Assembly: GCA_964431915.1 (NCBI GenBank) | Contig: CAYSLI010000001.1 | Location: 47,240-111,239 of the forward strand | Direction: 5' to 3' | Origin: an uncultured Candidatus Saccharibacteria bacterium | GTDB lineage: Bacteria > Patescibacteriota > Minisyncoccia > Minisyncoccales > CAZKCU01 | DNA length: 64,000 nucleotides | Part shown: positions 1 to 64,000 of the stretch, one piece after another | Layout: each line of letters begins with the position of its first letter | How positions within the stretch are numbered: the stretch's first letter is position 1 | Position numbers and translations under genes: made by a program | The notes under the pieces: model-generated | The model's database searches: none | Told to the model about the DNA's origin: nothing | What the model saw: only the letters and a program-made list of their open reading frames with translations

Positions 1-54
1 TGACCCTCCCCCATCAACTCCAATTACATAATTTAACTGCTTCTCTTCTTTCAT
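1..54 (-). CDS. 5' end (18 codons) of a gene running off the window; BadF/BadG/BcrA/BcrD-type ATPase or N-acetylglucosamine-kinase-like N-terminus
   Basis: Reverse strand reads ATG AAA GAA ... = MKEEKQLNYVIGVDGGGS. IGVDGGGS/T is the phosphate-1 motif of ASKHA kinases/BadF ATPases. The ATG overlaps the TGA of the upstream gene (ATGA). Only 18 aa are visible. Confidence 0.3.
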   Translation of the reverse strand, partial: MKEEKQLNYVIGVDGGGS

Positions 55-1244
55 TTTTTAATATTTCTTTTTACTAAAGAATTAGGATAAATTAAGCAAT
101 TAGAGCCAATTAATGCTCCTGGCATTATAGAAACGTTTATTCCGGTTTTAACATTATCTCCTAAGACGGAGCCGAATTTCTTTCTTTTAGTATCAACCAA
201 TTTCCCATTAGTCATTAATTTAATTGTTTTTTTGTCGAATCGCAGATTGGCAATAATTGTTCCTGTCCCAAGGTTACAATCTTCTCCAATTATTGAATCG
301 CCGATATAACTTAAATGAGAAATTTCAACATTATCTCCTATGATTGAATTTTTTATTTCTACTGCCTGGCCAATTCGGCAATTTGAACCGATGCTAACAG
401 GCCCTCTTATATGACAATTTGGTCCGACCTGACAGCTCTTACCAATATAGATCGGGCCTTCAAGATAACTCCCGCTTTTAATTAAAGTTCCTTTTTTAAT
501 TATTACTTTTCCTTTTAGTTGGGTTTCTTTCTCAATTTTACCTTCCCTAATTCCTTTTTCTCTCTTTATTAAAAGCTCATTAACTTCAAATAAATCCCAG
601 GGATAAGAAAGAGGGTGCCATTTTTTTGCCTTAACAAAAAATAATTTTTCTTTTTTTATAAATTCCCTTAAATAATCAGTGAATTCATACTCACCTCTCA
701 ACGATTTTTTAATCTTGAAATTAAAAATTAGTTTTGGTAAAAAATAAAGCCCGGCATTTACTAAGTTATCTGTAGGCGTTTTTGGTTTTTCAACTATACC
801 TTTAACAAATCTTCCCTTACAAGAAACAATCCCGAAATTAGAAGGATTTTTTACCCGAGCTAACAAAATACAAGGATATTTTTTTAAGCATTTTTTAATA
901 TCCTCTCTATTATATAAATCATCGCCGTTTAAAAGTAAAAATTTATCTCCAAGTAAAGAAAGAGTCTTTTTTGCCGCATTACCCGTTCCTAATTGTTCTT
1001 TCTGAAAAACATATCTTATTTTTAGGTTTTTGTAGCGCTCTCCAATAAGGTTTCTTATTTTCTCGCCTTGATAACCAATGACTAAAACTACCTCTCTTAC
1101 TAAACCATTTAATTGGTCCAAATTATGTTCTAAAATAGTTTTATTTAAAACTTTTAAAAGAGGTTTTGGTCGGGTTTCGGTAAGAGGTTGAAATCTCTTG
1201 CCTTTTCCAGCGGCTAAAATTATTGCCTGTAAGCTTTTTATCAC
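51..1244 (-). CDS. sugar-1-phosphate nucleotidyltransferase with C-terminal left-handed beta-helix acetyltransferase domain (archaeal GlmU-like)
   Basis: N-terminal LAAGKGKRFxPLTxxRPKPLL nucleotidyltransferase signature. C-terminal third is a run of hexapeptide repeats (IGKSCQVGPNCHIRGPVSIGSNCRIG...). Confidence 0.8.
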   Translation of the reverse strand: MIKSLQAIILAAGKGKRFQPLTETRPKPLLKVLNKTILEHNLDQLNGLVREVVLVIGYQGEKIRNLIGERYKNLKIRYVFQKEQLGTGNAAKKTLSLLGDKFLLLNGDDLYNREDIKKCLKKYPCILLARVKNPSNFGIVSCKGRFVKGIVEKPKTPTDNLVNAGLYFLPKLIFNFKIKKSLRGEYEFTDYLREFIKKEKLFFVKAKKWHPLSYPWDLFEVNELLIKREKGIREGKIEKETQLKGKVIIKKGTLIKSGSYLEGPIYIGKSCQVGPNCHIRGPVSIGSNCRIGQAVEIKNSIIGDNVEISHLSYIGDSIIGEDCNLGTGTIIANLRFDKKTIKLMTNGKLVDTKRKKFGSVLGDNVKTGINVSIMPGALIGSNCLIYPNSLVKRNIKK

Positions 1245-1260
1245 AGTAAAGAAGGGTTAA

Positions 1261-1863
1261 TTAATAAGTTTTAGCGAGCTTAAAAGCTTTTTTATTTAAT
1301 TCCAGATATTTTCCCGGAATAATTTTATTAATTGCTTTTAAAATTGAATTTACTTTAATCGGAATTAAATTTTTAAAGGAGGCTAAGCTGATTAGATAAA
1401 TTCCAGCGACTACTTTAGCTCCCAGTTTTTTCTGGCAGATTTCCTCTGCCGGAACTAAAATAATATTTTTGCTAATCTTTTTTAGGCGCTTTAAAATCTC
1501 TTTTTCAGATAAAGATTTTGCTAAAGAAATAGAAATAATCTTTTTGTTAAGTAAAAAGGTGGTTCCCGAATTGGCAAAGGAATAAGCCCTTAAAGTTTCT
1601 TGCATTTCTAATCCTAAGATTAAATCAGCTTTTCCGGCTGAAACCATTGGTGAGTAAATTTTTTTACCGAACCTGATATGAACTTCAACCGACCCTCCTC
1701 TTTGAGAAAGTCCATGGAGTTCAGAACTTTTGAAATCAAATTTTTCAATCAAAGCAGCCTCGGCCAAAACCTGTAAAAGAGTAATTTGACCCTGCCCCCC
1801 TGTTCCTACAATTAACATATTAAATTGGTTTGTTTTCTTGTTCATTTTTTTATCTGGATGCAT
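1261..1863 (-). CDS. iorB: indolepyruvate:ferredoxin oxidoreductase beta subunit (2-oxoacid oxidoreductase gamma-type domain)
   Basis: GTGGQGxxT motif (IVGTGGQGQITLLQVL) and ELHGLSQRGGSV, typical of the POR gamma/IorB domain. Lies immediately downstream of, and overlapping, iorA. Confidence 0.75.
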   Translation of the reverse strand: MHPDKKMNKKTNQFNMLIVGTGGQGQITLLQVLAEAALIEKFDFKSSELHGLSQRGGSVEVHIRFGKKIYSPMVSAGKADLILGLEMQETLRAYSFANSGTTFLLNKKIISISLAKSLSEKEILKRLKKISKNIILVPAEEICQKKLGAKVVAGIYLISLASFKNLIPIKVNSILKAINKIIPGKYLELNKKAFKLAKTY

Positions 1864-3503
1864 GGACGACGAGCTATAATTACTGAAACCTCTTTTTTAT
1901 TTAAAAATTTTTTAACTGTATTAATAAACTCTTTTTGATTGATGGGGTCAATTACTTTTAAATTCTTTACACCGCAGGATTTAACAATATTTTCAATCTT
2001 TATTCCGTCTGGTACAGCTGGCGCCCCCGGATGGGGCTGATGCCCGGTCATAGCCGTAGTTCGATTATCCATTACGATAATTAAAGGATTGGATTTGTTA
2101 AAAACTGTATTAATCAAAGCTGGGATACCGGCGTGAAAAAAAGTTGAGTCGCCAATAAAAGTAATTAATTTTTGACCGCTCGCTTTTTTTATCCCGTGAG
2201 CAATCCCTATTGATGAACCCATACAGGAAAGATAATCTTGGATAAAATGAGGAGGCATCCCAGCTAACATATAACAGCCAATGTCTCCACCAAAAATTAC
2301 CTTTTTGGGGTCAACGGCCTTTTTAACTGCCCCAAAAACTAACCAATAGGGACAGCCAGGACAAAGTTGAGGGAACCTTTTGGGAATTTTCAATTTCCAA
2401 TTTTCAATTTTCAATGAATTTTCAATTTTCAATTTACAATTAGCAAATTTAGCGATGGCTGAGGTAACAATTTCGGGTTTTAGTTCGCCAACTTCGGGAA
2501 TCAGACTTTTTCCAAAAATTTGAAGTTTTGGATTAGCAGTTTTTGCTAATCTTTCTATTTCTCTTTCTAAATATGGCTCTAATTCTTCAACAATCAGAAC
2601 TTTTTTCAAATTTTTAATAAAATTCTTTATTTTCTCTTTTGGTAAAGGATAAAAAAATCCCAGCTTCAAAACCGGTATTTTCAAACTAAGCTCTTTTAGT
2701 GCCTCTATTACATATAAATGGGCAACCCCTGAACTAATTATCCCTATTTTCTGTCTGTCGGTATCAGATACCGACAGACTTATCTCATTTATTCGGTTTT
2801 TTTCAGAAAATTGCTTGACTTTTTCTATTTTTTCTAAAAGTTCTTTTTTCATCTCTAAAACTCTCGGGGGCATGGTAACAAATCTCTTTGGCTCTTTAAT
2901 AAACTCTCCCGTTACGTTGCCGGGTCTCGTAATTTTTCCTAGTTTGACTGGCATTCGCTGGTGAGCAACTCTGGTTGTAGTCCTTATCATTACTGGAATT
3001 TTAAATTTTTCTGAAATTTGAAAAGCTAAATTTGTAAAATCTTTACATTCCTGAGGATCTGAAGGTTCTAAAACAGGAATATGGGCTAAGAAAGCAAAAG
3101 CTCGGCTATTTTCTTCAGATTGAGCTGAACTATGACAAGAAGGGTCATCGGCAACAATAATTACAGTTGGACCCTTTGTGCCAGTATATAAAAAAGGAAG
3201 TAAAGAATCTGAACAGACATTTGTCCCAAAATTTTTCATTGCCACCAAGGTTTTCAAGCCAGAAAAAGAAGCTCCAACTCCTGCTTCCAAAGCTACTTTT
3301 TCATTGGTAGAAAACTCAAAATAACCTTTATATTTTCCTGCTTGAGAAAGTTTAAAAAAGGTATTTCCAATTTCCGAAGCCGGGGTCCCGGGATAAGTAG
3401 AAACAAATTGAATCCCTACTTCCAAAGCTCCTCGAACAATTGCTTCATTGCCCAAAAGAATAATTTTTTTGCCAGGTTTACCCAGCAGGAGAACTTCTTC
3501 CAT
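1842..3503 (-). CDS. iorA: indolepyruvate:ferredoxin oxidoreductase alpha subunit
   Basis: TPP-enzyme layout with GGDIGCY ... MGSSIGIAHG ... GDSTFFHAGIPALIN motifs. Overlaps iorB by 22 nt. Contains a 60-nt heptamer-repeat insert (see repeat 2385-2444). Confidence 0.8.
   Translation of the reverse strand: MEEVLLLGKPGKKIILLGNEAIVRGALEVGIQFVSTYPGTPASEIGNTFFKLSQAGKYKGYFEFSTNEKVALEAGVGASFSGLKTLVAMKNFGTNVCSDSLLPFLYTGTKGPTVIIVADDPSCHSSAQSEENSRAFAFLAHIPVLEPSDPQECKDFTNLAFQISEKFKIPVMIRTTTRVAHQRMPVKLGKITRPGNVTGEFIKEPKRFVTMPPRVLEMKKELLEKIEKVKQFSEKNRINEISLSVSDTDRQKIGIISSGVAHLYVIEALKELSLKIPVLKLGFFYPLPKEKIKNFIKNLKKVLIVEELEPYLEREIERLAKTANPKLQIFGKSLIPEVGELKPEIVTSAIAKFANCKLKIENSLKIENWKLKIPKRFPQLCPGCPYWLVFGAVKKAVDPKKVIFGGDIGCYMLAGMPPHFIQDYLSCMGSSIGIAHGIKKASGQKLITFIGDSTFFHAGIPALINTVFNKSNPLIIVMDNRTTAMTGHQPHPGAPAVPDGIKIENIVKSCGVKNLKVIDPINQKEFINTVKKFLNKKEVSVIIARRPCIQIKK
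2385..2444 (-). repeat. 7-nt-period tandem repeat (AATTTTC x8 with one 4-nt interruption, plus-strand reading) in frame inside iorA
   Basis: aattttc aatttcc aattttc aattttc aatg aattttc aattttc aatttac aattagc = 60 nt = 20 codons. Translated on the minus strand as ...CKLKIENSLKIENWKLKI... Confidence 0.9.
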
Positions 3504-3507
3504 ATAT

Positions 3508-6003
3508 TTAAACTACAATATTAATAAGTTTCCCCGGAACAAAAATAACTTTTTTAATCTCTTTTCCTTTGAGCCATTTTTTGATTTTTTCTTGAGAAAA
3601 AGCCAATTCTTTTGCTTTTTCTTCTTTTATATCTGCTTCAACTTCTATTTTATCACGAATTTTGCCATTGACTTGAATAACTAAAGTTATTTTCTCCTCT
3701 TCAATTAATTTCGGGTCATATCTCGGCCAGGGCTGAGAGAAAATTGAATCTCTTTTCTTATAATCTTTAAGCTCTTTTTTATCTTTTAATTTTCGCCAAA
3801 GCTCTTCTGCCATATGAGGAGCAAAAGGAGAAAAAATCTTTAGGAAATTTTTAAAATCTCCTTTTTCTAATCCTCCCTTCTCTTTTTGCCAACTATTAGA
3901 AAACTCCATCAGCGAACTAATAGCTGTGTTGAACTTTAAATTCTCAATATCTTCTGAAACTTTTTTAATAGTCTGATGAAGTAATTTTCTTAAAGCAAAA
4001 GAGCTTTTAGATTTTTGAGAATAGGGAATTTGATTAGCTAATTTCCAAGCTTTATCTAAAAACCTCTTTGATCCCTTTACTCCTCTGGTATCCCAAGCGA
4101 TAGTTTCAGCAAAGGGCCCTATAAACATCTCGTAAATTCTCAAAATATCAGCGCCGTATTGCTTTATAATTTGTTCAGGGTTAATTACGTTGCCCCGAGA
4201 CTTGGACATTTTAATTCCTCCTTCGCCAAGAATCATTCCGTGAGAAGTTCGTTTCTTATAGGGTTCGGAGCCAATAACTTTTGGTACAACCCCTATGTCC
4301 CATAAAAATTTATAGATAAAACGAGAATACAAAAGATGCAAAGTAGTATGCTCCATGCCTCCATTATACCAGTCTACTGACATCCAATATTTAAGTAATT
4401 TTGGATTGGCTAATTTTTTATCGTTTTTGGGATCACAATAGCGAAGATAATACCAATTAGAACCAGCCCAGTTTGGCATAACATCGGTCTCTCTTTTTGC
4501 GGGACCGCCGCATTTAGGGCATTTAACATTTAGCCAATTTTCAACTGCTGCCAATGGGGATTCGCCAGTCTCAGTCGGTTGATATTTTTTAACCCGAGGA
4601 AGTTTAACCGGTAAATCTTTTTCTGCCACCGGCAACCAACCACATCTCTCACACTTTATCATTGGAATTGGCTCTCCCCAATAACGTTGGCGAGAAAAAA
4701 TCCAATCTCTCAATTTATAATGAACAGTTTTTTTTGCTAAATCTTTTCTTTCTAGCCACTCAGCAATTCTTTCTTTGGCAATTTCTGAACCTATACCATC
4801 AAATCTTCCGGAATTAATTAAATATCCCTCATCTTCATAAGCTTTTTTGAACCTGCCGTTGGAAACCACTAATCCAGCTGTTTTTGGTAATTCTTTCTTT
4901 TCTTTAAAAGGTTTAATCACCTCAATCATTGGTAAATTATATTGTCTGGCGAAATCAAAATCTCTTTGGTCGTGAGCTGGAACAGCCATAATTGCCCCGG
5001 TACCATAGTGCATCAAAACATAATCTGCTAAAAAAATGGGAATTTGTCTCTGATTTACCGGATTTACTGCCTTTATTCCTTTAACTTCTATTCCAGTTTT
5101 TTCTTTAATTTCTGAAATTCTCTCTCTTTCAGTTTTCTTTTTAGATTGCTCAATATAATTTTTAACATATTTATAATTTGTAATCCGGTCTTTAAAATTT
5201 TCAATAATTGGGTGCTCAGGCGCCACCACCAAGTAAGTAGCACCAAATAAAGTATCTGCCCGAGTAGTAAACACTTGAATCTTTGAACTTGAATCTTTAA
5301 TCTTGAAAGTTATCTCCCATCCTTCTGACTTTCCTATCCAATCTTTCTGGAGAATCTTAACTTTCTCCGGGTAATCAACTTTGTCTAAATCCTGAATTAG
5401 TCTTTCAGCATACCTGGTTATTTTAAGCATCCACTGTTCTTTTTCTTTTTTCACAACTTTTGTTCCACACCTTTCGCATTTTCCATCAACCACTTCCTCA
5501 TTAGCCAAACCAATTTTACAAGCCGGACACCAGTTAATTGGCATTTTGCTTTTATAAGCTAATCCTTTTTTAAAAAGCTGTGTAAATATCCATTGAGTCC
5601 ATTTATAATAGGCCGGATCAGTAGTATTAATTTCCCGGCTCCAATCAAAAGACAGACCTATACTTTTTTGTTGCTTCTTAAAAATAGAGATGTTTTTTCG
5701 GGTAGCAGCTCTTGGACGAATCCCGGTTTTAATAGCATAGTTTTCGGTTGGCAATCCAAAAGCATCCCAGCCCATAGAAAACAAAACATTAAAACCCTCC
5801 ATTCTTCTCTTGCGGCTAACTATATCCAAAGCAATATAAGGTCGGCAATGCCCAACATGAAGCCCTTCGCCAGATGGATAAGGAAACTCAACCAAAATAT
5901 AGGCCTTTGCCTTTTTGGAAAAATCTTTCGCTTCAAAAATTCCTATTTTATCCCAAACTCTTTGCCATCTTTTTTCTATTTTCTGGGGATTATAATTGAC
6001 CAT
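3508..6003 (-). CDS. leuS: leucine--tRNA ligase
   Basis: 831 aa. Class I HVGH (GEGLHVGHCRPY) and KMSKS (IKMSKSRGN) motifs, CP1 editing domain, typical LeuRS N-terminus MxxYNPxxIExxWQxxW. Confidence 0.97.
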   Translation of the reverse strand: MVNYNPQKIEKRWQRVWDKIGIFEAKDFSKKAKAYILVEFPYPSGEGLHVGHCRPYIALDIVSRKRRMEGFNVLFSMGWDAFGLPTENYAIKTGIRPRAATRKNISIFKKQQKSIGLSFDWSREINTTDPAYYKWTQWIFTQLFKKGLAYKSKMPINWCPACKIGLANEEVVDGKCERCGTKVVKKEKEQWMLKITRYAERLIQDLDKVDYPEKVKILQKDWIGKSEGWEITFKIKDSSSKIQVFTTRADTLFGATYLVVAPEHPIIENFKDRITNYKYVKNYIEQSKKKTERERISEIKEKTGIEVKGIKAVNPVNQRQIPIFLADYVLMHYGTGAIMAVPAHDQRDFDFARQYNLPMIEVIKPFKEKKELPKTAGLVVSNGRFKKAYEDEGYLINSGRFDGIGSEIAKERIAEWLERKDLAKKTVHYKLRDWIFSRQRYWGEPIPMIKCERCGWLPVAEKDLPVKLPRVKKYQPTETGESPLAAVENWLNVKCPKCGGPAKRETDVMPNWAGSNWYYLRYCDPKNDKKLANPKLLKYWMSVDWYNGGMEHTTLHLLYSRFIYKFLWDIGVVPKVIGSEPYKKRTSHGMILGEGGIKMSKSRGNVINPEQIIKQYGADILRIYEMFIGPFAETIAWDTRGVKGSKRFLDKAWKLANQIPYSQKSKSSFALRKLLHQTIKKVSEDIENLKFNTAISSLMEFSNSWQKEKGGLEKGDFKNFLKIFSPFAPHMAEELWRKLKDKKELKDYKKRDSIFSQPWPRYDPKLIEEEKITLVIQVNGKIRDKIEVEADIKEEKAKELAFSQEKIKKWLKGKEIKKVIFVPGKLINIVV

Positions 6004-6069
6004 ACTTAAATTTTAAATAATTTTTTAGCATTTTCAGTAGTAATTTTAGCTATTTCTTCAAAACTGAAA

Positions 6070-7518
6070 TTAAATTCTTGGGAACAAAGGCTTACTTTTT
6101 TTAATTTTTAATTGTTCAAGAATTTTTTCTGAGGTTTCTGGTAAAAAGGGCCTTAACATCTCAGCGATGTTACTAACAGTAAATAGCAAATTACCAATAA
6201 CTATTTTTTGATTTTCTTTTTCTTCCCAAGGTTTTTCTTTTTCAATATATCTATCGCAAAAACTAATTAATCCCCAAATGGAAATTAAGGCTTCATTAAA
6301 TTTAAATTTCTCTAAAGATTTTTTATAATTTCCCCGCGTTTTGTCAATTTCTTTTTTGATATTTGGATTTTGGATTTGATTTGACGTTTGGATTTTGTTA
6401 TTTGAATTTATCTTCTCTACCATTGTCAAAACTCTAGCTACCAAATTCCCAAGTCCTTTGGATAGATCAGCATTATACCTTGCTTCAAATTTCTCATAGG
6501 TAAAGTCGCCATCTTCAGTCGGCGGAATTTCCCTTAAAAGAAAATATCTTACAGCATCGGTTCCATATTTTTTTACTAGTTCAAAAGGATTAACAACATT
6601 TCCCAAAGATTTTGACATTTTTCGGCCATTAACTGTAATAAATCCGTGAACAAATATAGTTTTTGGAAATTTTAAATTAAGGGATAAAAGTATTGCCGGC
6701 CAAATCAAGGCATGAAATCTTACAATATCTTTACCGATACAATGGACATCGGCAGGCCAGTATCTTTTGAATCTTTCACTATTTTCTGAATAACCAATAG
6801 CTGAAATATAGTTAGTGAGAGCGTCTGGCCATATGTATAAAAATTGAGTAGGGTCATTAGGAACCGGAATTCCCCAATATTTTTCTTTCTCTCTTGAAAA
6901 ACTAATATCTTCCAATCCTTGTCTGATAATAGCCAATATTTCATTTTTTCTTGATTCCGGAATAATCCTTATTTTATCCTTTTCAATTATTTCTTTTATC
7001 TTTTGAGAATATTTTGAAAGGCTGAAAAAATAATTTTCTTCCTCAATTAACTCTACTTTCTTTTGATGAATAGGACATTTTTCATCAACTAAATCTTTTT
7101 TAGTAACAAAAGCTTCGCAATCGGCACAATAAAAACCTCTATAGTTCTTTTTATAAATCTCCCCATTTTCTTTTAATTTTAACCAAACCTTCTTTACTGC
7201 TGGCCAATGTCTCTTTTTATCGGTGGTTCTAATAAAATCATTATTAGAAAGATTTAAAACTGTTTTTAATTCTCTAAACTTTTCTGATATCTCATCAGCA
7301 AACTCTTTCGGCGTTTTATTAGCCTTCTCTGCTGCCCTTTTAGTTTTTAATCCGTGCTCGTCCGTACCCGTTAAGAAAAAGGTGTCTTCGCCCAATGAAT
7401 GATGATAACGAGCCAAAACATCTGCTTGAATTATCTCTAAGGCAAAACCAATATGGGGTGACGCATTAGTATAAGGAATACTAGTAGAAATAAAAAATTT
7501 TTTGTTTTTTGTCGACAT
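6070..7518 (-). CDS. metG: methionine--tRNA ligase (short form without C-terminal tRNA-binding domain)
   Basis: PYTNASPHIGF (HIGH-type) and KMSKSLGN motifs. CxxC zinc knuckle (CADCEAF...CPIH). Confidence 0.95.
   Translation of the reverse strand: MSTKNKKFFISTSIPYTNASPHIGFALEIIQADVLARYHHSLGEDTFFLTGTDEHGLKTKRAAEKANKTPKEFADEISEKFRELKTVLNLSNNDFIRTTDKKRHWPAVKKVWLKLKENGEIYKKNYRGFYCADCEAFVTKKDLVDEKCPIHQKKVELIEEENYFFSLSKYSQKIKEIIEKDKIRIIPESRKNEILAIIRQGLEDISFSREKEKYWGIPVPNDPTQFLYIWPDALTNYISAIGYSENSERFKRYWPADVHCIGKDIVRFHALIWPAILLSLNLKFPKTIFVHGFITVNGRKMSKSLGNVVNPFELVKKYGTDAVRYFLLREIPPTEDGDFTYEKFEARYNADLSKGLGNLVARVLTMVEKINSNNKIQTSNQIQNPNIKKEIDKTRGNYKKSLEKFKFNEALISIWGLISFCDRYIEKEKPWEEKENQKIVIGNLLFTVSNIAEMLRPFLPETSEKILEQLKIKKSKPLFPRI
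6361..6410 (-). repeat. ~7-nt-period low-complexity block (TTTGGAT-type) in frame inside metG
   Basis: atttgg attttgg atttg atttgacg tttgg attttgtt atttga attta. Encodes ...NNKIQTSNQIQNPNIKK... near the MetRS C-terminal helical domain. Confidence 0.8.
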
Positions 7519-7581
7519 TAGAATATAATTAAATATAAATTAACTTAATAATTAATCTTATCATATTTTAATTAAAATTCC

Positions 7582-8034
7582 ATGATTGCAACTCCTCATC
7601 TTCTTGTCGGTGCTGCCATAGTTTCGAAAATTAAATTTTTACCTTTGGCATTTTTCCTCGCTTTTTTAAGCCATTATCTTCTGGATTTTATACCGCATTG
7701 GGAATATTCTTTTGAAAATATTAAAGAAAGACGATGGAGAAATTCATTTGGTGATTTCTTAAAAGTGGCTCTGGATACTTCCTTTGGACTATTGCTCATT
7801 TTTATCTTTTCAAAAAATTGGCCACTGGCCCTTGTTGGCGGATTTTTTGCCATTTTATCAGATGGACCTATGGTTATTAATTTAATCCTCCTTAATAAAT
7901 CATTGAAATCATTAAAAATCTTTGAGGATTTTCATCAAAAATTTCACTATCCAAAAAACAAAAAAATCTCCCCTTTTTGGGGAATTTTTAGCCAAGTTGT
8001 AATAGTTTTAATAGCTATTTTCCTGCTACGATAA
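7582..8034 (+). CDS. small integral membrane protein, function unknown
   Basis: 150 aa with about 4 hydrophobic segments. His-rich N-terminal motif (LSHYLLDFIPHWEY). No family recognised confidently. Confidence 0.5.
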   Translation: MIATPHLLVGAAIVSKIKFLPLAFFLAFLSHYLLDFIPHWEYSFENIKERRWRNSFGDFLKVALDTSFGLLLIFIFSKNWPLALVGGFFAILSDGPMVINLILLNKSLKSLKIFEDFHQKFHYPKNKKISPFWGIFSQVVIVLIAIFLLR

Positions 8035-8710
8035 CCACAAATTCACCTTTTATCTCATTTTTTTTAATTTCTTTTATTACCTTTTCAATTTTCCCCCGAT
8101 AAATTGTTTCAAATTTTTTAGTTAATTCGCGACAAACAACTATTTTTCTATCGGCGCTAATCTGTTCTCCCTTCTGTGTAAATCTGTATAAATCGCGAAG
8201 CGATTTAAGAATTCGGTGAGGGGATTCGTAGAAAATTACTGGGTATTTAGATTCTATAATTTCTTCAAAAAAATTTTTCCTCTTTCTTTTCGTTGGCGGG
8301 AAACCCATAAAAATAAATTTATCCATAGCAATACCAGAAATAGAAGCTGCCGCCGTTACTGCCGAAGACCCAGGAACAGGAACAATTTCTACTACGAGCC
8401 CCGGACTCGTAATAATCGCGCTAATCAGTCTATTCCCGGGGTCGGAAATTCCCGGGGTACCGGCATCAGAAACCAAGGCCAAATTTTTACCTTCTTTTAA
8501 AAGTTGAATGATGTATTCAACTTTTTTTAGTTTGGAATGCTGATGGTAACTTAGAGTTGGAGTTTTTATTTGGTAATGATTCAATAATTTTTTGGTGACT
8601 CTTGTATCTTCACACAAAATTAAATCAGCCCCCTTTAAAATTTGGAGGGCTCTAAATGTTAAATCTTCGAGGTTCCCAATTGGAGTACCTATAATATAGA
8701 GAGTGCTCAT
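8015..8710 (-). CDS. rsmI: 16S rRNA (cytidine1402-2'-O)-methyltransferase
   Basis: N-terminus LYIIGTPIGNLEDLTxRALxxLxxxDxIxCEDTR is the RsmI/tetrapyrrole-methylase-fold signature. Confidence 0.9.
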   Translation of the reverse strand: MSTLYIIGTPIGNLEDLTFRALQILKGADLILCEDTRVTKKLLNHYQIKTPTLSYHQHSKLKKVEYIIQLLKEGKNLALVSDAGTPGISDPGNRLISAIITSPGLVVEIVPVPGSSAVTAAASISGIAMDKFIFMGFPPTKRKRKNFFEEIIESKYPVIFYESPHRILKSLRDLYRFTQKGEQISADRKIVVCRELTKKFETIYRGKIEKVIKEIKKNEIKGEFVVIVAGK

Positions 8711-9735
8711 AAAAGAACTGCTTCTTCCTCTTTCTTTTTTTTCAGAAAATCTTTTAAGAATTCAAATAGAATCCCAGCTAAAGGAACAGCTAAAATTGCT
8801 CCTAAAAGTCCCCAGAGAGTTCCCCCAATTGCCAAAGACATTAAAACTAAAACCGGGGAAAGACCAATAAATTTTTTTGTTAAAACTGGCGTCAAAATAT
8901 TGGCATCAATTTGCTGAATTAAGATAAAAACAATAAAAACAAAAATTGCTTTATATACATTTTCTAAAGAGATAATTACAAAAAGGAGAACTGCTGTAAT
9001 AATCGGTCCCAGATAAGGAATAAAATTAAGGGCTCCAGCAAACAATCCCAAGGAAGCAGGATAATCTACCTTAAAGAGTAATAAAGCAACGAAAGTTGCT
9101 ACTCCAACAAATAAACAGGTTAATATTCTTGTCAGAAACCAACCACTAACTTTCTTTTGACATCTTCTCCAGAGAGACAAAGCATAGTCCTCATATTTTT
9201 TGGGGAAAAGAAGACTTAAACTCTTTTCAATTACCTTTTCATCCAAAGAGAGGAAGATAGCAATAGCTAAGATAAAAATTGTTTTGAAAATTCCTCCAAA
9301 GACTATTAATAAGACATTAAAAATGTTGGCAGCTATTCTATCTAATGCCCCTCCCAGAGTATTAACAAAAGTTTCAATATTTTCAAATGCCTGAATGCCC
9401 ATTCCTTTTAAAGGAGGGGAAATCTTTTCAAAATATTGGGGGAGAATTTTTGAAAATTGTTGAATTTCAGAAACAAATATGGGAACAATCAAATAAATCA
9501 AAAGGATCAAGAATCCAAAAACTCCAACATAGACAAAAATAACTGCCAAGACACGGGGGATTTTTAATTTCCTTAAAAAATTAATGACTGGATTAAATAA
9601 AAGGGAAATTATTAAGGCAAAAATAAACCAGACCAAAATATCTCTAATTTGGTAGAGAACATAAAAAGAGAGAATAGCAACAGAAATTTTCAAAATTGTC
9701 CCCCAGGAAATATCAAGAATTTTTTCATTGTTCAT
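8707..9735 (-). CDS. AI-2E family transporter (PerM/YhhT-like permease)
   Basis: 342 aa with about 8 TM segments. C-terminal GGxxWGxxGxxLAVP motif (IGGTLWGLLGAILAVPLAG). Confidence 0.85.
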   Translation of the reverse strand: MNNEKILDISWGTILKISVAILSFYVLYQIRDILVWFIFALIISLLFNPVINFLRKLKIPRVLAVIFVYVGVFGFLILLIYLIVPIFVSEIQQFSKILPQYFEKISPPLKGMGIQAFENIETFVNTLGGALDRIAANIFNVLLIVFGGIFKTIFILAIAIFLSLDEKVIEKSLSLLFPKKYEDYALSLWRRCQKKVSGWFLTRILTCLFVGVATFVALLLFKVDYPASLGLFAGALNFIPYLGPIITAVLLFVIISLENVYKAIFVFIVFILIQQIDANILTPVLTKKFIGLSPVLVLMSLAIGGTLWGLLGAILAVPLAGILFEFLKDFLKKKKEEEAVLL

Positions 9736-10997
9736 ATCTTTAATAATTTTTGGAACTTATTTTTATCCTTAAATGGGCCAATGAGAGCTAAATTTAATTT
9801 TCTTGGTTGAAAAATATCTCTGGCTACTTTTAGAATATCATCTTGACTAACTTTATCAATCATTTTGCACTCTTGAGCGGGAGTTGAAATTTTCCTTTTT
9901 AAAATTTCCTGAGTCCCGAGATAACTCGCCCAGGCATCAGAAGTTTCCAATCCCAGATAAAGATGACCCTTAATATTATCTTTGGCTTTCTGAAGTTCTT
10001 CTCTTGGAACTTTTTTCTCTTTTAAATTTTTATACTCTTTCAAAATGATTTTTATTGCCTCCTCTGTCCTTTTATTGCCAATTCCAGCATGAGTAACAAG
10101 ATATCCTGTATCAGTATAATTTTCAGAAATAGTCTTAATATAATAAGCCATCCCTCTCTTTTCCCTAATTTCAGTAAAAAGCCTGGAGCTCATAACTCCT
10201 CCCAAAAGATTTGCCAAGACAGCGAGGGGGTATCTTTCTGGTTTAAAAATGTTATAAGCTCTGACCCCTAAGGTTAAATGGGTCTGGTCGGTTTCTTTTG
10301 TCCGAAGTAAAATCTGAGGAGATTTTTGTCTTTCAATTACCGGTTTTTTGAGTAAAGATTTGGTCTTTCTGAATTTTTCAAAAAAATTTTTTATTTTAGA
10401 AAAGGCTTCTTTAGTTTCAAAATTTCCAGCCAAGGAAACAACTATATTTTCTGCGCTAAATTGTTTTCTAAAATAATCTAAGATATCTCTTCTGGAAATT
10501 CTTTTTACCGTTTCCTTTTCCCCGGCAATCATCCAACCAGCAGGTTGCTCTCCGTATAAAAGTTTTTCCCAAAGTTCCAAAACATAACTCTGGGGAGTAT
10601 CTAAATACATATTAATTTCTTCTATAATCGCCTTTCTTTCCTTTCCAATCTCTTTTTCTTTAAAAAGAGAATTAAAAATCATATCAGATAAAACATCGGC
10701 TGCTAAGTCAAAATGCTTTGAATCAACCTTTACCCAAAATCCCATAAATTCTTTACCGGTAAAGGCATTATAAATTCCGCCTACCCTATCTAATTCTTTG
10801 GCAATATCTAAAGTCCGGGGGCGTTTTTTTGTTCCCCGAAAAGCCATATGCTCTAAAAAATGAGAAATACCATTTATCTCTTTTTTTTCATATTTCGAAC
10901 CAGTAGCTACTAATATCAAAACAGTTATTGCCTGGGTATTTTGCAAGGGAATAGTAATAATTCTCAAGCCGTTTTTAAGAGTCGTTTTTCTATGCAT
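9732..10997 (-). CDS. M16 family zinc peptidase (pitrilysin-like)
   Basis: Inverted zinc motif HxxEH (GISHFLEHMAFRGT). About 420 aa two-domain layout. Confidence 0.85.
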   Translation of the reverse strand: MHRKTTLKNGLRIITIPLQNTQAITVLILVATGSKYEKKEINGISHFLEHMAFRGTKKRPRTLDIAKELDRVGGIYNAFTGKEFMGFWVKVDSKHFDLAADVLSDMIFNSLFKEKEIGKERKAIIEEINMYLDTPQSYVLELWEKLLYGEQPAGWMIAGEKETVKRISRRDILDYFRKQFSAENIVVSLAGNFETKEAFSKIKNFFEKFRKTKSLLKKPVIERQKSPQILLRTKETDQTHLTLGVRAYNIFKPERYPLAVLANLLGGVMSSRLFTEIREKRGMAYYIKTISENYTDTGYLVTHAGIGNKRTEEAIKIILKEYKNLKEKKVPREELQKAKDNIKGHLYLGLETSDAWASYLGTQEILKRKISTPAQECKMIDKVSQDDILKVARDIFQPRKLNLALIGPFKDKNKFQKLLKI

Positions 10998-12354
10998 TTA
11001 ATTTCTCTTTTAGAATATTTATTAAATCTTTAATTTTTACTCTTTCTTGCTTCATTGTGTCGCGATTGCGAATAGTTAAAGTATCATCCTTTAATGTTTG
11101 GAAATCTACCGTAACCGACACAACAACAGCAATTTCATCACCGCGACGATAACGACGGCCGATTGAACCTAACTCGTCATACTGACAAACAAAATGAGGT
11201 TTTAACAATTGATAAACTTCTTTAGCTTTTTTCACTATTTCTGGTTTATTTCTCACTAAAGGCAAAACAGCAACTTTCATTGGAGCAATCTTTTTATCAA
11301 GTTTCAGCAAAATTTCAGTTTCTTTCGTTGCTTTTGTTGTTTTTGTTCTTCCTCCTTTTATTTCTTGATAGGCATCGCAAATAAGAGCTAAAACTATCCT
11401 TTCCAGTCCTACTGTTGGCTCAACCACATAAGGAATATATCTTTTACCAGAATCCTCATCTAAATAACTTAAATCGCGGCCTGAAAATTTAGAATGTTGT
11501 GATAGGTCAAAATCAGTTCGATTGGCGATACCAGCTAATTCTGACCAACCAAAAGGAAATTTATATTCAATATCAATTGTTCTTTTTGAGTAATGGGATA
11601 GGGCTTCCTTTGGATGTTCATGTCTTCTTAAGTTTTCTTTTTTCAGGCCTAAATCCAGAAAGAACTTTTCCCACTCTACTACCCAAAAATTAAACCATTT
11701 TTCATCTTCTCCTGGTTTAACAAAATACTCAATCTCGGCAATATTAAATTCTCGAGTTCGAAACGTAAAATTACCGGTAGTTATCTCGTTTCGAAAAGAA
11801 CGGCCAATTTGAGCAATTCCAAAAGGAATTTTTAAACGCATCGATTCTTGAACAAGTTTAAAATCGGTAAACATTGACTGGGCGGTTTCTGGTCTTAAAT
11901 AAGTTTGATGGGCTTTATCTTCTACCGGGCCCAGGAAAGTTTTAAACAACAAATTGAAAAGACGAGGTGGAGTAAATTCTTTTCCACCACAATTAGGACA
12001 TTGATTTTTAGTTTTAGCTTTTCCCTCCCCAATAAACCTGCCATCTGCCATATGGTCGGCCCGAAAACGCGAATGACAATTTTTGCATTCAATTAAGGAA
12101 TCGGTGAAATGTTCCAAATGTCCCGAGGCATTCCAAACATTGGGGTGCATCAAAACCGTTCCATCAATCAAAACTACATCATCTCTTTTTTGAACAAATC
12201 TCTTTAGCCATTCTTCTCTGATATTATTTTTTAAAAGAGATCCTAAGGGCCCGTAATCCCACAATGCTTCCACTCCACCGTAAATTTCCGAGGATTGAAA
12301 AACAAATCCCCGCCTTTTACACAAAGATATAATTTTTGACATTAAATCAGTCAT
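10990..12354 (-). CDS. glyQS: glycine--tRNA ligase (alpha2 dimer type)
   Basis: Class II motifs (YLRPETAQ, FRNEITTG..FTFRTREF, GxGxERI as VEPTVGLERI). C-terminal anticodon-binding domain. Confidence 0.95.
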   Translation of the reverse strand: MTDLMSKIISLCKRRGFVFQSSEIYGGVEALWDYGPLGSLLKNNIREEWLKRFVQKRDDVVLIDGTVLMHPNVWNASGHLEHFTDSLIECKNCHSRFRADHMADGRFIGEGKAKTKNQCPNCGGKEFTPPRLFNLLFKTFLGPVEDKAHQTYLRPETAQSMFTDFKLVQESMRLKIPFGIAQIGRSFRNEITTGNFTFRTREFNIAEIEYFVKPGEDEKWFNFWVVEWEKFFLDLGLKKENLRRHEHPKEALSHYSKRTIDIEYKFPFGWSELAGIANRTDFDLSQHSKFSGRDLSYLDEDSGKRYIPYVVEPTVGLERIVLALICDAYQEIKGGRTKTTKATKETEILLKLDKKIAPMKVAVLPLVRNKPEIVKKAKEVYQLLKPHFVCQYDELGSIGRRYRRGDEIAVVVSVTVDFQTLKDDTLTIRNRDTMKQERVKIKDLINILKEKLNA

Positions 12355-12359
12355 GTTTT

Positions 12360-14063
12360 TTATTGAATCTTGCCCATTTCCTCGCTAATAGTCGGGTCAT
12401 CTGGCAAAGAGGCATTAACCGGATCGGCTGTAGCTTCCACCTTTTCTCCTGTCCAGACATCTTCTCCGATTATTCTAACCTGAGAAATAAGTTCAGGAAT
12501 CTCTCTTCTCTGGGCCGAATCAGGAGTTAAAGCAACTTGAAAGGAAATCTCAGGCTCGGGGCCCGAAATTCCTTTTCCTGCTGTTAACTCACCAATTTCC
12601 CAGACAATTTCCCGGCTCACAGAGTCAAAAGAAAACTTAGCTTCTTTTGAAGAAATTTCGCCAGTTAATCTCACCTGAAGAGGTAAATTAGCTTTAACTT
12701 TTAGATTTTTAACATCGTTGTAAAAATTTTTAGCCTGCCAAAAGATAGTATAAGTTGTTGTAGAGCCAACCCGGGGAGGAAGGGGCCCATAATTTTTAAA
12801 AGCTCCCTTGTCAAAATAACCTCTCTGAGAAATAGCCAGCTTTGTGTTAATTTTAGTAATAAATTCTTCTTTAGCCTCACTCAAGCTAATTTTAGTTTTG
12901 ATTTGAGGATTTTTGAGAGAGAAATCGTCTTTCACTCTTACCCAAAATCCAACTTTTCCTTCTTCCATACTGGATAGAAGACGTAATTGGGGAACTGTAA
13001 TATGGTCCCAGATAATTGAGTTTGAACCTTTTTGAAATTGGCCGGCTCCAGCTTGAAGAGTGTCAAAATCTAAAACTCCTCCTTCTAACTGAACTACCAA
13101 AAATAAATTTTCCAAACCTTCCTCTCCGGTATTTTTAAAGAAGACTTCGTAATACAGATAATCCCCGGGGCAAGCTGAATATTGAGGAGAATTATTAATT
13201 TGATAGGAGAGAAAAATCGAAGGTCTGGTAATTTCTATCCCCTTAGTTGTCTCTTTTAATAAAACAAATTCTCCTTCCTGCCAGATGCCTAAATTTGCCC
13301 GAAAGATTTTTGACTCTTGAACCTCTCCCCTTAGAATGCCGGAAACTTCAATTCTTCCTCCCCCAGCCTTATTTAAAAGTGGAATCTCCCATTCTGTTTT
13401 TCCTAAGGACTTTGGCTGACTCTCAAAAAACTCAAAGCCAGCAGGATATTCAATCCTTACTCTTAAATTAGAAATAGGATAATCTATATTTGAAAAATAA
13501 TTTAACCTAAAGAGAGTTTTTCTGCCAGGTTCAACTTTCGAAGGAAAATCAAATTCAAAAGTAAGAGGAACACTTTTAATTAAAGTAGTGAAAGTGGTGG
13601 CTGACTCATAGCGAGTTTTTAGATTTTTTGGTTTATAACTTAACCAAGCCTTGGCAATCTTAGCTTCATTTTCTCTACCTAATAATCTGGCTTTAAAATG
13701 GAAGGTTCTCTCTTGGCCAGGGTAGATATCCTCGAGTTCTTTTTCTTGTCTTGGAGATACTTCTTCTTGAGGCAGGGCTTCCTGATTTTCAGACCGGATT
13801 TCTTCTTCGACAACTATTGAATTTTTAGGATATTCAAAAATAAGTTTTGGCTCTTCTAACCTGATATTGCCATTATTTTTATATTTCACTATATATTCAA
13901 TTTCTTGAGCCATTTCTACTTCTTCTGGTCCCAAAATTTCCACTCTCAAAATCTCTTTGGAATAAATATTTCTTTGATAATACCAAAAACCGGCTACCCC
14001 TAAGATAATCGTTAAAATGATAATAACTTTTATTAATTTCCCCTTCATGTACCGAGCTTCCAT
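12360..14063 (-). CDS. membrane-anchored protein with repeated beta-sandwich (DUF11/CARDB-like) modules, function unknown; true start may be ATG at 14048
   Basis: N-terminal TM helix (LIKVIIILTIILGVAGFWYY) followed by repeated ~100-aa segments. The first 5 codons (MEARY) are contributed by repeat element copy A, so the start is uncertain. Confidence 0.6.
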   Translation of the reverse strand: MEARYMKGKLIKVIIILTIILGVAGFWYYQRNIYSKEILRVEILGPEEVEMAQEIEYIVKYKNNGNIRLEEPKLIFEYPKNSIVVEEEIRSENQEALPQEEVSPRQEKELEDIYPGQERTFHFKARLLGRENEAKIAKAWLSYKPKNLKTRYESATTFTTLIKSVPLTFEFDFPSKVEPGRKTLFRLNYFSNIDYPISNLRVRIEYPAGFEFFESQPKSLGKTEWEIPLLNKAGGGRIEVSGILRGEVQESKIFRANLGIWQEGEFVLLKETTKGIEITRPSIFLSYQINNSPQYSACPGDYLYYEVFFKNTGEEGLENLFLVVQLEGGVLDFDTLQAGAGQFQKGSNSIIWDHITVPQLRLLSSMEEGKVGFWVRVKDDFSLKNPQIKTKISLSEAKEEFITKINTKLAISQRGYFDKGAFKNYGPLPPRVGSTTTYTIFWQAKNFYNDVKNLKVKANLPLQVRLTGEISSKEAKFSFDSVSREIVWEIGELTAGKGISGPEPEISFQVALTPDSAQRREIPELISQVRIIGEDVWTGEKVEATADPVNASLPDDPTISEEMGKIQ

Positions 14064-14109
14064 TTATGGAAGCAAAGGTGAAGAAGAGGGCGAAGCCCTC
14101 TTCGCCTTA
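14046..14109 (-). repeat. GC-rich hairpin repeat element, copy A (long form, 64 nt), abutting the start codon
   Basis: Minus strand: TAAGGCGAAGAGGGCTTCGCCCTCTTCTTCACCTTTGCTTCCATAAATGGAAGCTCGGTACATG. Hairpins GAAGAGGG/CCCTCTTC and CTTCCA/TGGAAG. Near-identical to copy B. Confidence 0.85.
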
Positions 14110-14126
14110 GTCTATTTTAGCATACT

Positions 14127-14864
14127 TCAGCCTTCTTTTAAAAAAGTAAGATAAAGTTCTGATATTTCTTTTAGATTTTTTCTCTCTTCTTTTATTATTT
14201 TAAGTCTGGGCAATATTTCCCAATTATTTGAAAGAAAAATTCTTAAAATTTTAACCGTAACTACGCTTATTTCTTTTACTCTTTCTTTTTCTTCTGGGCT
14301 GAGTTTTTTCAAACATCTCCAGCATACTACCCCTCCTTCCTTTGGCACAAAATAAAAAGTTTCTGGCAAAAGTTTCTCTCTGCAAATTGGGCAAGTAGAA
14401 AGTTCAGGTTTAAACCCTAAAAGAGAAAAGAGGTTCCAGAGGAAATAGCAATAAATTAGTTGTAAGTTGTAAGTTGTAAGTTGTAAGTTGTTTAATTTTA
14501 TAAAAGCTTCATTTAATAAATTCCAAATATCTTTGTCAGGTTCTTGTCCTTTGACTAAATTATCCAAAACTTCTGAAATCTGATAGGCAATAACCAATCT
14601 CTCTAAGTCTTTTCTGATATTTTTAAATTTCTCAATTAAAATGGCATCGGTTAGGGTTTTGTAGGCTTTCCCTTGAATAAATTCAATCTCTGAAAAATAA
14701 AAAAGTTCGGCTCCTGCTCTTAATTTTGATTTGATTTTCCTGATAGCTCTTCCCAAAATCTCTAATTTCCCGAAATCCTTAGTATAAATTGTAAAAAGCT
14801 GATCGGCCTCACCCCTATCCTCTTTTTTTATAATTATCCCCTGAGTTCTGTAATGAGTGAACAT
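14127..14864 (-). CDS. recO: DNA repair protein RecO
   Basis: N-terminal OB-fold region (GIIIKKEDRGEADQLFTIYTKDFGKLEILGRAIRK) and C-terminal zinc motif CPICxx...CWRC. Confidence 0.85.
   Translation of the reverse strand: MFTHYRTQGIIIKKEDRGEADQLFTIYTKDFGKLEILGRAIRKIKSKLRAGAELFYFSEIEFIQGKAYKTLTDAILIEKFKNIRKDLERLVIAYQISEVLDNLVKGQEPDKDIWNLLNEAFIKLNNLQLTTYNLQLIYCYFLWNLFSLLGFKPELSTCPICREKLLPETFYFVPKEGGVVCWRCLKKLSPEEKERVKEISVVTVKILRIFLSNNWEILPRLKIIKEERKNLKEISELYLTFLKEG
14459..14493 (-). repeat. heptanucleotide tandem repeat (GTTGTAA x4 + GTTGTTT) inside recO
   Basis: Four perfect 7-mers read directly. Translated as ...LQLTTYNLQLIY... Confidence 0.95.
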
Positions 14865-14870
14865 CTTAAA

Positions 14871-15260
14871 TCATTTCCCCAGAATTCCCTTTGTCAACCT
14901 TTTTGCTTTCCCTTTATCTTCATAGGATAAATCTTTAAATTTCCCCCATTTCCCCAAATTTAATTGTTTTTCTGCTTCCTCCACGTCTTTTTTCTTTACA
15001 GAACTGCCGTGGCCGAAAAGCTTTTCCCCTATCCTAGTCGTGTCTTTTTTTGCCAAACTGGTTCTTCTATAAAGCTCGGGATTTCCTAATTGATGCATAA
15101 AATTCCCCCGATTCATATAAGACTTTCCTCCGAACATTGAACTATCTTTCTCTTCTTTTTTTGGTGATGGAGTTGAGGTTTTTTCTGGTCTTCTTTTTAT
15201 TCCTCCCCCACCAAAAATTTTTTTAATATCAAAAATTGCCATATTTTTAAATTTTTTCAA
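14871..15260 (-). CDS. hypothetical basic, low-complexity protein (alternative start ATG 15242)
   Basis: 129-aa ORF between ileS and recO, Lys/Gly-rich, no recognisable motif. The start overlaps the ileS stop by 14 nt unless Met7 is used. Confidence 0.4.
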   Translation of the reverse strand: MKKFKNMAIFDIKKIFGGGGIKRRPEKTSTPSPKKEEKDSSMFGGKSYMNRGNFMHQLGNPELYRRTSLAKKDTTRIGEKLFGHGSSVKKKDVEEAEKQLNLGKWGKFKDLSYEDKGKAKRLTKGILGK

Positions 15261-18126
15261 TTGCTAACCATAATTTTGTTTGACCGACCTTTAAATTTTT
15301 TTCAATGTCAAAGATTTTCTTTAATTTTTTACCAAAAAGAAAATCTCTGGCTTTGGTCTCTTCTAAAATGTCTTTTTTATTTTTTTCTAAAACTTTCTTC
15401 AATTTCTCTTGGCACTCACAATAAATAATAATTTTGTCTTTGGGAGTAAGTTTAGCTTTTTTCCGCAGTTGCTGAACTTGTCGGATAAATTCTCGAACCT
15501 GCCCTTCCTCTCTTAACTCTTTGGTAATTTTTATATCCAACTCTATTTCCTCTTTAATCTTCGGGTCAAAAACTATTTCTTTAACATTAACTTCTTCTTT
15601 AATTAGCTGTAATAGTTCTTTATTATTTTTGATTTTTGATTTTTGATTTTTGATTTTGAGCAAAGCGAGAGGTTGACGTACTTTAATCCCGGCCTTTACT
15701 CTTTCAGCCAACGCGAAAGCGACTACTTCTCGACCCTGCTCCATTTTTTCTTCTAAGTCTTTGTTAATTAATCTTTTGTTTGGCTTAGGATAATCAGCCA
15801 GATGGACTGATTCTTTGAGGCCGCTTAATTTTTGGTAAATTTCTTCAGCAATAAAGGGTGTAAAAGGAGCTAAAAGCTTACTTAAATTCAAAAGCAGATA
15901 ATAAAGGGTCTGACGGGCTTCATCTTTTTCTTTTTTCGCTTCTGGTTTTTGGAACCTTCTCCGGGAACGACGGATGTACCAATTAGATAAATCCTCAACA
16001 AAATCTTCAAATAATCTCGCAGCCGAAACAATATCATAATTATCCAGATTTTTAATTACCCGAAGATTTAAATTTTCTAAGCGAGAGAGAATCCACTTGT
16101 CAAGTAAATTTTGGGATTTAAAATTTTCTTTTGGTTTAAACTGTTTGTCAGTATAAGTGGAAAAGAACACTAAAACATTTCGCAAGGTATCAAAAAACTT
16201 TCTATATATAGTTTGAACGTCTTTAAAATCAAATCTTTTGGGATCAGCTACTTGGTTGATTGTATAAAAATAGAATCTGGCAACATCGACTCCAAATCTG
16301 TCAATTACATCTTTGGGCCAAACAATATTACCTTTTGACTTTGACATTTTTTTGCCTTTGGCATCTAAAACAATGCCATTAACCACAACATTTTTATAAG
16401 GAGTACCAAAATTTAAAAGGGTTGAAACAGCCAATAGGGTATAAAACCAACCTCTTGTTTGGTCTAATCCTTCACAAATAAAATCTGCTGGGAAAGACAA
16501 ACTCTTATCGATTCTTTCTTTGTTCTCAAAAGGATAATGCCATTGGGCAAAAGGCATACTTCCCGAATCAAACCAACAATCAATTACTTCAGGAACTCGT
16601 CTCATTTGACCACCACATTTTTTGCACTTGAAAGTAATTTTGTCAATAAAGGGTTTGTGTAAATCAGTAATTTTTTTACCGCTTAATTTTGTTAATTCCT
16701 CAATTGATCCAATCACTTCAATATTATTACAAGATTTTTGATTTTTGCTGTTTTGGCATTGCCAAATCGGGAGAGGTGTACCCCAGTAACGCTCACGCGA
16801 TAAGTTCCAATCTTTAATTTCTCTGAGCCATTCACCGAATCTCCCTTCTTTCAAATAATTGGGGACCCAGTTTATTTCTTGATTGTTTTTGAGCAGCTCT
16901 TTTTTAAGAGCAGTCATTTTAATAAACCAAGAAGTTTTAGCGTAATAAAGTAAGGGGGTACCACAACGCCAACAAAAAGGATATTCATGTTCGTATAATT
17001 CTTCTTTGAAAAAAAGGTTTCTTTTTCTTAAATCTTCAATAATTGGAGGGTCAGCTTCTTTAACAAATAGCCCTGCCCATTTTTTAACTTCTGTTTTAAA
17101 ACACCCACTCTCATCAACAGTCATTAGAATTGGTAAATCATTTTTCTTTGCTGCTGCCATATCTTCTTCTCCAAAAGCTGGGGCAACATGGACTAAACCT
17201 GTTCCCTCCCCTAATGAAACAAAATCGCCAGGAATTATATGGTAAGCTTTTTTATCAAGCCTTGCAGAAGGAAACAAAGGTTGATACTCCATTCCAAGAA
17301 GTTCTTTTCCTTTAAACTCTTGAACAATTTTATCCCCTACCCCACAAGCTTTCATTCGTTCTTTTGCCAAAATCAAATATTCATCATCGACTTTTGCCCT
17401 AACATAAGTAAAATCAGGATTTACGGCAATTGCCACATTCCCTGGTAAAGTCCAAATTGTTGTTGTCCAAATTAATAAATAAGTATTTTTGAACTTTAAA
17501 TTTTTAACTTTCAACTTTACATATAACGCTGGTTCTTTAATTTTCTTGTATCCTTGAGCTACTTCGTGGCTAGACAGACTCGTCCCACATCTCGGACAAT
17601 AAGGCACAACTTTGTAATCTTGATATAATAATCCTTTCTTCCAAATTTTCTTTAAAGCCCACCATAAGCTCTCAATATAATCATTACTACAGGTAATATA
17701 AGCATTTTTTAAATCAAGCCAGAAACCAATTCTTTTAGTAAATTCTTCCCATTCTTTTTTATAGGTAAAAACATTTCTTTTACACTCTTCAATAAATTTC
17801 TCAATGCCAAGTTGCTCGATTTCTTTTTTAGTTTTAATTTTAAGTTTCTCTTCAGCCGCTATCTCAGTGGGTAAACCATGAGTGTCCCAACCGGCCTTTC
17901 TCTCAACAAAAAAACCCTGCATAGTTTTATAACGCAAAATTATATCTTTGAAAGCCCGAGCCAAAAGATGATGGATACCAGGCAAGCCATTAGCGTAGGG
18001 TGGTCCTTCAAAAAAAACAAATTTTGGACCTTTTTTGGTCTTCTCTAAACTCTTCTTAAAAATTCTATTCTTTTCCCAGAATTTGAGAATCATCTCTTCT
18101 AATTTTCGAGGTTCATATTTTTCCAT
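15247..18126 (-). CDS. ileS: isoleucine--tRNA ligase (type 2, archaeal/eukaryote-like)
   Basis: 959 aa. PPYANGLPGIHH (HIGH-type) and KMSKSKGN motifs, CP1 editing domain, Zn-ribbon CxxC pairs. Confidence 0.97.
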   Translation of the reverse strand: MEKYEPRKLEEMILKFWEKNRIFKKSLEKTKKGPKFVFFEGPPYANGLPGIHHLLARAFKDIILRYKTMQGFFVERKAGWDTHGLPTEIAAEEKLKIKTKKEIEQLGIEKFIEECKRNVFTYKKEWEEFTKRIGFWLDLKNAYITCSNDYIESLWWALKKIWKKGLLYQDYKVVPYCPRCGTSLSSHEVAQGYKKIKEPALYVKLKVKNLKFKNTYLLIWTTTIWTLPGNVAIAVNPDFTYVRAKVDDEYLILAKERMKACGVGDKIVQEFKGKELLGMEYQPLFPSARLDKKAYHIIPGDFVSLGEGTGLVHVAPAFGEEDMAAAKKNDLPILMTVDESGCFKTEVKKWAGLFVKEADPPIIEDLRKRNLFFKEELYEHEYPFCWRCGTPLLYYAKTSWFIKMTALKKELLKNNQEINWVPNYLKEGRFGEWLREIKDWNLSRERYWGTPLPIWQCQNSKNQKSCNNIEVIGSIEELTKLSGKKITDLHKPFIDKITFKCKKCGGQMRRVPEVIDCWFDSGSMPFAQWHYPFENKERIDKSLSFPADFICEGLDQTRGWFYTLLAVSTLLNFGTPYKNVVVNGIVLDAKGKKMSKSKGNIVWPKDVIDRFGVDVARFYFYTINQVADPKRFDFKDVQTIYRKFFDTLRNVLVFFSTYTDKQFKPKENFKSQNLLDKWILSRLENLNLRVIKNLDNYDIVSAARLFEDFVEDLSNWYIRRSRRRFQKPEAKKEKDEARQTLYYLLLNLSKLLAPFTPFIAEEIYQKLSGLKESVHLADYPKPNKRLINKDLEEKMEQGREVVAFALAERVKAGIKVRQPLALLKIKNQKSKIKNNKELLQLIKEEVNVKEIVFDPKIKEEIELDIKITKELREEGQVREFIRQVQQLRKKAKLTPKDKIIIYCECQEKLKKVLEKNKKDILEETKARDFLFGKKLKKIFDIEKNLKVGQTKLWLAIEKI
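15626..15659 (-). repeat. heptanucleotide tandem repeat (TTTTTGA x4 + TTTTGA) in frame inside ileS
   Basis: tttttga x4 read directly. Translated as ...KIKNQKSKIKNNK... in the C-terminal region. Confidence 0.95.
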
Positions 18127-19096
18127 TTTTTCTCTTATTTCTTGAATCTAAATTTTTTAATTCCTGGCAAATTTGTTTTGGCCATTTTTCTCCAAAATTT
18201 GTATCTAAAAATTTAAAATTAAAATGATTTTTGTAAAAATCTAGATAATCTTTAGTGGTAAAAGACCAAGAGTTTTTAAATTCATATGGCTGAGAAATAA
18301 TAACAGGTATTAAAAATTTATCTTTGAAAAGCGTAGGAAGCATTTTAGCAATATCAACTAGAGTCTTTTGAATCCTGTGCTGCTTACTTCTTGTTTTATA
18401 TTTAGCCTTGTGCGAAAAAATGGCAATGATAAATTCTGTCCCCTTGGGGCCTATCAATCTGAGATCGTATTCCCTTCCTTTAGGAACAAAATTAACTTTA
18501 AAACCTTGCTTTAAAGCAAACTTTAATAATTCCTTCGCATAAACCTCAATGTAGCATAAAAAGTCTTCCGTCCTTAGGTTAGTATCCTTCCATTCATTAA
18601 TATCTAGTTTTACTTTTACGGGAATTGTAACACACTTTTTATTTAAAGCCAGTGACTGAAGTTCTCTTGATAAAACTTTTGGGATGCTTTTATTTATAAC
18701 TATTTGAATATATGAATGAGTGTTATTACTTGAATATGGATAACATTGGAGCGTTAAATTTTTTTTCTTGATTCTAAAAAGTCTAACCGTCCAACCTGAA
18801 TTTTTTAAAAAAGATAGCTTAACTTGTCTCTTGCCAGAGGGTAATTTACTTGGTTTTGTCCCGAAAGCCATGCTGCTAATTCGCAAGAATATTCTCTTTG
18901 ATTTAGAAAAATATCTACTAATTTTTTTCTCAGTCTTCCATTTATATTCTCTTATCCGAGTACTCTGCTCGTAAGTTATTGAAGCAGGAATTTCTATAAC
19001 CATATTACCCCTTAAGCTTCTCTCTGAATCCTTAATCTTGTTTTCTTGCCAGAATTTTAGGATTTTTTTCTCAATTTTAGGAAAATCTATGGACAT
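18113..19096 (-). CDS. hypothetical protein: duplicated IleRS N-terminal peptide fused to an unrelated ~300-aa body with a possible PD-(D/E)xK/Hjc-like nuclease-like C-terminal half
   Basis: Starts MSIDFPKIEKKILKFWQENKI; compare the ileS start MEKYEPRKLEEMILKFWEKNRI. The C-terminal segment EVYAKELLKFALKQGFKVNFVPKGREYDLRLIGPKGTEFIIAIFSHK has nuclease-like E...D...K spacing. Overlaps both neighbours (14 nt and 10 nt). Confidence 0.5.
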   Translation of the reverse strand: MSIDFPKIEKKILKFWQENKIKDSERSLRGNMVIEIPASITYEQSTRIREYKWKTEKKISRYFSKSKRIFLRISSMAFGTKPSKLPSGKRQVKLSFLKNSGWTVRLFRIKKKNLTLQCYPYSSNNTHSYIQIVINKSIPKVLSRELQSLALNKKCVTIPVKVKLDINEWKDTNLRTEDFLCYIEVYAKELLKFALKQGFKVNFVPKGREYDLRLIGPKGTEFIIAIFSHKAKYKTRSKQHRIQKTLVDIAKMLPTLFKDKFLIPVIISQPYEFKNSWSFTTKDYLDFYKNHFNFKFLDTNFGEKWPKQICQELKNLDSRNKRKNGKI

Positions 19097-19650
19097 AGTT
19101 TTCTCAGCTCGCCAACTTCTATATGCTTTTGATCCAAAAGTTGTTCATTGTTTAAGCTCTTTACCGCTCCTTCCAAAAGCCATAAAGGGCCTCCATGACT
19201 AACAATTAAGATTTTTTTGTTTTTGTATTTTTTGTCAATCTCTTTTAAAAAATTTACCATTCTTTTTTGGCAGTCTTGCCGGCTTTCTCCGCCCGGAGGT
19301 CTTTTTATAAATCTTAATAGAGAAACTCCTGGAAAATCTTGATAAAATTCTTCTCTTAATCTTCCCTGATAAATTCCTACATTAACATCTCTTAATCTTT
19401 TATCAAAATTTATTTTTAATCCGAGCTCTTTAGCCACAATTTTGGCGGTCTGGCGCGTCCGAAAAAAATCTGAGGCAAAAATTAAGTCGATTTTTTCTTT
19501 TTTAAGTTTTTTCGCAATAGACTTTATCTGATTTTCTCCCCTTTTTGTTAATCTCACGACCGGGTTTTCTGGCCAGGGATAAGTAAAATCTTTCTTTTTT
19601 GTCTGATAAATTGTCTGGCCATGCCGCAAAATGAAATAAATATTTTGCAT
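19087..19650 (-). CDS. histidine phosphatase family protein (phosphoglycerate-mutase-like)
   Basis: RHG motif at the N-terminus (FILRHGQT) and distal SHGG (VSHGGPLW). Confidence 0.8.
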   Translation of the reverse strand: MQNIYFILRHGQTIYQTKKKDFTYPWPENPVVRLTKRGENQIKSIAKKLKKEKIDLIFASDFFRTRQTAKIVAKELGLKINFDKRLRDVNVGIYQGRLREEFYQDFPGVSLLRFIKRPPGGESRQDCQKRMVNFLKEIDKKYKNKKILIVSHGGPLWLLEGAVKSLNNEQLLDQKHIEVGELRKLCP

Positions 19651-19652
19651 AA

Positions 19653-21272
19653 TTACATTTTTTCTGGAGCGGAAATGCCCATTAGATATAAAACGTTTTT
19701 TAAAACAGTTTTAGTGGCTGAGATTAAAGCCAATCTTGCCTCAGTTAATTCTTTGTTATCTGATAAAACTTGACAATCTCTATAAAATTGGTGAAATTGA
19801 TGGGCAAGTTCAAATGCATACTGAGGTAATCTCTGAACCTGATAATCCTTTGTCGTATCCTCAACAATTTCTGGGAGTCTAATAAGTTGTTTAATTAAGT
19901 TTAACTCATTATCGTGATTTAATAATTGAAATTTTGCATTTTGCATTTTGGGTTTTGGATTTGATTTGATATTTGACATTTGGATTTTGGATTTTACAAG
20001 AATGCTATGTATTCTGGCGTGAGCATATTGAATATAATAAACCGGATTTTTTTCTGACTGTTTTTTAGCTAGAGTGAGGTCGAAATTTAAATGAGTATTA
20101 GCTGATTTTTGGAGAAAAAAGAATTTAGCAACATCAACTCCTACCTCCCGGAGTAATTCATCCATAGTAACAAGAGTTCCCCGTCTTTTTGAAATTTTCA
20201 GCTTTTTCCCTCTTTCAAGTATAGTTACAAATTGAAGCAATAAAATATCAAGTTTGCCTTTATAACCTAAAGCTTCCACTCCTGCCTGAAGACCTGCTAC
20301 ATCACCGGCATGGTCAGCTCCCCAAATATCTATTACTTTGTCAAATTTCTTCTTCTCAAATTTATAGTGGTGATAGGCAAGGTCACCTGCCAGATAAGTT
20401 TTATCACCATCCGCTTTGACTACTACCCTGTCTCTTTTGTCGTCATATTTGGAGCTTCTGAACCAAACTGCTTTTTCTTTTTGATAAATTAAATTTTTCT
20501 GCTCCAAAATCTTCAAAACTTTGTCTACTTGGCCGCTCTCGTGAAGGGTTTTTTCTGAAAACCACTCGTCATAATTAATCCCCATTCTGTCGGTTGTTTT
20601 TTTAATCATCTCATCAATAATAATTTTGCCAGCTCTCTCACCTGCCTTATGGGGCTCTTTTTCTTTGATTCTTTTGGCAAGTTCATCAATATATTTACCT
20701 TTGTATTTTGCCTCTTTGTCTTCCAAAATAGAATGTCCCAGAGCTAAAATTTGCATCCCGTAATCATTAATATAGTAAGCTTTTTCTACTTTAAATCCCA
20801 CTTTTTCCAGAACGTTTCCCAAAACGTCACCAAAAGGACCGCCTCGAGCATTGCCGACAGTTAGAGGACCTGTTGGATTTGCCGAAATAAATTCTACCTG
20901 GACTTTCTTTCCTTTGCCAATATTTAACTCACCAAACCTCTCTCCCTTCTTTAAAATTTCTCCAATTCTCTGTTGTAAATATTCTTTTGAAAGAAAAAAA
21001 TTAATAAACCCTGGTTTGACTACCTCAACTTTGTCAAAAAAATCAGATTTGAGACCTAAGATTTGAGATTTGAGATTTTCTGCTGTTTCCAATGGGTTTT
21101 TATTTATTTCCCGCCCGATTACCATCGCCGCGTTTGTGGCATAATCTCCGTGGGGCTTTTGTTCTGAATATTCTATCTGAATTTCAGGGATATCAATTTC
21201 TGGCAAAATTCCTTTTTTTTGGAGTAATTTTGTTGATTTTTCTATTAATTTTTTAATTTCTTCTCTTGCCAT
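19653..21272 (-). CDS. argS: arginine--tRNA ligase
   Basis: FISANPTGPLTVGNARG (HIGH-region equivalent). Add-1 N-terminal domain. C-terminal DALR anticodon-binding domain ending ...GISAPEKM. Confidence 0.95.
   Translation of the reverse strand: MAREEIKKLIEKSTKLLQKKGILPEIDIPEIQIEYSEQKPHGDYATNAAMVIGREINKNPLETAENLKSQILGLKSDFFDKVEVVKPGFINFFLSKEYLQQRIGEILKKGERFGELNIGKGKKVQVEFISANPTGPLTVGNARGGPFGDVLGNVLEKVGFKVEKAYYINDYGMQILALGHSILEDKEAKYKGKYIDELAKRIKEKEPHKAGERAGKIIIDEMIKKTTDRMGINYDEWFSEKTLHESGQVDKVLKILEQKNLIYQKEKAVWFRSSKYDDKRDRVVVKADGDKTYLAGDLAYHHYKFEKKKFDKVIDIWGADHAGDVAGLQAGVEALGYKGKLDILLLQFVTILERGKKLKISKRRGTLVTMDELLREVGVDVAKFFFLQKSANTHLNFDLTLAKKQSEKNPVYYIQYAHARIHSILVKSKIQMSNIKSNPKPKMQNAKFQLLNHDNELNLIKQLIRLPEIVEDTTKDYQVQRLPQYAFELAHQFHQFYRDCQVLSDNKELTEARLALISATKTVLKNVLYLMGISAPEKM
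19932..19998 (-). repeat. ~7-nt-period repeat block (ATTTTGC/ATTTTGG/ATTTGAT units, ~10 units) in frame inside argS
   Basis: attttgc attttgc attttgg gttttgg atttg atttgat atttgac atttgg attttgg attttac. Translated as ...KSKIQMSNIKSNPKPKMQNAKFQ... Confidence 0.9.
21047..21080 (-). repeat. heptanucleotide repeat (ATTTGAG units) in frame inside argS N-terminal domain
   Basis: atttgag acctaag atttgag atttgag attttc. Translated as ...ENLKSQILGLKSD... Confidence 0.85.
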
Positions 21273-21310
21273 CAGTTTCAGATTATCATATTTTCTGCTA
21301 AACTTAAAGT

Positions 21311-21760
21311 ATGAAAATTTTAGCTAAAAACAAAAAGGCTTATTTTAATTATGAAATCCTGGAAAATTTTGAGGCAGGAATTTCTTTGATTGGCCAGGAA
21401 GTGAAATCAATAAAAACAAGGGGAGTGAGTTTGGCAGGTTCATATGTGGTTTTGAAAGACGAGGAAGTTTTTTGGATTGGGCTTAATATTCCTCCTTATC
21501 AGCCAAAAAATGCGCCAAAAGATTATAATCCAGCGAGAACACGAAAACTTCTTCTTAAAAAATCAGAAATTAAATATTTAATTGGTAAATCAAAGCAAAA
21601 AGGCTTGACTTTAATACCCCTTAGGTTATATACTAAAAATGGGAAAATAAAGTTAGAGTTCGGAACAGCAAAAGGAAAGAAAAAAGCTGATAAAAGAGAA
21701 TTAATTAAAAAAAGGGAAATAGAAAGACAAATTAAAAGAGAATTAAAAATGCGGGGATGA
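21311..21760 (+). CDS. smpB: SsrA-binding protein SmpB
   Basis: 149 aa. N-terminus NKKAYFNYEILExxEAGIxLxGxEVKS is the canonical SmpB signature. Followed directly by tmRNA. Confidence 0.95.
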   Translation: MKILAKNKKAYFNYEILENFEAGISLIGQEVKSIKTRGVSLAGSYVVLKDEEVFWIGLNIPPYQPKNAPKDYNPARTRKLLLKKSEIKYLIGKSKQKGLTLIPLRLYTKNGKIKLEFGTAKGKKKADKRELIKKREIERQIKRELKMRG

Positions 21761-22102
21761 CAGGGTTCGATGAGGAATTAACTAAAATAAGCAGGTTGAG
21801 TATTCTCAAATCTCATTAAACTTTGAGAAAAACAAAAATAAGTGCCAACTTATTTTCTAAACCTGCTTTAGCTTATGCTTAAAGCAGCATCCTCTTTGCT
21901 GATTCTCGATAGGTAAAGCTGGGTGTAATATTCATCGAGATAGACAAGTTTCGTTGTTTCGCGAACTTGTCGAAAAAAAAGAGACAAATAGTGGTACTAG
22001 GTTTTGTCTGTTTGATCCAGTATTCCAAAATTAAAACAGAACAAACTTGTAGAATTATTTTAGAAAAATTCCTCAGATGGGACTTCGATGTCCCCATCTC
22101 CA
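21753..22102 (+). ncRNA. ssrA: transfer-messenger RNA (tmRNA, ssrA), ~350 nt; tag ORF 21844-21879 ANLFSKPALAYA, stop TAA 21880-21882
   Basis: The 5' GGGGAUGACAGGGUUCGAUG pairs with the 3' ...GGGACUUCGAUGUCCCCAUCUCCA. This forms a tRNA-Ala-like acceptor stem with a G3:U pair and a T-arm. The internal resume frame GCC AAC ... GCU UAU GCU UAA ends in LAYA, like canonical tags. Adjacent to smpB. Confidence 0.85.
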
Positions 22103-22136
22103 CAACACCTCCCCAAATAAAAAGAGAAAGGAAAAT

Positions 22137-22664
22137 CTGTTTAAAAGACCATTAGTCAACAACCGAATAAGGGCTCCTCAGGTCAGGGTGATTGACAAGA
22201 CCGGAAAACAGCTGGGAATTTTGCCAATTGGAAAAGCGCTCCAGATAGCTAGGGAGCGTAATTTAGATTTAATTCAAGTCACCGAGAAGGTAATGCCACC
22301 TGTCTGTAAAATAATGGATTACGGGAAGTATCTTTATCAAGAAAAAAAGAAAGAAAAGTTAGCTCCAAAAAGTTCGGGTGAGTTAAAAGGGATAAGATTA
22401 GGGTTTGGAATTTCTCAACATGACTTGGAAGTCAGGGCAAAGTTAGCAGAAAAATTTTTAAAAAAAGGGCATAAAGTCAGAGTAGAACTAATCTTAAGGG
22501 GTCGGCAAAAAGCCCTTCCTGATTTTGCCAGAGAGAAAATGAACCAATTTCTTAGAATTTTAGAAGGGATTTTACCAATAAAAATTGAGCGGGAATTGAA
22601 AAGAGAGTCAAGAGGTTTTACAACAATAATCTCAAAAAGCAAAGAGGATAAATCCTCTTCTTAA
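22137..22664 (+). CDS. infC: translation initiation factor IF-3; start codon uncertain (non-ATG, CTG 22137 proposed)
   Basis: NNRIRAPQVRVIDxxGxQLGI...PPVCKIMDYGKYLYQ is canonical IF-3. The only in-frame ATG (22077) lies inside the tmRNA 3' end. IF-3 genes classically use atypical start codons. AAGGA lies 4 nt upstream of the CTG. Confidence 0.88.
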   Translation: MFKRPLVNNRIRAPQVRVIDKTGKQLGILPIGKALQIARERNLDLIQVTEKVMPPVCKIMDYGKYLYQEKKKEKLAPKSSGELKGIRLGFGISQHDLEVRAKLAEKFLKKGHKVRVELILRGRQKALPDFAREKMNQFLRILEGILPIKIERELKRESRGFTTIISKSKEDKSSS

Positions 22665-22674
22665 GCGAAGTAAG

Positions 22675-22857
22675 ATGAAGACACGGAAATCTATATTAAA
22701 ACGTTTTAAATTTACTAAAACCGGCAAGGTCTTAAGAAGACCAACCGGTCTTAGTCATTATCGAGCAAAAAAATCCGGGAAAAGAATTAGAAAAAGCCGA
22801 AAATTGGTTGAAGTTTCAAAAGCTGAAACTAAAAAAATAAAGCGACTGTGTCGCTAA
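22675..22857 (+). CDS. rpmI: 50S ribosomal protein L35
   Basis: 60-aa basic protein, MKTRKSxxKRFKxTxxGKxxRRxxGxSH pattern. infC-rpmI-rplT operon order. Confidence 0.95.
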   Translation: MKTRKSILKRFKFTKTGKVLRRPTGLSHYRAKKSGKRIRKSRKLVEVSKAETKKIKRLCR

Positions 22858-22869
22858 CTTAAAGAAATT

Positions 22870-23217
22870 ATGGTCAGGGTAAAACGAGGAAAAATTGCTC
22901 ACAAAAGAAGAAAGCATTTATTAAAATATGCCAAAGGTTTCAGCTGGGGAAGAAAGGCAAAATACCGAGCAGCTAAAGAAGCTTTACTTCATGCCAGGTC
23001 TTATAGCTACCGAGACAGAAGAGTTAAAAAAAGAGATTTTCGAAAACTCTGGCAAACTAAAATTAATTCTGCCTGCCGCCAGGCAGGAATTTCCTATAGC
23101 CGATTCATTGCTGGCTTAAAGAAAAATAAAATTGAGCTAGATAGAAAAATCTTAGCTACTTTAGCTCAAAACCATCCAAAAATCTTTGGGAAAATAGTAG
23201 AGAAGGTAAAAAGTTAA
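22870..23217 (+). CDS. rplT: 50S ribosomal protein L20
   Basis: MVRVKRGxxAHKRRKxxLKxAKGFxGxRxxxYRxAKE canonical L20 N-terminus. Confidence 0.97.
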   Translation: MVRVKRGKIAHKRRKHLLKYAKGFSWGRKAKYRAAKEALLHARSYSYRDRRVKKRDFRKLWQTKINSACRQAGISYSRFIAGLKKNKIELDRKILATLAQNHPKIFGKIVEKVKS

Positions 23218-23242
23218 TCCTTACTTTATTTTTCGAAAATTA

Positions 23243-23268
23243 AAAGTCCGCACTTGAGTGCGGACTTT
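23243..23268. terminator. bidirectional rho-independent terminator between rplT and the convergent PurF-like gene
   Basis: 11-bp perfect stem AAAGTCCGCAC-TTGA-GTGCGGACTTT flanked by A/T runs. Confidence 0.7.
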
Positions 23269-23281
23269 ACTAATTAGGCAT

Positions 23282-24685
23282 CTACCTAAAGTATTTTGAT
23301 ATCAAATCTTCCCCGGTAAAACAGCACATGCAAATCTCCTTGTCGGGTTTCAGAGGATTTTCTTTCTTTCTCTCCTCACTTTGGGCTTCTTCTATTGATT
23401 TAAGGTAATCTTCTCCCGTATTAAACTCTAAAGTTGCCACTCCTAATTTTCGTCTCATTTCTTCTCTGGTGTTATTTACCGCAAATAAGTCTTTTGTGTA
23501 TCTCAAAGGAACTTCTAAAGAACAAGCTTTTATTTTAGGAGGACAAGCTATCCTTAAATGCAAAGGGATATTTTCTTCTAATACCGGATGAAACTTCTTC
23601 ATTAGCGCAACTATCCTAAAAAGGCGGGTCATAAGCTGGTTGGCTTCCACAATAGAGTCATCAACCATAATAATTCTCTTGAAAGCCCTTAGTACCCATT
23701 CAATTGGTAGGAGTTTACCTTTCCCCCTCTCTTTTCTTCCCTGCTTTAGGATGTCAAGGAAGCTGCGGCCAAATTGAGAATTATATTGCCAGACATTCAC
23801 CAATGGAATTTTTGACTCAAAGGCATAGCCCTCAGCAGCTGATATTCCGGAAAGGGGAAATGGAGAAACAATTTCAGCTTCTACCGGGTGTTGCTGAGCA
23901 AGTTTCACTCCCATATTAAACCGAGCCTTTCCTACATCAATCTCCTCAAAAATACTGGACGGACCAACGTAGTAGCCGAATTCAAATCCGCAAAGAGCTG
24001 AAATTTCCGGGTTCTTTTCTGGCAATATCTGCTCCAATGTATTAAATCCAGTAGAATTGATTTCAATAATCTCTCCGCGCTTTACCTCTCTTACAAGCTC
24101 CATTCCGATTTCTGGGAAAATAGCTGATTCGGTAGCCACCGCGCAACCACCTTCCTTTTTATTTCTTCCAATAGCTAATGGTTTAAAACCTAAAGGGTCT
24201 CGACAGGCGAAAACACCATCAGGTGTAAGCATCACCAAATTAAATCGGCCCTTGACGCTCTGAAAGATGTTCTCAAACCTCTCTACTGGATTTTTCCCTT
24301 GTGAAGCTAATCCAGCACAAATTTCAAGGTCTGAACCTCCAAGATAAGGAAATTTTTCTCGGATTTCTCCGCGGTTGGCTATTTTTATATTTCCAGCGAT
24401 GGAAAAAGCTTCTCGTCCAGCTTCTTCTCTTAAAATTGGCTGTTCGTTGCGGATCCAAACACCTCCGATAGCTCTTTGCCCCTTTTTGATAGTTGGATAT
24501 TCCTGTGCTTTTTTGTCAAAAAACGGTCGGACCAAGCCAGAAGTAGTAGCTTTTTGGATTTTCCCCTTATCAAAAATTGAGAATCCGCCGCCGCTATCTC
24601 CCCGGGTAGGCTGAAGAAGGCTTGTTCCCCATTTCAATTCGTTCCAGCAGTTTCTATCTAAACTTATTCCAAATATTCCAGCCAT
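23282..24685 (-). CDS. amidophosphoribosyltransferase (PurF)-like protein lacking the catalytic Cys1 and the PRPP-loop RGTT
   Basis: Collinear with PurF by eye (DPLGFKPL, ATESAIF, GISAAEGYA, MVDDSIV, C-terminal CMCCFTGE). It starts MAGIFGI instead of MCG(I/V)FGI and has DDSIVEANQ instead of DDSIVRGTT. Confidence 0.7.
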   Translation of the reverse strand: MAGIFGISLDRNCWNELKWGTSLLQPTRGDSGGGFSIFDKGKIQKATTSGLVRPFFDKKAQEYPTIKKGQRAIGGVWIRNEQPILREEAGREAFSIAGNIKIANRGEIREKFPYLGGSDLEICAGLASQGKNPVERFENIFQSVKGRFNLVMLTPDGVFACRDPLGFKPLAIGRNKKEGGCAVATESAIFPEIGMELVREVKRGEIIEINSTGFNTLEQILPEKNPEISALCGFEFGYYVGPSSIFEEIDVGKARFNMGVKLAQQHPVEAEIVSPFPLSGISAAEGYAFESKIPLVNVWQYNSQFGRSFLDILKQGRKERGKGKLLPIEWVLRAFKRIIMVDDSIVEANQLMTRLFRIVALMKKFHPVLEENIPLHLRIACPPKIKACSLEVPLRYTKDLFAVNNTREEMRRKLGVATLEFNTGEDYLKSIEEAQSEERKKENPLKPDKEICMCCFTGEDLISKYFR

Positions 24686-24725
24686 TTCTCTACCTCCTTT
24701 TTCTTTATTTTGTTTTGTTAAATAA

Positions 24726-24974
24726 CTAATGACTCTCTTTTTTTAATAACTCAATTTTTCTTTTTTGTCCATATTTATAGCCACCAATTTTACCATCTGA
24801 TCTAATTACCCGATGGCAGGGAATTTTTGGGTCTCGATTTCTGTTTAAAATGTTCCCAACTGCCCGCCAGGCCTTCGAAGAACCAGCCATTCTTGCTACT
24901 TCTCTATAAGTTAAAAAACTCCCCTGGAGAATTTTTTTAACAATTTTAAAAACTTTCTCTCTAAAAAGAATCAT
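24726..24974 (-). CDS. ogt: methylated-DNA--protein-cysteine methyltransferase, DNA-binding/active-site domain only (MGMT family)
   Basis: 82 aa with the active-site IPCHRVI motif and TYxEVA helix-turn-helix. Confidence 0.85.
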   Translation of the reverse strand: MILFREKVFKIVKKILQGSFLTYREVARMAGSSKAWRAVGNILNRNRDPKIPCHRVIRSDGKIGGYKYGQKRKIELLKKESH

Positions 24975-25810
24975 TAATTTTTGGCCCGATGAATTACTAT
25001 TTGGGGAAAAGGAATTTCAATGCCCTCTTTGTCAAAAGAAATCTTAATTCTTTTTCGAAGTTCGCCAGTAATACCCCATTGTTTTAAAGGTTTAGTTTCT
25101 CCTAATATCTTTATTATTATTGCTGACTCACCAAAATCATTGACTCTTAAAAATTGAGGGGGTTTAATAATGCTCCCTTTCCATTCTGGATCTTCGGCTA
25201 ATTTTTTCCCAACTTTATTTACAACTTTAATGACCTTTTTTAAATCCTCTTTGTAAGACACGCCGATATTAAGATTGACTCGCGCAAACTTTTTCGATAA
25301 ATTTGAGGATTTTTTGGTTCCGCCGTTGGGAATATTATGAACGGTTCCATCTAAATCGCGCAAAATGGTTTTCCTTAAGGTTATACTCTCCACTAAGCCG
25401 CAGGTTCCGTCCAAACAAACCACATCCCCTTCTCGATATTGATTTTCAATAATTATAAAAAGGCCAGCTAAAAAATCGCGGATCATATACTGGGCGCCGA
25501 AGCCTAAGGCTACTCCTAAAATTCCCGCTCCAGCCAATATTGGAGTAACGTTTATTCCTAATTCAGGCAAAGTCATCATTATCGCCATTAACCAAAGAGC
25601 AATTTTCAAGGCACTAGTAAAAACCCCAATTAAAGTATTCTGCCTTTTCCCCGTTGCCTCTTTGCTGGTGTCTTTCACTCCTTTTTTAATTATCCTCTCA
25701 ATAATTTTCCTTCCGATTCTACCAATGAAATAAACAGTAATTAAAATAATCAAAATCTTTATCCCGTGGGCAAGAAACCAGCTGATTAATTTTGGAATAA
25801 TATTTTCCAT
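24974..25810 (-). CDS. small-conductance mechanosensitive channel (MscS family)
   Basis: 3 N-terminal TM helices, pore helix GFGAQYMIRDFLAGLFIIIENQYREGD, then the beta domain. Confidence 0.85.
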   Translation of the reverse strand: MENIIPKLISWFLAHGIKILIILITVYFIGRIGRKIIERIIKKGVKDTSKEATGKRQNTLIGVFTSALKIALWLMAIMMTLPELGINVTPILAGAGILGVALGFGAQYMIRDFLAGLFIIIENQYREGDVVCLDGTCGLVESITLRKTILRDLDGTVHNIPNGGTKKSSNLSKKFARVNLNIGVSYKEDLKKVIKVVNKVGKKLAEDPEWKGSIIKPPQFLRVNDFGESAIIIKILGETKPLKQWGITGELRKRIKISFDKEGIEIPFPQIVIHRAKN

Positions 25811-25816
25811 ATTATT

Positions 25817-27064
25817 TTATGATAGCAATTCTTTAAAAAGTTTTAAATAGTCTCTTAAAAGCCTTGGCATTAAAAACTTTTCTCTAACTGTCTCTCTGGC
25901 ATCTTCTCCTAAATTTTTAGCTAGTTGAGGATTTTTAAGAAGCTGAGTAATTCTTTTTGCCGCTTCTTTGGGGCTAGAAACCAAAAATCCGTTTTTCCCG
26001 TCTTTAATCTGAAGTTTTATTCCCTCTCCCTTTCCACCAATAACTGCTTTTTCTTTCCACATCGCCTCGCTTAAGCTAAGACCAAATCCTTCCCTGGTTG
26101 AATTTTGGACAATAACATCAGAGGCAACTTGAATAGCATTGACAAAAACGTGGACTTTTAAACTGCCCAACATTTCCGGCTTAGAAAAGAGAAAGATGTC
26201 AGGGTCTTTTTCTGTTTTCTTTTTAATAAATTTAAAAATTTTCATTGCTTCTGGATCATCTTTGGCTAAGAAAAAACCAACCAAAGCCAGTTGTAAGTCA
26301 GGAATTTTCTTTTTGGCAATTTGATAGGCCTCAATTAGTTCTAAATATCCCTTCCAAGGGTCAAAACGGGAAACCTGGGAAATCAATCGCCGAGAGGAAT
26401 CTATTCCATATCCTTTTAAAATCTCTTTTGAGTAATCCAAATTTAGAGGTTGATTTTTGGGACTCAAAGGATTAATGGCCGGCGGAAAAACTACTGCCCT
26501 TTCTTTAACTTCCTTTTTAACATACTTCTTTGAGCTAAAGACAATTTTTTCATACATTCCAAAAATTCCGGCAAAAAATTTCCAAGTTTCGGGATTTGGA
26601 GACGTTAAATCAATATGTAACCGACAAATCGCCGGATGAAGATGGGGTAAATATAAAATTAAACCGGCTGGTTGAGGGTCGTGTATTACCCAAATATCAG
26701 CTTTCATATTTCGCATTAAAGAGGCACTTCTCTCTATATGCTCTAAATATCTTACCCGATGCCAAAAAGGAATGGAATATTTTTCGCCTTGAAGGGCATT
26801 GTGAATTTTTTTGGTAATCTTAAAAAAATCCTCTCTTGGTGGAACAGTACGCCACTCAGTTCTTATTCCCACTCCTTTCATTAAAGGAACCAGGTTTTTT
26901 AAAATTTCAGCCACCCCACCGCCCCGAGGAGTAGCATTAACGTGAGAAACTTTTAGCCCTTTAGAATATTTAGCCAATTCTCTTATTTCTTCAAAAAGCG
27001 CTTCAGAAATTAATTCTTTATATTCTTCTAATTTTTGAGTTGGAGTTTTAACTAAAGGAAGCAT
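25817..27064 (-). CDS. GT4 glycosyltransferase, trehalose synthase (TreT)-like
   Basis: N-terminal HVNATPRGGGVAEIL motif typical of TreT-type enzymes. C-terminal GT-B EGFGLSxxEAMWK motif. Confidence 0.72.
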   Translation of the reverse strand: MLPLVKTPTQKLEEYKELISEALFEEIRELAKYSKGLKVSHVNATPRGGGVAEILKNLVPLMKGVGIRTEWRTVPPREDFFKITKKIHNALQGEKYSIPFWHRVRYLEHIERSASLMRNMKADIWVIHDPQPAGLILYLPHLHPAICRLHIDLTSPNPETWKFFAGIFGMYEKIVFSSKKYVKKEVKERAVVFPPAINPLSPKNQPLNLDYSKEILKGYGIDSSRRLISQVSRFDPWKGYLELIEAYQIAKKKIPDLQLALVGFFLAKDDPEAMKIFKFIKKKTEKDPDIFLFSKPEMLGSLKVHVFVNAIQVASDVIVQNSTREGFGLSLSEAMWKEKAVIGGKGEGIKLQIKDGKNGFLVSSPKEAAKRITQLLKNPQLAKNLGEDARETVREKFLMPRLLRDYLKLFKELLS

Positions 27065-27542
27065 GTTTTTCTAAAAATTGGTGGGCTTTTTTGAGAGTTT
27101 CTTTGGCGTTTTCAAAAGTTAATTTTTTTATTGCTTTTTCGTAGAGCAACCATTCAAAACCGAGATGTTCAAAAGAAACTTTAATGTCTTCTTCTTCCGT
27201 TTCTGCTAAATAAAAAGTAACAAATTTCAGAATATTTTTTCCTTTAAATTTAAAGAAATATTTTATCCGCTCTTTAAAGCCTTCTAAGAATTCAATGTCT
27301 TTCAATCCAGTTTCCTCTTCCACTTCTCTTCTCACAGTTTCAATTTCCTTTTCCCCCTTTTCAATATGGCCTTTGGGTAAATCCCAATATTCTCTTGCTG
27401 CTTTAGGCGAAGAGGGTAAACCCTCTTCTTTACCCTTCGCTGCGGCTCGGGTAGCTAAAGAAGGATAGTGTAGTAATAAATATTTTATTTTTTTGTCCTC
27501 TCGGCGGAAAATTATAGCTCCGGCTGATTTTTCTAAAGGCAT
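27048..27542 (-). CDS. NUDIX hydrolase carrying an in-frame insertion of repeat element copy D
   Basis: Nudix box GHIEKGEKEIETVRREVEEETGL. The segment ATRAAAKGKEEGLPSSPKA is encoded by the antisense of the repeat element. Confidence 0.85.
   Translation of the reverse strand: MPLEKSAGAIIFRREDKKIKYLLLHYPSLATRAAAKGKEEGLPSSPKAAREYWDLPKGHIEKGEKEIETVRREVEEETGLKDIEFLEGFKERIKYFFKFKGKNILKFVTFYLAETEEEDIKVSFEHLGFEWLLYEKAIKKLTFENAKETLKKAHQFLEKHASFS
27403..27453 (+). repeat. GC-rich hairpin repeat element, copy D (short form), antisense and in frame inside the Nudix gene
   Basis: TTAGGCGAAGAGGGTAAACCCTCTTCTTTACCCTTCGCTGCGGCTCGGGTA. Shares GGCGAAGAGGG..CCCTCTTC and CGCTGCGGCTCGGG with the other copies. 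Confidence 0.85.
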
Positions 27543-27544
27543 AG

Positions 27545-29257
27545 TTATTTGAAAAATTTCAACAATTTCTCAAGTGGTTGGGTGTTAATTATATCTCTTT
27601 TCTCTGCCCAGCCGCGGCGGGCTTGGGCAATTCCAAATTCAATAAATCTCATTTGGTCCCGGTGGTGAGCGTCAGTATTGATTACCATTTTCACTCCAGC
27701 CTCTTTTGCCCGACGAATATTCTGGTCGTTTAAATCTAATCTTTCCGGACAAGAATTAATTTCAAGAATTACCCCGAATTGCTTGGCTGCTCTTAAGAGC
27801 TTATCAAAATCAATCTGATATTCGTCTCTTCTTTTCAATATTCTTCCAGTCGGATGGGAAATAATTTTAATATAGGGATTTTTCATTGCCTGAATAATTC
27901 TTTCGGTCATTTCCCCCTTTTCCATTTTAAAACTGGAATGAACTCCGGCTATGGCATAATCTAATTTTTTTAATGCCTCGTCTTTAATATCAATTGAACC
28001 GTCATTTAAAATGTTTGTTTCTGCTCCCTGTAAAATTTTGAAATTTTTGAATTTTTGATTTAATTTGTCTATTTTTTTTCTTTGCAAAGCTAATCTTTTT
28101 TCATCCAAGCCATGCTCAATCCTTAAAAATTTAGTATGGTCAGTGATTCCCAAATATTCATGTCCCCTTTTCATCGCAGTTTCGACCATTTCCAAAATCG
28201 AATTATGACCGCCATTCCATTTAGAGTGAGTATGTAAATCTCCTTTAATATCTTCCAGTTCTACTAACTTTGGCAGTTTTCCCTTCAGGGCTACTTTAAT
28301 TTCTCCCTGGTTTTCTCTTAATTCAGGGGGTACCCAAGCCATCCCTAAGACTTTATAAACTTCTTCTTCATTCCTCCCGGCAATCTGTTTCTCCCCCCGG
28401 AAAACTCCATATTCATTCAGTTTTAAGCCTTTAGCTATGGCAATTTTTCTGGTGGCGATATTATGTTCTTTTGAACCAGTAAAATATTGGAGAGCCGAAC
28501 CATAAGATTTAGCTGACACCACTCTAATGTCCATATCAAAACCCTCTTTCATCTTTACCGATGATTTAGTCTTGCCCTTGCCCCAAATTTTAATCACTCT
28601 GGGCAGAGAAACAAAAAAATCCATAACTTTCTCTGGATTTTTGGAAATTACCAAAAAATCGACATCGCCGATGGTTTCTTTCATCCTTCTGACAGAACCC
28701 GCTGGATCAACTTTTTCAACTTCTTTTAGGTTTTTTAATTTTTCATAAACTTCCTTAACAACCGGAAGAATTTCTCCCAAAAGAAACCTTCCCTTACTTC
28801 TCTTTAAAAAAGCTATCCCCTCCAAGATATTTTTTTCAGTTTTTTCCCCAAAACCGAAGAGAGGAGCAATTTTGTGAGTTCTGGCTGCTTTCTCTAAATT
28901 TTTTAAATTTCTAATCCCTAATTTTTGGTATAACACCTTCACCTTTTTTGGGCCCATTCCCTCCACAGCTGCCAATTCTTCGAGATCCAAGGGAGTTTTT
29001 CTCTTAAGTTCCTGGTAATACTTTATCTTCCCCTTTTTTAAATATTCTTCAATTTTTTCAGCAATGTTTTTTCCAACGCTAGGAATTTTTTCTAAAGCCT
29101 GCCTTCCTCCCTCTTCATAAATTTCTTCAACATCTTCCTCCAAGGTTTCCAAAGTCAGGGCTGCTTTCTCATAAGCATAGGGTTTGAAAGCCACTCCTTC
29201 CATCTCAAGATATTGGGCTATCTTATATAATATTTTAGCTATTTCCTGATTTTTCAT
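27545..29257 (-). CDS. polX: DNA polymerase X family protein with C-terminal PHP phosphoesterase domain (PolX)
   Basis: N-terminal HhH/8-kDa and pol-beta nucleotidyltransferase (GSVRRMKETIGDVDFLV). C-terminal PHP (DLHTHSxW...GITDH...NTDAH). Confidence 0.9.
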   Translation of the reverse strand: MKNQEIAKILYKIAQYLEMEGVAFKPYAYEKAALTLETLEEDVEEIYEEGGRQALEKIPSVGKNIAEKIEEYLKKGKIKYYQELKRKTPLDLEELAAVEGMGPKKVKVLYQKLGIRNLKNLEKAARTHKIAPLFGFGEKTEKNILEGIAFLKRSKGRFLLGEILPVVKEVYEKLKNLKEVEKVDPAGSVRRMKETIGDVDFLVISKNPEKVMDFFVSLPRVIKIWGKGKTKSSVKMKEGFDMDIRVVSAKSYGSALQYFTGSKEHNIATRKIAIAKGLKLNEYGVFRGEKQIAGRNEEEVYKVLGMAWVPPELRENQGEIKVALKGKLPKLVELEDIKGDLHTHSKWNGGHNSILEMVETAMKRGHEYLGITDHTKFLRIEHGLDEKRLALQRKKIDKLNQKFKNFKILQGAETNILNDGSIDIKDEALKKLDYAIAGVHSSFKMEKGEMTERIIQAMKNPYIKIISHPTGRILKRRDEYQIDFDKLLRAAKQFGVILEINSCPERLDLNDQNIRRAKEAGVKMVINTDAHHRDQMRFIEFGIAQARRGWAEKRDIINTQPLEKLLKFFK

Positions 29258-29898
29258 TTTTCTTCGCGATGGAAAATGTCTTTAAGAGAAAAATGTATGC
29301 CATGATCAAAAACCCCCTTTATTTGATTTCTTAAACCAAAAAGCAGGGTCACTCCAATTAAACCAAGAATTCCCACTACAACAAGAACTGGAGTAAAACC
29401 AAGCCGGGTTACTGCCCAACCACCAATTGCTCCAGCAGCCCCTGTTCCCAAGCCAAGGGAGGTAGCATTTAAACTCCATTCAGTAGCTTCTCTGCCTTTG
29501 TCAATGTGGCGAGTAAAAATGGCTGTCCAACCACTAAGGCTCATTGCCAAACCTAATCCATGAAATCCTTGTAAAACATAGAGAGATAGGGGAGTTCTAA
29601 TAAAAATAAACCCAAAAGGAATTAAAGCTGTAATAAAAAGTCCGGCTACCAAGCTAAGATAATCATCTTTTTCTGAAGGACAAGTATCTAAAAAAACTCC
29701 AAGGGGAACTCTTAATAAGGACCTTGTAATCCAAAAAATAGCAGAGGCAATACCAACAACAAAAGCATTCCCTCCTTCAATTCTTTCGACAATAAAAATG
29801 GCAAAAATTGGGGTGAGTAATCCCCAACCGGTCCAAAAGGCCAAATCGCTTAATATTAAATATTTTATAACCCGATTGGGTAATAAAGAAATTCTCAT
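29254..29898 (-). CDS. six-TM MFS-like half-size membrane protein
   Basis: 214 aa with 6 hydrophobic helices and an RxxLRVPLGxxLD loop resembling the MFS motif A. Only half the usual MFS length. Confidence 0.45.
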   Translation of the reverse strand: MRISLLPNRVIKYLILSDLAFWTGWGLLTPIFAIFIVERIEGGNAFVVGIASAIFWITRSLLRVPLGVFLDTCPSEKDDYLSLVAGLFITALIPFGFIFIRTPLSLYVLQGFHGLGLAMSLSGWTAIFTRHIDKGREATEWSLNATSLGLGTGAAGAIGGWAVTRLGFTPVLVVVGILGLIGVTLLFGLRNQIKGVFDHGIHFSLKDIFHREEK

Positions 29899-29955
29899 TT
29901 TAAAGAAAGCCCGCCAGGCAAAATCAATAGTAATTTAATAATTTAACCGACAGAC

Positions 29956-30360
29956 TTAAGCATGAATTATTTTTACCAATATTTTTCTTTCTCTCGGCCT
30001 GTTATCAAAGTCAATTAAAACAAGATTCTGCCATTGACCCAAAACTAATTCTCCATTTTCGATTGGAACTGTTAAAAAGGGCCTAATCAAAGCCGATCTA
30101 ATATGAGAGGGAGCATTTTTATCTCCCCAGGTTTTATCATGTCGATAGGACCTATTCGATGGAGAAATTTTTTCTAAAAATTCTTTAAAGTCCTCAATTA
30201 AATTTGGTTCAGCCTCAATTGTAGTTAAACCAACAGTTGAACCGGGAGAAGATATTAAACAGACTCCATCTTTTACTTTGGAATTTTTAACAATTTCTGA
30301 AATTTTATCAGTAATATCAATAATGTCGTTGAAACCTTTGGTACTAATCACAAAACTCAT
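29956..30360 (-). CDS. YjbQ/UPF0047 family protein (secondary thiamine-phosphate synthase type)
   Basis: 134 aa. PSHIRSALIxxxLTVPIxxGxLxLGxWQxLxLIDFD is the family signature. Confidence 0.85.
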   Translation of the reverse strand: MSFVISTKGFNDIIDITDKISEIVKNSKVKDGVCLISSPGSTVGLTTIEAEPNLIEDFKEFLEKISPSNRSYRHDKTWGDKNAPSHIRSALIRPFLTVPIENGELVLGQWQNLVLIDFDNRPRERKILVKIIHA

Positions 30361-30415
30361 ATTATTTTATTCTACCAAAAAATACCTGATTGGCAATTTT
30401 AGAGAATTAGAAAAT

Positions 30416-30449
30416 CGGTAAAAACCTCGGTTCAATTAAGGACCGAGGT
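30416..30449 (-). terminator. rho-independent terminator after the DUF1858 gene
   Basis: 8-bp stem ACCTCGGT/ACCGAGGT, followed on the minus strand by TTTTT. Confidence 0.6.
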
Positions 30450-30523
30450 TATTTATTTACTATCGAATCCCTAGCATCTCTTTACTTAGTTTTATCTTAC
30501 TCTTTTGACTTAAATGGAAAATT

Positions 30524-30733
30524 TCATTTTTTAATTGCTTTATTTAAGTCTTTCAAAAACTTTTTTAGGTCAATCTGATGAAGCTTAACTGCTTCTTCAA
30601 TCGTCTCTGGTATTGCCATCGGGCAACCAACGCAATGGAGTCCATAATCAATAAAAACAAAAACTGTCTTTGGGTATTTTTTGATAACCTCTTCAATAGT
30701 CATTTCTTTTGCAATGACTGCTTTTTTGTTCAT
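30524..30733 (-). CDS. DUF1858-type small redox/disulfide protein (hybrid-cluster-protein-associated family)
   Basis: 69 aa. TIEEVIKKYPxTxxVFxxYGLHCVGCPMAxxETIEEA matches the DUF1858 pattern. Confidence 0.7.
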   Translation of the reverse strand: MNKKAVIAKEMTIEEVIKKYPKTVFVFIDYGLHCVGCPMAIPETIEEAVKLHQIDLKKFLKDLNKAIKK

Positions 30734-30753
30734 ACAAAATTTACAATGACTTC

Positions 30754-31713
30754 TTACCCTTTCAATTTTTTCTTAAATTCTTCCACAATTTCTACTGGAG
30801 CCGGATCAATTTTATATTCTTTTGCCAAATAATAGCTTACCCAATCAGAGAGAATTAAATTTTCGAACACTTTTTCTAAAACATTTTTTTTCTCAAGTTC
30901 AACAAAATCAACTTCAATGCCTCCTTTCTTTAATAGATTGGAGGTCAACTCCATTGCTTTTAAAATCTTTGGATGGTCATTTGAATCTCGAAGTATAATC
31001 ACATGAAAATTTTTGAGATTACTATATCCTACAATCTCTGAATGAATAAGCTCAGGGAAATAGTTCCAAAAAGCCATTATTTTTGAATTTTCATTGAAAT
31101 TTATCTTCCAAATCCGAGCCAAAGATTTAAATTTATTTGAAGCATAGATAAGGGGAATTTTGCCAACTAATTTTTCAGCTAAAATTTTTCCCTGAGTTTC
31201 TAATTCAAGAGGCTTTAGCTTTTCAGCCATTTTTAAAATCTCATCAGAATTATCTTCAATTATTCCAGAATTAGATAAGACTTTAACCAAAGCCCCAAAA
31301 AGATAGCCGATGGCCCAGCGAGGTTGGATTTTGACAGAAGGCAGAGAAACAAAAGGTGTATTATATTTTTTGGCAGACTTTGCAAGTTCCCCTCCAGCAG
31401 TAATAGCTGCTACTTTAAGTTTTCTCTCTTGAGTTTCTTTAAAAGCTGAAATTGTTTCTTTAGTATTTCCAGAAAAAGAAATACAAATTATTAAGCTTTC
31501 TTTAGTTGTTTGAGGAGGAAGGTTGTAGCTGCGATGAATATAGAGAGGTAATTTTAAATCATTAAAAAAAATAACTAAAAGGTTAGCAGGTAAAGCTGAG
31601 CCGCCCATTCCACAAATTATAATATTTTCAAACCTTCCCTCAACCCTAATATCTTTTGCTCTTTCTATTCCTTCTTTAAATTGTTTTGGAAAATCTAAAA
31701 TTATTTTTCTCAT
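30754..31713 (-). CDS. bifunctional phosphoglucose/phosphomannose isomerase (archaeal-type SIS domain PGI/PMI)
   Basis: SIS motif ICGMGGSALPANLL and a second SIS half. About 320 aa, typical of the PGI/PMI family. Confidence 0.82.
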   Translation of the reverse strand: MRKIILDFPKQFKEGIERAKDIRVEGRFENIIICGMGGSALPANLLVIFFNDLKLPLYIHRSYNLPPQTTKESLIICISFSGNTKETISAFKETQERKLKVAAITAGGELAKSAKKYNTPFVSLPSVKIQPRWAIGYLFGALVKVLSNSGIIEDNSDEILKMAEKLKPLELETQGKILAEKLVGKIPLIYASNKFKSLARIWKINFNENSKIMAFWNYFPELIHSEIVGYSNLKNFHVIILRDSNDHPKILKAMELTSNLLKKGGIEVDFVELEKKNVLEKVFENLILSDWVSYYLAKEYKIDPAPVEIVEEFKKKLKG

Positions 31714-31762
31714 ACCCGAGCCACAGGCGTCAGGTGAAGAAGAGTAAACATTCTTCGCCTAA
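31711..31762 (-). repeat. GC-rich hairpin repeat element, copy C (short form), ending on the PGI/PMI start codon
   Basis: Minus strand: TTAGGCGAAGAATGTTTACTCTTCTTCACCTGACGCCTGTGGCTCGGGTATG. Occupies most of the 63-nt intergenic spacer. Confidence 0.8.
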
Positions 31763-31776
31763 CTTTTATTCCCCCT

Positions 31777-32403
31777 TTAATTTTTTTTATGAAATTTTTT
31801 GTCTAAAGCTTTCATAAATTCAAGCAAAGTGGGGTCATCTACTAATTCTTCTATTTGAACCCACCAGGGTTCAATTGCAAATTGTTTATTTTTCTCCCAA
31901 TATTCTAAGGCCTGCAATAAATTTTCTACCCGATCTAATTGGCGAACAAATTTTCCTTCTTTCGTTAAACCTTTTTCATAATCATCCCAAAGGTTTCTTA
32001 TTTCTTTCTTTAAACTCGGGGGTAAGTTTAAAATTAGTTTCTCCAACGCTTTATTTTCTTTTTTGTATTTTTTTTGATAGATTTTTTCTTTTTCTTCTTT
32101 GGAAAATCTTGGCCATTTCTTAGTTATTTCCTTCCATTTGTTTTTATTTTTAAAAGAGACCTTATTATCATAAGGAGTAGTATCTTCAGCATAGACCTCG
32201 CAGAGGTCATGTATTAAAGACATCTTAATAACCTTTTTTATATTAAGTTTCTTTTCTATACCTAAAAGCCAAGACATAATAGCCATTCTAAAGGTATGGG
32301 CAGCAATCGTCTCTGGATTTTTTATTCCTCTTAGCACCCAGCCCTTCCTTGGTGTTCTTTTTAACCTTCCAACTTCAATCAAAAAATTGAGAATATTTTT
32401 CAT
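31777..32403 (-). CDS. HD-domain phosphohydrolase (YfbR-like 5'-deoxynucleotidase family)
   Basis: ETIAAHTFRMAIMSW ... LIHDLCEVYAEDTTPYD (H...HD...D metal ligands). Confidence 0.8.
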   Translation of the reverse strand: MKNILNFLIEVGRLKRTPRKGWVLRGIKNPETIAAHTFRMAIMSWLLGIEKKLNIKKVIKMSLIHDLCEVYAEDTTPYDNKVSFKNKNKWKEITKKWPRFSKEEKEKIYQKKYKKENKALEKLILNLPPSLKKEIRNLWDDYEKGLTKEGKFVRQLDRVENLLQALEYWEKNKQFAIEPWWVQIEELVDDPTLLEFMKALDKKFHKKN

Positions 32404-32435
32404 ACTTCATTCAATTTTACCACAGACTCAACGAA

Positions 32436-32461
32436 TTAAAAAGAGAGGAAAAATCCTCTCT
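32436..32461 (-). terminator. rho-independent terminator after greA
   Basis: 8-bp stem AGAGAGGA/TCCTCTCT, followed on the minus strand by TTTTTAATT. Confidence 0.6.
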
Positions 32462-32488
32462 AAATAATGTGAGATAATTGAAATTGTT

Positions 32489-32965
32489 CTAAGAAATATT
32501 GTATTTTATTTTCTTTATTTTATAAGTTGTCACAACTGGCGAAGATACAATAACCTCATCGCCGACCTTATGACCCAAAAGAATTTTTCCAACCGGGGAT
32601 TCATTAGAAATTTTACCAATAGCAGGATTGGCTTCCAATGTTCCAACGATTTCAAATTCATCGGTTTGACCATCAACTTTAACTATCACCTGAGCCCCTA
32701 AATTAATGATATTTTGTTTTTCTTTTAAGGGAGCTTTAATTAGTTCCGCATTTTTAAAAATGTATTCAAGTTCAGTTATCCTCGTCTCTAGAAAACTTAA
32801 ATCTTCCTGAAAAGAAAGGTATTCAGGATTTAAATCCTCGGAATGCCAAATCTTAGGCATTTCTCCCTTAGTTTTTAAAAATTTGAGAGTTTTGAGGTCT
32901 TTGTATTCTTTCTTTATTTTCTCTAATCCTTCTTTAGTTAAATAAAACTTCTTTTCTTTTGTCAT
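32489..32965 (-). CDS. greA: transcription elongation factor GreA
   Basis: 158 aa. N-terminal coiled coil (LTKEGLEKIKKEYKDL) and C-terminal FKBP-like domain (SNESPVGKILLGHKVGDEV). Confidence 0.9.
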   Translation of the reverse strand: MTKEKKFYLTKEGLEKIKKEYKDLKTLKFLKTKGEMPKIWHSEDLNPEYLSFQEDLSFLETRITELEYIFKNAELIKAPLKEKQNIINLGAQVIVKVDGQTDEFEIVGTLEANPAIGKISNESPVGKILLGHKVGDEVIVSSPVVTTYKIKKIKYNIS

Positions 32966-33212
32966 ATTTTTTTCTTTCGGCTTATAAGAAACAAACTCCC
33001 CCGTTTTTTCGGGGGATTCGAGTTTTTTTATTGTCGAGCTTTATTTATCTAATTAATCTAAGCTTCGAATCCTCCCGAAAAACTTCTTTGGCAAGTGGGG
33101 TGGAATAAACCATAACCCAAACACTGCCAGTTGAAAAACAGGTTTTTCTAATCCTGAGGTGTAAATTTTTTTGATTTCTCGACATAATTTTTTTAAAGCT
33201 CTCTTTGATTTT

Positions 33213-33240
33213 ATTTTACTCACTGGAGATCTCTTGTCAA
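33213..33240 (-). promoter_or_regulatory. candidate sigma70-type promoter for a ~240-nt greA leader
   Basis: Minus strand TTGACA (33240-33235), 16-nt spacer, TAAAAT (33218-33213). Confidence 0.45.
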
Positions 33241-33356
33241 GACCCCTATAACAATTTATTCTATTATATACCAAGAAACTCTGTCAAGCCCCCCTAGGTT
33301 AAAAATTAAAAAATCTAAATATCGTGCTAGAATTAGTAAAGAAGAAAATTTTAATT

Positions 33357-34415
33357 ATGCTAAACCAAAATCTTATTGAAATTGATGGTTCTGTAGGAGA
33401 AGCGGGAGGATCTATATTAAGAGTAGCAACTGCTCTTTCGGCAGTAACTAAAAAACCTTGCCATATTTTTAATATTCGTAAAAATAGACCTAAGCCCGGT
33501 TTAGCAACTCAACATCTTTTAGGCATTCAAGCTTTGGCACAGCTCTGTAATGGAAGGTTGGAAGGTGATAGTTTAGGAAGTGGAGAAATTAAGTTTTACC
33601 CTGGAGATATTTACAGAGAGCGGGTCTCTGTAAATATTTCTACTGCTGGGAGTATAACCTTAGTTTTACAAACTTTAATTCCGCCGGCTTTATTTGCTCT
33701 TTCACCTGTTAAAATTATTTTTACTGGCGGATCAACTGATACTTTTTTCTCGCCTACTATTGATTATTTTCGCTATGTCTTTTTACCAACTTTAGAAAAA
33801 ATGAATTTGGCAGAGAACCGTTCTCTGTTAGTTGAAATCAGTATTTTAAAACGAGGGTATTACCCAGAAGGAGGAGCAAAAGTGGAGATAAAAGTTTTTC
33901 CGTCTAAACTAAAAAATCTTAACCTTACTGAGAGAGGTTCACTTAAAAAAATCTTAGTAAACTCTGGAGCCTCAAATATCTTGAAAGATAAAAAAGTGGC
34001 TGAGCGCCAAATTGCTGGGGTAAGAGAGATCTTAGGGAAATTAAAATTACCCATTGAAGAAAAAATTGAGTATTATCAAACTCAATGCCCAGGCAGTCAA
34101 ATTTGCCTAACAGCTTTATTTAAAAATACAGTAATTGGAACTGATAATTTGGGAAAATTAGCAAAAAGGGCAGAAGATGTAGGCAAAGAAGCAGCTTTGG
34201 AATTATTAAAAGAACAAAAATCCCAGGCTTGTTTAGATAAACATTTAGCTGACCAGGTTCTTCTTTATTTGGCCTTATCTCAAGGTAAGTCCCGAGTAAC
34301 AGTTCCCGAAATTACCAACCATTGTAAAACAAACTTCTGGGTTATTGAGAAATTTCTTGAAGGAAAATTTAAGATTAAAGGAAGCTCAATTTCCTTTTTA
34401 GGTAAAAATTTTTAA
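33357..34415 (+). CDS. rtcA: RNA 3'-terminal phosphate cyclase
   Basis: IEIDGSxGEAGGSILRxAxALSAxTxKPxxIxNIRxxRxKPGLxxQHL signature and the catalytic His context DKHLADQ. ATG 33357 preferred over the GTG 33324 used by the ORF track. Confidence 0.9.
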   Translation: MLNQNLIEIDGSVGEAGGSILRVATALSAVTKKPCHIFNIRKNRPKPGLATQHLLGIQALAQLCNGRLEGDSLGSGEIKFYPGDIYRERVSVNISTAGSITLVLQTLIPPALFALSPVKIIFTGGSTDTFFSPTIDYFRYVFLPTLEKMNLAENRSLLVEISILKRGYYPEGGAKVEIKVFPSKLKNLNLTERGSLKKILVNSGASNILKDKKVAERQIAGVREILGKLKLPIEEKIEYYQTQCPGSQICLTALFKNTVIGTDNLGKLAKRAEDVGKEAALELLKEQKSQACLDKHLADQVLLYLALSQGKSRVTVPEITNHCKTNFWVIEKFLEGKFKIKGSSISFLGKNF

Positions 34416-34451
34416 CAGTAGAGAGGCAACTAAAAATAAATTACTTTTAAC

Positions 34452-34478
34452 AAAAAACCCGCCCTTGGCGGGTTTTTT
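34452..34478. terminator. bidirectional rho-independent terminator (rtcA / convergent zinc-ribbon gene)
   Basis: AAAAAACCCGCC-CTT-GGCGGGTTTTTT. Confidence 0.78.
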
Positions 34479-34497
34479 GTTATCTGAAGAATGAAAA

Positions 34498-34704
34498 CTA
34501 AAATCTCCTTGGTCTCTGCTCTCGAAATTTACGCATACAATCTTGGCAACGAATAGAGTCTAATCTCGCAGGGTCTGGTTTAAAAGGTAGCTCAGTTATT
34601 GGTTTCCCACAATCACGGCATTTAATGTTCATTTTTGAAACATCGAACATCTGACGCTGGAAACCTCCTCCAGAAGGTTTTTCATCGAATTTTTTGAAGG
34701 CCAT
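34498..34704 (-). CDS. small zinc-ribbon protein (CxxC...CxxC), function unknown
   Basis: 68 aa, IKCRDCGKPI...IRCQDCMRKF, basic C-terminus. Own terminator and a long 5' UTR. Confidence 0.6.
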   Translation of the reverse strand: MAFKKFDEKPSGGGFQRQMFDVSKMNIKCRDCGKPITELPFKPDPARLDSIRCQDCMRKFREQRPRRF

Positions 34705-34884
34705 AAATTCTAATAGATTAAATTTAGATTAATAAAAAACGACCTTTCAGACCCTCGGCCGCTATGCTTAATTTTGGCCTTCGCTAATTGTGGCCTCCAA
34801 AATTGAAAACCAATTTTGGAGTATTAACAAGACTTAGCTTAAGATACTCGACTTATCGGTCTAACCCTATCATACACAATTCAA

Positions 34885-35229
34885 TTAACAAGTCAAGTGA
34901 AACAAGCCTATTGCCTCTCTCTCCGATTCTCTTTTGATTATGTTGAAAGTTTTTACTGCCTCTCCGGTTTTATCAATAATCAGCTTAATGCCTTTCTCTT
35001 GGATAAATTTTTGGGCTTCTTCAGTTACTTTAGCTACTCCATATGCTCCGGTTCCTAAAATAATTGTATCAGGGTTTTGTTCAACTGCTCTTTTTACATC
35101 TTCAACGTCAATCACATGGGATTCTTTTCTCCACCATTTTAAAACTTCACCCGTCCAACGAACTTCAATGTCATAAGTATAATTTTTACCATCAATGGTA
35201 ATTGAGCCGAAATTATAATTTTCGATCAT
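34885..35229 (-). CDS. Mth938-like (DUF498) domain protein
   Basis: 114 aa. FGSITIDGKxYxxDIxV...DTIILGTGxxG pattern of the Mth938/NDUFAF3 fold family. Confidence 0.65.
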   Translation of the reverse strand: MIENYNFGSITIDGKNYTYDIEVRWTGEVLKWWRKESHVIDVEDVKRAVEQNPDTIILGTGAYGVAKVTEEAQKFIQEKGIKLIIDKTGEAVKTFNIIKRESEREAIGLFHLTC

Positions 35230-35232
35230 ATT

Positions 35233-36480
35233 TTAAAACAATGTCTCTTGGCGAGATAAATCTTTTTTCTCACCTTTTGAAAAAATCCTGATTTTCCCAT
35301 AAACTCCATCATAACCTGGCTCAACACTTACTTTTCCCTCGCGGACTCTTGAAATGGCTTCGGCAATTTCGGGTAAAGTTGCTGCTCTTAAATCAGAAAC
35401 AGAAATGTTAAGTAAAACATTAAATTCTGAACCGAATTTTTCAATCAGGTCCTTGTATTGTTTTTCTACTTCTTTTGTGCCAACCCCAACACCTAAAACT
35501 TCAGCAATTATTTCTGCCAAAGGAATCAAACTTTTGTATGGAATGGCACCTTGAGGATTAAATCCCTCGGGCCGGTCGGCTAATTGTTCAACTCGATTTA
35601 GAACTCCAACAGTTAAGGGTCTTCCACAAAGAGGACAAATTCCATTGTATTTTTTGGTTTCAGCCGGACTTAAACTTATATTGCAATTCCTGTGGCCGTC
35701 AAAATGATATTTGCCTTCCTGGGGAAAAAATTCAATTGTGTAGAGAAATTTTTGAGGGTCTTTTGACTTTATCGCCTCAATTATTGCTGAATAACTTAAT
35801 TCCGTATCAAAAACATTGGCTTCTCTGCCCAGCTTTTGCGGACTGTGTGAATCACTGTTTGATATTAAAGTTATTTTATCTAAAGCCGAGAGTCGCCAGT
35901 TCATTAAGGGATCAGAGCTTAACCCAGTTTCCCCAGCATAAATATTCTTTGAATACTCCTCAAAGCATTCTTCTATTGAATCAAACCCCGATTTAGACCC
36001 TAATAATCCGAAATAAGGAGTCCAAAGATGAGCCGGTACAATAAAACAATTTTCGCAAGTATTCAAAACAATCTTAGCTAATTCTTTGGCATCTAATCCT
36101 AAAATTGGTCTTCCGTCTGATTTTAGATTCCCAATCCAGCCAAGCTGAGTGTTCATTTTCTCAACCGTCTCAAAATCAGGAGCAAAGATTAAAATATGGA
36201 TTTTTCTCACCCTTCCACCCTTCGAATAAATGCAGCTAATTTCAGCAGTTAAAATAAAACGAGTCTCAGAATCATTATTTTTTAATTTAAAAAGCCCGGG
36301 TTCAGCAGGTTCTAATTTCTCCTTTAACTCTTTAAACCAAATAGGATGGGTAAAATCAGTAGTCCCTAAAACTTTTATTCCTTTGATTTTCGCCCACTTA
36401 TCAAGATTTTCCAAATCCATTTGAGGAGAAGTCGCTCTTGAATATTTTGAATGTAGATGAAAATCAGCAATAAATTTCAT
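35233..36480 (-). CDS. PHP-domain protein with zinc ribbon, endonuclease Q (EndoQ/COG1379)-like
   Basis: N-terminal ADFHLHSKYSRATS PHP motif. Internal CPLCGRPLTVGVLNRV zinc-ribbon/helix region, as in archaeal EndoQ. Confidence 0.7.
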   Translation of the reverse strand: MKFIADFHLHSKYSRATSPQMDLENLDKWAKIKGIKVLGTTDFTHPIWFKELKEKLEPAEPGLFKLKNNDSETRFILTAEISCIYSKGGRVRKIHILIFAPDFETVEKMNTQLGWIGNLKSDGRPILGLDAKELAKIVLNTCENCFIVPAHLWTPYFGLLGSKSGFDSIEECFEEYSKNIYAGETGLSSDPLMNWRLSALDKITLISNSDSHSPQKLGREANVFDTELSYSAIIEAIKSKDPQKFLYTIEFFPQEGKYHFDGHRNCNISLSPAETKKYNGICPLCGRPLTVGVLNRVEQLADRPEGFNPQGAIPYKSLIPLAEIIAEVLGVGVGTKEVEKQYKDLIEKFGSEFNVLLNISVSDLRAATLPEIAEAISRVREGKVSVEPGYDGVYGKIRIFSKGEKKDLSRQETLF

Positions 36481-36507
36481 AACCCTATTATATCAATTAT
36501 TGTCTGA

Positions 36508-36535
36508 AATAAAAAATGCGGTTATTTAACCGCGC
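36508..36535 (-). terminator. rho-independent terminator after membrane-protein gene 36565-36903
   Basis: GCGGTT-ATTT-AACCGC stem, followed on the minus strand by ATTTTTTATTT. Confidence 0.55.
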
Positions 36536-36564
36536 TGTCTAAAATTAGAGTGAGCAAAAGGTTC

Positions 36565-36903
36565 TTATCTTTTTATTAATTTAATGCCCAGGCTTGATAT
36601 CTGGGTGCCAGCGAAAATCATAATTCCCGCCATTATTGACCAGGCAAGCAGATTTAAAAGTTTTGGTATAAAATCAACGGGCAACATTTCCTTCAATTGT
36701 CCCCCAAGCATTTCTTGCATCTGAGCCTCTTGGGTCTGAACTTTACCTTTTTGAGGCAAAACTGCTTCTTTTTCTGGCGTCTTAAAAACTGTTGGCTCCA
36801 GAGCTTTTCCGGTAAAAATATTGTAAGAAGTAAAAATACTATAAAATATTATTATTAGGCCAGCGAGCAACAAAAGCCAGCCGATAATTTTTTGAGGTTT
36901 CAT
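36565..36903 (-). CDS. small two-TM membrane protein, function unknown
   Basis: 112 aa. N-terminal and C-terminal hydrophobic helices flank a polar Gln/Glu-rich loop. Confidence 0.5.
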   Translation of the reverse strand: MKPQKIIGWLLLLAGLIIIFYSIFTSYNIFTGKALEPTVFKTPEKEAVLPQKGKVQTQEAQMQEMLGGQLKEMLPVDFIPKLLNLLAWSIMAGIMIFAGTQISSLGIKLIKR

Positions 36904-36947
36904 TTTTTTTTCTTTTTTTAGTTATTTTACCATCTCTTTTTCAGTAA

Positions 36948-37412
36948 TCAAGGCTTCCCAAAAATTTTCTCTTCCAATAAACCAAAGCCGGACAATACCA
37001 GAAGAGCTAAAAAAGTAGCAAAAATAGCTAAAAAATAAAGGTTAACTCCTATAGCAACTCCAATAGCCGCTGTTGTCCATAAACCAGCAGCAGTAGTTAA
37101 ACCTACAACCCCTGATGTTTGGCGGAAAATTACCCCGGCTCCAATAAAACCAATTCCAATAGCTATGGCCTGAATTATCCTGGAAGGGTCAAAATTAATA
37201 CCTTCTTTGTTGATAAAAAAATTAAATAATTCAAAAGTAATCACAGTAAAAAGACAAGTCCCCAAAGCTACCAAACTATAAGTTTGAAGTCCGGCTTCTT
37301 TCCCCTTATATTCTCTTTCTAAGCCGATTAGTCCGCCCAAAAAAGCAGCCAGTAATAATTGTAAAATAATTCTAATTTGAGAGCTAACTAAAAACTCCAT
37401 AAGATGCTGCAC
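36948..37412 (-). CDS. MgtC/SapB family membrane protein
   Basis: LAAFLGGLIGLEREYKGKEAGLQTYSLVALG is the MgtC family N-terminal signature. Confidence 0.85.
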   Translation of the reverse strand: MQHLMEFLVSSQIRIILQLLLAAFLGGLIGLEREYKGKEAGLQTYSLVALGTCLFTVITFELFNFFINKEGINFDPSRIIQAIAIGIGFIGAGVIFRQTSGVVGLTTAAGLWTTAAIGVAIGVNLYFLAIFATFLALLVLSGFGLLEEKIFGKP

Positions 37413-37435
37413 TTATTTGTATATTGGTATTGCCT

Positions 37436-37711
37436 TTACACTTTGTATACCTTATATCCCTCTCTTACTTTTTGCTCAACTTTTAAACCAGCAGAATCTC
37501 CAGTTTTAGCTGTTTCAATTTTCCTGTGCTCGATTTCCATAGATTCTACGGCCTGAGTAAAATCAGTGTCCCCTCCAACAATTCTTATATTATCTCCTGC
37601 TTTTAAGGCATCAGAAAGCTTAATAACCGCCACCCCTATGTTCCCGAAATAGTGAGTAATTTCCCCCACTAATTTTCCTTCCTCGGGAACTTGAGGTTCT
37701 TCATTTGGCAT
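37436..37711 (-). CDS. small beta-barrel protein resembling translation-factor domain II (EF-Tu D2-like)
   Basis: 91 aa. GEITHYFGNIGVAVIKL...GDNIRIVG...GLKV pattern. Tentative. Confidence 0.5.
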   Translation of the reverse strand: MPNEEPQVPEEGKLVGEITHYFGNIGVAVIKLSDALKAGDNIRIVGGDTDFTQAVESMEIEHRKIETAKTGDSAGLKVEQKVREGYKVYKV

Positions 37712-37731
37712 AATTTTTAAAAACTTATTTT

Positions 37732-38304
37732 CTATTTGAGTCGACCTTTTAGTTTAGAATTTTCTTTTTTCTCTTTTTTAATTAATTCAATTAATTTTTT
37801 TACTAATTCTTTAGGGGTTTTTTCATAAATAATTTTTTTAACCCCTCGATAAGGACCAGTAGCAATCTTTTTAATTTTATCAGCCGTTCCCCCTGTTTCT
37901 TCTAAAACCGCAATTGGTTTTTGGATTTCAAAAGCAGTGGCGAATTCATGCAAGGTCCCCATTCTCCCGCAGATAATAATCACTCCATCTACTGCCTTTG
38001 TCATAATTACGTTTCTTCCCACATAATCAGCGCCGGTATAAACCATTACATCAAAAGCATCCACTGGAAGTTTATATCTTTTTAAGTGGGCGGCTTCAGA
38101 GGTTGCCGGTGAAAAACCAATGCTAAACCCCCCTGCCTTCTTACATCCTAAAGCAGCAAAATAGGGGACACCGGTTGTAGCTCCAGTAACCAGAACAGAA
38201 TTTTGGCGAAAAATTTCTCGCCCAATTTCTTTAGATAGCTCCTTAATCCCCTTACAGCAATGGCCAACCCGGGCTGCCCCAGAAACAGCAATTTTGTATT
38301 TCAT
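37732..38304 (-). CDS. TIGR00725/LOG-like Rossmann-fold protein (SLOG superfamily)
   Basis: KIAVSGAA...VLVTGATTGVPYxAAxGxKKAGG...ICGRMGTLHEF matches the LOG/TIGR00725 motif order. Confidence 0.72.
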   Translation of the reverse strand: MKYKIAVSGAARVGHCCKGIKELSKEIGREIFRQNSVLVTGATTGVPYFAALGCKKAGGFSIGFSPATSEAAHLKRYKLPVDAFDVMVYTGADYVGRNVIMTKAVDGVIIICGRMGTLHEFATAFEIQKPIAVLEETGGTADKIKKIATGPYRGVKKIIYEKTPKELVKKLIELIKKEKKENSKLKGRLK

Positions 38305-38865
38305 ATTTTTAGTTTAACACATTTTTAAAAACTAAAAAAGAGGTAAAGTTCCTCTCCGCCTGTTTACTTTAGAGAATTAAGATGTATTCAAAACTAAAAC
38401 CCGCTAGAGGATTTCTCTAACGGGGTTTAGTGAGGGGGAAATGGTCTTAACAAATTTAGTCATTTGAATCCACTGGGTCGGACATAGCCAGGCAATTGCT
38501 TTTTAACCTCTTTTATTAAAACCGCTTGTCCTTAGAGGAGAATCCCTCGCACCCCCTCGCTTTATATATTAATTCCCTAAAAATATCTGTCAACCTGTTT
38601 GAGTTTAAGGAAAGTGCTGGCGATACATTTCTTTTCCTAATTTTCTTTTCAGAAATTTTTTATTAGCTTGAATTAAAATATTGCCGAATTATTAAGCTTT
38701 TAATAACCCACAAGTTCTCCCCAGTTTATTAACATCTTTCTGAATTTGATGTTTATTTTACTCTCCTGTTGAGTTTATGGTATAATTCGTTAAGAAAGGA
38801 AAACCAAAAAATTAAGATATAATTAAAGACACAAAATATTTTATCTTTTGATTTTAGACAAACAC
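38305..38865. other. candidate replication-origin region upstream of dnaA (also holds a GC-rich structured island and the dnaA promoter)
   Basis: 561-nt non-coding gap at the point where the predominant coding strand switches from minus to plus. AT-rich stretches. One 7/9 DnaA-box-like TAACCCACA at 38703-38711. Confidence 0.4.
38758..38786 (+). promoter_or_regulatory. candidate extended -10 promoter for dnaA
   Basis: TGGTATAAT (TGn + TATAAT at 38781-38786) about 80 nt upstream of the dnaA ATG. The -35 is weak. Confidence 0.45.
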
Positions 38866-40215
38866 ATGACTAAGGAAGAATTGTGGCAAGCGGTTTTGTC
38901 CCAAATCCAATTAAATATTTCTCAGGCTAATTTTAGCACCTGGTTTAGAAATACCGGGATTCTCTCCCAGAAAGAAGGCAAAGTTATAGTTTCTGTCCCT
39001 AATTCTTTTGCCAAAGAGTGGCTTGAAAATAAATACAACAAGATTATTTTTAAGCTCTTGCACAACTTGAATGGAGAAATCAAAGAGATTAAATATGCTG
39101 TCGCCCGACAAGGATTAAAAGTTTTGAAAAAAACCTCTTTCTCTTATCCAGAATCGGACCAACTTGAATTTCAAGAACTAAGAATAGACAAAGACACTAA
39201 TCTTAACCCCCGCTATACTTTTGAAAATTTTGTGGTCGGTCCTTTCAATGAACTACCGCAGGCTGCTGCCTGGGCGTCCTCAAAAAATCCTGGCCTTGTC
39301 TATAATCCCTTGTTTATTTATGGAGGGGTGGGTCTCGGTAAAACCCATTTATTACAGGCAGTCGGTAATGAGGTAATTAAAAATTTTCCAGAAAAAAAAA
39401 TAAAATATATTCCTTCCGAAAAATTCACCTCTGGAGTGGTAACGGCAATTAAAAATCATACTATGGAAAATTTTAAAACGAAATACCGACAGATAAATGT
39501 CCTTATTATTGATGATGTTCAATTTCTGGCTGGGAAAGAAAAAACCCAAGAAGAGTTTTTCCATACTTTTAATACTCTTTACGAAAAAAATAAACAAATA
39601 ATTCTTTCCTCTGACCGGCCCCCAAAGGCTATCCCGGCACTCACCGAAAGATTAAGGTCCAGATTTGAGGGAGGAATGATAGCTGATATCGGTTACCCTG
39701 ATTTCGAAACAAGAATGGCTATTCTTAAAACAAAGGCCCAAGAAAAAAAAATTAGCCTTCCCGAAGAAACCCTTGCCTATATTGCATCAAACATCCAAAG
39801 AAACATTAGGGAGCTTGAAGGAGCTTTGAACAGATTAGTTGCTCATCAAAAGTTAAATAACCAACCATTAGAGCCGGAAGAAGCTAAATCTTTGCTTAAA
39901 AAATTACTCCTCTCCTCAACTAGAGCAGCCACGCCGAAAAAAATAATCAGAGCAGTAGCTAAATTTTACGACCTTAAAGAAAATAACCTTTTAGATTCCT
40001 CGCGTAAAAGAGAGATCGTCAGACCTCGCCAAATTGCGATGTATTTATTAAGAGAAGACTTAAAAAGTTCCTACCCTTTTATAGGAAGGAAAATGGGAGG
40101 AAAAGACCACACCACGGCTATTCATTCCTACGAGAAAATTTTAAAAGAACTTGAAATAAACGAAAATTTAAAGGAAGAAATTGAGTTAATTAGACAGCTT
40201 GTTTTTAGCATCTGA
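38866..40215 (+). CDS. dnaA: chromosomal replication initiator protein DnaA
   Basis: MTKEELWQAVLSQIQ...FSTWF N-terminus, Walker A GGVGLGKTHLLQA, DDVQF box, C-terminal HTH (GGKDHTTAIHSYEKI). ATG 38866 preferred over TTG 38848. Confidence 0.96.
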   Translation: MTKEELWQAVLSQIQLNISQANFSTWFRNTGILSQKEGKVIVSVPNSFAKEWLENKYNKIIFKLLHNLNGEIKEIKYAVARQGLKVLKKTSFSYPESDQLEFQELRIDKDTNLNPRYTFENFVVGPFNELPQAAAWASSKNPGLVYNPLFIYGGVGLGKTHLLQAVGNEVIKNFPEKKIKYIPSEKFTSGVVTAIKNHTMENFKTKYRQINVLIIDDVQFLAGKEKTQEEFFHTFNTLYEKNKQIILSSDRPPKAIPALTERLRSRFEGGMIADIGYPDFETRMAILKTKAQEKKISLPEETLAYIASNIQRNIRELEGALNRLVAHQKLNNQPLEPEEAKSLLKKLLLSSTRAATPKKIIRAVAKFYDLKENNLLDSSRKREIVRPRQIAMYLLREDLKSSYPFIGRKMGGKDHTTAIHSYEKILKELEINENLKEEIELIRQLVFSI

Positions 40216-40251
40216 CTTTTTACTTTTTTACTGAAAATTTCCTTGGTTATT

Positions 40252-40361
40252 AGTGGAAAAGACATGGCATTAAAAGTGGAAAATCTCTTTAAAAATTTCT
40301 TTTTCTTTTCTTCTTTTTGTTATCCCTAATTAATTAACTACTTCTTTACTTATTTTCCATT
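40252..40361. promoter_or_regulatory. cluster of four DnaA-box-like 9-mers in the dnaA-dnaN spacer
   Basis: AGTGGAAAA (rc TTTTCCACT) at 40252-40260 and 40275-40283. TTATCCCTA at 40320-40328. TTTTCCATT at 40353-40361. Each is 6-7/9 to TTATCCACA. Confidence 0.4.
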
Positions 40362-40420
40362 AGTTTTCTTTTAACTAATCTATCTAAAAAAAATATTTTT
40401 ACCCAGTGCCTATAACTATA

Positions 40421-41551
40421 ATGAAATTAATAATATTACAAAACAAATTAAAACAAGGACTTAGTGTCATCGAAAGAATTTCTTCTAAGTCTTTTGCTTT
40501 ACCTATTCTTAGAAACCTTCTTATTAAAACCGAAAAAAACTTTTTATTATTGGCAACGACAGATTTAGAAATAGGAATTAAATGGTGGATTCTTTCTAAA
40601 ATAGAAAAAGAAGGAGAGATTACTGTCCCAACTTCTATTTTGTCAACTTTTATAAGTCTCTTACCTGAAAAAGCGGTCGAATTGACAGCTCATAATCAAA
40701 TTTTATCTGTTGAATGTGAAGGTTATAAAACCAAAATAAAAGGACAAAGCTCAGAAGATTTTCCCATTATTCCTGAAATATCAGAAGGTATCTCATTTTC
40801 TCTTGACAGTTATTCTTTTTGTCAGGCCTTAAATCAAATTGTAGATATTGTCCTTCCCTCTGCAGTAAGGCCTGAAATTTCAGGCATCCATTTCTTTGTA
40901 CAAAAAGACTTAATAAAAATGGCAGCTACCGATAGTTTTAGATTGGGTGAGAAAACTCTGTTTTTAAAAAAACCGCTTGCAATTGAAAAGGAAATCTCCC
41001 TGATTCTACCCCAAAAAACAGCAAAAGAAATAATTAATATTTTTGGAGAAAAACAAGGAGAGCTTAAAGTCTTGGTTAGCCCTAACCAAATTTTATTTGA
41101 GGCTATAATGTCTGAAACCCCTCATCCAGAAATTCGTCTTACTTCAAAATTAATCGAAGGAGAATACCCAAATTATCAGGAAATTATTCCTAAAAAATAT
41201 GAAACTCAGGTTATTTTAGATAAGCAGGAATTTTTAAATCAGATTAAAGCGGCCAGTCTTTTTAGCGGGAAAATAAACGAGGTCAAATTTAAAATTGACC
41301 CTAAAAAAGAAAGAGTAGAGATCTCCAGTCAGAATCCCGAAACTGGAGAATACCATTCTTTACTCTCAGGAAAAACAAAAGGGAAAGAGGAAGAAATTTC
41401 TTTTAATTATAGGTTTTTAAATAGCGGGCTCTTGAATATAAAAAGTTCAGAGGTGATTTTTGAGCTAAATGGCGAAGTAGGCCCTGGAGTTTTGAAGCCA
41501 GTAGGGGATGAAAGTTATATCTATGTTGCAATGCCAATTAAAGGAACATAG
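40421..41551 (+). CDS. dnaN: DNA polymerase III beta subunit (sliding clamp)
   Basis: MKLIILQNKLKQGLSVIERISS..LPIL.N.L; three-domain ~375 aa. Follows dnaA. ATG 40421 preferred over GTG 40406. Confidence 0.92.
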   Translation: MKLIILQNKLKQGLSVIERISSKSFALPILRNLLIKTEKNFLLLATTDLEIGIKWWILSKIEKEGEITVPTSILSTFISLLPEKAVELTAHNQILSVECEGYKTKIKGQSSEDFPIIPEISEGISFSLDSYSFCQALNQIVDIVLPSAVRPEISGIHFFVQKDLIKMAATDSFRLGEKTLFLKKPLAIEKEISLILPQKTAKEIINIFGEKQGELKVLVSPNQILFEAIMSETPHPEIRLTSKLIEGEYPNYQEIIPKKYETQVILDKQEFLNQIKAASLFSGKINEVKFKIDPKKERVEISSQNPETGEYHSLLSGKTKGKEEEISFNYRFLNSGLLNIKSSEVIFELNGEVGPGVLKPVGDESYIYVAMPIKGT

Positions 41552-41570
41552 TATTTTTTTAGGCATTACT

Positions 41571-43502
41571 TCAGAAGTTCTCAGTTCCTCTTAAAAGAGC
41601 TTTCTCCATAAATCTTCTCCAGATAGGACCGGCTAAAACTATCCCTGGTTGTTTTGACATTGGAGAGTTATTATTGTTTCCAACCCAAACCCCAGCCACT
41701 ATTGAAGGAGTATAACCAATTACCCAGCCGTCTTTATAACTTTGGGTTGTTCCGGTTTTTGCCGCCACCTGATAATTTTCAAAATAAAGTAAAGACCGGG
41801 TTCCAAACATAAGAGCTCTGGTTTTATTATCTGACAAAATGTCATTGATAAGGGAAGCAACTTCCGGCTCCAAGACCATTTTTGGAGTTTTTTTATTTTC
41901 CTCAATAATATTTCCAGCAGAATCCTCGATTTTTAAAATAGAGACAGGGGGAATATGCCAGCCCTTGGTGGCAAAAGCTCCGTAAGCTGAAACCATTTCT
42001 AATAAAGTTACCTCTCCGCCGCCCAAAACCAGAGGAAGACCGTAAAAAGAAGGAGGTTTAGTCAAGGTAGTAATACCCAAGTCCTTAGCAGTCTGAATGC
42101 TATCTTGTAAACCGGCAAAATTGGCTAGGACTTTTACCGAAGGGACATTCAAAGATTGAGCTAAAGCCTGTCTCAAAGAGACCGGACCCCGGAAAAGCCC
42201 ATCATAATTTCTGGGGATATAAGGGTGGGACTGGGTGCCGAAATTAGTTTCTTCGTCGATGACGACAACTTTATCATCATAACCCTTTTTAAAAGCGGTA
42301 GCGTAGACAAAAGGTTTAAAAGCAGAGCCTGGCTGGCGTCCTCGGATTGTGACATTGGGATAAGGCTCAAATAAACAATTTTTTCCTGGTAGGCAATCTT
42401 CGGGGAAGGGGTTTCCGAAATAATCTATTGATCCCACCATGGCCAAAATTTGACCGGTTTTTGGGTCAATAGCCACTAAGCTGGCGTTATGAGCTCGGTA
42501 ATTTTTATTAATCTCTCCTCCCTCTCTAACTACTTTTTCAGCCCATTCCTGGAGTTCCCAATCTAAAGAGGTATAAACCCTAAGACCTTTTTCTTTTAAG
42601 AAATCTTCTCCGTACCTTCCTTTAAGGTATTCCATAACATAGATTATAAAATGAGGAGCTCGGATTGGCTGTAAAATTTTGGCAAAGGTTATTTCAAATT
42701 CTTTGGCTTTATCTTTCTCTCCTTGAGTTAAGCACCCTTCTTTGAACATTCGGTCTAAAATATAATCTTTTCTGGCCAAAAGCTCGTCTTTATGCTCTCC
42801 ATAAGGAGAAAGATAACTTGGGGACCTGATTAAAGAAACTAAAATAGTAGCTTCTGGCAAAGAGATTTCAGAGACAGGTTTGTTAAAATAAGTCTGGCAA
42901 GCAGCTTCTACTCCATAGGTATTAGAGCCAAAAGGGACCTGATTTAAATAAAATTCTAAAATTTCATCTTTAGAATATCTTCTTTCTAACTCAAGGGTTA
43001 AAATAATCTCTCTCACCTTTCTTTTTAAAGTTTTTTCTCTGGTTAAGAAAGAAGAACGGATGAGCTGTTGACTGATGGTTGAGCCTCCATAAATTGCTTT
43101 GCCCACTCTTAAATTAGACAGGACGGCTCGGATTATTCCCTTAATGTCTAATCCGAAATGGTGATAAAAATTGACATCTTCGGCCACAATCACAGCTTCC
43201 TTTAAATATTCTGGGACTTGGTCCAAAGAAATAATATCTCTTTTTTCTTCACCATAAACATCATAGAGAAGAATTTCCCCTGTCTTGTCGTAAATTTTAG
43301 TTGATTGGATAAATGGCTTTTCGGTAAATCTCTCCGGTCGGGGAAGGTCTTTGGCATAGTAAACAAATAAGAATAAAGAAATAAAAACAAAAAATAAAAG
43401 AAAATATCCAAAGAACTTCAAAACTAAAAGAAACTTCCCCTTTCTTCTTTCTCTTTTTTTGTCCTTCTGATAAATTTTTCGATAAAATCTTCTTTTTGGC
43501 AT
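41571..43502 (-). CDS. bifunctional class A penicillin-binding protein (GT51 transglycosylase + transpeptidase)
   Basis: EDVNFYHHFGLD and RKVREI GT51 motifs. SAFKPF (SxxK), SLN, KTGT transpeptidase motifs. N-terminal TM anchor. Confidence 0.9.
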   Translation of the reverse strand: MPKRRFYRKIYQKDKKRERRKGKFLLVLKFFGYFLLFFVFISLFLFVYYAKDLPRPERFTEKPFIQSTKIYDKTGEILLYDVYGEEKRDIISLDQVPEYLKEAVIVAEDVNFYHHFGLDIKGIIRAVLSNLRVGKAIYGGSTISQQLIRSSFLTREKTLKRKVREIILTLELERRYSKDEILEFYLNQVPFGSNTYGVEAACQTYFNKPVSEISLPEATILVSLIRSPSYLSPYGEHKDELLARKDYILDRMFKEGCLTQGEKDKAKEFEITFAKILQPIRAPHFIIYVMEYLKGRYGEDFLKEKGLRVYTSLDWELQEWAEKVVREGGEINKNYRAHNASLVAIDPKTGQILAMVGSIDYFGNPFPEDCLPGKNCLFEPYPNVTIRGRQPGSAFKPFVYATAFKKGYDDKVVVIDEETNFGTQSHPYIPRNYDGLFRGPVSLRQALAQSLNVPSVKVLANFAGLQDSIQTAKDLGITTLTKPPSFYGLPLVLGGGEVTLLEMVSAYGAFATKGWHIPPVSILKIEDSAGNIIEENKKTPKMVLEPEVASLINDILSDNKTRALMFGTRSLLYFENYQVAAKTGTTQSYKDGWVIGYTPSIVAGVWVGNNNNSPMSKQPGIVLAGPIWRRFMEKALLRGTENF

Positions 43503-43563
43503 ATTTATATGGTATCATGATTTTTGATTTTATTCATCTTTAAAATATGTTAAACTAAAAAAA

Positions 43564-44745
43564 ATGACCAAAATTAATAAGCAAAAAGTCAAAGAACTTT
43601 TAACCGGGGGGGTAGAGGAAGTAATAATCAAGGAGCATTTAGAGGAGAGATTGTTAAATGGTGAGAGATTACGAGTAAAGTTTGGGATTGATCCTACGGC
43701 AGATATTTTACATTTAGGCCACTCTGTTCCCTTATGGGAATTGCGCCAACTTCAGGATTTAGGACATCAAATTATTTTTCTTATCGGAGATTTTACAGCT
43801 AAAATTGGCGACCCTACTGGCAGAATTAACTCAAGGACTTCTCTTTCTTCCCAAGCTATAAAAAGAAACATGCGTAATTATACAGCCCAAGTAGGCCTGA
43901 TTTTAAACTTAGACAAAGTAGAAATACGTTATAACAGCGAGTGGTGGGACAAAATGGAGCCCAGAGAAATAATGATCCTTGCCTCTAAAGTAACTTACGG
44001 ACAAATTTCTGCCCGAGCTGATTTTAAAAAAAGACTAAAAGAAGACAAAGATTTTACCTTGGAAGAATTTATCTATCCGGTGCTGCAAGGATACGATTCG
44101 GTGGAGCTCAAGGCCGATGTTGAGATTGGAGGCACAGACCAGAAATTTAATATGCTTATGGGGCGGCGGATTCAAAAAAGATACGGCCAAAGACCTCAAG
44201 ATGTCATAACCTGTCCTCTTCTGGAAGGATTAGACGGCAAAGAAAAAATGAGTAAATCCCTTAACAACTATATTACTCTCACCGAAAAGCCAAATAAAAT
44301 GTACGGAAAGATTATGTCCATTCCCGATGATTTAACCAAAAAATACTTTGAATTAACAACAAAATTAAGTAAAGAAAGTATTAAAGAAATTTTAAAAGAA
44401 AAACCGCATTTAGCTAAAGCCAGATTGGCCAAAGAAATTGTAAAATTATATCATGGAGAAAAAAAAGGCCTTTTGGCTGAAAAAGAATTTAATCGCATCT
44501 TCAGAGAAAAAAAACTACCGGCAAAAATTCCAGAAATTCAAATTCGAAAAAAGAAGATTGCTTTACTTGACCTTCTCTTAAAAACAAAATTAGCCCTTTC
44601 TAAGTCTGAGGCTAAAAGATTAGTTCTTCAAAAAGGAGTGAAAATAGATAGCCAGATTCAGGAAGACTGGCAAAAAGTTATAGAAATAAAAAAAGGACAG
44701 ATTGTCCAAGTAGGAAAAAGAAAATTCGTCAAGATTGATGTCTGA
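43564..44745 (+). CDS. tyrS: tyrosine--tRNA ligase
   Basis: DILHLGH (HIGH) and KMSKSLNN motifs. C-terminal S4-like domain. Confidence 0.95.
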   Translation: MTKINKQKVKELLTGGVEEVIIKEHLEERLLNGERLRVKFGIDPTADILHLGHSVPLWELRQLQDLGHQIIFLIGDFTAKIGDPTGRINSRTSLSSQAIKRNMRNYTAQVGLILNLDKVEIRYNSEWWDKMEPREIMILASKVTYGQISARADFKKRLKEDKDFTLEEFIYPVLQGYDSVELKADVEIGGTDQKFNMLMGRRIQKRYGQRPQDVITCPLLEGLDGKEKMSKSLNNYITLTEKPNKMYGKIMSIPDDLTKKYFELTTKLSKESIKEILKEKPHLAKARLAKEIVKLYHGEKKGLLAEKEFNRIFREKKLPAKIPEIQIRKKKIALLDLLLKTKLALSKSEAKRLVLQKGVKIDSQIQEDWQKVIEIKKGQIVQVGKRKFVKIDV

Positions 44746-44747
44746 TT

Positions 44748-44775
44748 AAAACCCCGCTTTAAAAAGCGGGGTTTT
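44748..44775. terminator. bidirectional rho-independent terminator (tyrS / convergent small acidic ORF)
   Basis: AAAACCCCGC-TTTAAAAA-GCGGGGTTTT. Confidence 0.78.
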
Positions 44776-44784
44776 AATCAACTC

Positions 44785-44952
44785 CTAAACTTCCTCTTTC
44801 TTTTCTTCCTCTGCGGGAGTTTCCTCTGCGGGAGTTTCCTCTGCGGGAGTTTCCTCTGCGGGAGTTTCTGCAGGAGGAGTTTCAGGAGTTTCTCCGGGAG
44901 TCTCTGGCTCTTGATTAATAACCGGAGTTAAAATTTTTTCTTTGTAAGTCAT
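44785..44952 (-). CDS. 55-aa acidic Pro/Glu/Thr repeat protein (not in ORF track, <60 aa)
   Basis: ATG 44952 ... TAG 44787-44785. MTYKEKILTPVINQEPETPGETPETPPAETPAEETPAEETPAEETPAEEEKKEEV. Preceded by a consensus promoter and followed by a terminator. Confidence 0.5.
   Translation of the reverse strand: MTYKEKILTPVINQEPETPGETPETPPAETPAEETPAEETPAEETPAEEEKKEEV
44808..44867 (-). repeat. 15-bp tandem repeat x4 (CCTCTGCGGGAGTTT), coding for (ETPAE)n
   Basis: Four perfect 15-mers read directly, with degenerate copies continuing to ~44900. Confidence 0.95.
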
Positions 44953-45045
44953 AATTAATTCTCTTTATTAAATTTTATTAATTTTTATTCAATTGTTTTC
45001 GACCTTTTCAATCTCTCTATTAGCCATTTTCTAAAGGATACAAGG

Positions 45046-45074
45046 ATTATAGTTTTTTGAAAAAAGTTTGTCAA
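45046..45074 (-). promoter_or_regulatory. consensus sigma70-type promoter driving the small acidic ORF
   Basis: Minus strand TTGACA (45074-45069), 17-nt spacer, TATAAT (45051-45046). Perfect match to both hexamers. Confidence 0.6.
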
Positions 45075-45129
45075 GTCCTCTATACAAAAGTTTTAAAATT
45101 TTGGGCATAGAACTCTCTTCTCTCTTTAT

Positions 45130-45459
45130 TTAAATTAGTTCTATTTTAAAATTCTTTTTCTTTTTCGACCACGCCCAAATTTCTACTGGAGCTCCAAAAG
45201 AATTTTTGGAGCTTATTTTATTCTTTTTTAAAAAGTTTTGTATTTTCTTTCTTCTTGCCGATAAATTAGAAACAGTGGTCAATTGGATAAATTTAAGACT
45301 TCCTACTCCTTTTTTACAGCAGATAATATCAAAAACCCCAAAGATGTCATTTTGTTTAAATTTTACTTTTGAAGGAGTCCAATAAATCCAATTTCTATCT
45401 TCTAGAAATTGAATTGCTTTTTTTCTGATTTCAGCTTCTTTTCTAGTGTTATTAGACAT
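45130..45459 (-). CDS. small hypothetical protein with Hjc/VRR-NUC-like (PD-(D/E)xK fold) sequence pattern, downstream of yebC
   Basis: 109 aa. KEAEIRKKAIQFLEDRNW...NDIFGVFDIICCKKG...LKFIQLTT...LSARRKKIQNFL resembles the E...D...ExK...Q layout, but with Q-L-T in place of E-x-K. Confidence 0.4.
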   Translation of the reverse strand: MSNNTRKEAEIRKKAIQFLEDRNWIYWTPSKVKFKQNDIFGVFDIICCKKGVGSLKFIQLTTVSNLSARRKKIQNFLKKNKISSKNSFGAPVEIWAWSKKKKNFKIELI

Positions 45460-45467
45460 AGTGGTTA

Positions 45468-46190
45468 TTATGTTTTCAGATTGGAATAAATTTCTTGAAC
45501 TGCTTCTGATCCGTCTAGGGCCTTAAAAAGTTTTTGACAGGTTTCTTTTGTTTTTGCATCAACAGAAATTTCTTCTTTTGCCATCCAGTCCAGAGAAGTG
45601 GAATCAATTTTAATTCCTTTTTCTTCTAAATTTTTCTTTACTTTTTCTAATCCCTCGATTTTTGTATAAACATCCAAAAGATTATTATGCCAATATATAT
45701 CTTCTGCCCCGGCCTCAATCGCTAAGAGCTCTAAATCTTCTTTATTTTTAAAATCTTCAATCAAATTTACAATAATACAACCTTTTCTTTCAAATAGCCA
45801 TTTCACTGAGCCAGCATCAGCCAGTTTTCCATTGTTTTGATTTAAAATTTGTTTAACTTCAGCCAGAGTTCGATTTTTATTATCGGTGATTCCTTCAATA
45901 ATAATTGCAATTCCACCGGGACCATAAGCCTCGAAAATAAACTGTTCTAATTTTTCAACAGAAATCTCGCCCGTACCTCTTTTTATCGCTCTTTCTATAT
46001 TCTCCTTTGGTAAGGCAAAAGTCTTAGCTTCTTCTAACGCCCGTCGTAGTTGAGGATTGGTTTCCGGGTCACCACCTTCTCTGGCAGCAATTGAAATCAT
46101 CCGAGCCAGCTTTGAAAATACCTTACCTCTTTGGGCGTCGGTAATTTGTTTCTTGTGTAAGATTTTTTTAGCGTGGGAATGACCTGACAT
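45468..46190 (-). CDS. yebC: YebC/PmpR family DNA-binding transcriptional regulator
   Basis: MSGHSHAKKILHKK...RGKxFSKLxRxIxxAAREGGxDPxxNPxLR canonical YebC N-terminus. Confidence 0.92.
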   Translation of the reverse strand: MSGHSHAKKILHKKQITDAQRGKVFSKLARMISIAAREGGDPETNPQLRRALEEAKTFALPKENIERAIKRGTGEISVEKLEQFIFEAYGPGGIAIIIEGITDNKNRTLAEVKQILNQNNGKLADAGSVKWLFERKGCIIVNLIEDFKNKEDLELLAIEAGAEDIYWHNNLLDVYTKIEGLEKVKKNLEEKGIKIDSTSLDWMAKEEISVDAKTKETCQKLFKALDGSEAVQEIYSNLKT

Positions 46191-46214
46191 AATTTAATCT
46201 TATTTTAATTTTTT

Positions 46215-47180
46215 CTATAAATCAACCCTGCTTATCAGTTTCTTTTTTAAGACTAAGATTATTATTCCTGAGGAAATGGCGAGAGCCAAAGCAATTAATA
46301 AAATAAATAAAGACTTTGAGGGTTTTGAGATTTGTAGACCTGCGGCTGCTAATTCTCTTTTTGTTTCAGGTTCAGTAGCAGATTTATCTTTCAAAGGTTC
46401 AGTCTCTGTTTTTTCTTCTGGCTGAGCAAAAGGAATAAAATTTGCTACCCCAGGGGTTAAATTCGTGTTCCAGGCCCAATCAGAGTTAATAAGGTTATAG
46501 GACTGACCTCGGGGTGCTTTTTCATAATTTACCGTATCTAATATATTTCCATCGGGTTGGCTAAGATTCAGGCCATCACCGCTATTATTTAATGTGATTT
46601 TGGTAGTGGGACGAGAGAGAGTTAAAAAACCTTTGGGGCTAATTTTTGCTTCTTCTGGGAAAGTATAAATCTTGGTACTGCCAATCGTGTCAGTAATTTG
46701 CCATTTAGAAAGATTAACTTCAAAATTATTCTGATTAAAAATTTCAATCCATTCATTTTCGCTATCCGGCCCTTCGGGCGAGGGGAGGATTTCGTTGAAA
46801 ATGATTTCCCCTGGATAACTCTGCAGAGCCCCGGTTTCTGTTCGCGGTTCTTGTTGGATATTTGGTTCCGTCTCTGGCTGAAATTCTGGCTGAGATTCAG
46901 GACCGACCCAGGCCAAACCTTGTTCTTTAATGTCCCTGAGTCTCTCTTTACCTATGCCTTTTACTTTAGTAAGTTCATCTAAAGAAAAGAGCGGCCTTAG
47001 GGAAACCAATTCTTCCGCCCTACTTTTACCTATATGAATAATTTTAATTAAATCTTCAATGGGAGCGGTATTAATATCTATTTTTTCTGCAGCAAAAATA
47101 AAGTTAGCTGGAAATATTCCAGCTAACCCTAAACAAAAAAAAATAAGAAGGGAAATCGTTACTCTTGACAAATTTCTCAT
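46215..47180 (-). CDS. ComEA-like helix-hairpin-helix DNA-binding protein fused to a lamin-tail domain, with N-terminal signal/TM and C-terminal TM anchor
   Basis: INTAPIEDLIKIxHIGKSRAEELV...LTKVKGIGKERLRDI (HhH x2). IIFNEILPSPEGPDSENEWIEIFNxxNFEVNLSKWQI (LTD motif). C-terminal LFILLIALALAISSGIIILVLKKK. Confidence 0.75.
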   Translation of the reverse strand: MRNLSRVTISLLIFFCLGLAGIFPANFIFAAEKIDINTAPIEDLIKIIHIGKSRAEELVSLRPLFSLDELTKVKGIGKERLRDIKEQGLAWVGPESQPEFQPETEPNIQQEPRTETGALQSYPGEIIFNEILPSPEGPDSENEWIEIFNQNNFEVNLSKWQITDTIGSTKIYTFPEEAKISPKGFLTLSRPTTKITLNNSGDGLNLSQPDGNILDTVNYEKAPRGQSYNLINSDWAWNTNLTPGVANFIPFAQPEEKTETEPLKDKSATEPETKRELAAAGLQISKPSKSLFILLIALALAISSGIIILVLKKKLISRVDL

Positions 47181-47206
47181 AGCTTGTTATAATGAGTGTT
47201 ATAATT

Positions 47207-47332
47207 AACCCCGGAGCTGGGGGCCCCTGGAATTTTTCAAAGATGGATAATTTGGCTTAGGCGAAATTACCCCTCGGAAAAATTCTAACTTCGTGTTCCT
47301 AAAACTCAAGCTTGGCCCCCTGCTCCGGGGTT
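47207..47332. repeat. 126-bp GC-rich unit bounded by 19-bp inverted repeats (MITE-like or long-stem RNA)
   Basis: AACCCCGGAGCTGGGGGCC (47207-47225) versus GGCCCCCTGCTCCGGGGTT (47314-47332), 18/19 complementary. The interior shows no obvious pairing. Confidence 0.5.
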
Positions 47333-47398
47333 TATTTATTCACGCGAGCCGAGCGAGCGCAGCAAGCAAGGCGAAGCGTTAAAATGAAAGAGGAGATT

Positions 47399-48739
47399 TC
47401 ATTGCATTCCGGTTACTCTTTCCACCTCTCCAATTGTAGTAATTCCTTTCAAGACCTTTATTATCCCGTCTTGGTACATAGTGAGCATTCCTTTTTTTAT
47501 AGCTTTTTCTTTTAGGGCTGAAATTGAAGGTGAAGTTAAAATAAATCTTTCCATCTCATCGTCAACTAAAAAAGCCTCAGAAATCCCGATTCGACCCTTA
47601 AAACCTGTAAAATTACAATCTTTACATCCTTTAGCTTGAGGGATTTTTAAGGCAGCAGAACTTTTACCCTTTGACAATAGAGAGGCCCCATTAGGAAGAT
47701 TGACTATTTCCTTTGGGACGTTCTTAAGGGTTTTTTTAATTTTTTTAAAATCAGATGAGGAGGTTTTTTCAAACTTCACGCATTTCTGGCAAACTTTTCT
47801 GACCAATCTTTGGGCGATAACCATGTTTATCGCCGGAGCAATGTTTACTGGTTTTTCTCCCAGGGCTTTCAACCTGACCACTGTTCCAGCAGCATCATTG
47901 GTATGCAGGGTAGTTAAAACTAAATGGCCGGTTACGGCTGCCTGGAGACTAATCTTGGCGGTTTCCATATCTCTTATTTCTCCTACTAAAATTACATCAG
48001 GATCTTGGCGCATAATGGATTTGAGGCCTGAGGCAAAATCATAACCTTTTTCCGGAGAAATTTGAGTCTGGGAAATCCCTTTTAAATGATACTCAATAGG
48101 GTCTTCAATAGTTATAATTTTAATCTCTGGTTTTTGGATTTTTTTTAAAAAAGCATACAGAGTTGTACTTTTCCCGCAGCCGGTAGGCCCGGTAACAATA
48201 ATCATTCCATTCGGCCTTTTTATTTCCTTTTTAAAAATTTCTAATAAATCTTTTCTCACTCCTAATTGTTCAATCTCAATTAGGCCTTTTGGGTTCAAAA
48301 TTCTCAGGACGATTGATTCTCCATACTCGGCCGGCAAGGTTGAGGCCCTGATTTCAATTTCTGTTTTTTTCTTTAGAATAGAAAACCGGCCATCCTGAGG
48401 CCGGTCAGTAATATTTAATTTAATTCCAGAAAGAAGCTTAATCCGAGAGAGAAGGGTTTGATATGTTTTTAAATCAAAAATTATTACATCTTGTAAGATT
48501 CCATCAATTCTGGCTCGGATTTTAGCTTGATTTTCTTCTGGCTCGATGTGAATGTCAGAGGCCTTGAGAATTATTCCTCCTCCCAAAATGATTTCTAAAA
48601 TTTCCGAGACACTCTTTTTTAAAAACTCTTCAATCTTTTTCTTAAAATCAGAAATATTTTTTATTTTCTTTTGAGTCTCAGCAAGTATTTTAGAAGAGAT
48701 TTCTATTGAACCTGTAATTTTTTTTGAAACTTTATTCAT
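47399..48739 (-). CDS. pilB: type IV pilus / type II secretion assembly ATPase (PilB/GspE family, short form)
   Basis: Walker A GPTGCGKST, Asp box, Walker B (DPDVILVGEIRD), His box (GHLVLTTLHTND), C-terminal tetracysteine CQKC...CKDC. Confidence 0.9.
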   Translation of the reverse strand: MNKVSKKITGSIEISSKILAETQKKIKNISDFKKKIEEFLKKSVSEILEIILGGGIILKASDIHIEPEENQAKIRARIDGILQDVIIFDLKTYQTLLSRIKLLSGIKLNITDRPQDGRFSILKKKTEIEIRASTLPAEYGESIVLRILNPKGLIEIEQLGVRKDLLEIFKKEIKRPNGMIIVTGPTGCGKSTTLYAFLKKIQKPEIKIITIEDPIEYHLKGISQTQISPEKGYDFASGLKSIMRQDPDVILVGEIRDMETAKISLQAAVTGHLVLTTLHTNDAAGTVVRLKALGEKPVNIAPAINMVIAQRLVRKVCQKCVKFEKTSSSDFKKIKKTLKNVPKEIVNLPNGASLLSKGKSSAALKIPQAKGCKDCNFTGFKGRIGISEAFLVDDEMERFILTSPSISALKEKAIKKGMLTMYQDGIIKVLKGITTIGEVERVTGMQ

Positions 48740-48796
48740 GGTAAAATGAAAAAGAATTTTGTTATTTTAATTTATCTCATCTTTTTAAAAAAGTCA

Positions 48797-49282
48797 ATGA
48801 AAATAAAATCTTTGACCACCAACCCATCTCAAACAAGAAAATTAGGGGGGATATTAGCTAAAGAAATTTTAAGAACTAAAATTAAAAAAACCGCCTTTGT
48901 TATCGGGCTTGAAGGAGACCTCGGTGGTGGGAAAACCACTTTTTTACAGGGCTTTGCCAGAGGGTTAGGAGTGAAGCAGAAAATTTTAAGCCCTACCTTC
49001 GTAATTTTGAAAAAATTCAAAATACCGAGAAAAAAAACTGTTCATTGTTTATTGTCCGCTGTTCGTTGGTTTTATCATATTGATTGTTATCGCATCCAAA
49101 AACCAAAAGAAATTTTAGATTTGGGTTTTAAAGAAATTATCTCTAATCCCAAAAATATCGTTACCATTGAATGGGCTGACCGTATCCGAAAAATATTACC
49201 CAAAAATAGTATAATACTAAAATTTGAGTTTATTGGTCAGAATAAAAGAAAGATAAAAATTGGACAGAGTGGTCGGTTTTAG
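48797..49282 (+). CDS. tsaE: tRNA threonylcarbamoyladenosine biosynthesis protein TsaE
   Basis: P-loop GDLGGGKTTFLQGFARGLG, SPTFxI, HxDxYR (YHIDCYR). ATG 48797 preferred over 48746, whose N-terminal extension has no TsaE counterpart. Confidence 0.85.
   Translation: MKIKSLTTNPSQTRKLGGILAKEILRTKIKKTAFVIGLEGDLGGGKTTFLQGFARGLGVKQKILSPTFVILKKFKIPRKKTVHCLLSAVRWFYHIDCYRIQKPKEILDLGFKEIISNPKNIVTIEWADRIRKILPKNSIILKFEFIGQNKRKIKIGQSGRF
49038..49072 (+). repeat. heptanucleotide-period block (CTGTTCA TTGTTTA TTGTCCG CTGTTCG TTGGTTT) inside tsaE
   Basis: Five 7-mers of the TTGTTYR type read directly. Translated as ...TVHCLLSAVRWF... just before the HxDxYR motif. Confidence 0.75.
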
Positions 49283-49319
49283 GATTTACCAAAGAATTGG
49301 TGCTTTGAGATTTCGAATT

Positions 49320-49342
49320 AACCTTCCTTCGAAGGTTTTTTT
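49320..49342 (+). terminator. rho-independent terminator after tsaE
   Basis: AACCTTC-CTTC-GAAGGTT followed by TTTTT. Confidence 0.7.
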
Positions 49343-49359
49343 AATTTATGTTAAAATAA

Positions 49360-49425
49360 ACCCAGTAGAAGAATTTCGACAATTTTAAAAAATTTGAGAA
49401 GCAAGTCGAAATTTCTCTACTGGGT
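49360..49425 (+). promoter_or_regulatory. 21-bp imperfect inverted repeat forming a long hairpin in the 5' leader of the 5'-3' exonuclease gene
   Basis: ACCCAGTAGAAGAATTTCGAC ... GTCGAAATTTCTCTACTGGGT (about 19/21 pairing, 24-nt loop), ending 6 nt before the ATG. Confidence 0.45.
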
Positions 49426-49431
49426 AAAACA

Positions 49432-50391
49432 ATGAACGGCAAGAAAAAACGCTTGATAATTATTGACAGCAATTCTTTAATCCACCGGGCTTATCATGCT
49501 TTACCGCCATTAACTACAAAAAAAGGAGAATTGATTAATGCTGTTTATGGTTTTTTATTGGTTTTTTTGAAAGTCCTGAAGGAATTTCAACCAGATTTTA
49601 TTGCAGCTTGTTTTGATTTACCGGGTCCGACTTTCCGTCATAAAAAATTTAAGGGATATAAAGCAAAAAGGCCTCCAACTCCAGAAGAACTGTGTCGGCA
49701 AATTCCAAAGGTAAAAGAAGTTTTAAGAGGATTTAGCGTTCCCATTTTTGAAAAAGAGGGATTTGAAGCCGATGACATTATTGGGACTATTTCCAAACTT
49801 GCTCCAAAAAAACAAGTAATACCTGAAATTGGAACCGTTATTTTAAGCGGCGACTTGGACACTTTGCAGTTAGTTAATCCTTGCACCAAAGTTTATGTCT
49901 TAAGAAAAGGGGTAAAAGATATTGTTTTATACGATGAAAATTTAGTTAAAGAAAAATTTCAAGGGTTGGTCCCAGAACAAATTTTAGATTTTAAATCATT
50001 AAGAGGAGATGCTTCAGACAATATTCCCGGCGTTACCGGAATTGGCGAAAAAACAGCGATTGAACTTCTCTTAAAATTTGGAAGTTTAGAGAACATATAC
50101 AAAGAGATCGAAGAAGATGAACCTTCTTCTCTCTCCTCCGCTGCGGCTCGGGAGATCGAAGAAGAAAATCCTGAGAAAGCAAAAAATCTTAAACCAAAGC
50201 TAAAAGAAATTCTTTTAAAATATAAAGAACAAGCTTTTCTTTCTAAAACTTTGGCTCAAATTAATAAAAATACTCCAATAGATTTTAATTTAGAAAAATG
50301 CCGCTGGAGAGACTATGATAAAGAAAAAGTAATTCAAATTTTAAAAAACTTAGAATTTTATAGTTTATTAGAAAGACTGCCAAAAGCTTAA
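49432..50391 (+). CDS. 5'-3' exonuclease (FEN/Pol I N-terminal domain homologue) carrying an in-frame copy of the repeat element
   Basis: LIIIDSNSLIHRAYHALP, GFEADDIIGT, LSGDLDTLQLV, LRGDASDNIPGVxGIGEKTA (H3TH) motifs. Insert ...DEPSSLSSAAAR... Confidence 0.9.
   Translation: MNGKKKRLIIIDSNSLIHRAYHALPPLTTKKGELINAVYGFLLVFLKVLKEFQPDFIAACFDLPGPTFRHKKFKGYKAKRPPTPEELCRQIPKVKEVLRGFSVPIFEKEGFEADDIIGTISKLAPKKQVIPEIGTVILSGDLDTLQLVNPCTKVYVLRKGVKDIVLYDENLVKEKFQGLVPEQILDFKSLRGDASDNIPGVTGIGEKTAIELLLKFGSLENIYKEIEEDEPSSLSSAAAREIEEENPEKAKNLKPKLKEILLKYKEQAFLSKTLAQINKNTPIDFNLEKCRWRDYDKEKVIQILKNLEFYSLLERLPKA
50108..50153 (+). repeat. GC-rich hairpin repeat element, copy E (short form), sense and in frame inside the exonuclease gene, flanked by a 14-bp direct repeat
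   Basis: TCGAAGAAGATGAACCTTCTTCTCTCTCCTCCGCTGCGGCTCGGGA. GAGATCGAAGAAGA occurs at 50104-50117 and again at 50152-50165 (48-nt spacing = 16 codons). Confidence 0.8.
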
Positions 50392-50422
50392 AAATTTAAA
50401 GAGGCGTTAATTTTATGATAAA

Positions 50423-50869
50423 ATGGAATTAGAAATTGCTCGGCTTTTTCCTTCTTATCTAAATTATCCCATTTCAGAATATATGTTTCCTTCCTTACGT
50501 ACTATTTTAACTATTTTAATTGTCCTGGGAGTTGGCGGGGTTGTTTTCGCTATTATCGGAAATAAATTAAATTATTTTCGAGCCATTTTTAGCCAAAGAA
50601 GTGAAAAACTCGAGAAAAAGGTTAAAGAGAAAACCAAAGAGTTAGAAGAAGCCAGAACAATTCTTGAAATTAAAATTAGAGCCAGAACCTTAGCCTTACA
50701 AGAAGAAAAAGCCAGTCTTGAGGAAAGAGTTGAAGAGAGGACTAGAGAACTTCAAAAAAAAATTGAGGAATTAGAAAGGTTCCAAAAAGCAGCTGTTGGC
50801 CGGGAATTAAAAATGATAGAACTGAAAAAAGAAATTAAAAAATTAAAAAAAGGCAAGAATAAAAAATGA
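50423..50869 (+). CDS. membrane-anchored coiled-coil protein (first gene of the two-component cluster)
   Basis: One TM helix (LTILIVLGVGGVVFAIIG), then a heptad-rich helix ending ...AAVGRELKMIELKKEIKKLKK, a motif also seen in signalling-protein linkers. Confidence 0.5.
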   Translation: MELEIARLFPSYLNYPISEYMFPSLRTILTILIVLGVGGVVFAIIGNKLNYFRAIFSQRSEKLEKKVKEKTKELEEARTILEIKIRARTLALQEEKASLEERVEERTRELQKKIEELERFQKAAVGRELKMIELKKEIKKLKKGKNKK

Positions 50870-51480
50870 TGAATCAAAAAGATACCTCATTAAAAAAAGA
50901 GGCCGATAGGCTGATGCAGATTAAGGGAAATTCAAGGGGAGAGATATTGCGTACCCATGCTGTCTATATCTCCTATAGAAAAGGAGAGGAAGGGGTGAGG
51001 CTAGTTGAAAAAAAGATGGAAGAATTGGGTTATCCTTTAAAGTTCAAGGGAATTCGTCCTTTGGGATGGTATCCGGAAGCTTTAAGCGTTTTAGTTGTTC
51101 TTGTAGCTAAGGAAATTTTTAAATGGGAAGATTCTGATATTTTTGACATGGGAAATTCTGCTCCAAAATATTCTTTTATTGTTAAACTATTAATGAAATA
51201 TTTTATTTCTCCCAGGAGATGTTTTGAAGAGAGCTCAAACTATTGGCGAAAACATTTTGACTTCGGGGAGGTGGAAGCTTCCGAGCTTTCAGAGAAAGAA
51301 AAATATCTAGTAGTTCGGGTGAAAGGATATAAGTTTCATCCTATAATATGTAATTTTCACGCCGGTTATTTTCTAAGAATCGCTCAATTCGTCATTAAAA
51401 GCGAAAAAACAACCATCCAAGAAACTAGATGTGTCTACAAAGGCGATCCTTATCATGAGTATGTGATAAGATGGGAATAG
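50866..51480 (+). CDS. cytoplasmic protein of unknown function, tentatively a V4R/DUF2378-like ligand-binding module
   Basis: 204 aa. C-terminal pattern ...ICNFHAGYF...IQETRCVYKGDPYHEYVIRW resembles V4R-type C..G...E..C..G...C.F.I endings. Translationally coupled to its neighbours. Weak call. Confidence 0.35.
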   Translation: MMNQKDTSLKKEADRLMQIKGNSRGEILRTHAVYISYRKGEEGVRLVEKKMEELGYPLKFKGIRPLGWYPEALSVLVVLVAKEIFKWEDSDIFDMGNSAPKYSFIVKLLMKYFISPRRCFEESSNYWRKHFDFGEVEASELSEKEKYLVVRVKGYKFHPIICNFHAGYFLRIAQFVIKSEKTTIQETRCVYKGDPYHEYVIRWE

Positions 51481-51483
51481 TTT

Positions 51484-53094
51484 ATGCCTGAAAAAAGATT
51501 ATCCTTAGAATTAGAGTATCAAAAGACCAGAGAAGATTTAGAGAGTTTGGAAAGGTATATTGAGGAGTTCTCTGAGTTCCTGCCTCTGCCGGTTTTTATA
51601 GTTAATCCGGCAGATGTTATTATTGGCATTAATCGGGCCTTCCAAGATTTGACCCGTTATAATGAGATGGAAATAGTAGGAAAGGAAACAAACTTTTTAT
51701 TTTTAGAGAAAAGAAAAGTTAAGACTTTAGAAGAAGAAATTCTTAGCAAAAAGAAACGAATTATCAGAGAAATGACACTTTTAACAAAGGATGGAAAAAA
51801 AATCCCAGTTAATGTTTCTGGTCAATTCAGAAGAGACGAGGAAGGAAATTTAATAGGATATTTTTTTGCTCTTTTTAATATCAGCGCATTAAAAAAATTT
51901 CAGGAGGAACTTGAAAAAAAAGTAAGAGAAAAAACTAAAGAACTGGTAGGAAAGACTAAAGGCTTAGAGGCTTCGGGTAAAGCTTTGTTGAATATTTTGG
52001 AAGATATAAAGGAAGCTTTGAGCAAGACAGAGGAAGAGAAAAATAAGACCCAGGCAATAATTACCAATTTTACTGATGGATTATTTCTTTTTGACGAGAA
52101 AAGCAATTTGCTTTTAGTTAATCCTCAGGCAGAAGTTTTTTTTAAGATTGGAGCCAAAGATTTAATAAATAGGCCAATTTTAGAATTAAGTAATATCCCT
52201 GCTCTTGCCTCTTTGGCGAAGCTTTTAGGACCAGAAATTAAAGGAATTTTTAGAAAAGAATTTCAAACCAAAGAAGATTTAGTTTTAGAAGTTTCTACTA
52301 TTCCTATAATGAGAAAAGAGGAGAAATTAGGAACTCTGGTTATTTTACACGATGTTACCAGGGAAAAGAGGATAGAGAGAATGAAAACTGAGTTTGTTTC
52401 TATAGCCGCTCATCAGCTGAGGACTCCCTTGTCTGCAATAAAATGGACTTTGAGAATGCTTCTTGATGGAGACCTTGGCGAAACAACCAAAGAACAGAGA
52501 AACTTTATTGAAAAAACTTACGGTTCTAATGAAAGGATGATTACTTTAATTAACGACCTTTTAAATGTAAACAGGATTGAAGAGGGAAGATATCTTTATA
52601 AACCAAGCCGGGCTGATATTGAGGTAGTGACCCAATTTGTGGTAAACTCTTATAAAGAAGAGAGCAAAAAAAGAGGGATAAAAATTGACTTTAAAAAGCC
52701 AAAAAAGAAAATGCCATTAGTTTCGATTGATGTTGAAAAAATGAGGCTGGCCGTTCAAAACATTCTTGATAATGCTGTAAGGTATACCCCGGTCGGCGGG
52801 AAGGTGACAGTTTCTTTAAAACGTGCTAAAGAGGAAATAGAGATTTCTATAAAAGATACTGGGGTGGGGATTCCAAAAGACCAAAAGGCGCGAGTATTTA
52901 CCAAGTTTTTCCGAGCAGCCAATGTAATGAGAATGGAAACCGAAGGTTCCGGTCTAGGTCTTTTCATTGCTAAAAACATTATTGAAGCCCATGGCGGAAA
53001 AATTTGGTTTGAATCTGAAGAGAATAAAGGCTCAACCTTTCATTTTACTTTACCCATTAAAGAGGAATTTGGAGAATTTTTAAAAACAGGGTAA
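51484..53094 (+). CDS. PAS-domain sensor histidine kinase (cytoplasmic)
   Basis: PAS regions, HisKA H-box ([16 protein letters not shown]), and HATPase N, G1, G2 boxes (NAVRYT, KDTGVGI, GSGLGL). Confidence 0.9.
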
Positions 53095-53103
53095 AATAAC
53101 AAT

Positions 53104-53472
53104 ATGGCAAAGAAAATTTTGCTAATAGAAGACGAAGAGATTATGGTTAACCTTCTCCAGAGGAAACTAACTGCTGAGGGATACGAAACTTCAGTGGCTA
53201 GAGACGGGCAAGAGGGGATGGAAAAAATGAAAGAGGCGAAACCCGACCTTATTCTTCTTGATATTATTATGCCAAAGATGGGAGGCTTTGAAGTAATGGA
53301 AGAGATGAAGGGAGACGGAGAGCTGAAGAAAATTCCAGTGATCGTCATATCTAATTCTGGTCAGCCAGTGGAAATTGATAAAGCTCAGACCTTAGGAGCG
53401 AAAGATTGGCTGATTAAAACCGAATTTGACCCCCAAGAGGTAATTAATAAAGTAAAAAAACAAATAGGATAA
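53104..53472 (+). CDS. single-domain response regulator (CheY-like receiver)
   Basis: EDE acidic pocket, phospho-acceptor DLILLDIIMP, conserved S/T and K (VISNS..., DWLIKT). Confidence 0.9.
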   Translation: MAKKILLIEDEEIMVNLLQRKLTAEGYETSVARDGQEGMEKMKEAKPDLILLDIIMPKMGGFEVMEEMKGDGELKKIPVIVISNSGQPVEIDKAQTLGAKDWLIKTEFDPQEVINKVKKQIG

Positions 53473-53479
53473 GTATAAT

Positions 53480-53531
53480 CCGAATACTACGAATTCGTTG
53501 CATTCGCATATCATTCGTAGATTCGCATTAT
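53480..53531 (+). repeat. ATTCGCA/ATTCGTA heptamer-type leader motif, copy 1 (immediately upstream of the second receiver gene)
   Basis: ...GCATTCGCATATCATTCGTAGATTCGCATTAT, then TTT and ATG. Near-identical 32-nt core recurs at 59771-59802. Contains the inverted pair CTACGAAT/ATTCGTAG. Confidence 0.8.
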
Positions 53532-53534
53532 TTT

Positions 53535-53903
53535 ATGACAAAAACAATCTTAGTCGTTGAGGATGATAAATTTTTAAGAGAATTAATTGTTCGGAAACTC
53601 AAGGAAGAGAATTTCAATATTACAGAAGCAATTGATGGTGAAGAGGGGATAAAAAAAATAAAAGAAGAGAAGCCGGATTTAGTTTTGCTTGATTTAATTT
53701 TGCCGGGGATTGATGGATTTGAAGTTTTATCAAAAATGAAAGAAGACATGTCTTTGGCTCAGATTCCAGTAATTATTCTTTCCAATCTCGGCCAGAAAGA
53801 TGATGTGGAAAGGGGACTTAAATTAGGAGCAGTTGATTATTTGATTAAAGCCCACTTCACTCCCGGAGAAATTATCGAGAAGGTAAAGGATGCCCTAAAG
53901 TAA
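53535..53903 (+). CDS. single-domain response regulator (CheY-like receiver), second copy
   Basis: EDD pocket, DLVLLDLILP phospho-acceptor, ILSNL, DYLIKA. Confidence 0.9.
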   Translation: MTKTILVVEDDKFLRELIVRKLKEENFNITEAIDGEEGIKKIKEEKPDLVLLDLILPGIDGFEVLSKMKEDMSLAQIPVIILSNLGQKDDVERGLKLGAVDYLIKAHFTPGEIIEKVKDALK

Positions 53904-53982
53904 CCAATAACCAAGAAACAAGATACAAACAATATCCAATCACCAATAATCAATAACCAAATGTTTGGTTATTGTATCTTGT
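53902..53982 (+). repeat. CAATAAC-type heptamer array (about 9 units) whose 3' part folds back as an imperfect palindrome
   Basis: aaccaat aaccaag aaacaag atacaaa caatatc caatcac caataat caataac caaatg. CAATAACCAAA-TG-TTTGGTTATTG is a perfect hairpin, extended by ACAAGATAC/GTATCTTGT. Confidence 0.85.
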
Positions 53983-54014
53983 ATCCTTGCCTCTTCTTTT
54001 GCGAAGCAAAAGCT

Positions 54015-54890
54015 ATGCCCGAACTCCCCGAAGTAGAAACAACAATAAGAGATTTAAATAAAAAGGTCCTTAACAGGACTTTTATTGATGCTTGGACCGA
54101 TTTCCCCAAGATAGCAAGAAAACCCGAAGATTTCGAGCAACTTAAAAAAGAAATCATGGGTAAGAAAATTCAAAAAATCTGGCGAAGAGGGAAAAATATT
54201 ATTTTTAATTTATCAAAGAACCGCTCTTTGTTAATTCATCAAAAATTAACTGGCCACTTACTCCTGGGTAAGTGGGAATTCAGCGAGGGGAAATGGATTT
54301 CTCCTGCCGGACCCCTGGCGGAGAAAATTAATACCTATATTCATTTATTATTTACCTTAGATAATGGTCAAATGTTGGCTCTGTCAGATTTAAGAAAATT
54401 TGCCAAGGTCGAACTTTGGGACAATGAAGGACTTAAAAAGGAATTATGTTCTTTCGGCCCGGAACCCTTAGAAAAAGATTTTACTTTTGAAAAATTTAAA
54501 GCCTGTTTTAAAAAGAAAAGAGGTAAGATAAAGCAAGTTTTAATGGACCAAACTGTCATTGCTGGGATTGGCAATATTTTCTCTGATGAAATTTTGTGGC
54601 AGGCGAAAGTTTATCCCTTAAAAGATGTTTCAAAATTAACTGATGAGGAATTGAAAGAAATTTATCAGGCAATGAGAGAAATTTTAACAAAGGCAATTAA
54701 ACTTGGTGGAGAAAGTATTTCTGATTTCCGGAGGATTTCTGGAGAAAGAGGATACTTTGACAAGGAAAGAAAAGTTTATCGCCGAGAAGGAGAGCCCTGT
54801 CCGCATTGCGGCACAAAAATAAAAAGGGTAAAATTAGGGGGCAGAAGTGTCCATTACTGCCCTAGTTGTCAAAGGGCGAAGAGGACTTAG
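54015..54890 (+). CDS. mutM: formamidopyrimidine-DNA glycosylase (Fpg/MutM)
   Basis: MPELPEVET N-terminus (catalytic Pro2), H2TH region, C-terminal zinc finger CPHCGxxI...CPSCQ. The ATG 53961 extension is rejected. The last 5 codons and the stop lie in repeat copy B. Confidence 0.9.
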   Translation: MPELPEVETTIRDLNKKVLNRTFIDAWTDFPKIARKPEDFEQLKKEIMGKKIQKIWRRGKNIIFNLSKNRSLLIHQKLTGHLLLGKWEFSEGKWISPAGPLAEKINTYIHLLFTLDNGQMLALSDLRKFAKVELWDNEGLKKELCSFGPEPLEKDFTFEKFKACFKKKRGKIKQVLMDQTVIAGIGNIFSDEILWQAKVYPLKDVSKLTDEELKEIYQAMREILTKAIKLGGESISDFRRISGERGYFDKERKVYRREGEPCPHCGTKIKRVKLGGRSVHYCPSCQRAKRT

Positions 54891-54935
54891 TCATCTTCTT
54901 TACCTTCGCTTCCACAAATGGAAGCTCGGTCTATG
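54873..54935 (+). repeat. GC-rich hairpin repeat element, copy B (long form), spanning the fpg stop codon to the holA start codon
   Basis: AGGGCGAAGAGGACTTAGTCATCTTCTTTACCTTCGCTTCCACAAATGGAAGCTCGGTCTATG. Aligns end to end with copy A. Confidence 0.85.
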
Positions 54936-55880
54936 ATTATCTTTCTTTATGGACCTGATACTTACAGGTCTCAGCAAAAGTTGAATGAGATAATTGAGCA
55001 CTACAAAAAAACTTCCCAAAAAGGATTGAATTTTAAGTATTTTGATTTCAAAAAAGACAGCTACCAGGAGTTTAAAGATGAGTGTCAGACAATTTCAATG
55101 TTTGAAGGGAAAAAATTGATGGTTTTAAAAAACGCTTTTTCTAATAAAGAGTTTAAAAGAAAATTTTTAGAAAATTCTAAGAAATTCATAAATTTAGAAG
55201 ATATAATTTTATTCTATGAAGAAGATGACTTTTCTAAAAATGACGCCTTATTTAATTTTCTAAAAAAACAGGCAAAATTTCAGGAATTTAAACTTTTGGA
55301 AAGCCAAAAATTAAAAAACTGGGTTAAAAAGGAATTTGAAAAATATCAGTGCCAGGTTTCAGATAGAGCTTTGGGAAAGTTAATTGAATTTACAGGGAAT
55401 GACCTTTGGCAGATTACCAATGAAATTAAAAAACTGGTTTCTTATAAGAAGAAACAAGAAATTGGAGAAGAAGATGTTGAACTTTTAGTTAAGCCAAAAA
55501 TTGAAACCGATATTTTTAAAACTATCGATGCTATATCTTCAGGAAATAAAAAGCAGGCTCTTTTTTTAATTCACAGACACTTAGAAAAAGGGGATTCACC
55601 CTTGTATCTTCTTTCAATGATAAATTTTCAGTTCCGGAACTTACTTTTGGTAAAATCATCTGAATTAAAAGGTGAATTGTATCTGAACAACATGCGAATA
55701 CTTAGTAGAAAACTAAAGTTACATCCTTATGTAATAAGAAAATCAACTCAACAAGCTAAAAGGTTTACGATTGATGAACTAAAAAAAATCTACCAAAAAA
55801 TTTTTCAGGCAGATTTGAATATAAAAACTGGGAAAATAGACCCTCAGACAGCCTTAGACTTACTAATTGCCGAGATATAG
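54933..55880 (+). CDS. holA: DNA polymerase III delta subunit (HolA)
   Basis: IIFLYGPDTYRSxQKLxEI N-terminus and a three-domain ~315 aa layout typical of HolA. The upstream in-frame ATG 54918 (MEARS) is contributed by the repeat element. Confidence 0.78.
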   Translation: MIIFLYGPDTYRSQQKLNEIIEHYKKTSQKGLNFKYFDFKKDSYQEFKDECQTISMFEGKKLMVLKNAFSNKEFKRKFLENSKKFINLEDIILFYEEDDFSKNDALFNFLKKQAKFQEFKLLESQKLKNWVKKEFEKYQCQVSDRALGKLIEFTGNDLWQITNEIKKLVSYKKKQEIGEEDVELLVKPKIETDIFKTIDAISSGNKKQALFLIHRHLEKGDSPLYLLSMINFQFRNLLLVKSSELKGELYLNNMRILSRKLKLHPYVIRKSTQQAKRFTIDELKKIYQKIFQADLNIKTGKIDPQTALDLLIAEI

Positions 55881-55893
55881 TCATTCCTTTTTT

Positions 55894-56154
55894 TTAGGAT
55901 TTATTTATTGACTTAGTTGTCCTTGCTTTTTTTCTATCTGCAGTGTTTTTTTTAATTAATCCAGTTTTTGCTGCTTTGTCTAATAATTTATAAACTTTGG
56001 GTAAAAGATTTTTTGCTTCTTTAATTTTTTTCTGAGAAATTAGATCTTTAACCTCTTTTAAGAGGTTTTTTATTATTTTTTTCTTTTGTATGTTTCGCTC
56101 CCTTCTTTTTAAATTTTGCCTGAGCGCTTTTTTAGCCGATTTAGTAATTGCCAT
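55894..56154 (-). CDS. rpsT: 30S ribosomal protein S20
   Basis: MAITKSAKKALRQNxKRRxRN canonical S20 N-terminus. 86 aa, basic. Confidence 0.93.
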   Translation of the reverse strand: MAITKSAKKALRQNLKRRERNIQKKKIIKNLLKEVKDLISQKKIKEAKNLLPKVYKLLDKAAKTGLIKKNTADRKKARTTKSINKS

Positions 56155-56178
56155 ATTCCTTGCTTCACTCGGTCAAGT

Positions 56179-56206
56179 GCAAAATTCAAAATGAAAAATG
56201 CAAAAT
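56179..56206 (+). repeat. heptamer repeat (GCAAAAT TCAAAAT GAAAAAT GCAAAAT) in the rpsT upstream/leader region
   Basis: Four 7-mers read directly, 25-52 nt upstream of the rpsT ATG (on the opposite strand). Confidence 0.85.
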
Positions 56207-56282
56207 GACAGAGAAAAATTTAAAGTTGAATTATAAATATAACATAGCAAATAAAAAACATTTTTACAAGAAAAGAGATTCT

Positions 56283-56322
56283 AAAAAAATTACCCCTCTT
56301 GGCAAGAATTCCAAAGAGGGGT
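56283..56322 (-). terminator. orphan terminator-like hairpin (minus-strand sense) in the rpsT / Mur-ligase divergent spacer
   Basis: ACCCCTCTTGG-CAAGAATT-CCAAAGAGGGGT (11 bp, one bulge), followed on the minus strand by AATTTTTTT. No annotated minus-strand gene lies upstream of it. Confidence 0.4.
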
Positions 56323-56422
56323 CTTTAATTCATTTTTTTCAATTGCCTGGGGTTGGTCACCGGTCGCTTTAAATTTAGAGACTAATTTGAACATATCCTA
56401 TTTTTAGGTAAAATAGATAGAT

Positions 56423-57616
56423 ATGAAGGAATTATTTAAAAAGTTTATTCCTTCCTTCTTGCTGAGTTGGTATCATTATATTTTAGCCTTTTTTGGGGCA
56501 ATTTTCTATTTTTTTCCCTCCAAGAAACTAAAAATAATTGGGGTGACCGGGACAAATGGGAAGACAACCACGACTGAAATGATCTCAAGGATTTTAGAAG
56601 AAGCTGGCTACAAAGTGGCGTTAATGAATTCAATTAGATTTAAAATTGACGATAGGGAAGAGCCAAATCTCTTAAAGATGACAATGCCCGGACGTTTCAA
56701 GCTTCAGAGATTTCTAAGACAAGCAGTAAGCTCTGGGTCAAAGTACGCAGTTTTGGAGGTGACGTCTGAAGGAATAAAGCAGTACCGGCATAAATTCATT
56801 AATTTTGAGGTAGCAGTTTTTACAAATTTAAGCCCAGAACACATTGAAGCTCATGGTAGTTTTGAAAATTATCGAAAAGCTAAAGGAAAGCTTTTTAAAA
56901 TAACCAAAGGGGTTCATATTATAGACTTAGACGATGAAAACGCGGAATATTTTTTGAGATTTCCAGCAAAGAAAAAATATAGCTACGGATTAAATAAAGG
57001 AGATATTAATAACAAAGATATCCAATTTAAACTTCGGTTGATAGGTGATTTTAATATTTATAATGCATTAGCCGCAACTTGCGTTGGGATTTCGCAGGGG
57101 ATTAATTTAGAGATTTGTAAAAAAGTATTAGAGGCAGCTGGCGGCATTCCAGGTAGAATGGAAGAAGTGATTTCAAGCCCCTTTAAAGTTTTTGTTGATT
57201 ATGCTTTTACCCCCAATGCTTTAGAAAAAGTTTATCAAACCCTGAAACCAAAAAACGCAAAAATGGTGTGCGTGCTTGGTGCTTGTGGGGGAGGCCGAGA
57301 TAAATGGAAAAGACCGGTTTTAGGGAAATTGGCGGCAAAATATTGTCAGGAAATAATTGTTACTAATGAGGACCCTTATGACGAAAATCCAATGGAAATC
57401 ATGAATCAAGTTGCTGATGGGACTAGAGAAATGGCAATAAAAATATTAGATAGAAGAGGGGCGATTAGAAAATCGTTGGAATTAGCCAAACCAAATAATG
57501 TAGTGGTTATTACTGGTAAAGGCTGTGAGCCCTGGATTTGTGTAAAAGGGGGCAAAAAAATACCGTGGGATGATAGGAGAGCTGTTCGAGAAGAATTTAA
57601 AAAACTAAATTTATGA
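56423..57616 (+). CDS. Mur ligase family protein (MurE-like; lacks the usual N-terminal domain and has a hydrophobic N-terminus)
   Basis: GVTGTNGKTTT P-loop, central domain, C-terminal domain (NEDPYDE, ITGKG). Substrate not assignable by eye. Confidence 0.72.
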   Translation: MKELFKKFIPSFLLSWYHYILAFFGAIFYFFPSKKLKIIGVTGTNGKTTTTEMISRILEEAGYKVALMNSIRFKIDDREEPNLLKMTMPGRFKLQRFLRQAVSSGSKYAVLEVTSEGIKQYRHKFINFEVAVFTNLSPEHIEAHGSFENYRKAKGKLFKITKGVHIIDLDDENAEYFLRFPAKKKYSYGLNKGDINNKDIQFKLRLIGDFNIYNALAATCVGISQGINLEICKKVLEAAGGIPGRMEEVISSPFKVFVDYAFTPNALEKVYQTLKPKNAKMVCVLGACGGGRDKWKRPVLGKLAAKYCQEIIVTNEDPYDENPMEIMNQVADGTREMAIKILDRRGAIRKSLELAKPNNVVVITGKGCEPWICVKGGKKIPWDDRRAVREEFKKLNL

Positions 57617-58017
57617 AAAAATATGAAATTTTGGAACATAAAGCCGACTTAAAAATTAAAGCTTTCGGGAAAAACAAAGGAGAACTTTTTGAGAATGCGA
57701 TGTTCGGAATGTTTAAAGGAGCAAGATACGAGAGCGAGAGGGAAGGAATAAAAAGGGAAATTAAAATAAGCTCTCCTGAGTTATCTTCTCTTTTAGTTGA
57801 TTTTCTGAGTGAAGTTTTATACTTGTGCGAGACAAATAAAGAAGTTTATCAAGAGATTCAATTTGAAAATCTTACAGAAAAGGAATTAAAGGGTACTTTA
57901 ATCGGAAAAGAACTAAAAAGAATGGGAGTTCATATAAAAGCCGTAACCTACCATAATTTAGATGTTCACCAAAGGGAGGATAAAACTTGGGAGGCGACCG
58001 TTCTCTTTGATATTTGA
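57613..58017 (+). CDS. archease (RtcB activator)
   Basis: YEILEHKADLKIKAFG...ELFENA...KAVTYHNLDV... matches the archease pattern. Overlaps the upstream gene by 4 nt and precedes rtcB. Confidence 0.85.
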   Translation: MKKYEILEHKADLKIKAFGKNKGELFENAMFGMFKGARYESEREGIKREIKISSPELSSLLVDFLSEVLYLCETNKEVYQEIQFENLTEKELKGTLIGKELKRMGVHIKAVTYHNLDVHQREDKTWEATVLFDI

Positions 58018-58044
58018 AGAATTTAAGTAAGATAAAAAATTAAT

Positions 58045-59484
58045 ATGGTCATCAAAAAAGAATTTAATAAAATAACAGATTGGCTCTGGGAAATTCCGAA
58101 AAGTTTCAGGACTGATATGCGAGTCCCGGCAAGAGTTTATGTTTCAAAAAAACTATTAGAAAAGATAGAACCCGACGCAATAAAGCAAATTATTAATGTT
58201 GCTTCATTGCCGGGAATTGTAAAATATTCTTTAGCTATGCCCGATGCTCATACCGGCTATGGTTTTGTTATCGGTGGGGTAGCAGCTACAAGATATCCTG
58301 AGGGGGTAATATCACCCGGCGGAGTGGGTTATGATATTTCATGCTCTGTCCGCTTATTAAAATCAGATTATACCGAAGCAGAAATTAAACCCTACTTAGA
58401 AAAATTAGCTACTGAAATTCAAAGAGAGGTTCCTTCGGGTTTGGGACGGGGAAGAAAAATAAAACTTTCAATTGAAGAGATAGATAAAATTTTAGAGGGA
58501 GGAGTTCCTTATTTAGTAGAAAAAGGGTATGGCGAAAAGGAGGATATTGAATATTGCGAAGAAAAAGGGAAAATGCTTCAAGCTGATGCTTCTTGTGTTT
58601 CAGAACGAGCAAAAATGAGAGGAAGAGATCAGGTTGGCACTTTGGGTAGCGGCAACCATTTTTGTTCGTTAGAAAAAGTGGAAGAGATTTTTGATGAAAA
58701 GATTGCCGAAGTTTTTGGTCTATTTAAGGAACAAATAGTGGTAATGGTCCATTGTGGGTCTCGTGGACTTGGTCATCAAATTGCTACCGACTATATAAGA
58801 ATAATGATGCAAGCGATGCCGAAGTGTGGGATAAAATTACCAGATAGAGAGTTGGCTTGCGTTCCATTCAATTCTTCAGAAGGTCAAAGATATTTTAAGG
58901 CAATGTGTGCTGGTGTAAACTATTCCTGGTCGAATAAACATATGATTACTCACTATATTAGAAAAGCCTGGGGAAATGTTTTAGGGGAGAAAGCGAATCT
59001 TGGATTACTATATGATGTTGCTCACAATATTGCTAAGGTTGAGGAGCAGGACGTGAACGGTCAAAGAATGAAGTTAATAGTGCACAGAAAAGGGGCCACA
59101 AGAGCTTTTCCGCCAGGCCATTCAGAAATTCCAGAAAGGTATAAAGATGTTGGTCAACCAACGATTCTACCAGGAACGATGGGTACAGCATCTTATGTGA
59201 TGGTTGGCACAGAACAAGGCAAGGAGGCATTTTACTCAACTGCTCATGGAGCAGGAAGGGCAATGTCTCGGCATGCAGCAATGAGAGCGGTTAGAGGAGA
59301 GGAAGTAGTTAAAAGATTAAAGAAAAAAGGAATTTTAGTAAAATGCCGGTCAATGAAAGGAATTGCTGAAGAAGCCCCGATAGCCTATAAAAATATTGAA
59401 GATGTTGTTGAAGTAGTTCATAATGCCGGATTGTCAAAAAAAGTGGCAAAATTAGTTCCTCTGGCTGTCATTAAAGGTGAATAA
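58045..59484 (+). CDS. rtcB: RNA-splicing ligase RtcB (3'-phosphate/5'-hydroxyl RNA ligase)
   Basis: MPDAHTGYGFxIGG, GGVGYDISC, GSGNHF, HCGSRGLGHQ, and HGAGR (with the catalytic His) motifs. Confidence 0.95.
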   Translation: MVIKKEFNKITDWLWEIPKSFRTDMRVPARVYVSKKLLEKIEPDAIKQIINVASLPGIVKYSLAMPDAHTGYGFVIGGVAATRYPEGVISPGGVGYDISCSVRLLKSDYTEAEIKPYLEKLATEIQREVPSGLGRGRKIKLSIEEIDKILEGGVPYLVEKGYGEKEDIEYCEEKGKMLQADASCVSERAKMRGRDQVGTLGSGNHFCSLEKVEEIFDEKIAEVFGLFKEQIVVMVHCGSRGLGHQIATDYIRIMMQAMPKCGIKLPDRELACVPFNSSEGQRYFKAMCAGVNYSWSNKHMITHYIRKAWGNVLGEKANLGLLYDVAHNIAKVEEQDVNGQRMKLIVHRKGATRAFPPGHSEIPERYKDVGQPTILPGTMGTASYVMVGTEQGKEAFYSTAHGAGRAMSRHAAMRAVRGEEVVKRLKKKGILVKCRSMKGIAEEAPIAYKNIEDVVEVVHNAGLSKKVAKLVPLAVIKGE

Positions 59485-59513
59485 AAATGTTTAAAGTCGG
59501 ACTTTAAACATTT
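59485..59513 (+). terminator. terminator hairpin after rtcB
   Basis: 13-bp perfect stem AAATGTTTAAAGT-CGG-ACTTTAAACATTT starting right after the stop codon. Confidence 0.65.
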
Positions 59514-59599
59514 CCTTGATAAAATAACCTTGATAAAATAATTAAATTAGGTTAAGATATAAAATATTATGTTAATTCTTTTTAAGTGGTTTTTTATTT

Positions 59600-59764
59600 A
59601 TGGTAAAGAGAAGACTTCCCAAAAGCCTAAGGAAATTTATTCGCAAAGAGAAGGCTCGGATTCGCCGGGAAGTTTTTGACATAAAGGAACAAGAAAAACA
59701 AATTAGTGAAATATATGAAAGATTTCGACCTCAAAAACAAACTAAAAATAAAAATTCAAAATAA
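59600..59764 (+). CDS. possible 54-aa basic protein (not in ORF track)
   Basis: ATG 59600 ... TAA 59762-59764. MVKRRLPKSLRKFIRKEKARIRREVFDIKEQEKQISEIYERFRPQKQTKNKNSK. No family recognised; may be non-coding. Confidence 0.3.
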   Translation: MVKRRLPKSLRKFIRKEKARIRREVFDIKEQEKQISEIYERFRPQKQTKNKNSK

Positions 59765-59802
59765 TTCGCAGCATTCGCATTCGATTCGTAGATTCGCATT
59801 AT
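59763..59802 (+). repeat. ATTCGCA/ATTCGTA heptamer-type leader motif, copy 2 (immediately upstream of the NIF3-like gene)
   Basis: AATTCGCAGCATTCGCATTCGATTCGTAGATTCGCATTAT, then ATTTTT and ATG. 29/32 identical to 53500-53531. Confidence 0.8.
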
Positions 59803-59808
59803 ATTTTT

Positions 59809-60759
59809 ATGAAAATAAATGAGATTTACAACTTAGCTATAGAGATGGGGGTTGAAGTAGATTTCAGAGGGAAAGAAGGAGTAGAGAAGTTTTTAGAAAG
59901 AAAAAGGGAAAAATATGAAAAACTGGAGGATAAGGAGAAAGAAGAATTTGACAAAGAAGCTTTAGAAAATCCTTATTTAGATTCAAGAATTTATCATATT
60001 GCCACCGATATTAAAATAAAAAAAATCTTAGCCGGAATTGATATTGAGTCGGCAGAAATTCTAATAGCAAAAGAACTCGGCGCAGTCGATTTAGTTATTG
60101 CTCACCATCCTCTCGGTAAGGGATTAGCTCATTTAGCAGATGTGATGGATTTACAATGTGATGTTTTAAATTTTTATGGAGTCCCAATAAATATTGCTGA
60201 AGGGTTAATGAAGGAAAGAATTGATGAAGTGGCCAGGGGAGTGAATAAATTAAACCATCAAAGAACGGTTGATACTGCTAAATTATTGAAAGTGAATTTA
60301 ATGAATTCTCACACCCCCTGTGACAATTTAGCAGCAAAATTTCTAAAAAATTTAGTCGAAAAAGAAAAACCAGAAAGGGTTGGCGATTTAATGGATTTAT
60401 TAAAAGAAATTCCAGAGCATAAAGAAGCTCTTAAAATTGGGGCCGGTCCTAAGATTTTTGTGGGAGATAAAGAAAACCGCTGTGGTAAAATCGCCCTTAC
60501 TGAAATTACTGGAGGTACTGAGGGCTCGCCAAAACTTTATGAAAAAATGGCTCAAGCGGGAATCGGTACGATAATTGGAATGCATCAATCAGAAGAACAT
60601 CGGAAGGAAGCCGAAAGTGCGAACATCAATATAGTGATTGCCGGCCATATGTCTTCTGATTCTTTGGGAGTAAATATATTTTTAGATGAATTAGAAAAAA
60701 AAGGAATTGAAATTGTCCCTTATTCAGGACTAATTAGAATTTCTAGAGTTAAAAAATAA
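59809..60759 (+). CDS. NIF3-family (dinuclear metal centre / GTP cyclohydrolase I type 2-like) protein
   Basis: DLVIAHHPL motif and C-terminal GHxxSD (IAGHMSSDS) metal ligands, with an inserted middle domain. Confidence 0.75.
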   Translation: MKINEIYNLAIEMGVEVDFRGKEGVEKFLERKREKYEKLEDKEKEEFDKEALENPYLDSRIYHIATDIKIKKILAGIDIESAEILIAKELGAVDLVIAHHPLGKGLAHLADVMDLQCDVLNFYGVPINIAEGLMKERIDEVARGVNKLNHQRTVDTAKLLKVNLMNSHTPCDNLAAKFLKNLVEKEKPERVGDLMDLLKEIPEHKEALKIGAGPKIFVGDKENRCGKIALTEITGGTEGSPKLYEKMAQAGIGTIIGMHQSEEHRKEAESANINIVIAGHMSSDSLGVNIFLDELEKKGIEIVPYSGLIRISRVKK

Positions 60760-60785
60760 ATTTTACAAAAATAATATTAAATAGG

Positions 60786-60807
60786 AACTGGCTGAAAAGC
60801 CAGTTTT
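60786..60807 (+). terminator. terminator hairpin after the NIF3-like gene
   Basis: AACTGGC-TGAAAA-GCCAGTT followed by TTCTG (short U tract). Confidence 0.5.
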
Positions 60808-60823
60808 CTGATAAAGTTGAACA

Positions 60824-61711
60824 ATGAGAACAGGTAATCAAACTCAAGAGAAAGAAGAGATAAAAGCAATTAGATTTGCTCGCCCTTGGAGAGTTTTTGC
60901 TTTCGAGGCTTTTTTGTTTTCTTTGGCTTTAGTTTTGGGGATTACCACTGCCTTCAGACTCAATAGAATCTTAGAAATTCAAGAAATCTCTTTGCCCGGC
61001 ATTTCCTTTTGGTACTTTCTTTTTTATTTTCTTTTAACCGCTTTGTTTATTTGGTTAATTATTTCTTTTTCCGGAAAATTTAAAAAAGGGAAAGGGATAT
61101 TTTTTAAGGGGATTTTTATTTTAACCGTTTTCTGGGGAGGTGCCCTTTTACTTAGTCTATGGATTTTAGACATTTTCGCTTTGTTTTTAATGGGAATTTT
61201 AATTTTTTGGTGGTTTAAAAAACCTACAATTTTGGTTCATAATCTTTGTATTATTTTTGGAATTGCCGGAGCAGGTAGTATTTTAGGGTTAAGACTTGAG
61301 CCCTTGATAGTAGTGGCTCTTTTAATAATTTTCTCGATTTATGATTTCATAGCTGTTTATAAAACAAAACATATGGTAAAGATGGCAAAAGAAATGATTG
61401 AAATGGGAGCTATTTTAGCTTTAATTGTTCCTTCAAAAATTTCTGGTTTTAAAGCCGATTTAAAAAAAGTTGAACCCGGAGGAAAATTCTTAATTTTAGG
61501 CGGAGGAGACATAGTTTTTCCTTTACTTCTTTGTGTCTCTTTAGTTTCTGAAGGAATTTTAAATTCTCTAATTATCGCCCTATTTGCCCTATTTGGTCTT
61601 TTTTTCAGTTTTTGGATATTCGCCAGTCAAAAAATCCGAAAACCTATCCCTGCCCTGCCACCTATTGCCTTATTTTTGATAATTGGATTCCTGATTACCA
61701 GATTAATTTAA
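60824..61711 (+). CDS. presenilin / signal-peptide-peptidase-like intramembrane aspartyl protease (A22 family, archaeal PSH-like)
   Basis: Polytopic membrane protein with the paired catalytic motifs YD (FSIYDFIAV) and GxGD (LGGGDIVFP), plus a C-terminal PAL motif (IPALPP). Confidence 0.7.
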   Translation: MRTGNQTQEKEEIKAIRFARPWRVFAFEAFLFSLALVLGITTAFRLNRILEIQEISLPGISFWYFLFYFLLTALFIWLIISFSGKFKKGKGIFFKGIFILTVFWGGALLLSLWILDIFALFLMGILIFWWFKKPTILVHNLCIIFGIAGAGSILGLRLEPLIVVALLIIFSIYDFIAVYKTKHMVKMAKEMIEMGAILALIVPSKISGFKADLKKVEPGGKFLILGGGDIVFPLLLCVSLVSEGILNSLIIALFALFGLFFSFWIFASQKIRKPIPALPPIALFLIIGFLITRLI

Positions 61712-61794
61712 TGGACAAAAAAGCAAAGATCGAAAAATTAAATAAAAAAAATATTAGAAGAAGACTTTAAGAAGGTTAAAAAATACTTAAAATA

Positions 61795-62265
61795 ATGAAG
61801 TTAAAAAGGGAATTGTTATTCTATCTTGTTTGTGATAATATTAGGAGTTTGGAAAATATAGGTTCTCTTTTCAGAACAGCAGATGCTTTAGGGATAGATA
61901 AGATTTTTCTTTGTGGAATTTCTGGTACTCCTCCCCACCCCAAAATTTCAAAAACAGCCTTAGGGGCAGAGAACTGGATAAAATGGGAACATCACTGGCA
62001 ATGCTGGAGAGTTATTAAAAAATTAAAAAAAGAAAAAGTTTTTATTGTAGCCTTGGAACAAACAAAAAATAGCTTACCCTATGATAAGTTTAAAGCAAAG
62101 TTTCCCTTAGCGTTGGTAATAGGAAATGAAATAAAGGGAGTTTCAAAATCTGTTTTAAAAAGAGCAAATTGTGTAGTTTCTCTGCCAATGTTTGGCAAAA
62201 AAGAATCTTTAAATGTAGCTGTATCTTTTGGGATAGCAGGTTACGAAATAAACAAACTTAGATAA
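61795..62265 (+). CDS. SpoU/TrmH family RNA 2'-O-methyltransferase
   Basis: NIGSLFRTADA, LVIGNEIKGVS, and SLNVAVSFGI motifs (SPOUT knot). Confidence 0.85.
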   Translation: MKLKRELLFYLVCDNIRSLENIGSLFRTADALGIDKIFLCGISGTPPHPKISKTALGAENWIKWEHHWQCWRVIKKLKKEKVFIVALEQTKNSLPYDKFKAKFPLALVIGNEIKGVSKSVLKRANCVVSLPMFGKKESLNVAVSFGIAGYEINKLR

Positions 62266-62266
62266 A

Positions 62267-62317
62267 TTTTGGACATAATTTTGGACATCCGATGTCCAAA
62301 AATGTCGATGTCCAAAA
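62267..62317. repeat. (TTTTGGACAT)x2 followed by (ATGTCCAAAA)x2: nested palindrome between trmH-like gene and tRNA-Arg
   Basis: TTTTGGACAT at 62267 and 62279. Its reverse complement ATGTCCAAAA is at 62292 and 62308. The inner pair forms a 10-bp stem with a 3-nt loop. Confidence 0.9.
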
Positions 62318-62342
62318 ATGTAGCCCCGCCTCGCCCTTTTTT

Positions 62343-62415
62343 GCCCTCATAGCTCAACCGGATAGAGCGTGACCCTCCGGAGGTCAAAATCTCCGTTCGA
62401 GTCGGAGTGAGGGCA
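62343..62415 (+). tRNA. tRNA-Arg (anticodon CCG)
   Basis: Hand fold: GCCCTCA/TGAGGGC acceptor, GCTC/GAGC D stem, TGACC-CTCCGGA-GGTCA anticodon arm, CTCCG-TTCGAGT-CGGAG T arm, discriminator A. 73 nt; CCA not fully encoded. Confidence 0.92.
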
Positions 62416-62443
62416 CCTAAAAAAAAGCGGGGTGAAAGTCCTT

Positions 62444-62468
62444 AGTCAGGCAAACTTGCCTGACTTTT
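62444..62468 (+). terminator. terminator hairpin after tRNA-Arg
   Basis: AGTCAGGCA-AACT-TGCCTGACT followed by TTT. Confidence 0.6.
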
Positions 62469-62490
62469 GTCAACAAATCAAGGAGATAAA

Positions 62491-62518
62491 TTGACTTTGT
62501 TATAACTTTGAGTAAAAT
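62491..62518 (+). promoter_or_regulatory. candidate promoter for rpmH (would give a leaderless or near-leaderless mRNA)
   Basis: TTGACT (62491-62496), 16-nt spacer, TAAAAT (62513-62518). The rpmH ATG starts at 62525, 7 nt after the -10. Confidence 0.4.
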
Positions 62519-62524
62519 AGAAAT

Positions 62525-62659
62525 ATGAGTATTACCTTTCAACCAAAAAAGAAAAAAAGAAAACGTGTCCACGGGTTTTTGAGAAGAAAGAAAACTAAGG
62601 GAGGCAAAAGGATTTTAGCTAGACGAAGAAAAAAAGGGAGAAAGAAACTCACAGTCTAA
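62525..62659 (+). CDS. rpmH: 50S ribosomal protein L34 (not in ORF track, 44 aa)
   Basis: [44 protein letters not shown] matches the L34 consensus (TFQP...HGF..R....GR.vL.RRR.KGRk.LtV). Confidence 0.95.
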
Positions 62660-62696
62660 AATCTTCAGCTCGGCTTGAGATTTTAAATTTTTTTAG

Positions 62697-63035
62697 ATGT
62701 TACTCAAAGAGAACCGATTAAAAAAAAACAAAGATTTTGAAAGAGTTTTTAAAGAGGGAAAAGGATTTAAGGAAGATTTTCTGGTTCTAAAAATAGTAAA
62801 GAATAATCTAGAAAGCAGCCGCTTTGGTTTTGCGGTTAAAAAAACTTTTTTCAAAAAAGCTACCTTGCGCAACAAAATAAAAAGAAGATTAAGGGAATCA
62901 GTCAAAATAAAACTAAATGAAATTAAAAAAGGGATAGACGGAGTAGTAATAGCCAGGCCAGGATTGGAAACCAAGGATTTACAGGAGATTAAGAAAATAG
63001 TAAATAAGCTTTTTAAAAAAGCAAAAATAATCTAA
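62697..63035 (+). CDS. rnpA: ribonuclease P protein component
   Basis: [15 protein letters not shown]...RFGFAVKK...[10 protein letters not shown] (RNR motif). rpmH-rnpA order. Confidence 0.9.
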
Positions 63036-63037
63036 AA

Positions 63038-63247
63038 ATGCTTAAAAAAATAATTTTAGAAATTATTAAATTTTATCAAATTTTTATTTCGCCAATCTTT
63101 GGCAAAAGATGCCGTTTTTACCCCAGTTGCTCAGAATACACCTACCTGACTATTAAAAAGTATGGTCTGTTAATAGGAGCCAAAAAAGGAATAAAGAGGA
63201 TATTAAAGTGTCACCCTTGGAATCCCGGGGGAGTAGACTTGCCCTAA
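63038..63247 (+). CDS. yidD: membrane protein insertion efficiency factor YidD
   Basis: IKFYQxFISPxxGxxCRFxPSCSEYxxxxIxKYG...RIxKCHPW signature. Confidence 0.92.
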
Positions 63248-63250
63248 ATT

Positions 63251-64000
63251 ATGAGTTTTTTTATTAGTCTTTTTAACGTAATATTATACCAGCCCTTGTT
63301 TAATGCCCTAATTTTGCTCTACCAATATTTACCGGGGCATGATTTTGGGATAGCAGTTATTGTTTTAACAATTTTGATTAAGATTATTCTTTATCCTTTG
63401 GGAACCAAAGGAGTTAAATCCCAAAAAGCACTTTCTGAACTTCAGCCCAAAATAAAGGAAATTCAGGAAAAATTTAAAAACGATAAAGAAAAACAGGCCA
63501 GGGCCACGATGGAACTTTATAAGAAGGAAAAGATTAATCCTTTCTCAGGATGCTTACCTCTACTTGTTCAGCTCCCAATTTTAATCGCTCTTTACCGACT
63601 TTTTTGGAGAGGATTTGGGGAAAACCAGCTTAGTTTTTTATACAGCTTTGTTCCCAATCCCGGCCAGATTGATACTACTTTTTTGGGGATAACAAATCTT
63701 ACTCAATCGGCTGCTGTTAAAGTAAATGGAATTTCTCATTTGCTTTGGCCGAATATAGCGATAATAATTGGAGCCGGGATCGCTCAATTTTTTCAGACAA
63801 AAATGGTAACCCCAAAGCAAAAATCAGTAAAAAAAGGCTCGTCCGATTTTTCTCAAATGATGCAAAAGCAGATGCTTTATTTCTTTCCAATTTTCACAGT
63901 TTTTATTCTTTGGCGGTTTCCGGCAGCCGTCGCCCTTTATTGGTTAGTGGTCGCGTTATTTTCAATAGTCCAACAATATATTACTTTCAAACACCATGCT
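63251..64000 (+). CDS. yidC: membrane protein insertase YidC (5' part; runs off the window)
   Basis: Open frame from ATG 63251 to the window end (250 codons). ...LYKKEKINPFSGCLPLLVQLPILIALY... is the YidC/Oxa1 core motif. Follows rnpA-yidD. Confidence 0.9.
   Translation, partial: MSFFISLFNVILYQPLFNALILLYQYLPGHDFGIAVIVLTILIKIILYPLGTKGVKSQKALSELQPKIKEIQEKFKNDKEKQARATMELYKKEKINPFSGCLPLLVQLPILIALYRLFWRGFGENQLSFLYSFVPNPGQIDTTFLGITNLTQSAAVKVNGISHLLWPNIAIIIGAGIAQFFQTKMVTPKQKSVKKGSSDFSQMMQKQMLYFFPIFTVFILWRFPAAVALYWLVVALFSIVQQYITFKHHA

What the first reader, a model, noticed from the sequence alone, without database searches (positions are those of the whole stretch)
27403..27453. Repeat copy D is inserted antisense and in frame inside a Nudix hydrolase
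The Nudix ORF reads ...LLLHYPSL-ATRAAAKGKEEGLPSSPKAARE-YWDLPKGHIEKGE.... The hyphenated ~20-aa segment is the reverse-complement translation of the repeat element. It lies just upstream of the Nudix box, where family members normally go almost directly from the beta strand (LLL..) to the xWxxPGG/KG turn. The frame is preserved and no stop is introduced. This is the behaviour known for Rickettsia palindromic elements (RPEs), which also insert in frame into ORFs.
Basis: partly seen in the sequence, partly recalled or inferred. Interest (0 to 1): 0.7.

Follow-up and report, generated by a model that had tools for sequence, protein, structure and literature searches.

The report
Mobile hairpin repeat inside Nudix gene
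A 48-base hairpin-forming repeat has recently inserted, in frame and without a stop, into a loop-coding part of a Nudix (Ap4A-hydrolase-like) gene of a Nealsonbacteria-like CPR bacterium. It belongs to a large, currently active repeat family that sits in many essential genes of these bacteria, much as the palindromic elements of Rickettsia do.

Summary
Window 27404-27451 (equally 27405-27452) is an exact 48-nt insertion in the Nudix ORF (27048-27542, minus strand). It adds 16 residues (TRAAAKGKEEGLPSSP), not about 20.

- **Empty site:** a sister strain, 97-98% identical over 37 kb, lacks exactly these 48 nt.
- **Young insert:** an ortholog whose flanks are only 69% identical carries the same insert at 47/48.
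- **Family membership:** a profile built only from copies in other genomes finds this copy at E=2.7e-11.
- **Structure:** AlphaFold places the insert as a disordered loop between two beta strands. The Nudix box is intact.
- **Family:** two covarying hairpins, in a short 48-nt and a long 52-61-nt form. It is abundant in Nealsonbacteria-like MAGs. An exact 30-mer occurs in at least 83 distinct contexts, 49 of them in long ORFs. Hosts include topA, uvrA, lepA, cysS, alaS, pnp and ftsZ.
- **Target:** copies lie directly 5' of TAnnyGAAGA, which mimics the element's own 5' end. This would explain the recurring reading frames and the repeated hits at this Nudix site.
- **Open points:** I found no transposase, so the mobilisation mechanism is inferred. 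I found no published description.

It works like a Rickettsia palindromic element but is not a member of that family.

The parts
27404..27451 (+). The inserted block: a 48-nt short-form element, TAGGCGAAGAGGGTAAACCCTCTTCTTTACCCTTCGCTGCGGCTCGGG, in canonical orientation on the plus strand and antisense to the Nudix gene. The boundary is ambiguous by 1 nt (equally 27405-27452).
   Evidence: It is absent from the sister strain (L001/L002), whose flanks are near-identical. A profile built only from other genomes scores it at E=2.7e-11. The L008 ortholog carries it at 47/48 identity, although the flanks there match at only 116/168.
27409..27428 (+). Hairpin 1: GAAGAGGG, loop TAAA, CCCTCTTC.
   Evidence: Folding predicts it on both strands. 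Across 36 family copies this stem keeps pairing through compensatory changes: 4 of its 8 pairs show changes on both sides.
27432..27452 (+). Hairpin 2, short version: ACCC-TTC-GC-TGCG-GC-TC-GGGT. In the long form the inner stem is extended, for example GCTTCCAtaaaTGGAAGC.
   Evidence: Fold prediction. The inner stem of the long form covaries in 4 of 5 pairs.
27452..27468 (+). Native target motif directly 3' of the element: TAGCTAAAGAAGGATAG. On the gene strand it encodes Y-P-S-L-A. It resembles the element's own 5' end, TAGGCGAAGAGGGTAAA.
   Evidence: The empty allele has it as TTGCTAAAGAAGGATAG. The 3' flanks of 74 independent copies share the consensus TAnnyGAAGA.
27048..27542 (-). Host gene: a Nudix hydrolase of the Ap4A-hydrolase type, 164 aa. 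The insert forms residues 31-46.
   Evidence: Pfam NUDIX at E=1.1e-16. PDB sequence search gives NUDT2 (3u53) at E=1.5e-18. Foldseek gives human Ap4A hydrolase 4ijx at E=2e-13.
27303..27371 (-). Nudix box, residues 58-80 (GHIEKGEKEIETVRREVEEETGL). It matches GX5EX7REUXEEXGU and is intact downstream of the insert.
   Evidence: Read directly from the translation. These columns are invariant or nearly so in alignments A1 and A6.
50104..50156 (+). Second intragenic copy, sense orientation, in the 5'-3' exonuclease ORF 49432-50391. It adds DEPSSLSSAAAREIEE and is flanked by a perfect 14-nt direct repeat, GAGATCGAAGAAGA.
   Evidence: The sister strain (P0123, L130) has the empty site AAAGAGATCGAA|GAAGAAGAAAAT. 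Other homologues carry a different subfamily at the same site, and P0138 carries two tandem copies.
54872..54934 (+). Long-form copy filling the mutM-holA junction. The last codons and the stop of mutM (..AKRT*) lie inside it, and the likely holA ATG follows 3 nt after CTCGG.
   Evidence: An orthologous copy sits at the same junction in Nealsonbacteria CP179888.1 (L068).
14047..14109 (-). Long-form copy between recO and a DUF11/DUF7619 gene, in sense orientation, ending at the ATG at 14063.
   Evidence: E=2.3e-18.
31712..31762 (-). Degenerate short-form copy between the HD-domain gene and the PGI gene, ending at the ATG at 31713. The sister strain has it too.
22635..22668 (+). Partial copy (hairpin 1 only) overlapping the infC stop codon, upstream of rpmI.
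   Evidence: E=2e-4.

Best explanation
Window 27404-27451 is one copy of a small, non-autonomous, hairpin-forming repeat element. It has a 48-nt short form and a 52-61-nt long form, and it is abundant in Nealsonbacteria-like Patescibacteria (CPR).

**What is shown**
- The copy entered the Nudix gene recently, in antisense orientation.
- It sits at the part of the gene that encodes the loop between strand beta2 and the strand before the Nudix box.
- It adds exactly 48 nt and is stop-free in the frame used, so the ORF stays open. Read through, it would add a 16-residue hydrophilic segment (TRAAAKGKEEGLPSSP). This segment is predicted to be disordered, and the rest of the predicted fold and the Nudix box are unchanged.
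- Copies lie immediately 5' of a target with consensus TAnnyGAAGA, which mimics the element's own left end (TAGKCRAAGAGG).

**What is inferred about consequences**
- In coding DNA this target is usually read as Glu-Glu codons (GAA-GAR) on one strand or Ser-Ser codons (TCT-TCN) on the other.
- This would explain why intragenic copies recur in two reading frames: sense GEEDKSSSSPFAAAR and antisense TRAAAKGEEEDLSSSP.
- It would also explain why the Nudix codons P-S-S-A (CCT TCT TCA GCA) are hit again and again.

**What is inferred about mobilisation**
- The element adds exactly one unit, has no terminal inverted repeats, carries two structure-conserved hairpins and forms tandem arrays.
- I judge a single-strand, hairpin-recognising enzyme acting in trans (an HUH/Y1-type or rolling-circle-like reaction) the most likely agent.
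- Enzyme-free ectopic template switching, primed by the homology between the target and the element end, is the main alternative.
- Loss probably occurs by slippage between the flanking direct repeats.

For this Nudix copy I see no sign of a host function. It is best read as a tolerated selfish insertion.
For: **Insertion polymorphism**
- The sister strain (L001/L002 and L130) is 97.1-98.2% identical over about 37 kb.
- It lacks exactly these 48 nt, with flanks matching at 165/168.

**The insert is younger than the host-gene divergence**
- Window against L008: insert 47/48, flanks 116/168.

**Family membership**
- E=2.7e-11 with a profile built only from other genomes.
- About 90 copies in low-GC CPR loci.
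- An exact 30-mer of the element occurs 123 times on 120 metagenome contigs, in 83 distinct flank contexts.

**Current activity**
- Of the indels of 3 nt or more between the two strains, at least four are clear copies of this family (window-only at 27404 and 50113, sister-only at 48797 and 53064) and a fifth, sister-only block at 27067 holds an element-like hairpin.

**Hot spot**
- At least three element subtypes occupy the same Nudix site in different lineages (c27 type, L128 type, L129 type), plus a tandem pair in L009 and nested inserts in L127.
- The exonuclease site behaves the same way.

**In-frame insertion in real genes**
- topA, uvrA, lepA, an amidase, cysS, a Mur ligase, alaS, pnp and ftsZ carry copies inside or between Pfam domain matches.
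- 49 of 83 contexts lie in long ORFs.

**Structure of the element**
- 8 of 13 stem pairs show compensatory changes.

**Target motif**
- The 3' flank reads T94 A70 n n T50 G64 A93 A59 G64 A58 (percent).
- 'T N4 GA' occurs in 42/74 flanks against 2% background.
- The motif pre-exists in both empty sites that I could examine.

**Unit-length behaviour**
- Tandem arrays have a 48-nt period (L009; L197 with three or more; L152).

**Protein effect**
- AlphaFold with and without the insert.
- The closest solved structures are Ap4A hydrolases.
Against: - No transposase, integrase or HUH enzyme was found in the window, in the syntenic loci, or beside dense element clusters. The mobilising agent is therefore unknown.
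- Polarity (gain here or loss in the sister strain) rests on parsimony: the nearest relatives P0005, P0011 and P0012 are all empty. The empty site in L006 (CCTTCTTCGCCTA) looks like a chimera of the two direct repeats, so precise excision does happen.
- The filled and empty alleles differ by one extra base (TT against TA) at the junction. A simple cut-and-paste does not predict this.
- Translation of the insert is inferred from frame conservation only. I had no expression data.
- Long-form copies are mostly sense-oriented and sit directly before start codons in operons, including ribosomal-protein operons. The family as a whole may therefore have an RNA-level role.
- The target motif is not met at every site. 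The copy present only in the sister strain upstream of tsaE fits it poorly.
Confidence: 0.85

Rival explanations
1. Spread without any dedicated enzyme. New copies arise by ectopic template switching or short-patch gene conversion. A nascent strand ending in a native GAAGA/TCTTC-like sequence anneals to the matching sequence beside an existing copy, copies one unit, and returns to the original template. This differs from the best explanation only in mechanism.
For: - Exactly one 48-nt unit is added each time.
- At the Nudix site the repeat next to the element's 5' end is the canonical element sequence and the other repeat is native, as this model predicts.
- The junction base changes from TT to TA, which fits a heteroduplex patch.
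- The target mimics the element end.
- Tandem arrays and an apparent repeat-mediated excision occur.
- No transposase was found.
Against: - The homology is short and imperfect: 9/16 at the Nudix site.
- Very high copy numbers, and near-identical copies in diverged genomes, are easier to obtain with an active enzyme.
- The conserved T at the junction (94%) and the precise boundaries look like a defined cleavage site.
Confidence: 0.3
2. The segment is an old part of this Nudix lineage. It was precisely deleted in the sister strain and in other relatives, so it is not a recent gain in the window's lineage.
For: - More distant orthologs (P0002, P0003, P0008) carry an insert at the same site.
- The empty site in L006 looks like a recombinant of the two flanking repeats.
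Against: - The three nearest relatives (93%, 88% and 85% identical) are empty.
- The insert matches L008 at 47/48 where the flanks match at 116/168. An anciently shared segment would not be this well conserved.
- The filled orthologs carry different element subtypes.
- Even if this rival were true, the segment would still be a family copy.
Confidence: 0.1
3. The insert is kept because it does something for the host. It might act as an mRNA structure affecting translation or stability, or as a peptide loop that modulates the Nudix enzyme.
For: - The hairpins are conserved by covariation.
- The mRNA-strand fold is -24.6 kcal/mol, z=-2.7.
- Long-form copies are sense-oriented before start codons in operons, and one is conserved between species at the mutM-holA junction.
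- The filled Nudix allele was recovered from several samples.
Against: - The same element sits in unrelated genes, in both orientations and several frames.
- Its presence is polymorphic between near-identical strains.
- Most orthologs lack it.
- The loop is predicted to be disordered.
- Covariation between copies is also expected if structure is needed for mobility.
Confidence: 0.08
4. The segment arose by chance low-complexity expansion or is an assembly artefact.
For: The encoded peptide is of low complexity (A, K, E, G, S, P).
Against: - Nucleotide-level similarity extends to intergenic copies and to copies read in other frames.
- The identical allele occurs on independent contigs from several samples.
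- An exact 30-mer is shared with at least 120 metagenome contigs.
Confidence: 0.01

Closest known systems
Rickettsia palindromic elements (RPEs; Ogata et al. 2000 and 2002, as summarised in the review PMC10969869)
   Same: - Short palindromic, hairpin-forming, non-autonomous repeats.
- Found both between genes and, at high frequency, in frame inside unrelated housekeeping genes.
- They encode a recurring peptide.
- They sit where the fold tolerates them.
- They occur in small, AT-rich, reduced genomes.
   Different: - Host phylum: Patescibacteria/CPR, not Rickettsia.
- Size: 48-61 nt, against the ~150 bp the review gives for RPEs.
- Unrelated sequence.
- A defined target motif that mimics the element end.
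- Insertion of exactly one unit, and tandem arrays.
- Clear ongoing activity between strains that are 97-98% identical.
- I did not run a sequence comparison with RPE consensus sequences.
Bacterial MITEs that make in-frame fusions (Coxiella QMITE1, intragenic ERIC, Anabaena MITEs; PMC5896051, PMC10969869)
   Same: Small non-autonomous repeats that can sit inside ORFs and add peptides.
   Different: - This element has no terminal inverted repeats.
- It has no consistent short target-site duplication.
- No parent insertion sequence was seen.
- It is much shorter.
REP/BIME elements with RAYT, and IS200/IS605-derived palindrome-associated elements (PMC3733652; otherwise my own knowledge of these families)
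   Same: - Small GC-rich imperfect palindromes whose structure is conserved more than their sequence.
- No terminal inverted repeats.
- Mobilisation is thought to go through single-stranded hairpins and an HUH/Y1 enzyme.
- Insertion next to a short specific target without duplication.
   Different: - REPs are extragenic by definition and carry a GTAG or CGTC tag. This element is often intragenic and has no consistent tag.
- Its two hairpins differ from each other.
- No RAYT or TnpA gene was found in the DNA I could inspect.
Coding palindromes in organelle genes (Nematomorpha mitochondria, PMC6649704; yeast mitochondrial GC clusters, from my own knowledge)
   Same: GC-rich palindromes inserted in AT-rich genomes, inside protein-coding genes, and read through in frame.
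   Different: These occur in organelles. The Nematomorpha palindromes are much longer and perfect. They are not a dispersed family with a defined target motif.

Membership tests
Rickettsia palindromic elements (RPE) | Occurs in Rickettsia genomes and belongs by sequence to one of the described RPE families | tested here: not met
   The host is a Nealsonbacteria-like CPR bacterium, judged from the names of homologues and genomes. The unit is 48-61 nt, against the ~150 bp given for RPEs in PMC10969869. I did not compare it directly with RPE consensus sequences.
Rickettsia palindromic elements (RPE) | Palindromic repeat inserted in frame in protein-coding genes, giving a recurring peptide at positions the fold tolerates | tested here: met
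MITE (miniature inverted-repeat transposable element) | Terminal inverted repeats | tested here: not met
   The 5' end is TAGGCGAAGAGG and the 3' end is GCTGCGGCTCGGG. The termini are not reverse complements of each other. The inverted repeats are internal hairpins.
MITE (miniature inverted-repeat transposable element) | Short target-site duplication of fixed length | tested here: inconclusive
   T/TA occurs at both junctions of many copies (T 75%, A 79% on the 5' side; T 94%, A 70% on the 3' side). The empty Nudix site has TT, not TA. Some copies have 12-14-nt direct repeats that include the element's own 5' end.
MITE (miniature inverted-repeat transposable element) | A parent insertion sequence with matching ends in the genome | not testable with these tools
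   No transposase domain was found in the window or in the inspected loci. Whole genomes could not be scanned.
REP/BIME with RAYT | Extragenic location | tested here: not met
   49 of 83 contexts lie inside long ORFs. Ten host genes were confirmed by Pfam.
REP/BIME with RAYT | GTAG or CGTC tag next to the palindrome (PMC3733652) | tested here: not met
   The position before TA is G in only 37% of contexts. GTAG appears mainly where copies are in tandem (CTCGGTAGGCG).
REP/BIME with RAYT | A RAYT (Y1 transposase-like) gene in the same genome | not testable with these tools
   None was found in the 64-kb window or in the loci fetched.
IS200/IS605-type single-strand elements and their miniature derivatives | Subterminal hairpins, no terminal inverted repeats, no duplication, and insertion next to a short specific sequence | tested here: inconclusive
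   The element has two hairpins, no terminal inverted repeats, adds exactly one unit and has a specific flank motif. However, the two hairpins are unlike each other, the motif is longer than 4-5 nt, and no TnpA was found.
Nudix hydrolase, Ap4A-hydrolase type (host gene) | Nudix box GX5EX7REUXEEXGU and the Nudix fold | tested here: met
   Residues 58-80 (GHIEKGEKEIETVRREVEEETGL) match the box. Pfam NUDIX scores E=1.1e-16. Foldseek to human Ap4A hydrolase 4ijx gives E=2e-13, TM 0.74-0.86.

The most novel reading that the evidence does not exclude
CPR bacteria of the Nealsonbacteria type host a very small (48-nt), highly active protein-coding hairpin element that selects its targets by resemblance to its own left end (TAnnyGAAGA). 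It would move as a unit-length single-stranded or templated copy, either without a conventional transposase or through a still unidentified HUH-type enzyme. It keeps adding disordered loops to essential proteins (topA, uvrA, lepA, aminoacyl-tRNA synthetases, ftsZ). If so, this would be a new mode of self-guided integration and a main source of protein-length variation in ultra-small genomes.
Probability: 0.3. Interest if true: 0.85.

Novelty: new variant of a known kind. Interest (0 to 1): 0.72.

Why it matters
In-frame 'selfish DNA inside proteins' has so far been regarded as largely a Rickettsia peculiarity (PMC10969869). This finding shows the same behaviour in a very different lineage with tiny genomes.

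Three features make it directly testable:
- The element is only 48 nt long.
- Related strains provide filled and empty alleles, so gain and loss can be followed in nature.
- The target motif predicts where copies land and in which frame they are read.

It also has practical consequences:
- It explains many odd insertions and length differences in CPR protein families.
- It matters for annotation and for alignment-based phylogeny of CPR genomes.
- It gives a handle on how essential proteins in streamlined genomes tolerate, and perhaps use, new disordered loops.

Tried and rejected
- **Known RNA families.** A scan of the whole window against Rfam at gathering thresholds found only a tmRNA (21753-22105) and a tRNA (62343-62415), and nothing at any element copy.
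- **Phage origin.** The element pattern gave no match in the viral contig collection.
- **Mobilising enzyme.** Pfam scans found only housekeeping genes. I scanned window ORFs, the gene lists of syntenic loci and genes beside dense element clusters. The reverse-transcriptase cassette present in relatives is absent from the window.
- **Classical MITE reading.** Rejected because there are no terminal inverted repeats, the TA duplication is not supported at the empty Nudix site, and the long direct repeats include element sequence.
- **Long target-site duplication** (5' hairpin arm supplied by the target). Rejected for the Nudix copy, because the repeat next to the element's 5' end is the canonical element sequence, not the native one.
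- **Matches in GC-rich genomes** (Streptomyces, Acidobacteriota and others) from the genome scan. Rejected as chance. In 79 such loci, totalling 606 kb, only five weak matches covering mainly hairpin 1 remain.
- **My first flank statistic.** On the mixed 75-copy set it showed only a weak own-versus-cross difference in direct-repeat similarity. The target motif became clear only with the 74 contexts of the young subfamily.
- **Literature.** Searches for CPR, Patescibacteria or Nealsonbacteria together with palindromic elements, MITEs or in-frame insertions found no description of this family. The library covers open-access papers and bioRxiv only.
Full report

Pfam identifies it as a NUDIX domain protein (E=1.1e-16), and the match starts only after the odd segment. 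The window is AT-rich (31-39% GC), and the segment is a local GC-rich island.

The plus strand at 27403-27455 is similar to five other places in the window:
- 14047-14109 (-)
- 22635-22668 (+, partial)
- 31712-31762 (-)
- 50104-50156 (+)
- 54872-54934 (+)

To avoid circularity I built a profile only from 64 copies found in other genomes. It still finds the Nudix copy at E=2.7e-11. The nucleotide similarity therefore does not fall apart under a proper alignment.

**2. Is it an insertion?**

- *Homologue lengths.* Of the 120 closest Nudix homologues, most are 142-149 aa and run directly from HYPSS to (A/P)K..EYWDLPKGH.
- *Empty site.* The nearest relative, P0005 (93% identical), has HYPSL-A-KAAREYW.
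  - Its contig (L001 and L130, JGI 3300028837) is collinear with the window over about 37 kb at 97.1-98.2% nucleotide identity.
  - At this site it lacks exactly 48 nt: GCTGCTT|TTGCTAAAGAAGG there, against GCTGCTT|TAGGCGAAGAGGGTAAACCCTCTTCTTTACCCTTCGCTGCGGCTCGGG|TAGCTAAAGAAGG here.
- *Size of the insert.* It is 16 residues (T31-P46), not about 20.
- *Not an artefact.* The filled allele occurs on independent contigs from other samples (L003-L005).
- *Age.* An ortholog whose flanks are only 69% identical (116/168) carries the same insert at 47/48 (L008). The insert is therefore far younger than the divergence of the host genes, or it is being renewed from other copies.
- *Polarity.* The three nearest relatives (93%, 88% and 85% identical) are all empty, so gain in this lineage is the parsimonious reading.
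- *Excision.* It probably also occurs. The empty site in L006 (CCTTCTTCGCCTA) looks like a crossover product of the two imperfect direct repeats that flank filled sites.

**3. Effect on the protein**

The Nudix box (residues 58-80, GHIEKGEKEIETVRREVEEETGL) is intact.

| Protein | Length | Mean pLDDT | Low-confidence segment |
|---|---|---|---|
| With insert (window) | 164 aa | 86.6 | residues 34-47 below 50 |
| Without insert (P0011, 88% identical) | 146 aa | 93.1 | none |

Both models have the same order of strands and helices. The closest solved structures are Ap4A hydrolases:
- Sequence search: human NUDT2 (3u53) at E=1.5e-18, with the alignment starting after the insert.
- Foldseek: 4ijx at E=2e-13, TM 0.74-0.86.

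The insert is thus predicted to be a disordered loop between strand 18-26 and the strand before the Nudix box. Translation itself is inferred, not shown.

**4. The family**

*Distribution*
- A degenerate pattern scan of one genome per species found clusters of copies in three Candidatus Nealsonbacteria assemblies (JAPLXL01, PETJ01 and the complete 639,534-bp genome CP179888.1).
- It also found copies in about ten low-GC MAGs labelled 'uncultured Candidatus Saccharibacteria' or 'bacterium'.
- Matches in GC-rich genomes are chance.
- Profile searches of the low-GC loci give about 90-120 copies in 384 kb. These loci were chosen around hits, so this density is biased upward. The window itself has 6 copies in 64 kb.

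*Anatomy*
- The order is TA, GGCGAAG, hairpin 1 (GAAGAGGA-loop-TCCTCTTC), TTCACC(C)TTCGC, hairpin 2, CTCGG(G/T).
- The long form (52-61 nt) has an extended hairpin 2, such as GCTTCCAtaaaTGGAAGC, GCTTTCGCtacGCGAAAGC or GCCCGCCaagGGCGGGC.
- The short form (48 nt per inserted unit) has only GC-TGCG-GC.
- Both stems keep pairing through compensatory changes: 8 of 13 pairs show changes on both sides.
- Rfam has no matching family.

*Recent spread*
- An exact 30-mer of the short form occurs 123 times on 120 JGI metagenome contigs.
- These copies fall in 83 distinct flank contexts.

**5. Intragenic copies are common and always readable**

- *Second copy in the window.* The window's 5'-3' exonuclease carries a copy in sense orientation, adding DEPSSLSSAAAREIEE.
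  - The sister strain has the empty site AAAGAGATCGAA|GAAGAAGAAAAT.
  - Other homologues carry another subfamily (EEDKSSSPPFTAAR) at the same place, and one has a tandem pair.
- *Other host genes.* Ten further host ORFs were checked with Pfam. All are ordinary housekeeping genes with the element inside or between domain matches: topA, uvrA, a family-5 solute-binding protein, lepA, an amidase, cysS, a Mur ligase, alaS, pnp and ftsZ.
- *Metagenome set.* 49 of 83 contexts have at least 40 open codons on both sides, 36 in sense and 13 in antisense orientation.
- *Lengths.* Additions are multiples of three wherever an empty allele is known: 48, 48, 48, 96, and 48 with a 3-nt GAA slip.
- *Open frames.* Four of the six frames of the short form are usually stop-free.
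- *Frames actually used.* Mainly two: sense GEEDKSSSSPFAAAR and antisense TRAAAKGEEEDLSSSP, which is the Nudix type.

**6. The family is active now**

Indels of 3 nt or more between the window and its sister strain include:
- Two copies present only in the window, at 27404 and 50113.
- Two copies present only in the sister strain, at window positions 48797 and 53064.
- A sister-only block of 137+19 nt at 27067, beside the 3' end of the Nudix gene, that contains an element-like hairpin.

**7. Target rule**

- In 74 independent contexts of the young subfamily, the 3' flank after CTCGGG reads T94 A70 n n T50 G64 A93 A59 G64 A58 (percent).
- This gives TAnnyGAAGA, which mirrors the element's own 5' end: T75 A79 G97 K C94 R A100 A95 G94 A95 G97 G87.
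- 'T N4 GA' occurs in 42/74 flanks against 2% of random positions.
- At both sites where an empty allele is known (the Nudix and the exonuclease), the motif is already present in the uninterrupted gene. It is therefore a property of the target and is not brought in by the element.

Three consequences follow (inference):
- In coding DNA the motif is mostly Glu-Glu codons on one strand and Ser-Ser codons on the other. This sets the reading frame of the insert and explains the two recurring peptides.
- The Nudix codons P-S-S-A (CCT TCT TCA GCA) are a natural target. This explains why at least three element subtypes, a tandem pair and nested inserts occupy this one loop in different lineages.
- Start-codon contexts such as TATATGAAAG fit the motif. 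This could account for the many long-form copies that end 3 nt before an ATG.

**8. How it moves (inferred)**

The element has these properties:
- It has no terminal inverted repeats.
- It has no consistent short duplication.
- It adds exactly one unit.
- It forms tandem arrays with a 48-nt period (L009, L152, L197).
- It has two structure-conserved hairpins.

I found no transposase, integrase or HUH enzyme in the window or in any inspected locus. The pattern is also absent from the viral contig collection.

I consider two mechanisms plausible:
- A trans-acting enzyme that recognises single-stranded hairpins, in the manner of IS200/IS605, RAYT or rolling-circle systems.
- Enzyme-free ectopic template switching primed by the homology between the target and the element end.

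The second mechanism fits two details of the Nudix junction. The repeat on the element's 5' side is canonical while the other is native, and the junction base changes from TT to TA. On the other hand, the sharp boundaries and the very high copy number favour an enzyme. Neither mechanism is shown.

**9. Comparison with known systems**

| Known system | Agreement | Disagreement |
|---|---|---|
| Rickettsia palindromic elements (PMC10969869) | Behaviour: in-frame intragenic palindromic repeats | Host, size and sequence. Not a member |
| MITEs | Small, non-autonomous | No terminal inverted repeats, so the definition fails |
| REPs | GC-rich imperfect palindromes | REPs are extragenic and tagged; this element is neither |

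Searches of the open-access literature and bioRxiv found no description of such elements in CPR bacteria.

**10. Verdict**

The single Nudix copy is an example of a larger and apparently undescribed phenomenon: a small, currently active, protein-coding hairpin repeat family in Nealsonbacteria-like bacteria, with a target rule that follows the element's own end sequence.

Noticed in passing
window 49357-49424: A 68-nt insertion, present here and absent from the sister strain (L130), of a different and AT-richer palindrome: CCCAGTAGAAGAATTTCGAC...GTCGAAATTTCTCTACTGGG, flanked by TAAA. It lies just upstream of the exonuclease gene and may be a second mobile hairpin family.
   Followed up: partly
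window 47340-47406: A 67-nt GC-rich block (..GCGAGCCGAGCGAGCGCAGCAAGCAAGGCGAAGCG..), present only in the window, at the 3' end of the T2SSE-type ATPase gene (47399-48739, minus strand). It partly resembles the antisense strand of the element.
   Followed up: partly
window 48797 and 53064 (empty here); L130 about 9375-9433 and about 13579-13662: The sister strain carries antisense element copies that the window lacks. One is a 59-nt copy directly upstream of the tsaE start codon. The other is a 75-nt block at the C-terminal end of the histidine kinase gene.
   Followed up: partly
window 27065-27072; L001 about 10424-10586: At the junction of the Nudix stop codon and the glycosyltransferase start, the sister strain has 137+19 extra nt containing an element-like hairpin (GTCGAAGAAAACTTCGTTCTTTTCTTC). 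This gives its Nudix protein a different, longer C-terminus (189 aa against 164 aa).
   Followed up: partly
window 30418-30466; L001 5145-7119; L006 5018-6792: Two relatives carry a cassette of about 1.9 kb between the DUF1858 and YjbQ genes, with a reverse transcriptase (RVT_1, 356-377 aa) and a 113-aa ORF. The window lacks it. I did not determine whether it is a retron, a diversity-generating retroelement or a group II intron.
   Followed up: no
window 54872-54934; L068 806-866: The long-form copy at the mutM-holA junction supplies the last codons and the stop of mutM (..CQRAKRT*). It is conserved at the same junction in the complete Nealsonbacteria genome CP179888.1, so this copy is old or is being kept.
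   Followed up: partly
L018 (JAPLXL010000004.1) 217-5912; L052: Long-form copies fill the spacers of the rpsM-rpsK-rpsD-rpoA-rplM operon and the dnaK-dnaJ region in sense orientation, ending 3 nt before start codons. This may indicate an RNA-level role for intergenic copies.
   Followed up: partly
window 44791-44880: A tandem array of a 15-nt unit (TTCCTCTGCGGGAGT, about six copies). On the minus strand it would encode a TPAEE-like pentapeptide repeat.
   Followed up: no
window 55962-56121: A 160-nt AT-rich block, present in the window and absent from the sister strain, inside a small minus-strand ORF (55894-56154).
   Followed up: no
window 38848-41551, and the GC-skew minimum near 44-48 kb: dnaA and dnaN lie here. 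Gene orientation and cumulative GC skew switch nearby, so the window probably contains the replication origin.
   Followed up: no
window 6341-6409 and 19926-19994: Intergenic TTTGGATTT-rich repeats. The second differs from the sister strain by indels of 16 nt and 4 nt.
   Followed up: no
L127 159-785 (P0013); also P0006, P0014, P0045, P0097: The same Nudix loop also receives an unrelated 33-nt GC-rich hairpin (AAGCCCCGTAGTAGAGTAAACTCACTACGGGGT, encoding KPRSRVNSLRG). In L127 three different inserts are nested there, giving a 208-aa protein.
   Followed up: partly
window 21753-22105 and 62343-62415: A tmRNA gene and a tRNA gene, the only Rfam matches in the window.
   Followed up: no

Follow-up and report, generated by a model that had tools for sequence, protein, structure and literature searches.

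The direct repeat and its host gene

Does the perfect 14-bp direct repeat that lies inside a 5'-3' exonuclease gene mark the target-site duplication of a mobile element, or does it have another origin? Both copies of the repeat (GAGATCGAAGAAGA) described in the earlier note were found in the 64-kb window (the whole stretch of DNA analysed, from an uncultured bacterium of the Patescibacteria/CPR), with a start-to-start spacing of 48 nt (Table 1), and no third copy occurs in the window when up to 2 mismatches are allowed. They lie within the exonuclease ORF, in the protein stretch ...KEIEEDEPSSLSSAAAREIEEENPEKA..., and the two hairpin arms that had been claimed, GAAGAAG and CTTCTTC, are present as well. 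Under a third-order Markov model, an exact 14-mer repeated at a distance of 15-120 nt is expected by chance about 0.5 times per 64 kb, and 18/60 simulated windows contained at least one; the 14-nt repeat by itself is therefore not remarkable. What makes the GAGATCGAAGAAGA repeat specific is the sequence that it encloses, which belongs to a repeat family and is called here copy E.

In comparison with solved structures, the exonuclease is similar to Pol I 5' nucleases (E ~1e-47). Its insert lies in an inter-helix linker, and the homology to Pol I 5' nucleases stops exactly there, in agreement with the loop proposed previously. An AlphaFold model of the exonuclease (19-sequence alignment) was of poor quality (mean pLDDT 54) and thus uninformative on this point, so that the homology break was used instead.

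Table 1. Features of the exonuclease locus and of the other family members in the window.
Feature	Position	Strand	Description
Host gene, 5'-3' exonuclease (5_3_exonuc_N + H3TH), 319 aa	49432-50391	+	ORF; Pfam PF02739/PF01367 on the identical protein P0002
Left 14-nt repeat copy	50104-50117	+	G, AG flanking dinucleotide (50105-50106), first 11 nt of the element ATCGAAGAAGA; split according to the family consensus
Copy E, element proper, 46 nt	50107-50152	+	ATC-GAAGAAG-ATGAAC-CTTCTTC-TCTCTCCTCC-GC-TGCG-GC-TCGGG
Hairpin 1	50110-50129	+	Arms 50110-50116 and 50123-50129, loop 50117-50122; read from the sequence
Short hairpin 2 (GC-TGCG-GC)	50140-50147	+	From the alignment of copies; 7-bp stem instead in intergenic copies A and D
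Right 14-nt repeat copy	50152-50165	+	Last G of the element, AG dinucleotide (50153-50154), pre-existing host ATCGAAGAAGA (target mimic)
Copy A, long form with extended hairpin 2	about 14051-14106	-	Intergenic, between RecO and the downstream gene
Copy B, canonical 46-nt element, TA..TA flanks	27406-27451	+	Antisense, in frame within NUDIX gene 27048-27542 (-)
Copy C, TA..TA flanks	31715-31759	-	Intergenic, its end just 5' of the ATG of a PGI-like gene; sister genome has a copy too
Copy D, long form	54875-54930	+	Overlaps the Fpg stop codon and ends just 5' of holA; sister genome has a copy too

Copy E is an insertion polymorphism

In a sister genome, the exonuclease gene is 98.8% identical to that of the window and carries GAGATCGAAGAAGA only once and lacks the GC-rich core. 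The sister contig, 96-99% identical in nucleotide sequence over ~37 kb, lacks copies E (-45 nt) and B (-48 nt) and has two family copies that are missing from the window. The occupied exonuclease allele is present on 4 independently assembled contigs. Of the 120 closest exonuclease homologues, 113 show KE[IL]EEN only once and lack a doubled EIEE, so that a native Glu-rich repeat is not the origin of the stretch; the family consists of DNA elements that insert. These results demonstrate that copy E is an insertion polymorphism. The empty-site comparison proposed in the earlier note was thus positive, and its view that the family spreads by insertion and is not an ancient regulatory site is borne out by the sister and by the homologues.

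The empty site of the sister reads AAA GAG ATC GAA GAA GAA GAA AAT. Its difference from the window at copy E is 45 nt and not 48, with four GAA codons against the three expected, and the EEEE of the sister was observed in 1/120 homologues. The 11 differences between the two genes are evenly spread; import of a foreign allele around copy E was rejected, as substitutions do not cluster. An insert at the same codon position was found at loci L003, L004/L188, L130 and L160, and in 7/120 homologues. L003 has GAGCTT twice, and its closest empty allele, L129, reads exactly AAA GAG CTT GAA GAA AAT. A clean TA pair is provided by L188 (...CGG A[TA] ATT GAA GAA) and L160 (...CGG A[TA][GGC...CTCGGG][TA] ATT GAA GAA). 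The net difference was 48 nt in all the further close occupied/empty pairs. It should be noted that three close pairs have a substitution right at the 5' junction, so that the junctions are not perfectly clean.

A family of 46-nt elements

A metagenome scan yielded about 100 distinct copies, which represent at least 78 independent sites among the loci listed (at least 120). In these loci the unit measures 46 nt and reads G[GT]C-GAAGARGA-TAAA-TCYTCTTC-TTCACCCTTCGCTGCGGCTCGGG, with a nearly invariant body and a canonical 5' end (G[GT]C) in ~98% of copies whatever the target. The inner stem of hairpin 1 covaries (G-C in 32 versus A-T in 22 at one pair, 53-55 of 59 distinct units being paired), as does the long form of hairpin 2 (TTCCA/TGGAA versus TTCTC/GAGAA). 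Besides single units there are clusters, inverted dimers and head-to-tail arrays with an exact 48-nt period, including arrays of mixed subfamilies; gain and loss of units within arrays were seen. Both orientations are found. Long ORFs contain 72 of 94 copies (~77%), each adding 16 aa, in sense frame 0 in 50 cases and in antisense frame 1 in 18; the encoded peptide is [GV]EEDKSSSSPFAAAR in the former and TRAAAKGEEEDLSSS in the latter among the loci listed.

A profile of 81 metagenomic units searched with nhmmer matched positions 50108-50153 with E = 1e-12. Copy E can be aligned with copies A to D, the other family members in the window, and is translated in frame within IEEDEPSSLSSAAAR. Copy B contributes ATRAAAKGKEEGLPSS to the NUDIX protein and accounts for a net difference of +48 nt from the sister. 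The earlier claim that copy E is the only one with a duplication signature was not quite right: copies B and C are flanked by TA on both sides, and copy B also has an imperfect 13-nt repeat.

No curated Rfam covariance model matched any copy at the gathering threshold; relaxing the cutoff to E<=1 gave a single chance match of 11 bits. The literature yielded no described CPR/Patescibacteria element of this kind. When proteins were searched with three joined copies of the element peptide, just 4 significant matches were obtained among 1582 word-sharing candidates, so that this result gives no estimate of family size; the pattern GGCGAAGAN{20,50}GCTCGG, run over the genome collection, was rejected as too loose (at least 120 chance matches in GC-rich genomes).

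Flanking dinucleotides and target preference

Among the loci listed, the flanking dinucleotide was the same on both sides in 45/78 isolated copies (permutation mean 23.4, maximum 36) and, after de-replication, at 33/58 independent sites compared to 18.6 expected (maximum 28). TA was the most frequent class, followed by AG and then by TT. Over the 58 independent non-tandem insertions listed, in-register repeats measured 0-6 nt, with one of 9 nt, and no other non-tandem copy among the loci listed had an in-register repeat longer than 11 nt. Copy E is atypical in the length of its repeat. Inspection of the metagenomic copies for flanking repeats, as the earlier note had suggested, did reveal a copy-specific repeat, but its length over the 58 sites listed is 2 nt and not 14. 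The AG class partly tracks an element subfamily, and the dinucleotide may therefore be partly element-borne; a test of association between arm variant and flank was without power and no conclusion was drawn from it.

Insertions lie directly upstream of host sequence that resembles the 5' end of the element (nnY-RAAGA), in exact 48-nt register. Past CTCGG, the 3' flank profile among the loci listed (n = 88) is G72 T72 A52 n n T46/C24 G49/A35 A83 A57 G63 A64, and the flank is random from position +13. Under a target profile built from the 67 non-exonuclease copies, the empty exonuclease site ranked 11 of 41,790 positions, and several of the positions that score above it are element 5' ends. The exonuclease site is a hot spot, occupied in several lineages, and the resemblance of the host site to the element 5' end is the general target preference of the family. 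These data establish the structure of the family, its 2-nt flank repeat, its target profile, the reuse of its hot spot and its in-frame intragenic habit.

The 14-mer is composite: one base is due to chance, two are the AG flanking repeat, and 11 belong to the element 5' end, which equals the host ATC-GAA-GAA-GA. An insertion scar would account for only about 2 of the 14 bases. The 14 bp do not behave as a classical target-site duplication, as the family-wide flank repeat is 2 nt over the 58 sites and 11/14 bases are the element 5' terminus; the host had a near-identical sequence before insertion, a resemblance that reflects the target preference. Two copies deserve attention in this respect. 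Copy E starts with ATC, and G occupies that position in 83/88 copies among the loci listed; L003 starts with CTT, and C at position -1 is otherwise invariant among these loci. The odd 5' bases are local host sequence in each case, so that pure target mimicry is incomplete as an explanation and must be supplemented by host-derived patching of the 5' end or by a longer duplication. A further copy of the ATC type, L186, lies at an unrelated site.

Proposed mechanism

The best explanation, which we regard as probable, is that copy E is a 46-nt element targeted to a mimic of itself and that the 14-mer is mostly target mimicry. The elements encode nothing and would have to be moved in trans within the AT-rich genomes of their hosts, Nealsonbacteria-like Patescibacteria. 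Each insertion would add 48 nt, that is the 46-nt element plus an extra copy of the flanking dinucleotide, usually TA and AG at copy E. With a target close to TA/nnY-RAAGA and an element start of G[GT]C-GAAGA, the element would land directly upstream of its look-alike; existing copies are ideal targets, hence the head-to-tail arrays. Insertions in surface linkers of proteins survive because 48 nt make 16 codons, with no stops in the usual phase. The host AAA-GAG/ATC-GAA-GAA-GA is an unusually good mimic of the element 5' end, and after insertion this end and the untouched host copy would be identical over 11 nt which, together with AG and a chance G, would give the 14-mer. Integration may be guided by the 5' hairpin module through recognition of, or pairing with, the target that resembles it. 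If the resemblance extends over a long stretch, the inserted copy could start with a few host-derived bases, and the repeat would then be perfect.

Our leading guess for the mobiliser is an enzyme of the HUH/RAYT type that acts on single-stranded DNA and recognises hairpins. Pfam analysis of 20 window ORFs revealed no transposase, recombinase or reverse transcriptase encoded in the 64-kb window, and no RAYT gene was found there. According to precomputed Pfam assignments, the annotated sister loci contain housekeeping genes only and no transposase. A tblastn search of 1 Mb of related loci with IS608 TnpA revealed no RAYT gene either, but this test was crude and the negative is weak. A retron-type reverse transcriptase is present in sister and related genomes; it was set aside as mobiliser because its island is absent from the genome of the window and the insertions are unlike retro-insertions.

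Alternative explanations

According to a first alternative, which we consider unlikely, the 12-14 nt repeat is a true long target-site duplication of GAGATCGAAGAA(GA), generated by staggered cuts or target-primed synthesis, the element being 5'-truncated and the host supplying the left hairpin arm. It is in keeping with this alternative that both repeat copies follow the host allele (GAGATC twice in the window and ATC in the sister, GAGCTT twice in L003 and CTT in L129), that the CTT of L003 is non-canonical for the family and that related genomes encode the retron-type reverse transcriptase. However, the family-wide repeat is 2 nt with canonical 5' ends in ~98% of copies among the loci listed, findings on which retroelement insertion by target-primed reverse transcription was also rejected, and the reverse transcriptase island is missing from the window genome, which has copy E. 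Furthermore, the added total is always exactly 48 nt, a constancy that arbitrary truncation plus duplication would not give but that is expected if the host stretch replaced the element 5' end base for base. Integration of a circle by a single crossover inside GAAGAA was rejected separately, as the right copy of L003 has the host CTT where the donor GTC is predicted.

A second alternative, rather improbable in our estimate, reverses the polarity: an old exonuclease insertion would be shared by copy E, L003 and L188, the empty alleles would result from deletion between the repeats, and conversion would keep the repeats perfect. In its favour, the exonuclease-site copies all belong to the GAAGAAGA/TCTTCTTC arm subfamily, and the bodies of L003 and L188 are 1 nt apart though the genes are only 78% identical. 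The EEEE of the sister fits a 45-nt out-of-register deletion between overlapping GAAGA motifs, the empty NUDIX allele of L250 bears a canonical element 5' end GGCGAAGA (reverse complement) that looks like a footprint, and arrays do gain and lose units. By contrast, the 113/120 empty homologues would require very many independent precise losses, and the parallel ATC and CTT changes in both repeat copies would require concerted evolution. In addition, the bodies of copy E and L003 differ at ~8/42 positions with genes 91% identical, and those of L003 and L188 are near-identical, so that the gene tree is not followed.

Finally, it is hardly credible that no mobile element is involved and that EIEE...EIEE arose natively, as a tandem duplication of Glu-rich sequence of low complexity, or that the hairpin is a conserved regulatory, terminator or RNA motif: the region is indeed Glu/Lys-rich, GAA-repeat slippage occurs (three versus four GAA codons) and the intergenic copies A, C and D lie between a stop codon and the next start codon, but the empty alleles with their single EIEE already contradict it, the same 46-nt sequence is found in both orientations at at least 78 unrelated sites, ~77% within ORFs, Rfam gave no match, and copy E folded alone (-10 kcal/mol, z = -0.76) is not stabler than shuffles.

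Comparison with known elements

Among known elements, the family comes closest to GTAG-type REPs, Rickettsia RPEs and yeast mitochondrial GC clusters. Like GTAG REPs and REPINs of the RAYT/TnpA-REP HUH system (PMC3733652, PMC8266576), the units have a GC-rich stem-loop with an 8-9 bp stem and a 4-nt loop; their layout may also correspond to that of GTAG-1/2 REPs, with an unpaired tag before the stem-loop, a spacer of two nucleotides and a short tail at the 3' end. As with GTAG REPs, they are found singly, in clusters and as inverted dimers, and tandem-unit junctions read G/TA/G. Intragenic REP units have been reported, often in replication or repair genes, and the mechanism of REP dissemination is unsettled (PMC3733652, PMC8266576). 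By contrast, REPs are mainly extragenic and their head-to-tail arrays rare, whereas ~77% of the copies described here are intragenic (72/94 in long ORFs) and such arrays are common; each unit has the conserved second part TTCACCCTTCGCTGCGGCTCGGG, and the host phylum is outside those surveyed for REPs. The TAG tag is found in only ~65% of family copies, compared to more than 90% of members in REP families (PMC3733652). Across 88 copies, T occupies -5 in 57, A occupies -4 in 59 and G occupies -3 in 83, followed by a 2-nt spacer and an 8-bp stem, and the leading G of the GTAG-like tag occurs at tandem junctions only.

The family resembles RPEs (PMC10969869) in being palindromic selfish DNA that lies in frame in unrelated housekeeping genes of a reduced AT-rich genome and adds a conserved peptide tolerated in loops. 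It differs in size, its element being 46 nt and RPE-1 ~150 bp (RPE families ~100-150 bp); the sequences are probably unrelated. The RPE descriptions consulted (PMC10969869) make no mention of a self-mimicking target or of 48-nt arrays. RPE-4/6 have been equated with CGTC REPs (PMC3733652). Yeast mitochondrial GC clusters such as GC42, whose mechanism is unsettled, are likewise GC-rich sequences of ~42-46 nt in an AT-rich genome, with 2-3 nt flanking direct repeats (AG or ACT there), rapid gain and loss between strains, and single and tandem occurrence (PMC4478555). Unlike these organellar clusters, the present family is bacterial, unrelated in sequence and in its great majority translated in frame, and its target profile can be defined.

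Bacterial MITEs with a TA duplication, derived from IS630/Tc1-mariner elements (Correia elements, for example), are non-autonomous, as is the family, in which TA is the commonest 2-bp flank. The 2-nt repeat (33/58 versus 18.6 expected) agrees with the short fixed-length target-site duplication of a classical MITE. However, the family has no terminal inverted repeats (the 5' end GGCGAAGAGGAT and the 3' reverse complement CCCGAGCCGCAG match at ~4/12 positions), its 46 nt are below typical MITE size, AG and TT flanks occur too, and its target requirement covers 12 nt and is one-sided. Integron cassettes with attC sites are hairpin-bearing units inserted beside a core site that resembles their own boundary. 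By analogy only, the head-to-tail units with boundaries that repeat a degenerate core may be likened to attC arrays; unlike integrons, the family has no cargo, attI or IntI, is unrelated in sequence and is inserted inside genes.

Biological implications

With regard to the exonuclease locus, the perfect 14-bp flanking repeat would not be a 14-bp target-site duplication but mostly a target that resembles the element end. The family follows an unusually sharp set of rules: its unit measures 46 nt, its flank repeat 2 nt and its target profile, confined to one side, 12 nt, and its arrays have a 48-nt period. More tentatively, we propose that it may be a previously undescribed self-targeting 46-nt element that colonises Patescibacteria/CPR proteomes, recognising a host mimic of its own 5' hairpin module and integrating at the dinucleotide just upstream; recognition may involve single-stranded DNA pairing with an HUH-type or guide-dependent recombinase. 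If this were true, each copy would be a new landing pad, the Glu/Lys-rich linkers (GAA-GAA) of housekeeping proteins would be hot spots, and the abundant natural occupied and empty alleles would make a tractable system for the dissemination of REP-like elements. The family behaves like REPs, RPEs and GC clusters, whose spread is unexplained, and its allele pairs allow direct tests of mechanism. A sizeable share of 16-aa loop insertions in CPR proteins (EEDKSSSSPFAAAR, or TRAAAKGEEEDLSSS in antisense) are selfish DNA and not adaptive protein features, which matters for the annotation, alignment and structure prediction of CPR proteins.

A perfect direct repeat brackets copy E in the exonuclease gene

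The 14-mer GAGATCGAAGAAGA occurs twice, exactly 48 nt apart, within the gene of a 319-aa 5'-3' exonuclease whose protein reads ...KEIEEDEPSSLSSAAAREIEEENPEKA... across the region; the direct repeat claimed in the earlier note is thereby confirmed, both coordinates matching. No third copy was found in the window with two mismatches permitted. Under a third-order Markov model, about 0.5 exact 14-mer repeats at 15-120 nt spacing are expected per 64 kb, and 18 of 60 simulated windows contained at least one; the repeat alone is statistically unremarkable. The specific point is that the GAGATCGAAGAAGA pair encloses copy E, which belongs to a repeat family and is a 46-nt hairpin mini-element forming a local GC island in a window of 34.5% G+C.

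Homology of the exonuclease to solved Pol I 5' nucleases ends at residue 225 and restarts at 254, a stretch that takes up just some 4 residues in the solved structures. The insert therefore lies in a short linker following the H3TH region, in agreement with the location proposed in the earlier note. The AlphaFold model of the exonuclease was too poor to inform on the insert.

Features of the window (sister, close relative without copy E)
Feature	Position	Strand	Remarks
Copy A	~14051-14106	-	family member
Solo hairpin-1 module	22642-22663		AAAGAGGATAAATCCTCTTC; infC 3' end; rest of element absent; kept in sister
Copy B	27406-27451	+	family member
Copy C	31715-31759	-	family member
dnaA and dnaN	38848-41551		gene orientation flips around them
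15-nt tandem repeat	44791-44880		TTCCTCTGCGGGAGT, ~5 copies
GC-rich insert	47338-47407		~70 nt, CACGCGAGCCGAGCGAGCGCAGCAAGCAAGGCGAAGCG...; 3' of T2SSE ATPase gene; not in sister
Palindromic insert	49361-49424		64 nt, near-perfect; arms CCCAGTAGAAGAATTTCGAC / GTCGAAATTTCTCTACTGGG; TAAA..TAAA flanks; 8 nt upstream of exonuclease ATG; absent from sister, which reads AAAATAAAACAATG
Exonuclease ORF	49432..50391	+	contains both 14-mers
14-mer, left	50104-50117		
Copy E	50107-50152	+	family member
14-mer, right	50152-50165		
Second exonuclease indel	~50300-50320		near C-terminus; CRW[TPPTHHPKRM]EKV in orthologues P0004 and P0011 vs CRW[RDYDK]EKV in window
Copy D	54875-54930	+	family member
Window-only segment	55965-56122		158 nt; missing from sister; downstream of holA

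The site is empty in a sister genome

P0003, the nearest exonuclease homologue, shows 98% identity when the gap is left aside and is 15 aa shorter exactly at the insert, and its DNA (L001/L002) belongs to a sister genome 96-99% identical to the window across ~37 kb. The sister reads AAA GAG ATC GAA GAA GAA GAA AAT where the window reads AAA GAG ATC GAA GAA GAT GAA CCT...GCT CGG GAG ATC GAA GAA GAA AAT. The comparison with orthologues proposed in the earlier note thus yields an empty site, which has a single 14-mer and lacks the GC-rich core. Of the 120 best homologues, 113 are likewise empty with a single KE[IL]EEN, and none carries a doubled EIEE without the core. The exact occupied protein was found on four contigs assembled independently, and copy E is therefore no assembly artefact.

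Copy B is present in the window only (+48 nt relative to the sister), two copies are present in the sister only (L001:9379-9423 and L001:13581-13625), and copies C and D are common to both. Because the two genomes differ at several copies, the family is gained or lost on a time scale of 1-4% sequence divergence. These differences and the empty site support the proposal that the family is mobile and not regulatory. For copy E the difference may be a gain in the window or a loss in the sister: the sister's four GAA codons (EEEE), found in no other of the 120 homologues, would fit a 45-nt deletion that was out of register. The empty NUDIX allele of a related locus (L250) bears the element's canonical 5' end, as expected of a footprint. 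The family probably undergoes both gain and repeat-mediated loss.

The family is largely intragenic and forms 48-nt arrays

A single scan of metagenomes, using a 21-base skeleton taken from the short form, gathered at least 120 loci; nearly every locus among the matches listed is a true family member, and at least 78 independent insertion sites remain once orthologous duplicates are removed. Named homologues indicate Candidatus Nealsonbacteria. The 46-nt unit is G[GT]C-GAAGARGA-TAAA-TCYTCTTC-TTCACCCTTCGCTGCGGCTCGGG. Among the matches listed, the inner pairs of hairpin 1 are formed in 53-55 of 59 distinct units and covary (G-C 32 vs A-T 22 at one pair). Hairpin 2 is short in the 46-nt form; in copies between genes, for example A and D, it is long and covaries. 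Again among the matches listed, 72 of 94 copies lie within long ORFs, 50 sharing one sense frame (peptide [GV]EEDKSSSSPFAAAR) and 18, like the copy in the window's NUDIX gene, one antisense frame (peptide TRAAAKGEEEDLSSS). Head-to-tail arrays, whose period is exactly 48 nt, are frequent and often mix subfamilies; inverted dimers of the 5' module are present too. The Rfam search matched no family.

Head-to-head inverted, REPIN-like dimers of the 5' hairpin module were seen at L155:3631, L161:4782, L168:756, L171, L172 and L180; in L185 (2100-2190), the loop of one tandem unit is inverted relative to that of its neighbour (TAAA vs TTTA). In NUDIX orthologues (P0123, P0124/127/129/134, P0126/133/134/165) the hot spot varies by lineage, with two tandem units, a variant body SRKRDSV..EEGKPSS and an extra insert, KPRSRVNSLRG, just downstream. 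In the window, the ~70-nt GC-rich insert may be a degenerate family relative in reverse orientation, and the palindrome resembles a MITE-like element of the classical type, distinct from the family. The presence of dnaA and dnaN where gene orientation switches probably places the replication origin at about 38.3-38.8 kb; the orientation of the elements relative to it showed no obvious bias over only 7 copies.

Insertion probably leaves a 2-nt scar

Flanks were profiled over 88 copies, single or last in an array, among the matches listed. The 5' flank reads T (57 of 88) and A (59), and the 3' flank past CTCGG reads G (72), T (72), A (52), two variable bases, T (46) or C (24), G (49) or A (35), A (83), A (57), G (63) and A (64), becoming random from +13. 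Judged from this profile, the right flank repeats, in degenerate form, the 5' end of the element itself, and the 48-nt register is exact. When each copy's own flanks were compared with those of other copies, copy-specific identity was confined to a dinucleotide. Its left and right occurrences agreed in 45 of the 78 isolated copies among the matches listed (TA 29, AG 9, TT 5; mean 23.4 and maximum 36 in 5000 permutations) and, after de-replication, in 33 of 58 (18.6 expected). Flanking repeats, which the earlier note suggested inspecting in all copies, are thus found as a dinucleotide and not as long duplications: among the matches listed, in-register exact repeats span 0-6 nt at independent sites, with one of 9 nt, reach 11 nt at most before de-replication, and are never 12 nt or longer except in true tandem copies. 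All close occupied/empty pairs differ by a net 48 nt. In the cleanest pair, also in the exonuclease gene, L188 reads CGG A[TA] ATT GAA GAA and L160, at the same site, CGG A[TA][GGC AAA GAG...CTCGGG][TA] ATT GAA GAA.

The 14-bp repeat is probably mostly target mimicry

Under these rules, the site before insertion would have been ...ACAAAG-AG|ATCGAAGAAGA... and the product AG-[ATCGAAGAAGAT...GGCTCGGG]-AG-ATCGAAGAAGA. The 14-nt identity would then comprise one base shared by chance (the last G of the element and the G that the host has at 50104), the AG repeat of 2 nt in the flanks, and 11 nt in which the element 5' end (canonical G[GT]CGAAGARGA) matches pre-existing host sequence. The 14-bp target-site duplication proposed in the earlier note is superseded by this 2-nt scar and 11-nt target mimic, with residual uncertainty as to host-derived 5' bases. 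A target profile built on 67 copies outside the exonuclease gene ranked the sister's empty site 11th of 41,790 positions, several of those above it being element 5' ends, and the empty NUDIX site 109th of 41,100. This high rank would explain why several lineages carry the element at the same exonuclease codon position (E, L003, L004/L188, L160 and L130, the last two with at least two tandem units; 7 of 120 homologues).

Among the matches listed, copy E begins ATC, although the first base is G in 83 of 88 copies, and L003 begins CTT, although every other copy has C at -1. Since these odd bases match the local host allele, the first bases of a copy inserted at this unusually long look-alike site appear host-derived; L129, the nearest empty relative of L003, has AAA GAG CTT GAA GAA AAT, which is L003 with exactly 48 nt taken out. 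The total length added is still 48 nt, as though the 5' end of the element and its look-alike in the host had been swapped base by base, from which we infer that homology assisted the joining or that the two repeat copies were converted later. A true duplication of 12-14 nt by an element truncated at its 5' end is a less likely account.

Relation to known mini-elements

No transposase or recombinase is encoded in the window or annotated sister loci, and no reverse transcriptase in the window; related loci encode one only in a retron-type island. This 1.9-kb island (L127:5270-7019 and L250:5018-6792, the same locus of two related genomes; missing in the window genome at ~30423-30466) also encodes a 113-aa ORF, and its reverse transcriptase matches PADLOC RT_II-A/III-A (1e-46) and, below cutoff, NCBIfam retron_St85_RT (158 bits).

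GTAG-type REPs are processed as folded single strands by RAYT/TnpA-REP HUH enzymes (PMC3733652, PMC8266576). The family resembles them in its candidate tag (an unpaired TAG), 2-nt spacer, GC-rich stem-loop and short tail, in the G|TA|G where units join, and in occurring as singles, clusters and inverted dimers, with intragenic copies in repair genes; unlike them, it has a weaker tag and is mostly intragenic. Pfam scans of 20 window ORFs turned up no RAYT gene, nor did a crude tblastn search of 1 Mb of related loci with an approximate TnpA query. The architecture recalls GTAG-type REPs, of which the family would be at most a candidate member. Similar behaviour is seen in Rickettsia RPEs, which insert in frame inside genes (PMC10969869), and in yeast mitochondrial GC clusters (~42 nt, AG/ACT flank repeats, tandem arrays, mechanism unknown; PMC4478555). 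Our literature search found no description of such a family in CPR/Patescibacteria. The family counts among the intragenic REP/RPE-like mini-elements, and its insertion rules are unusually explicit.
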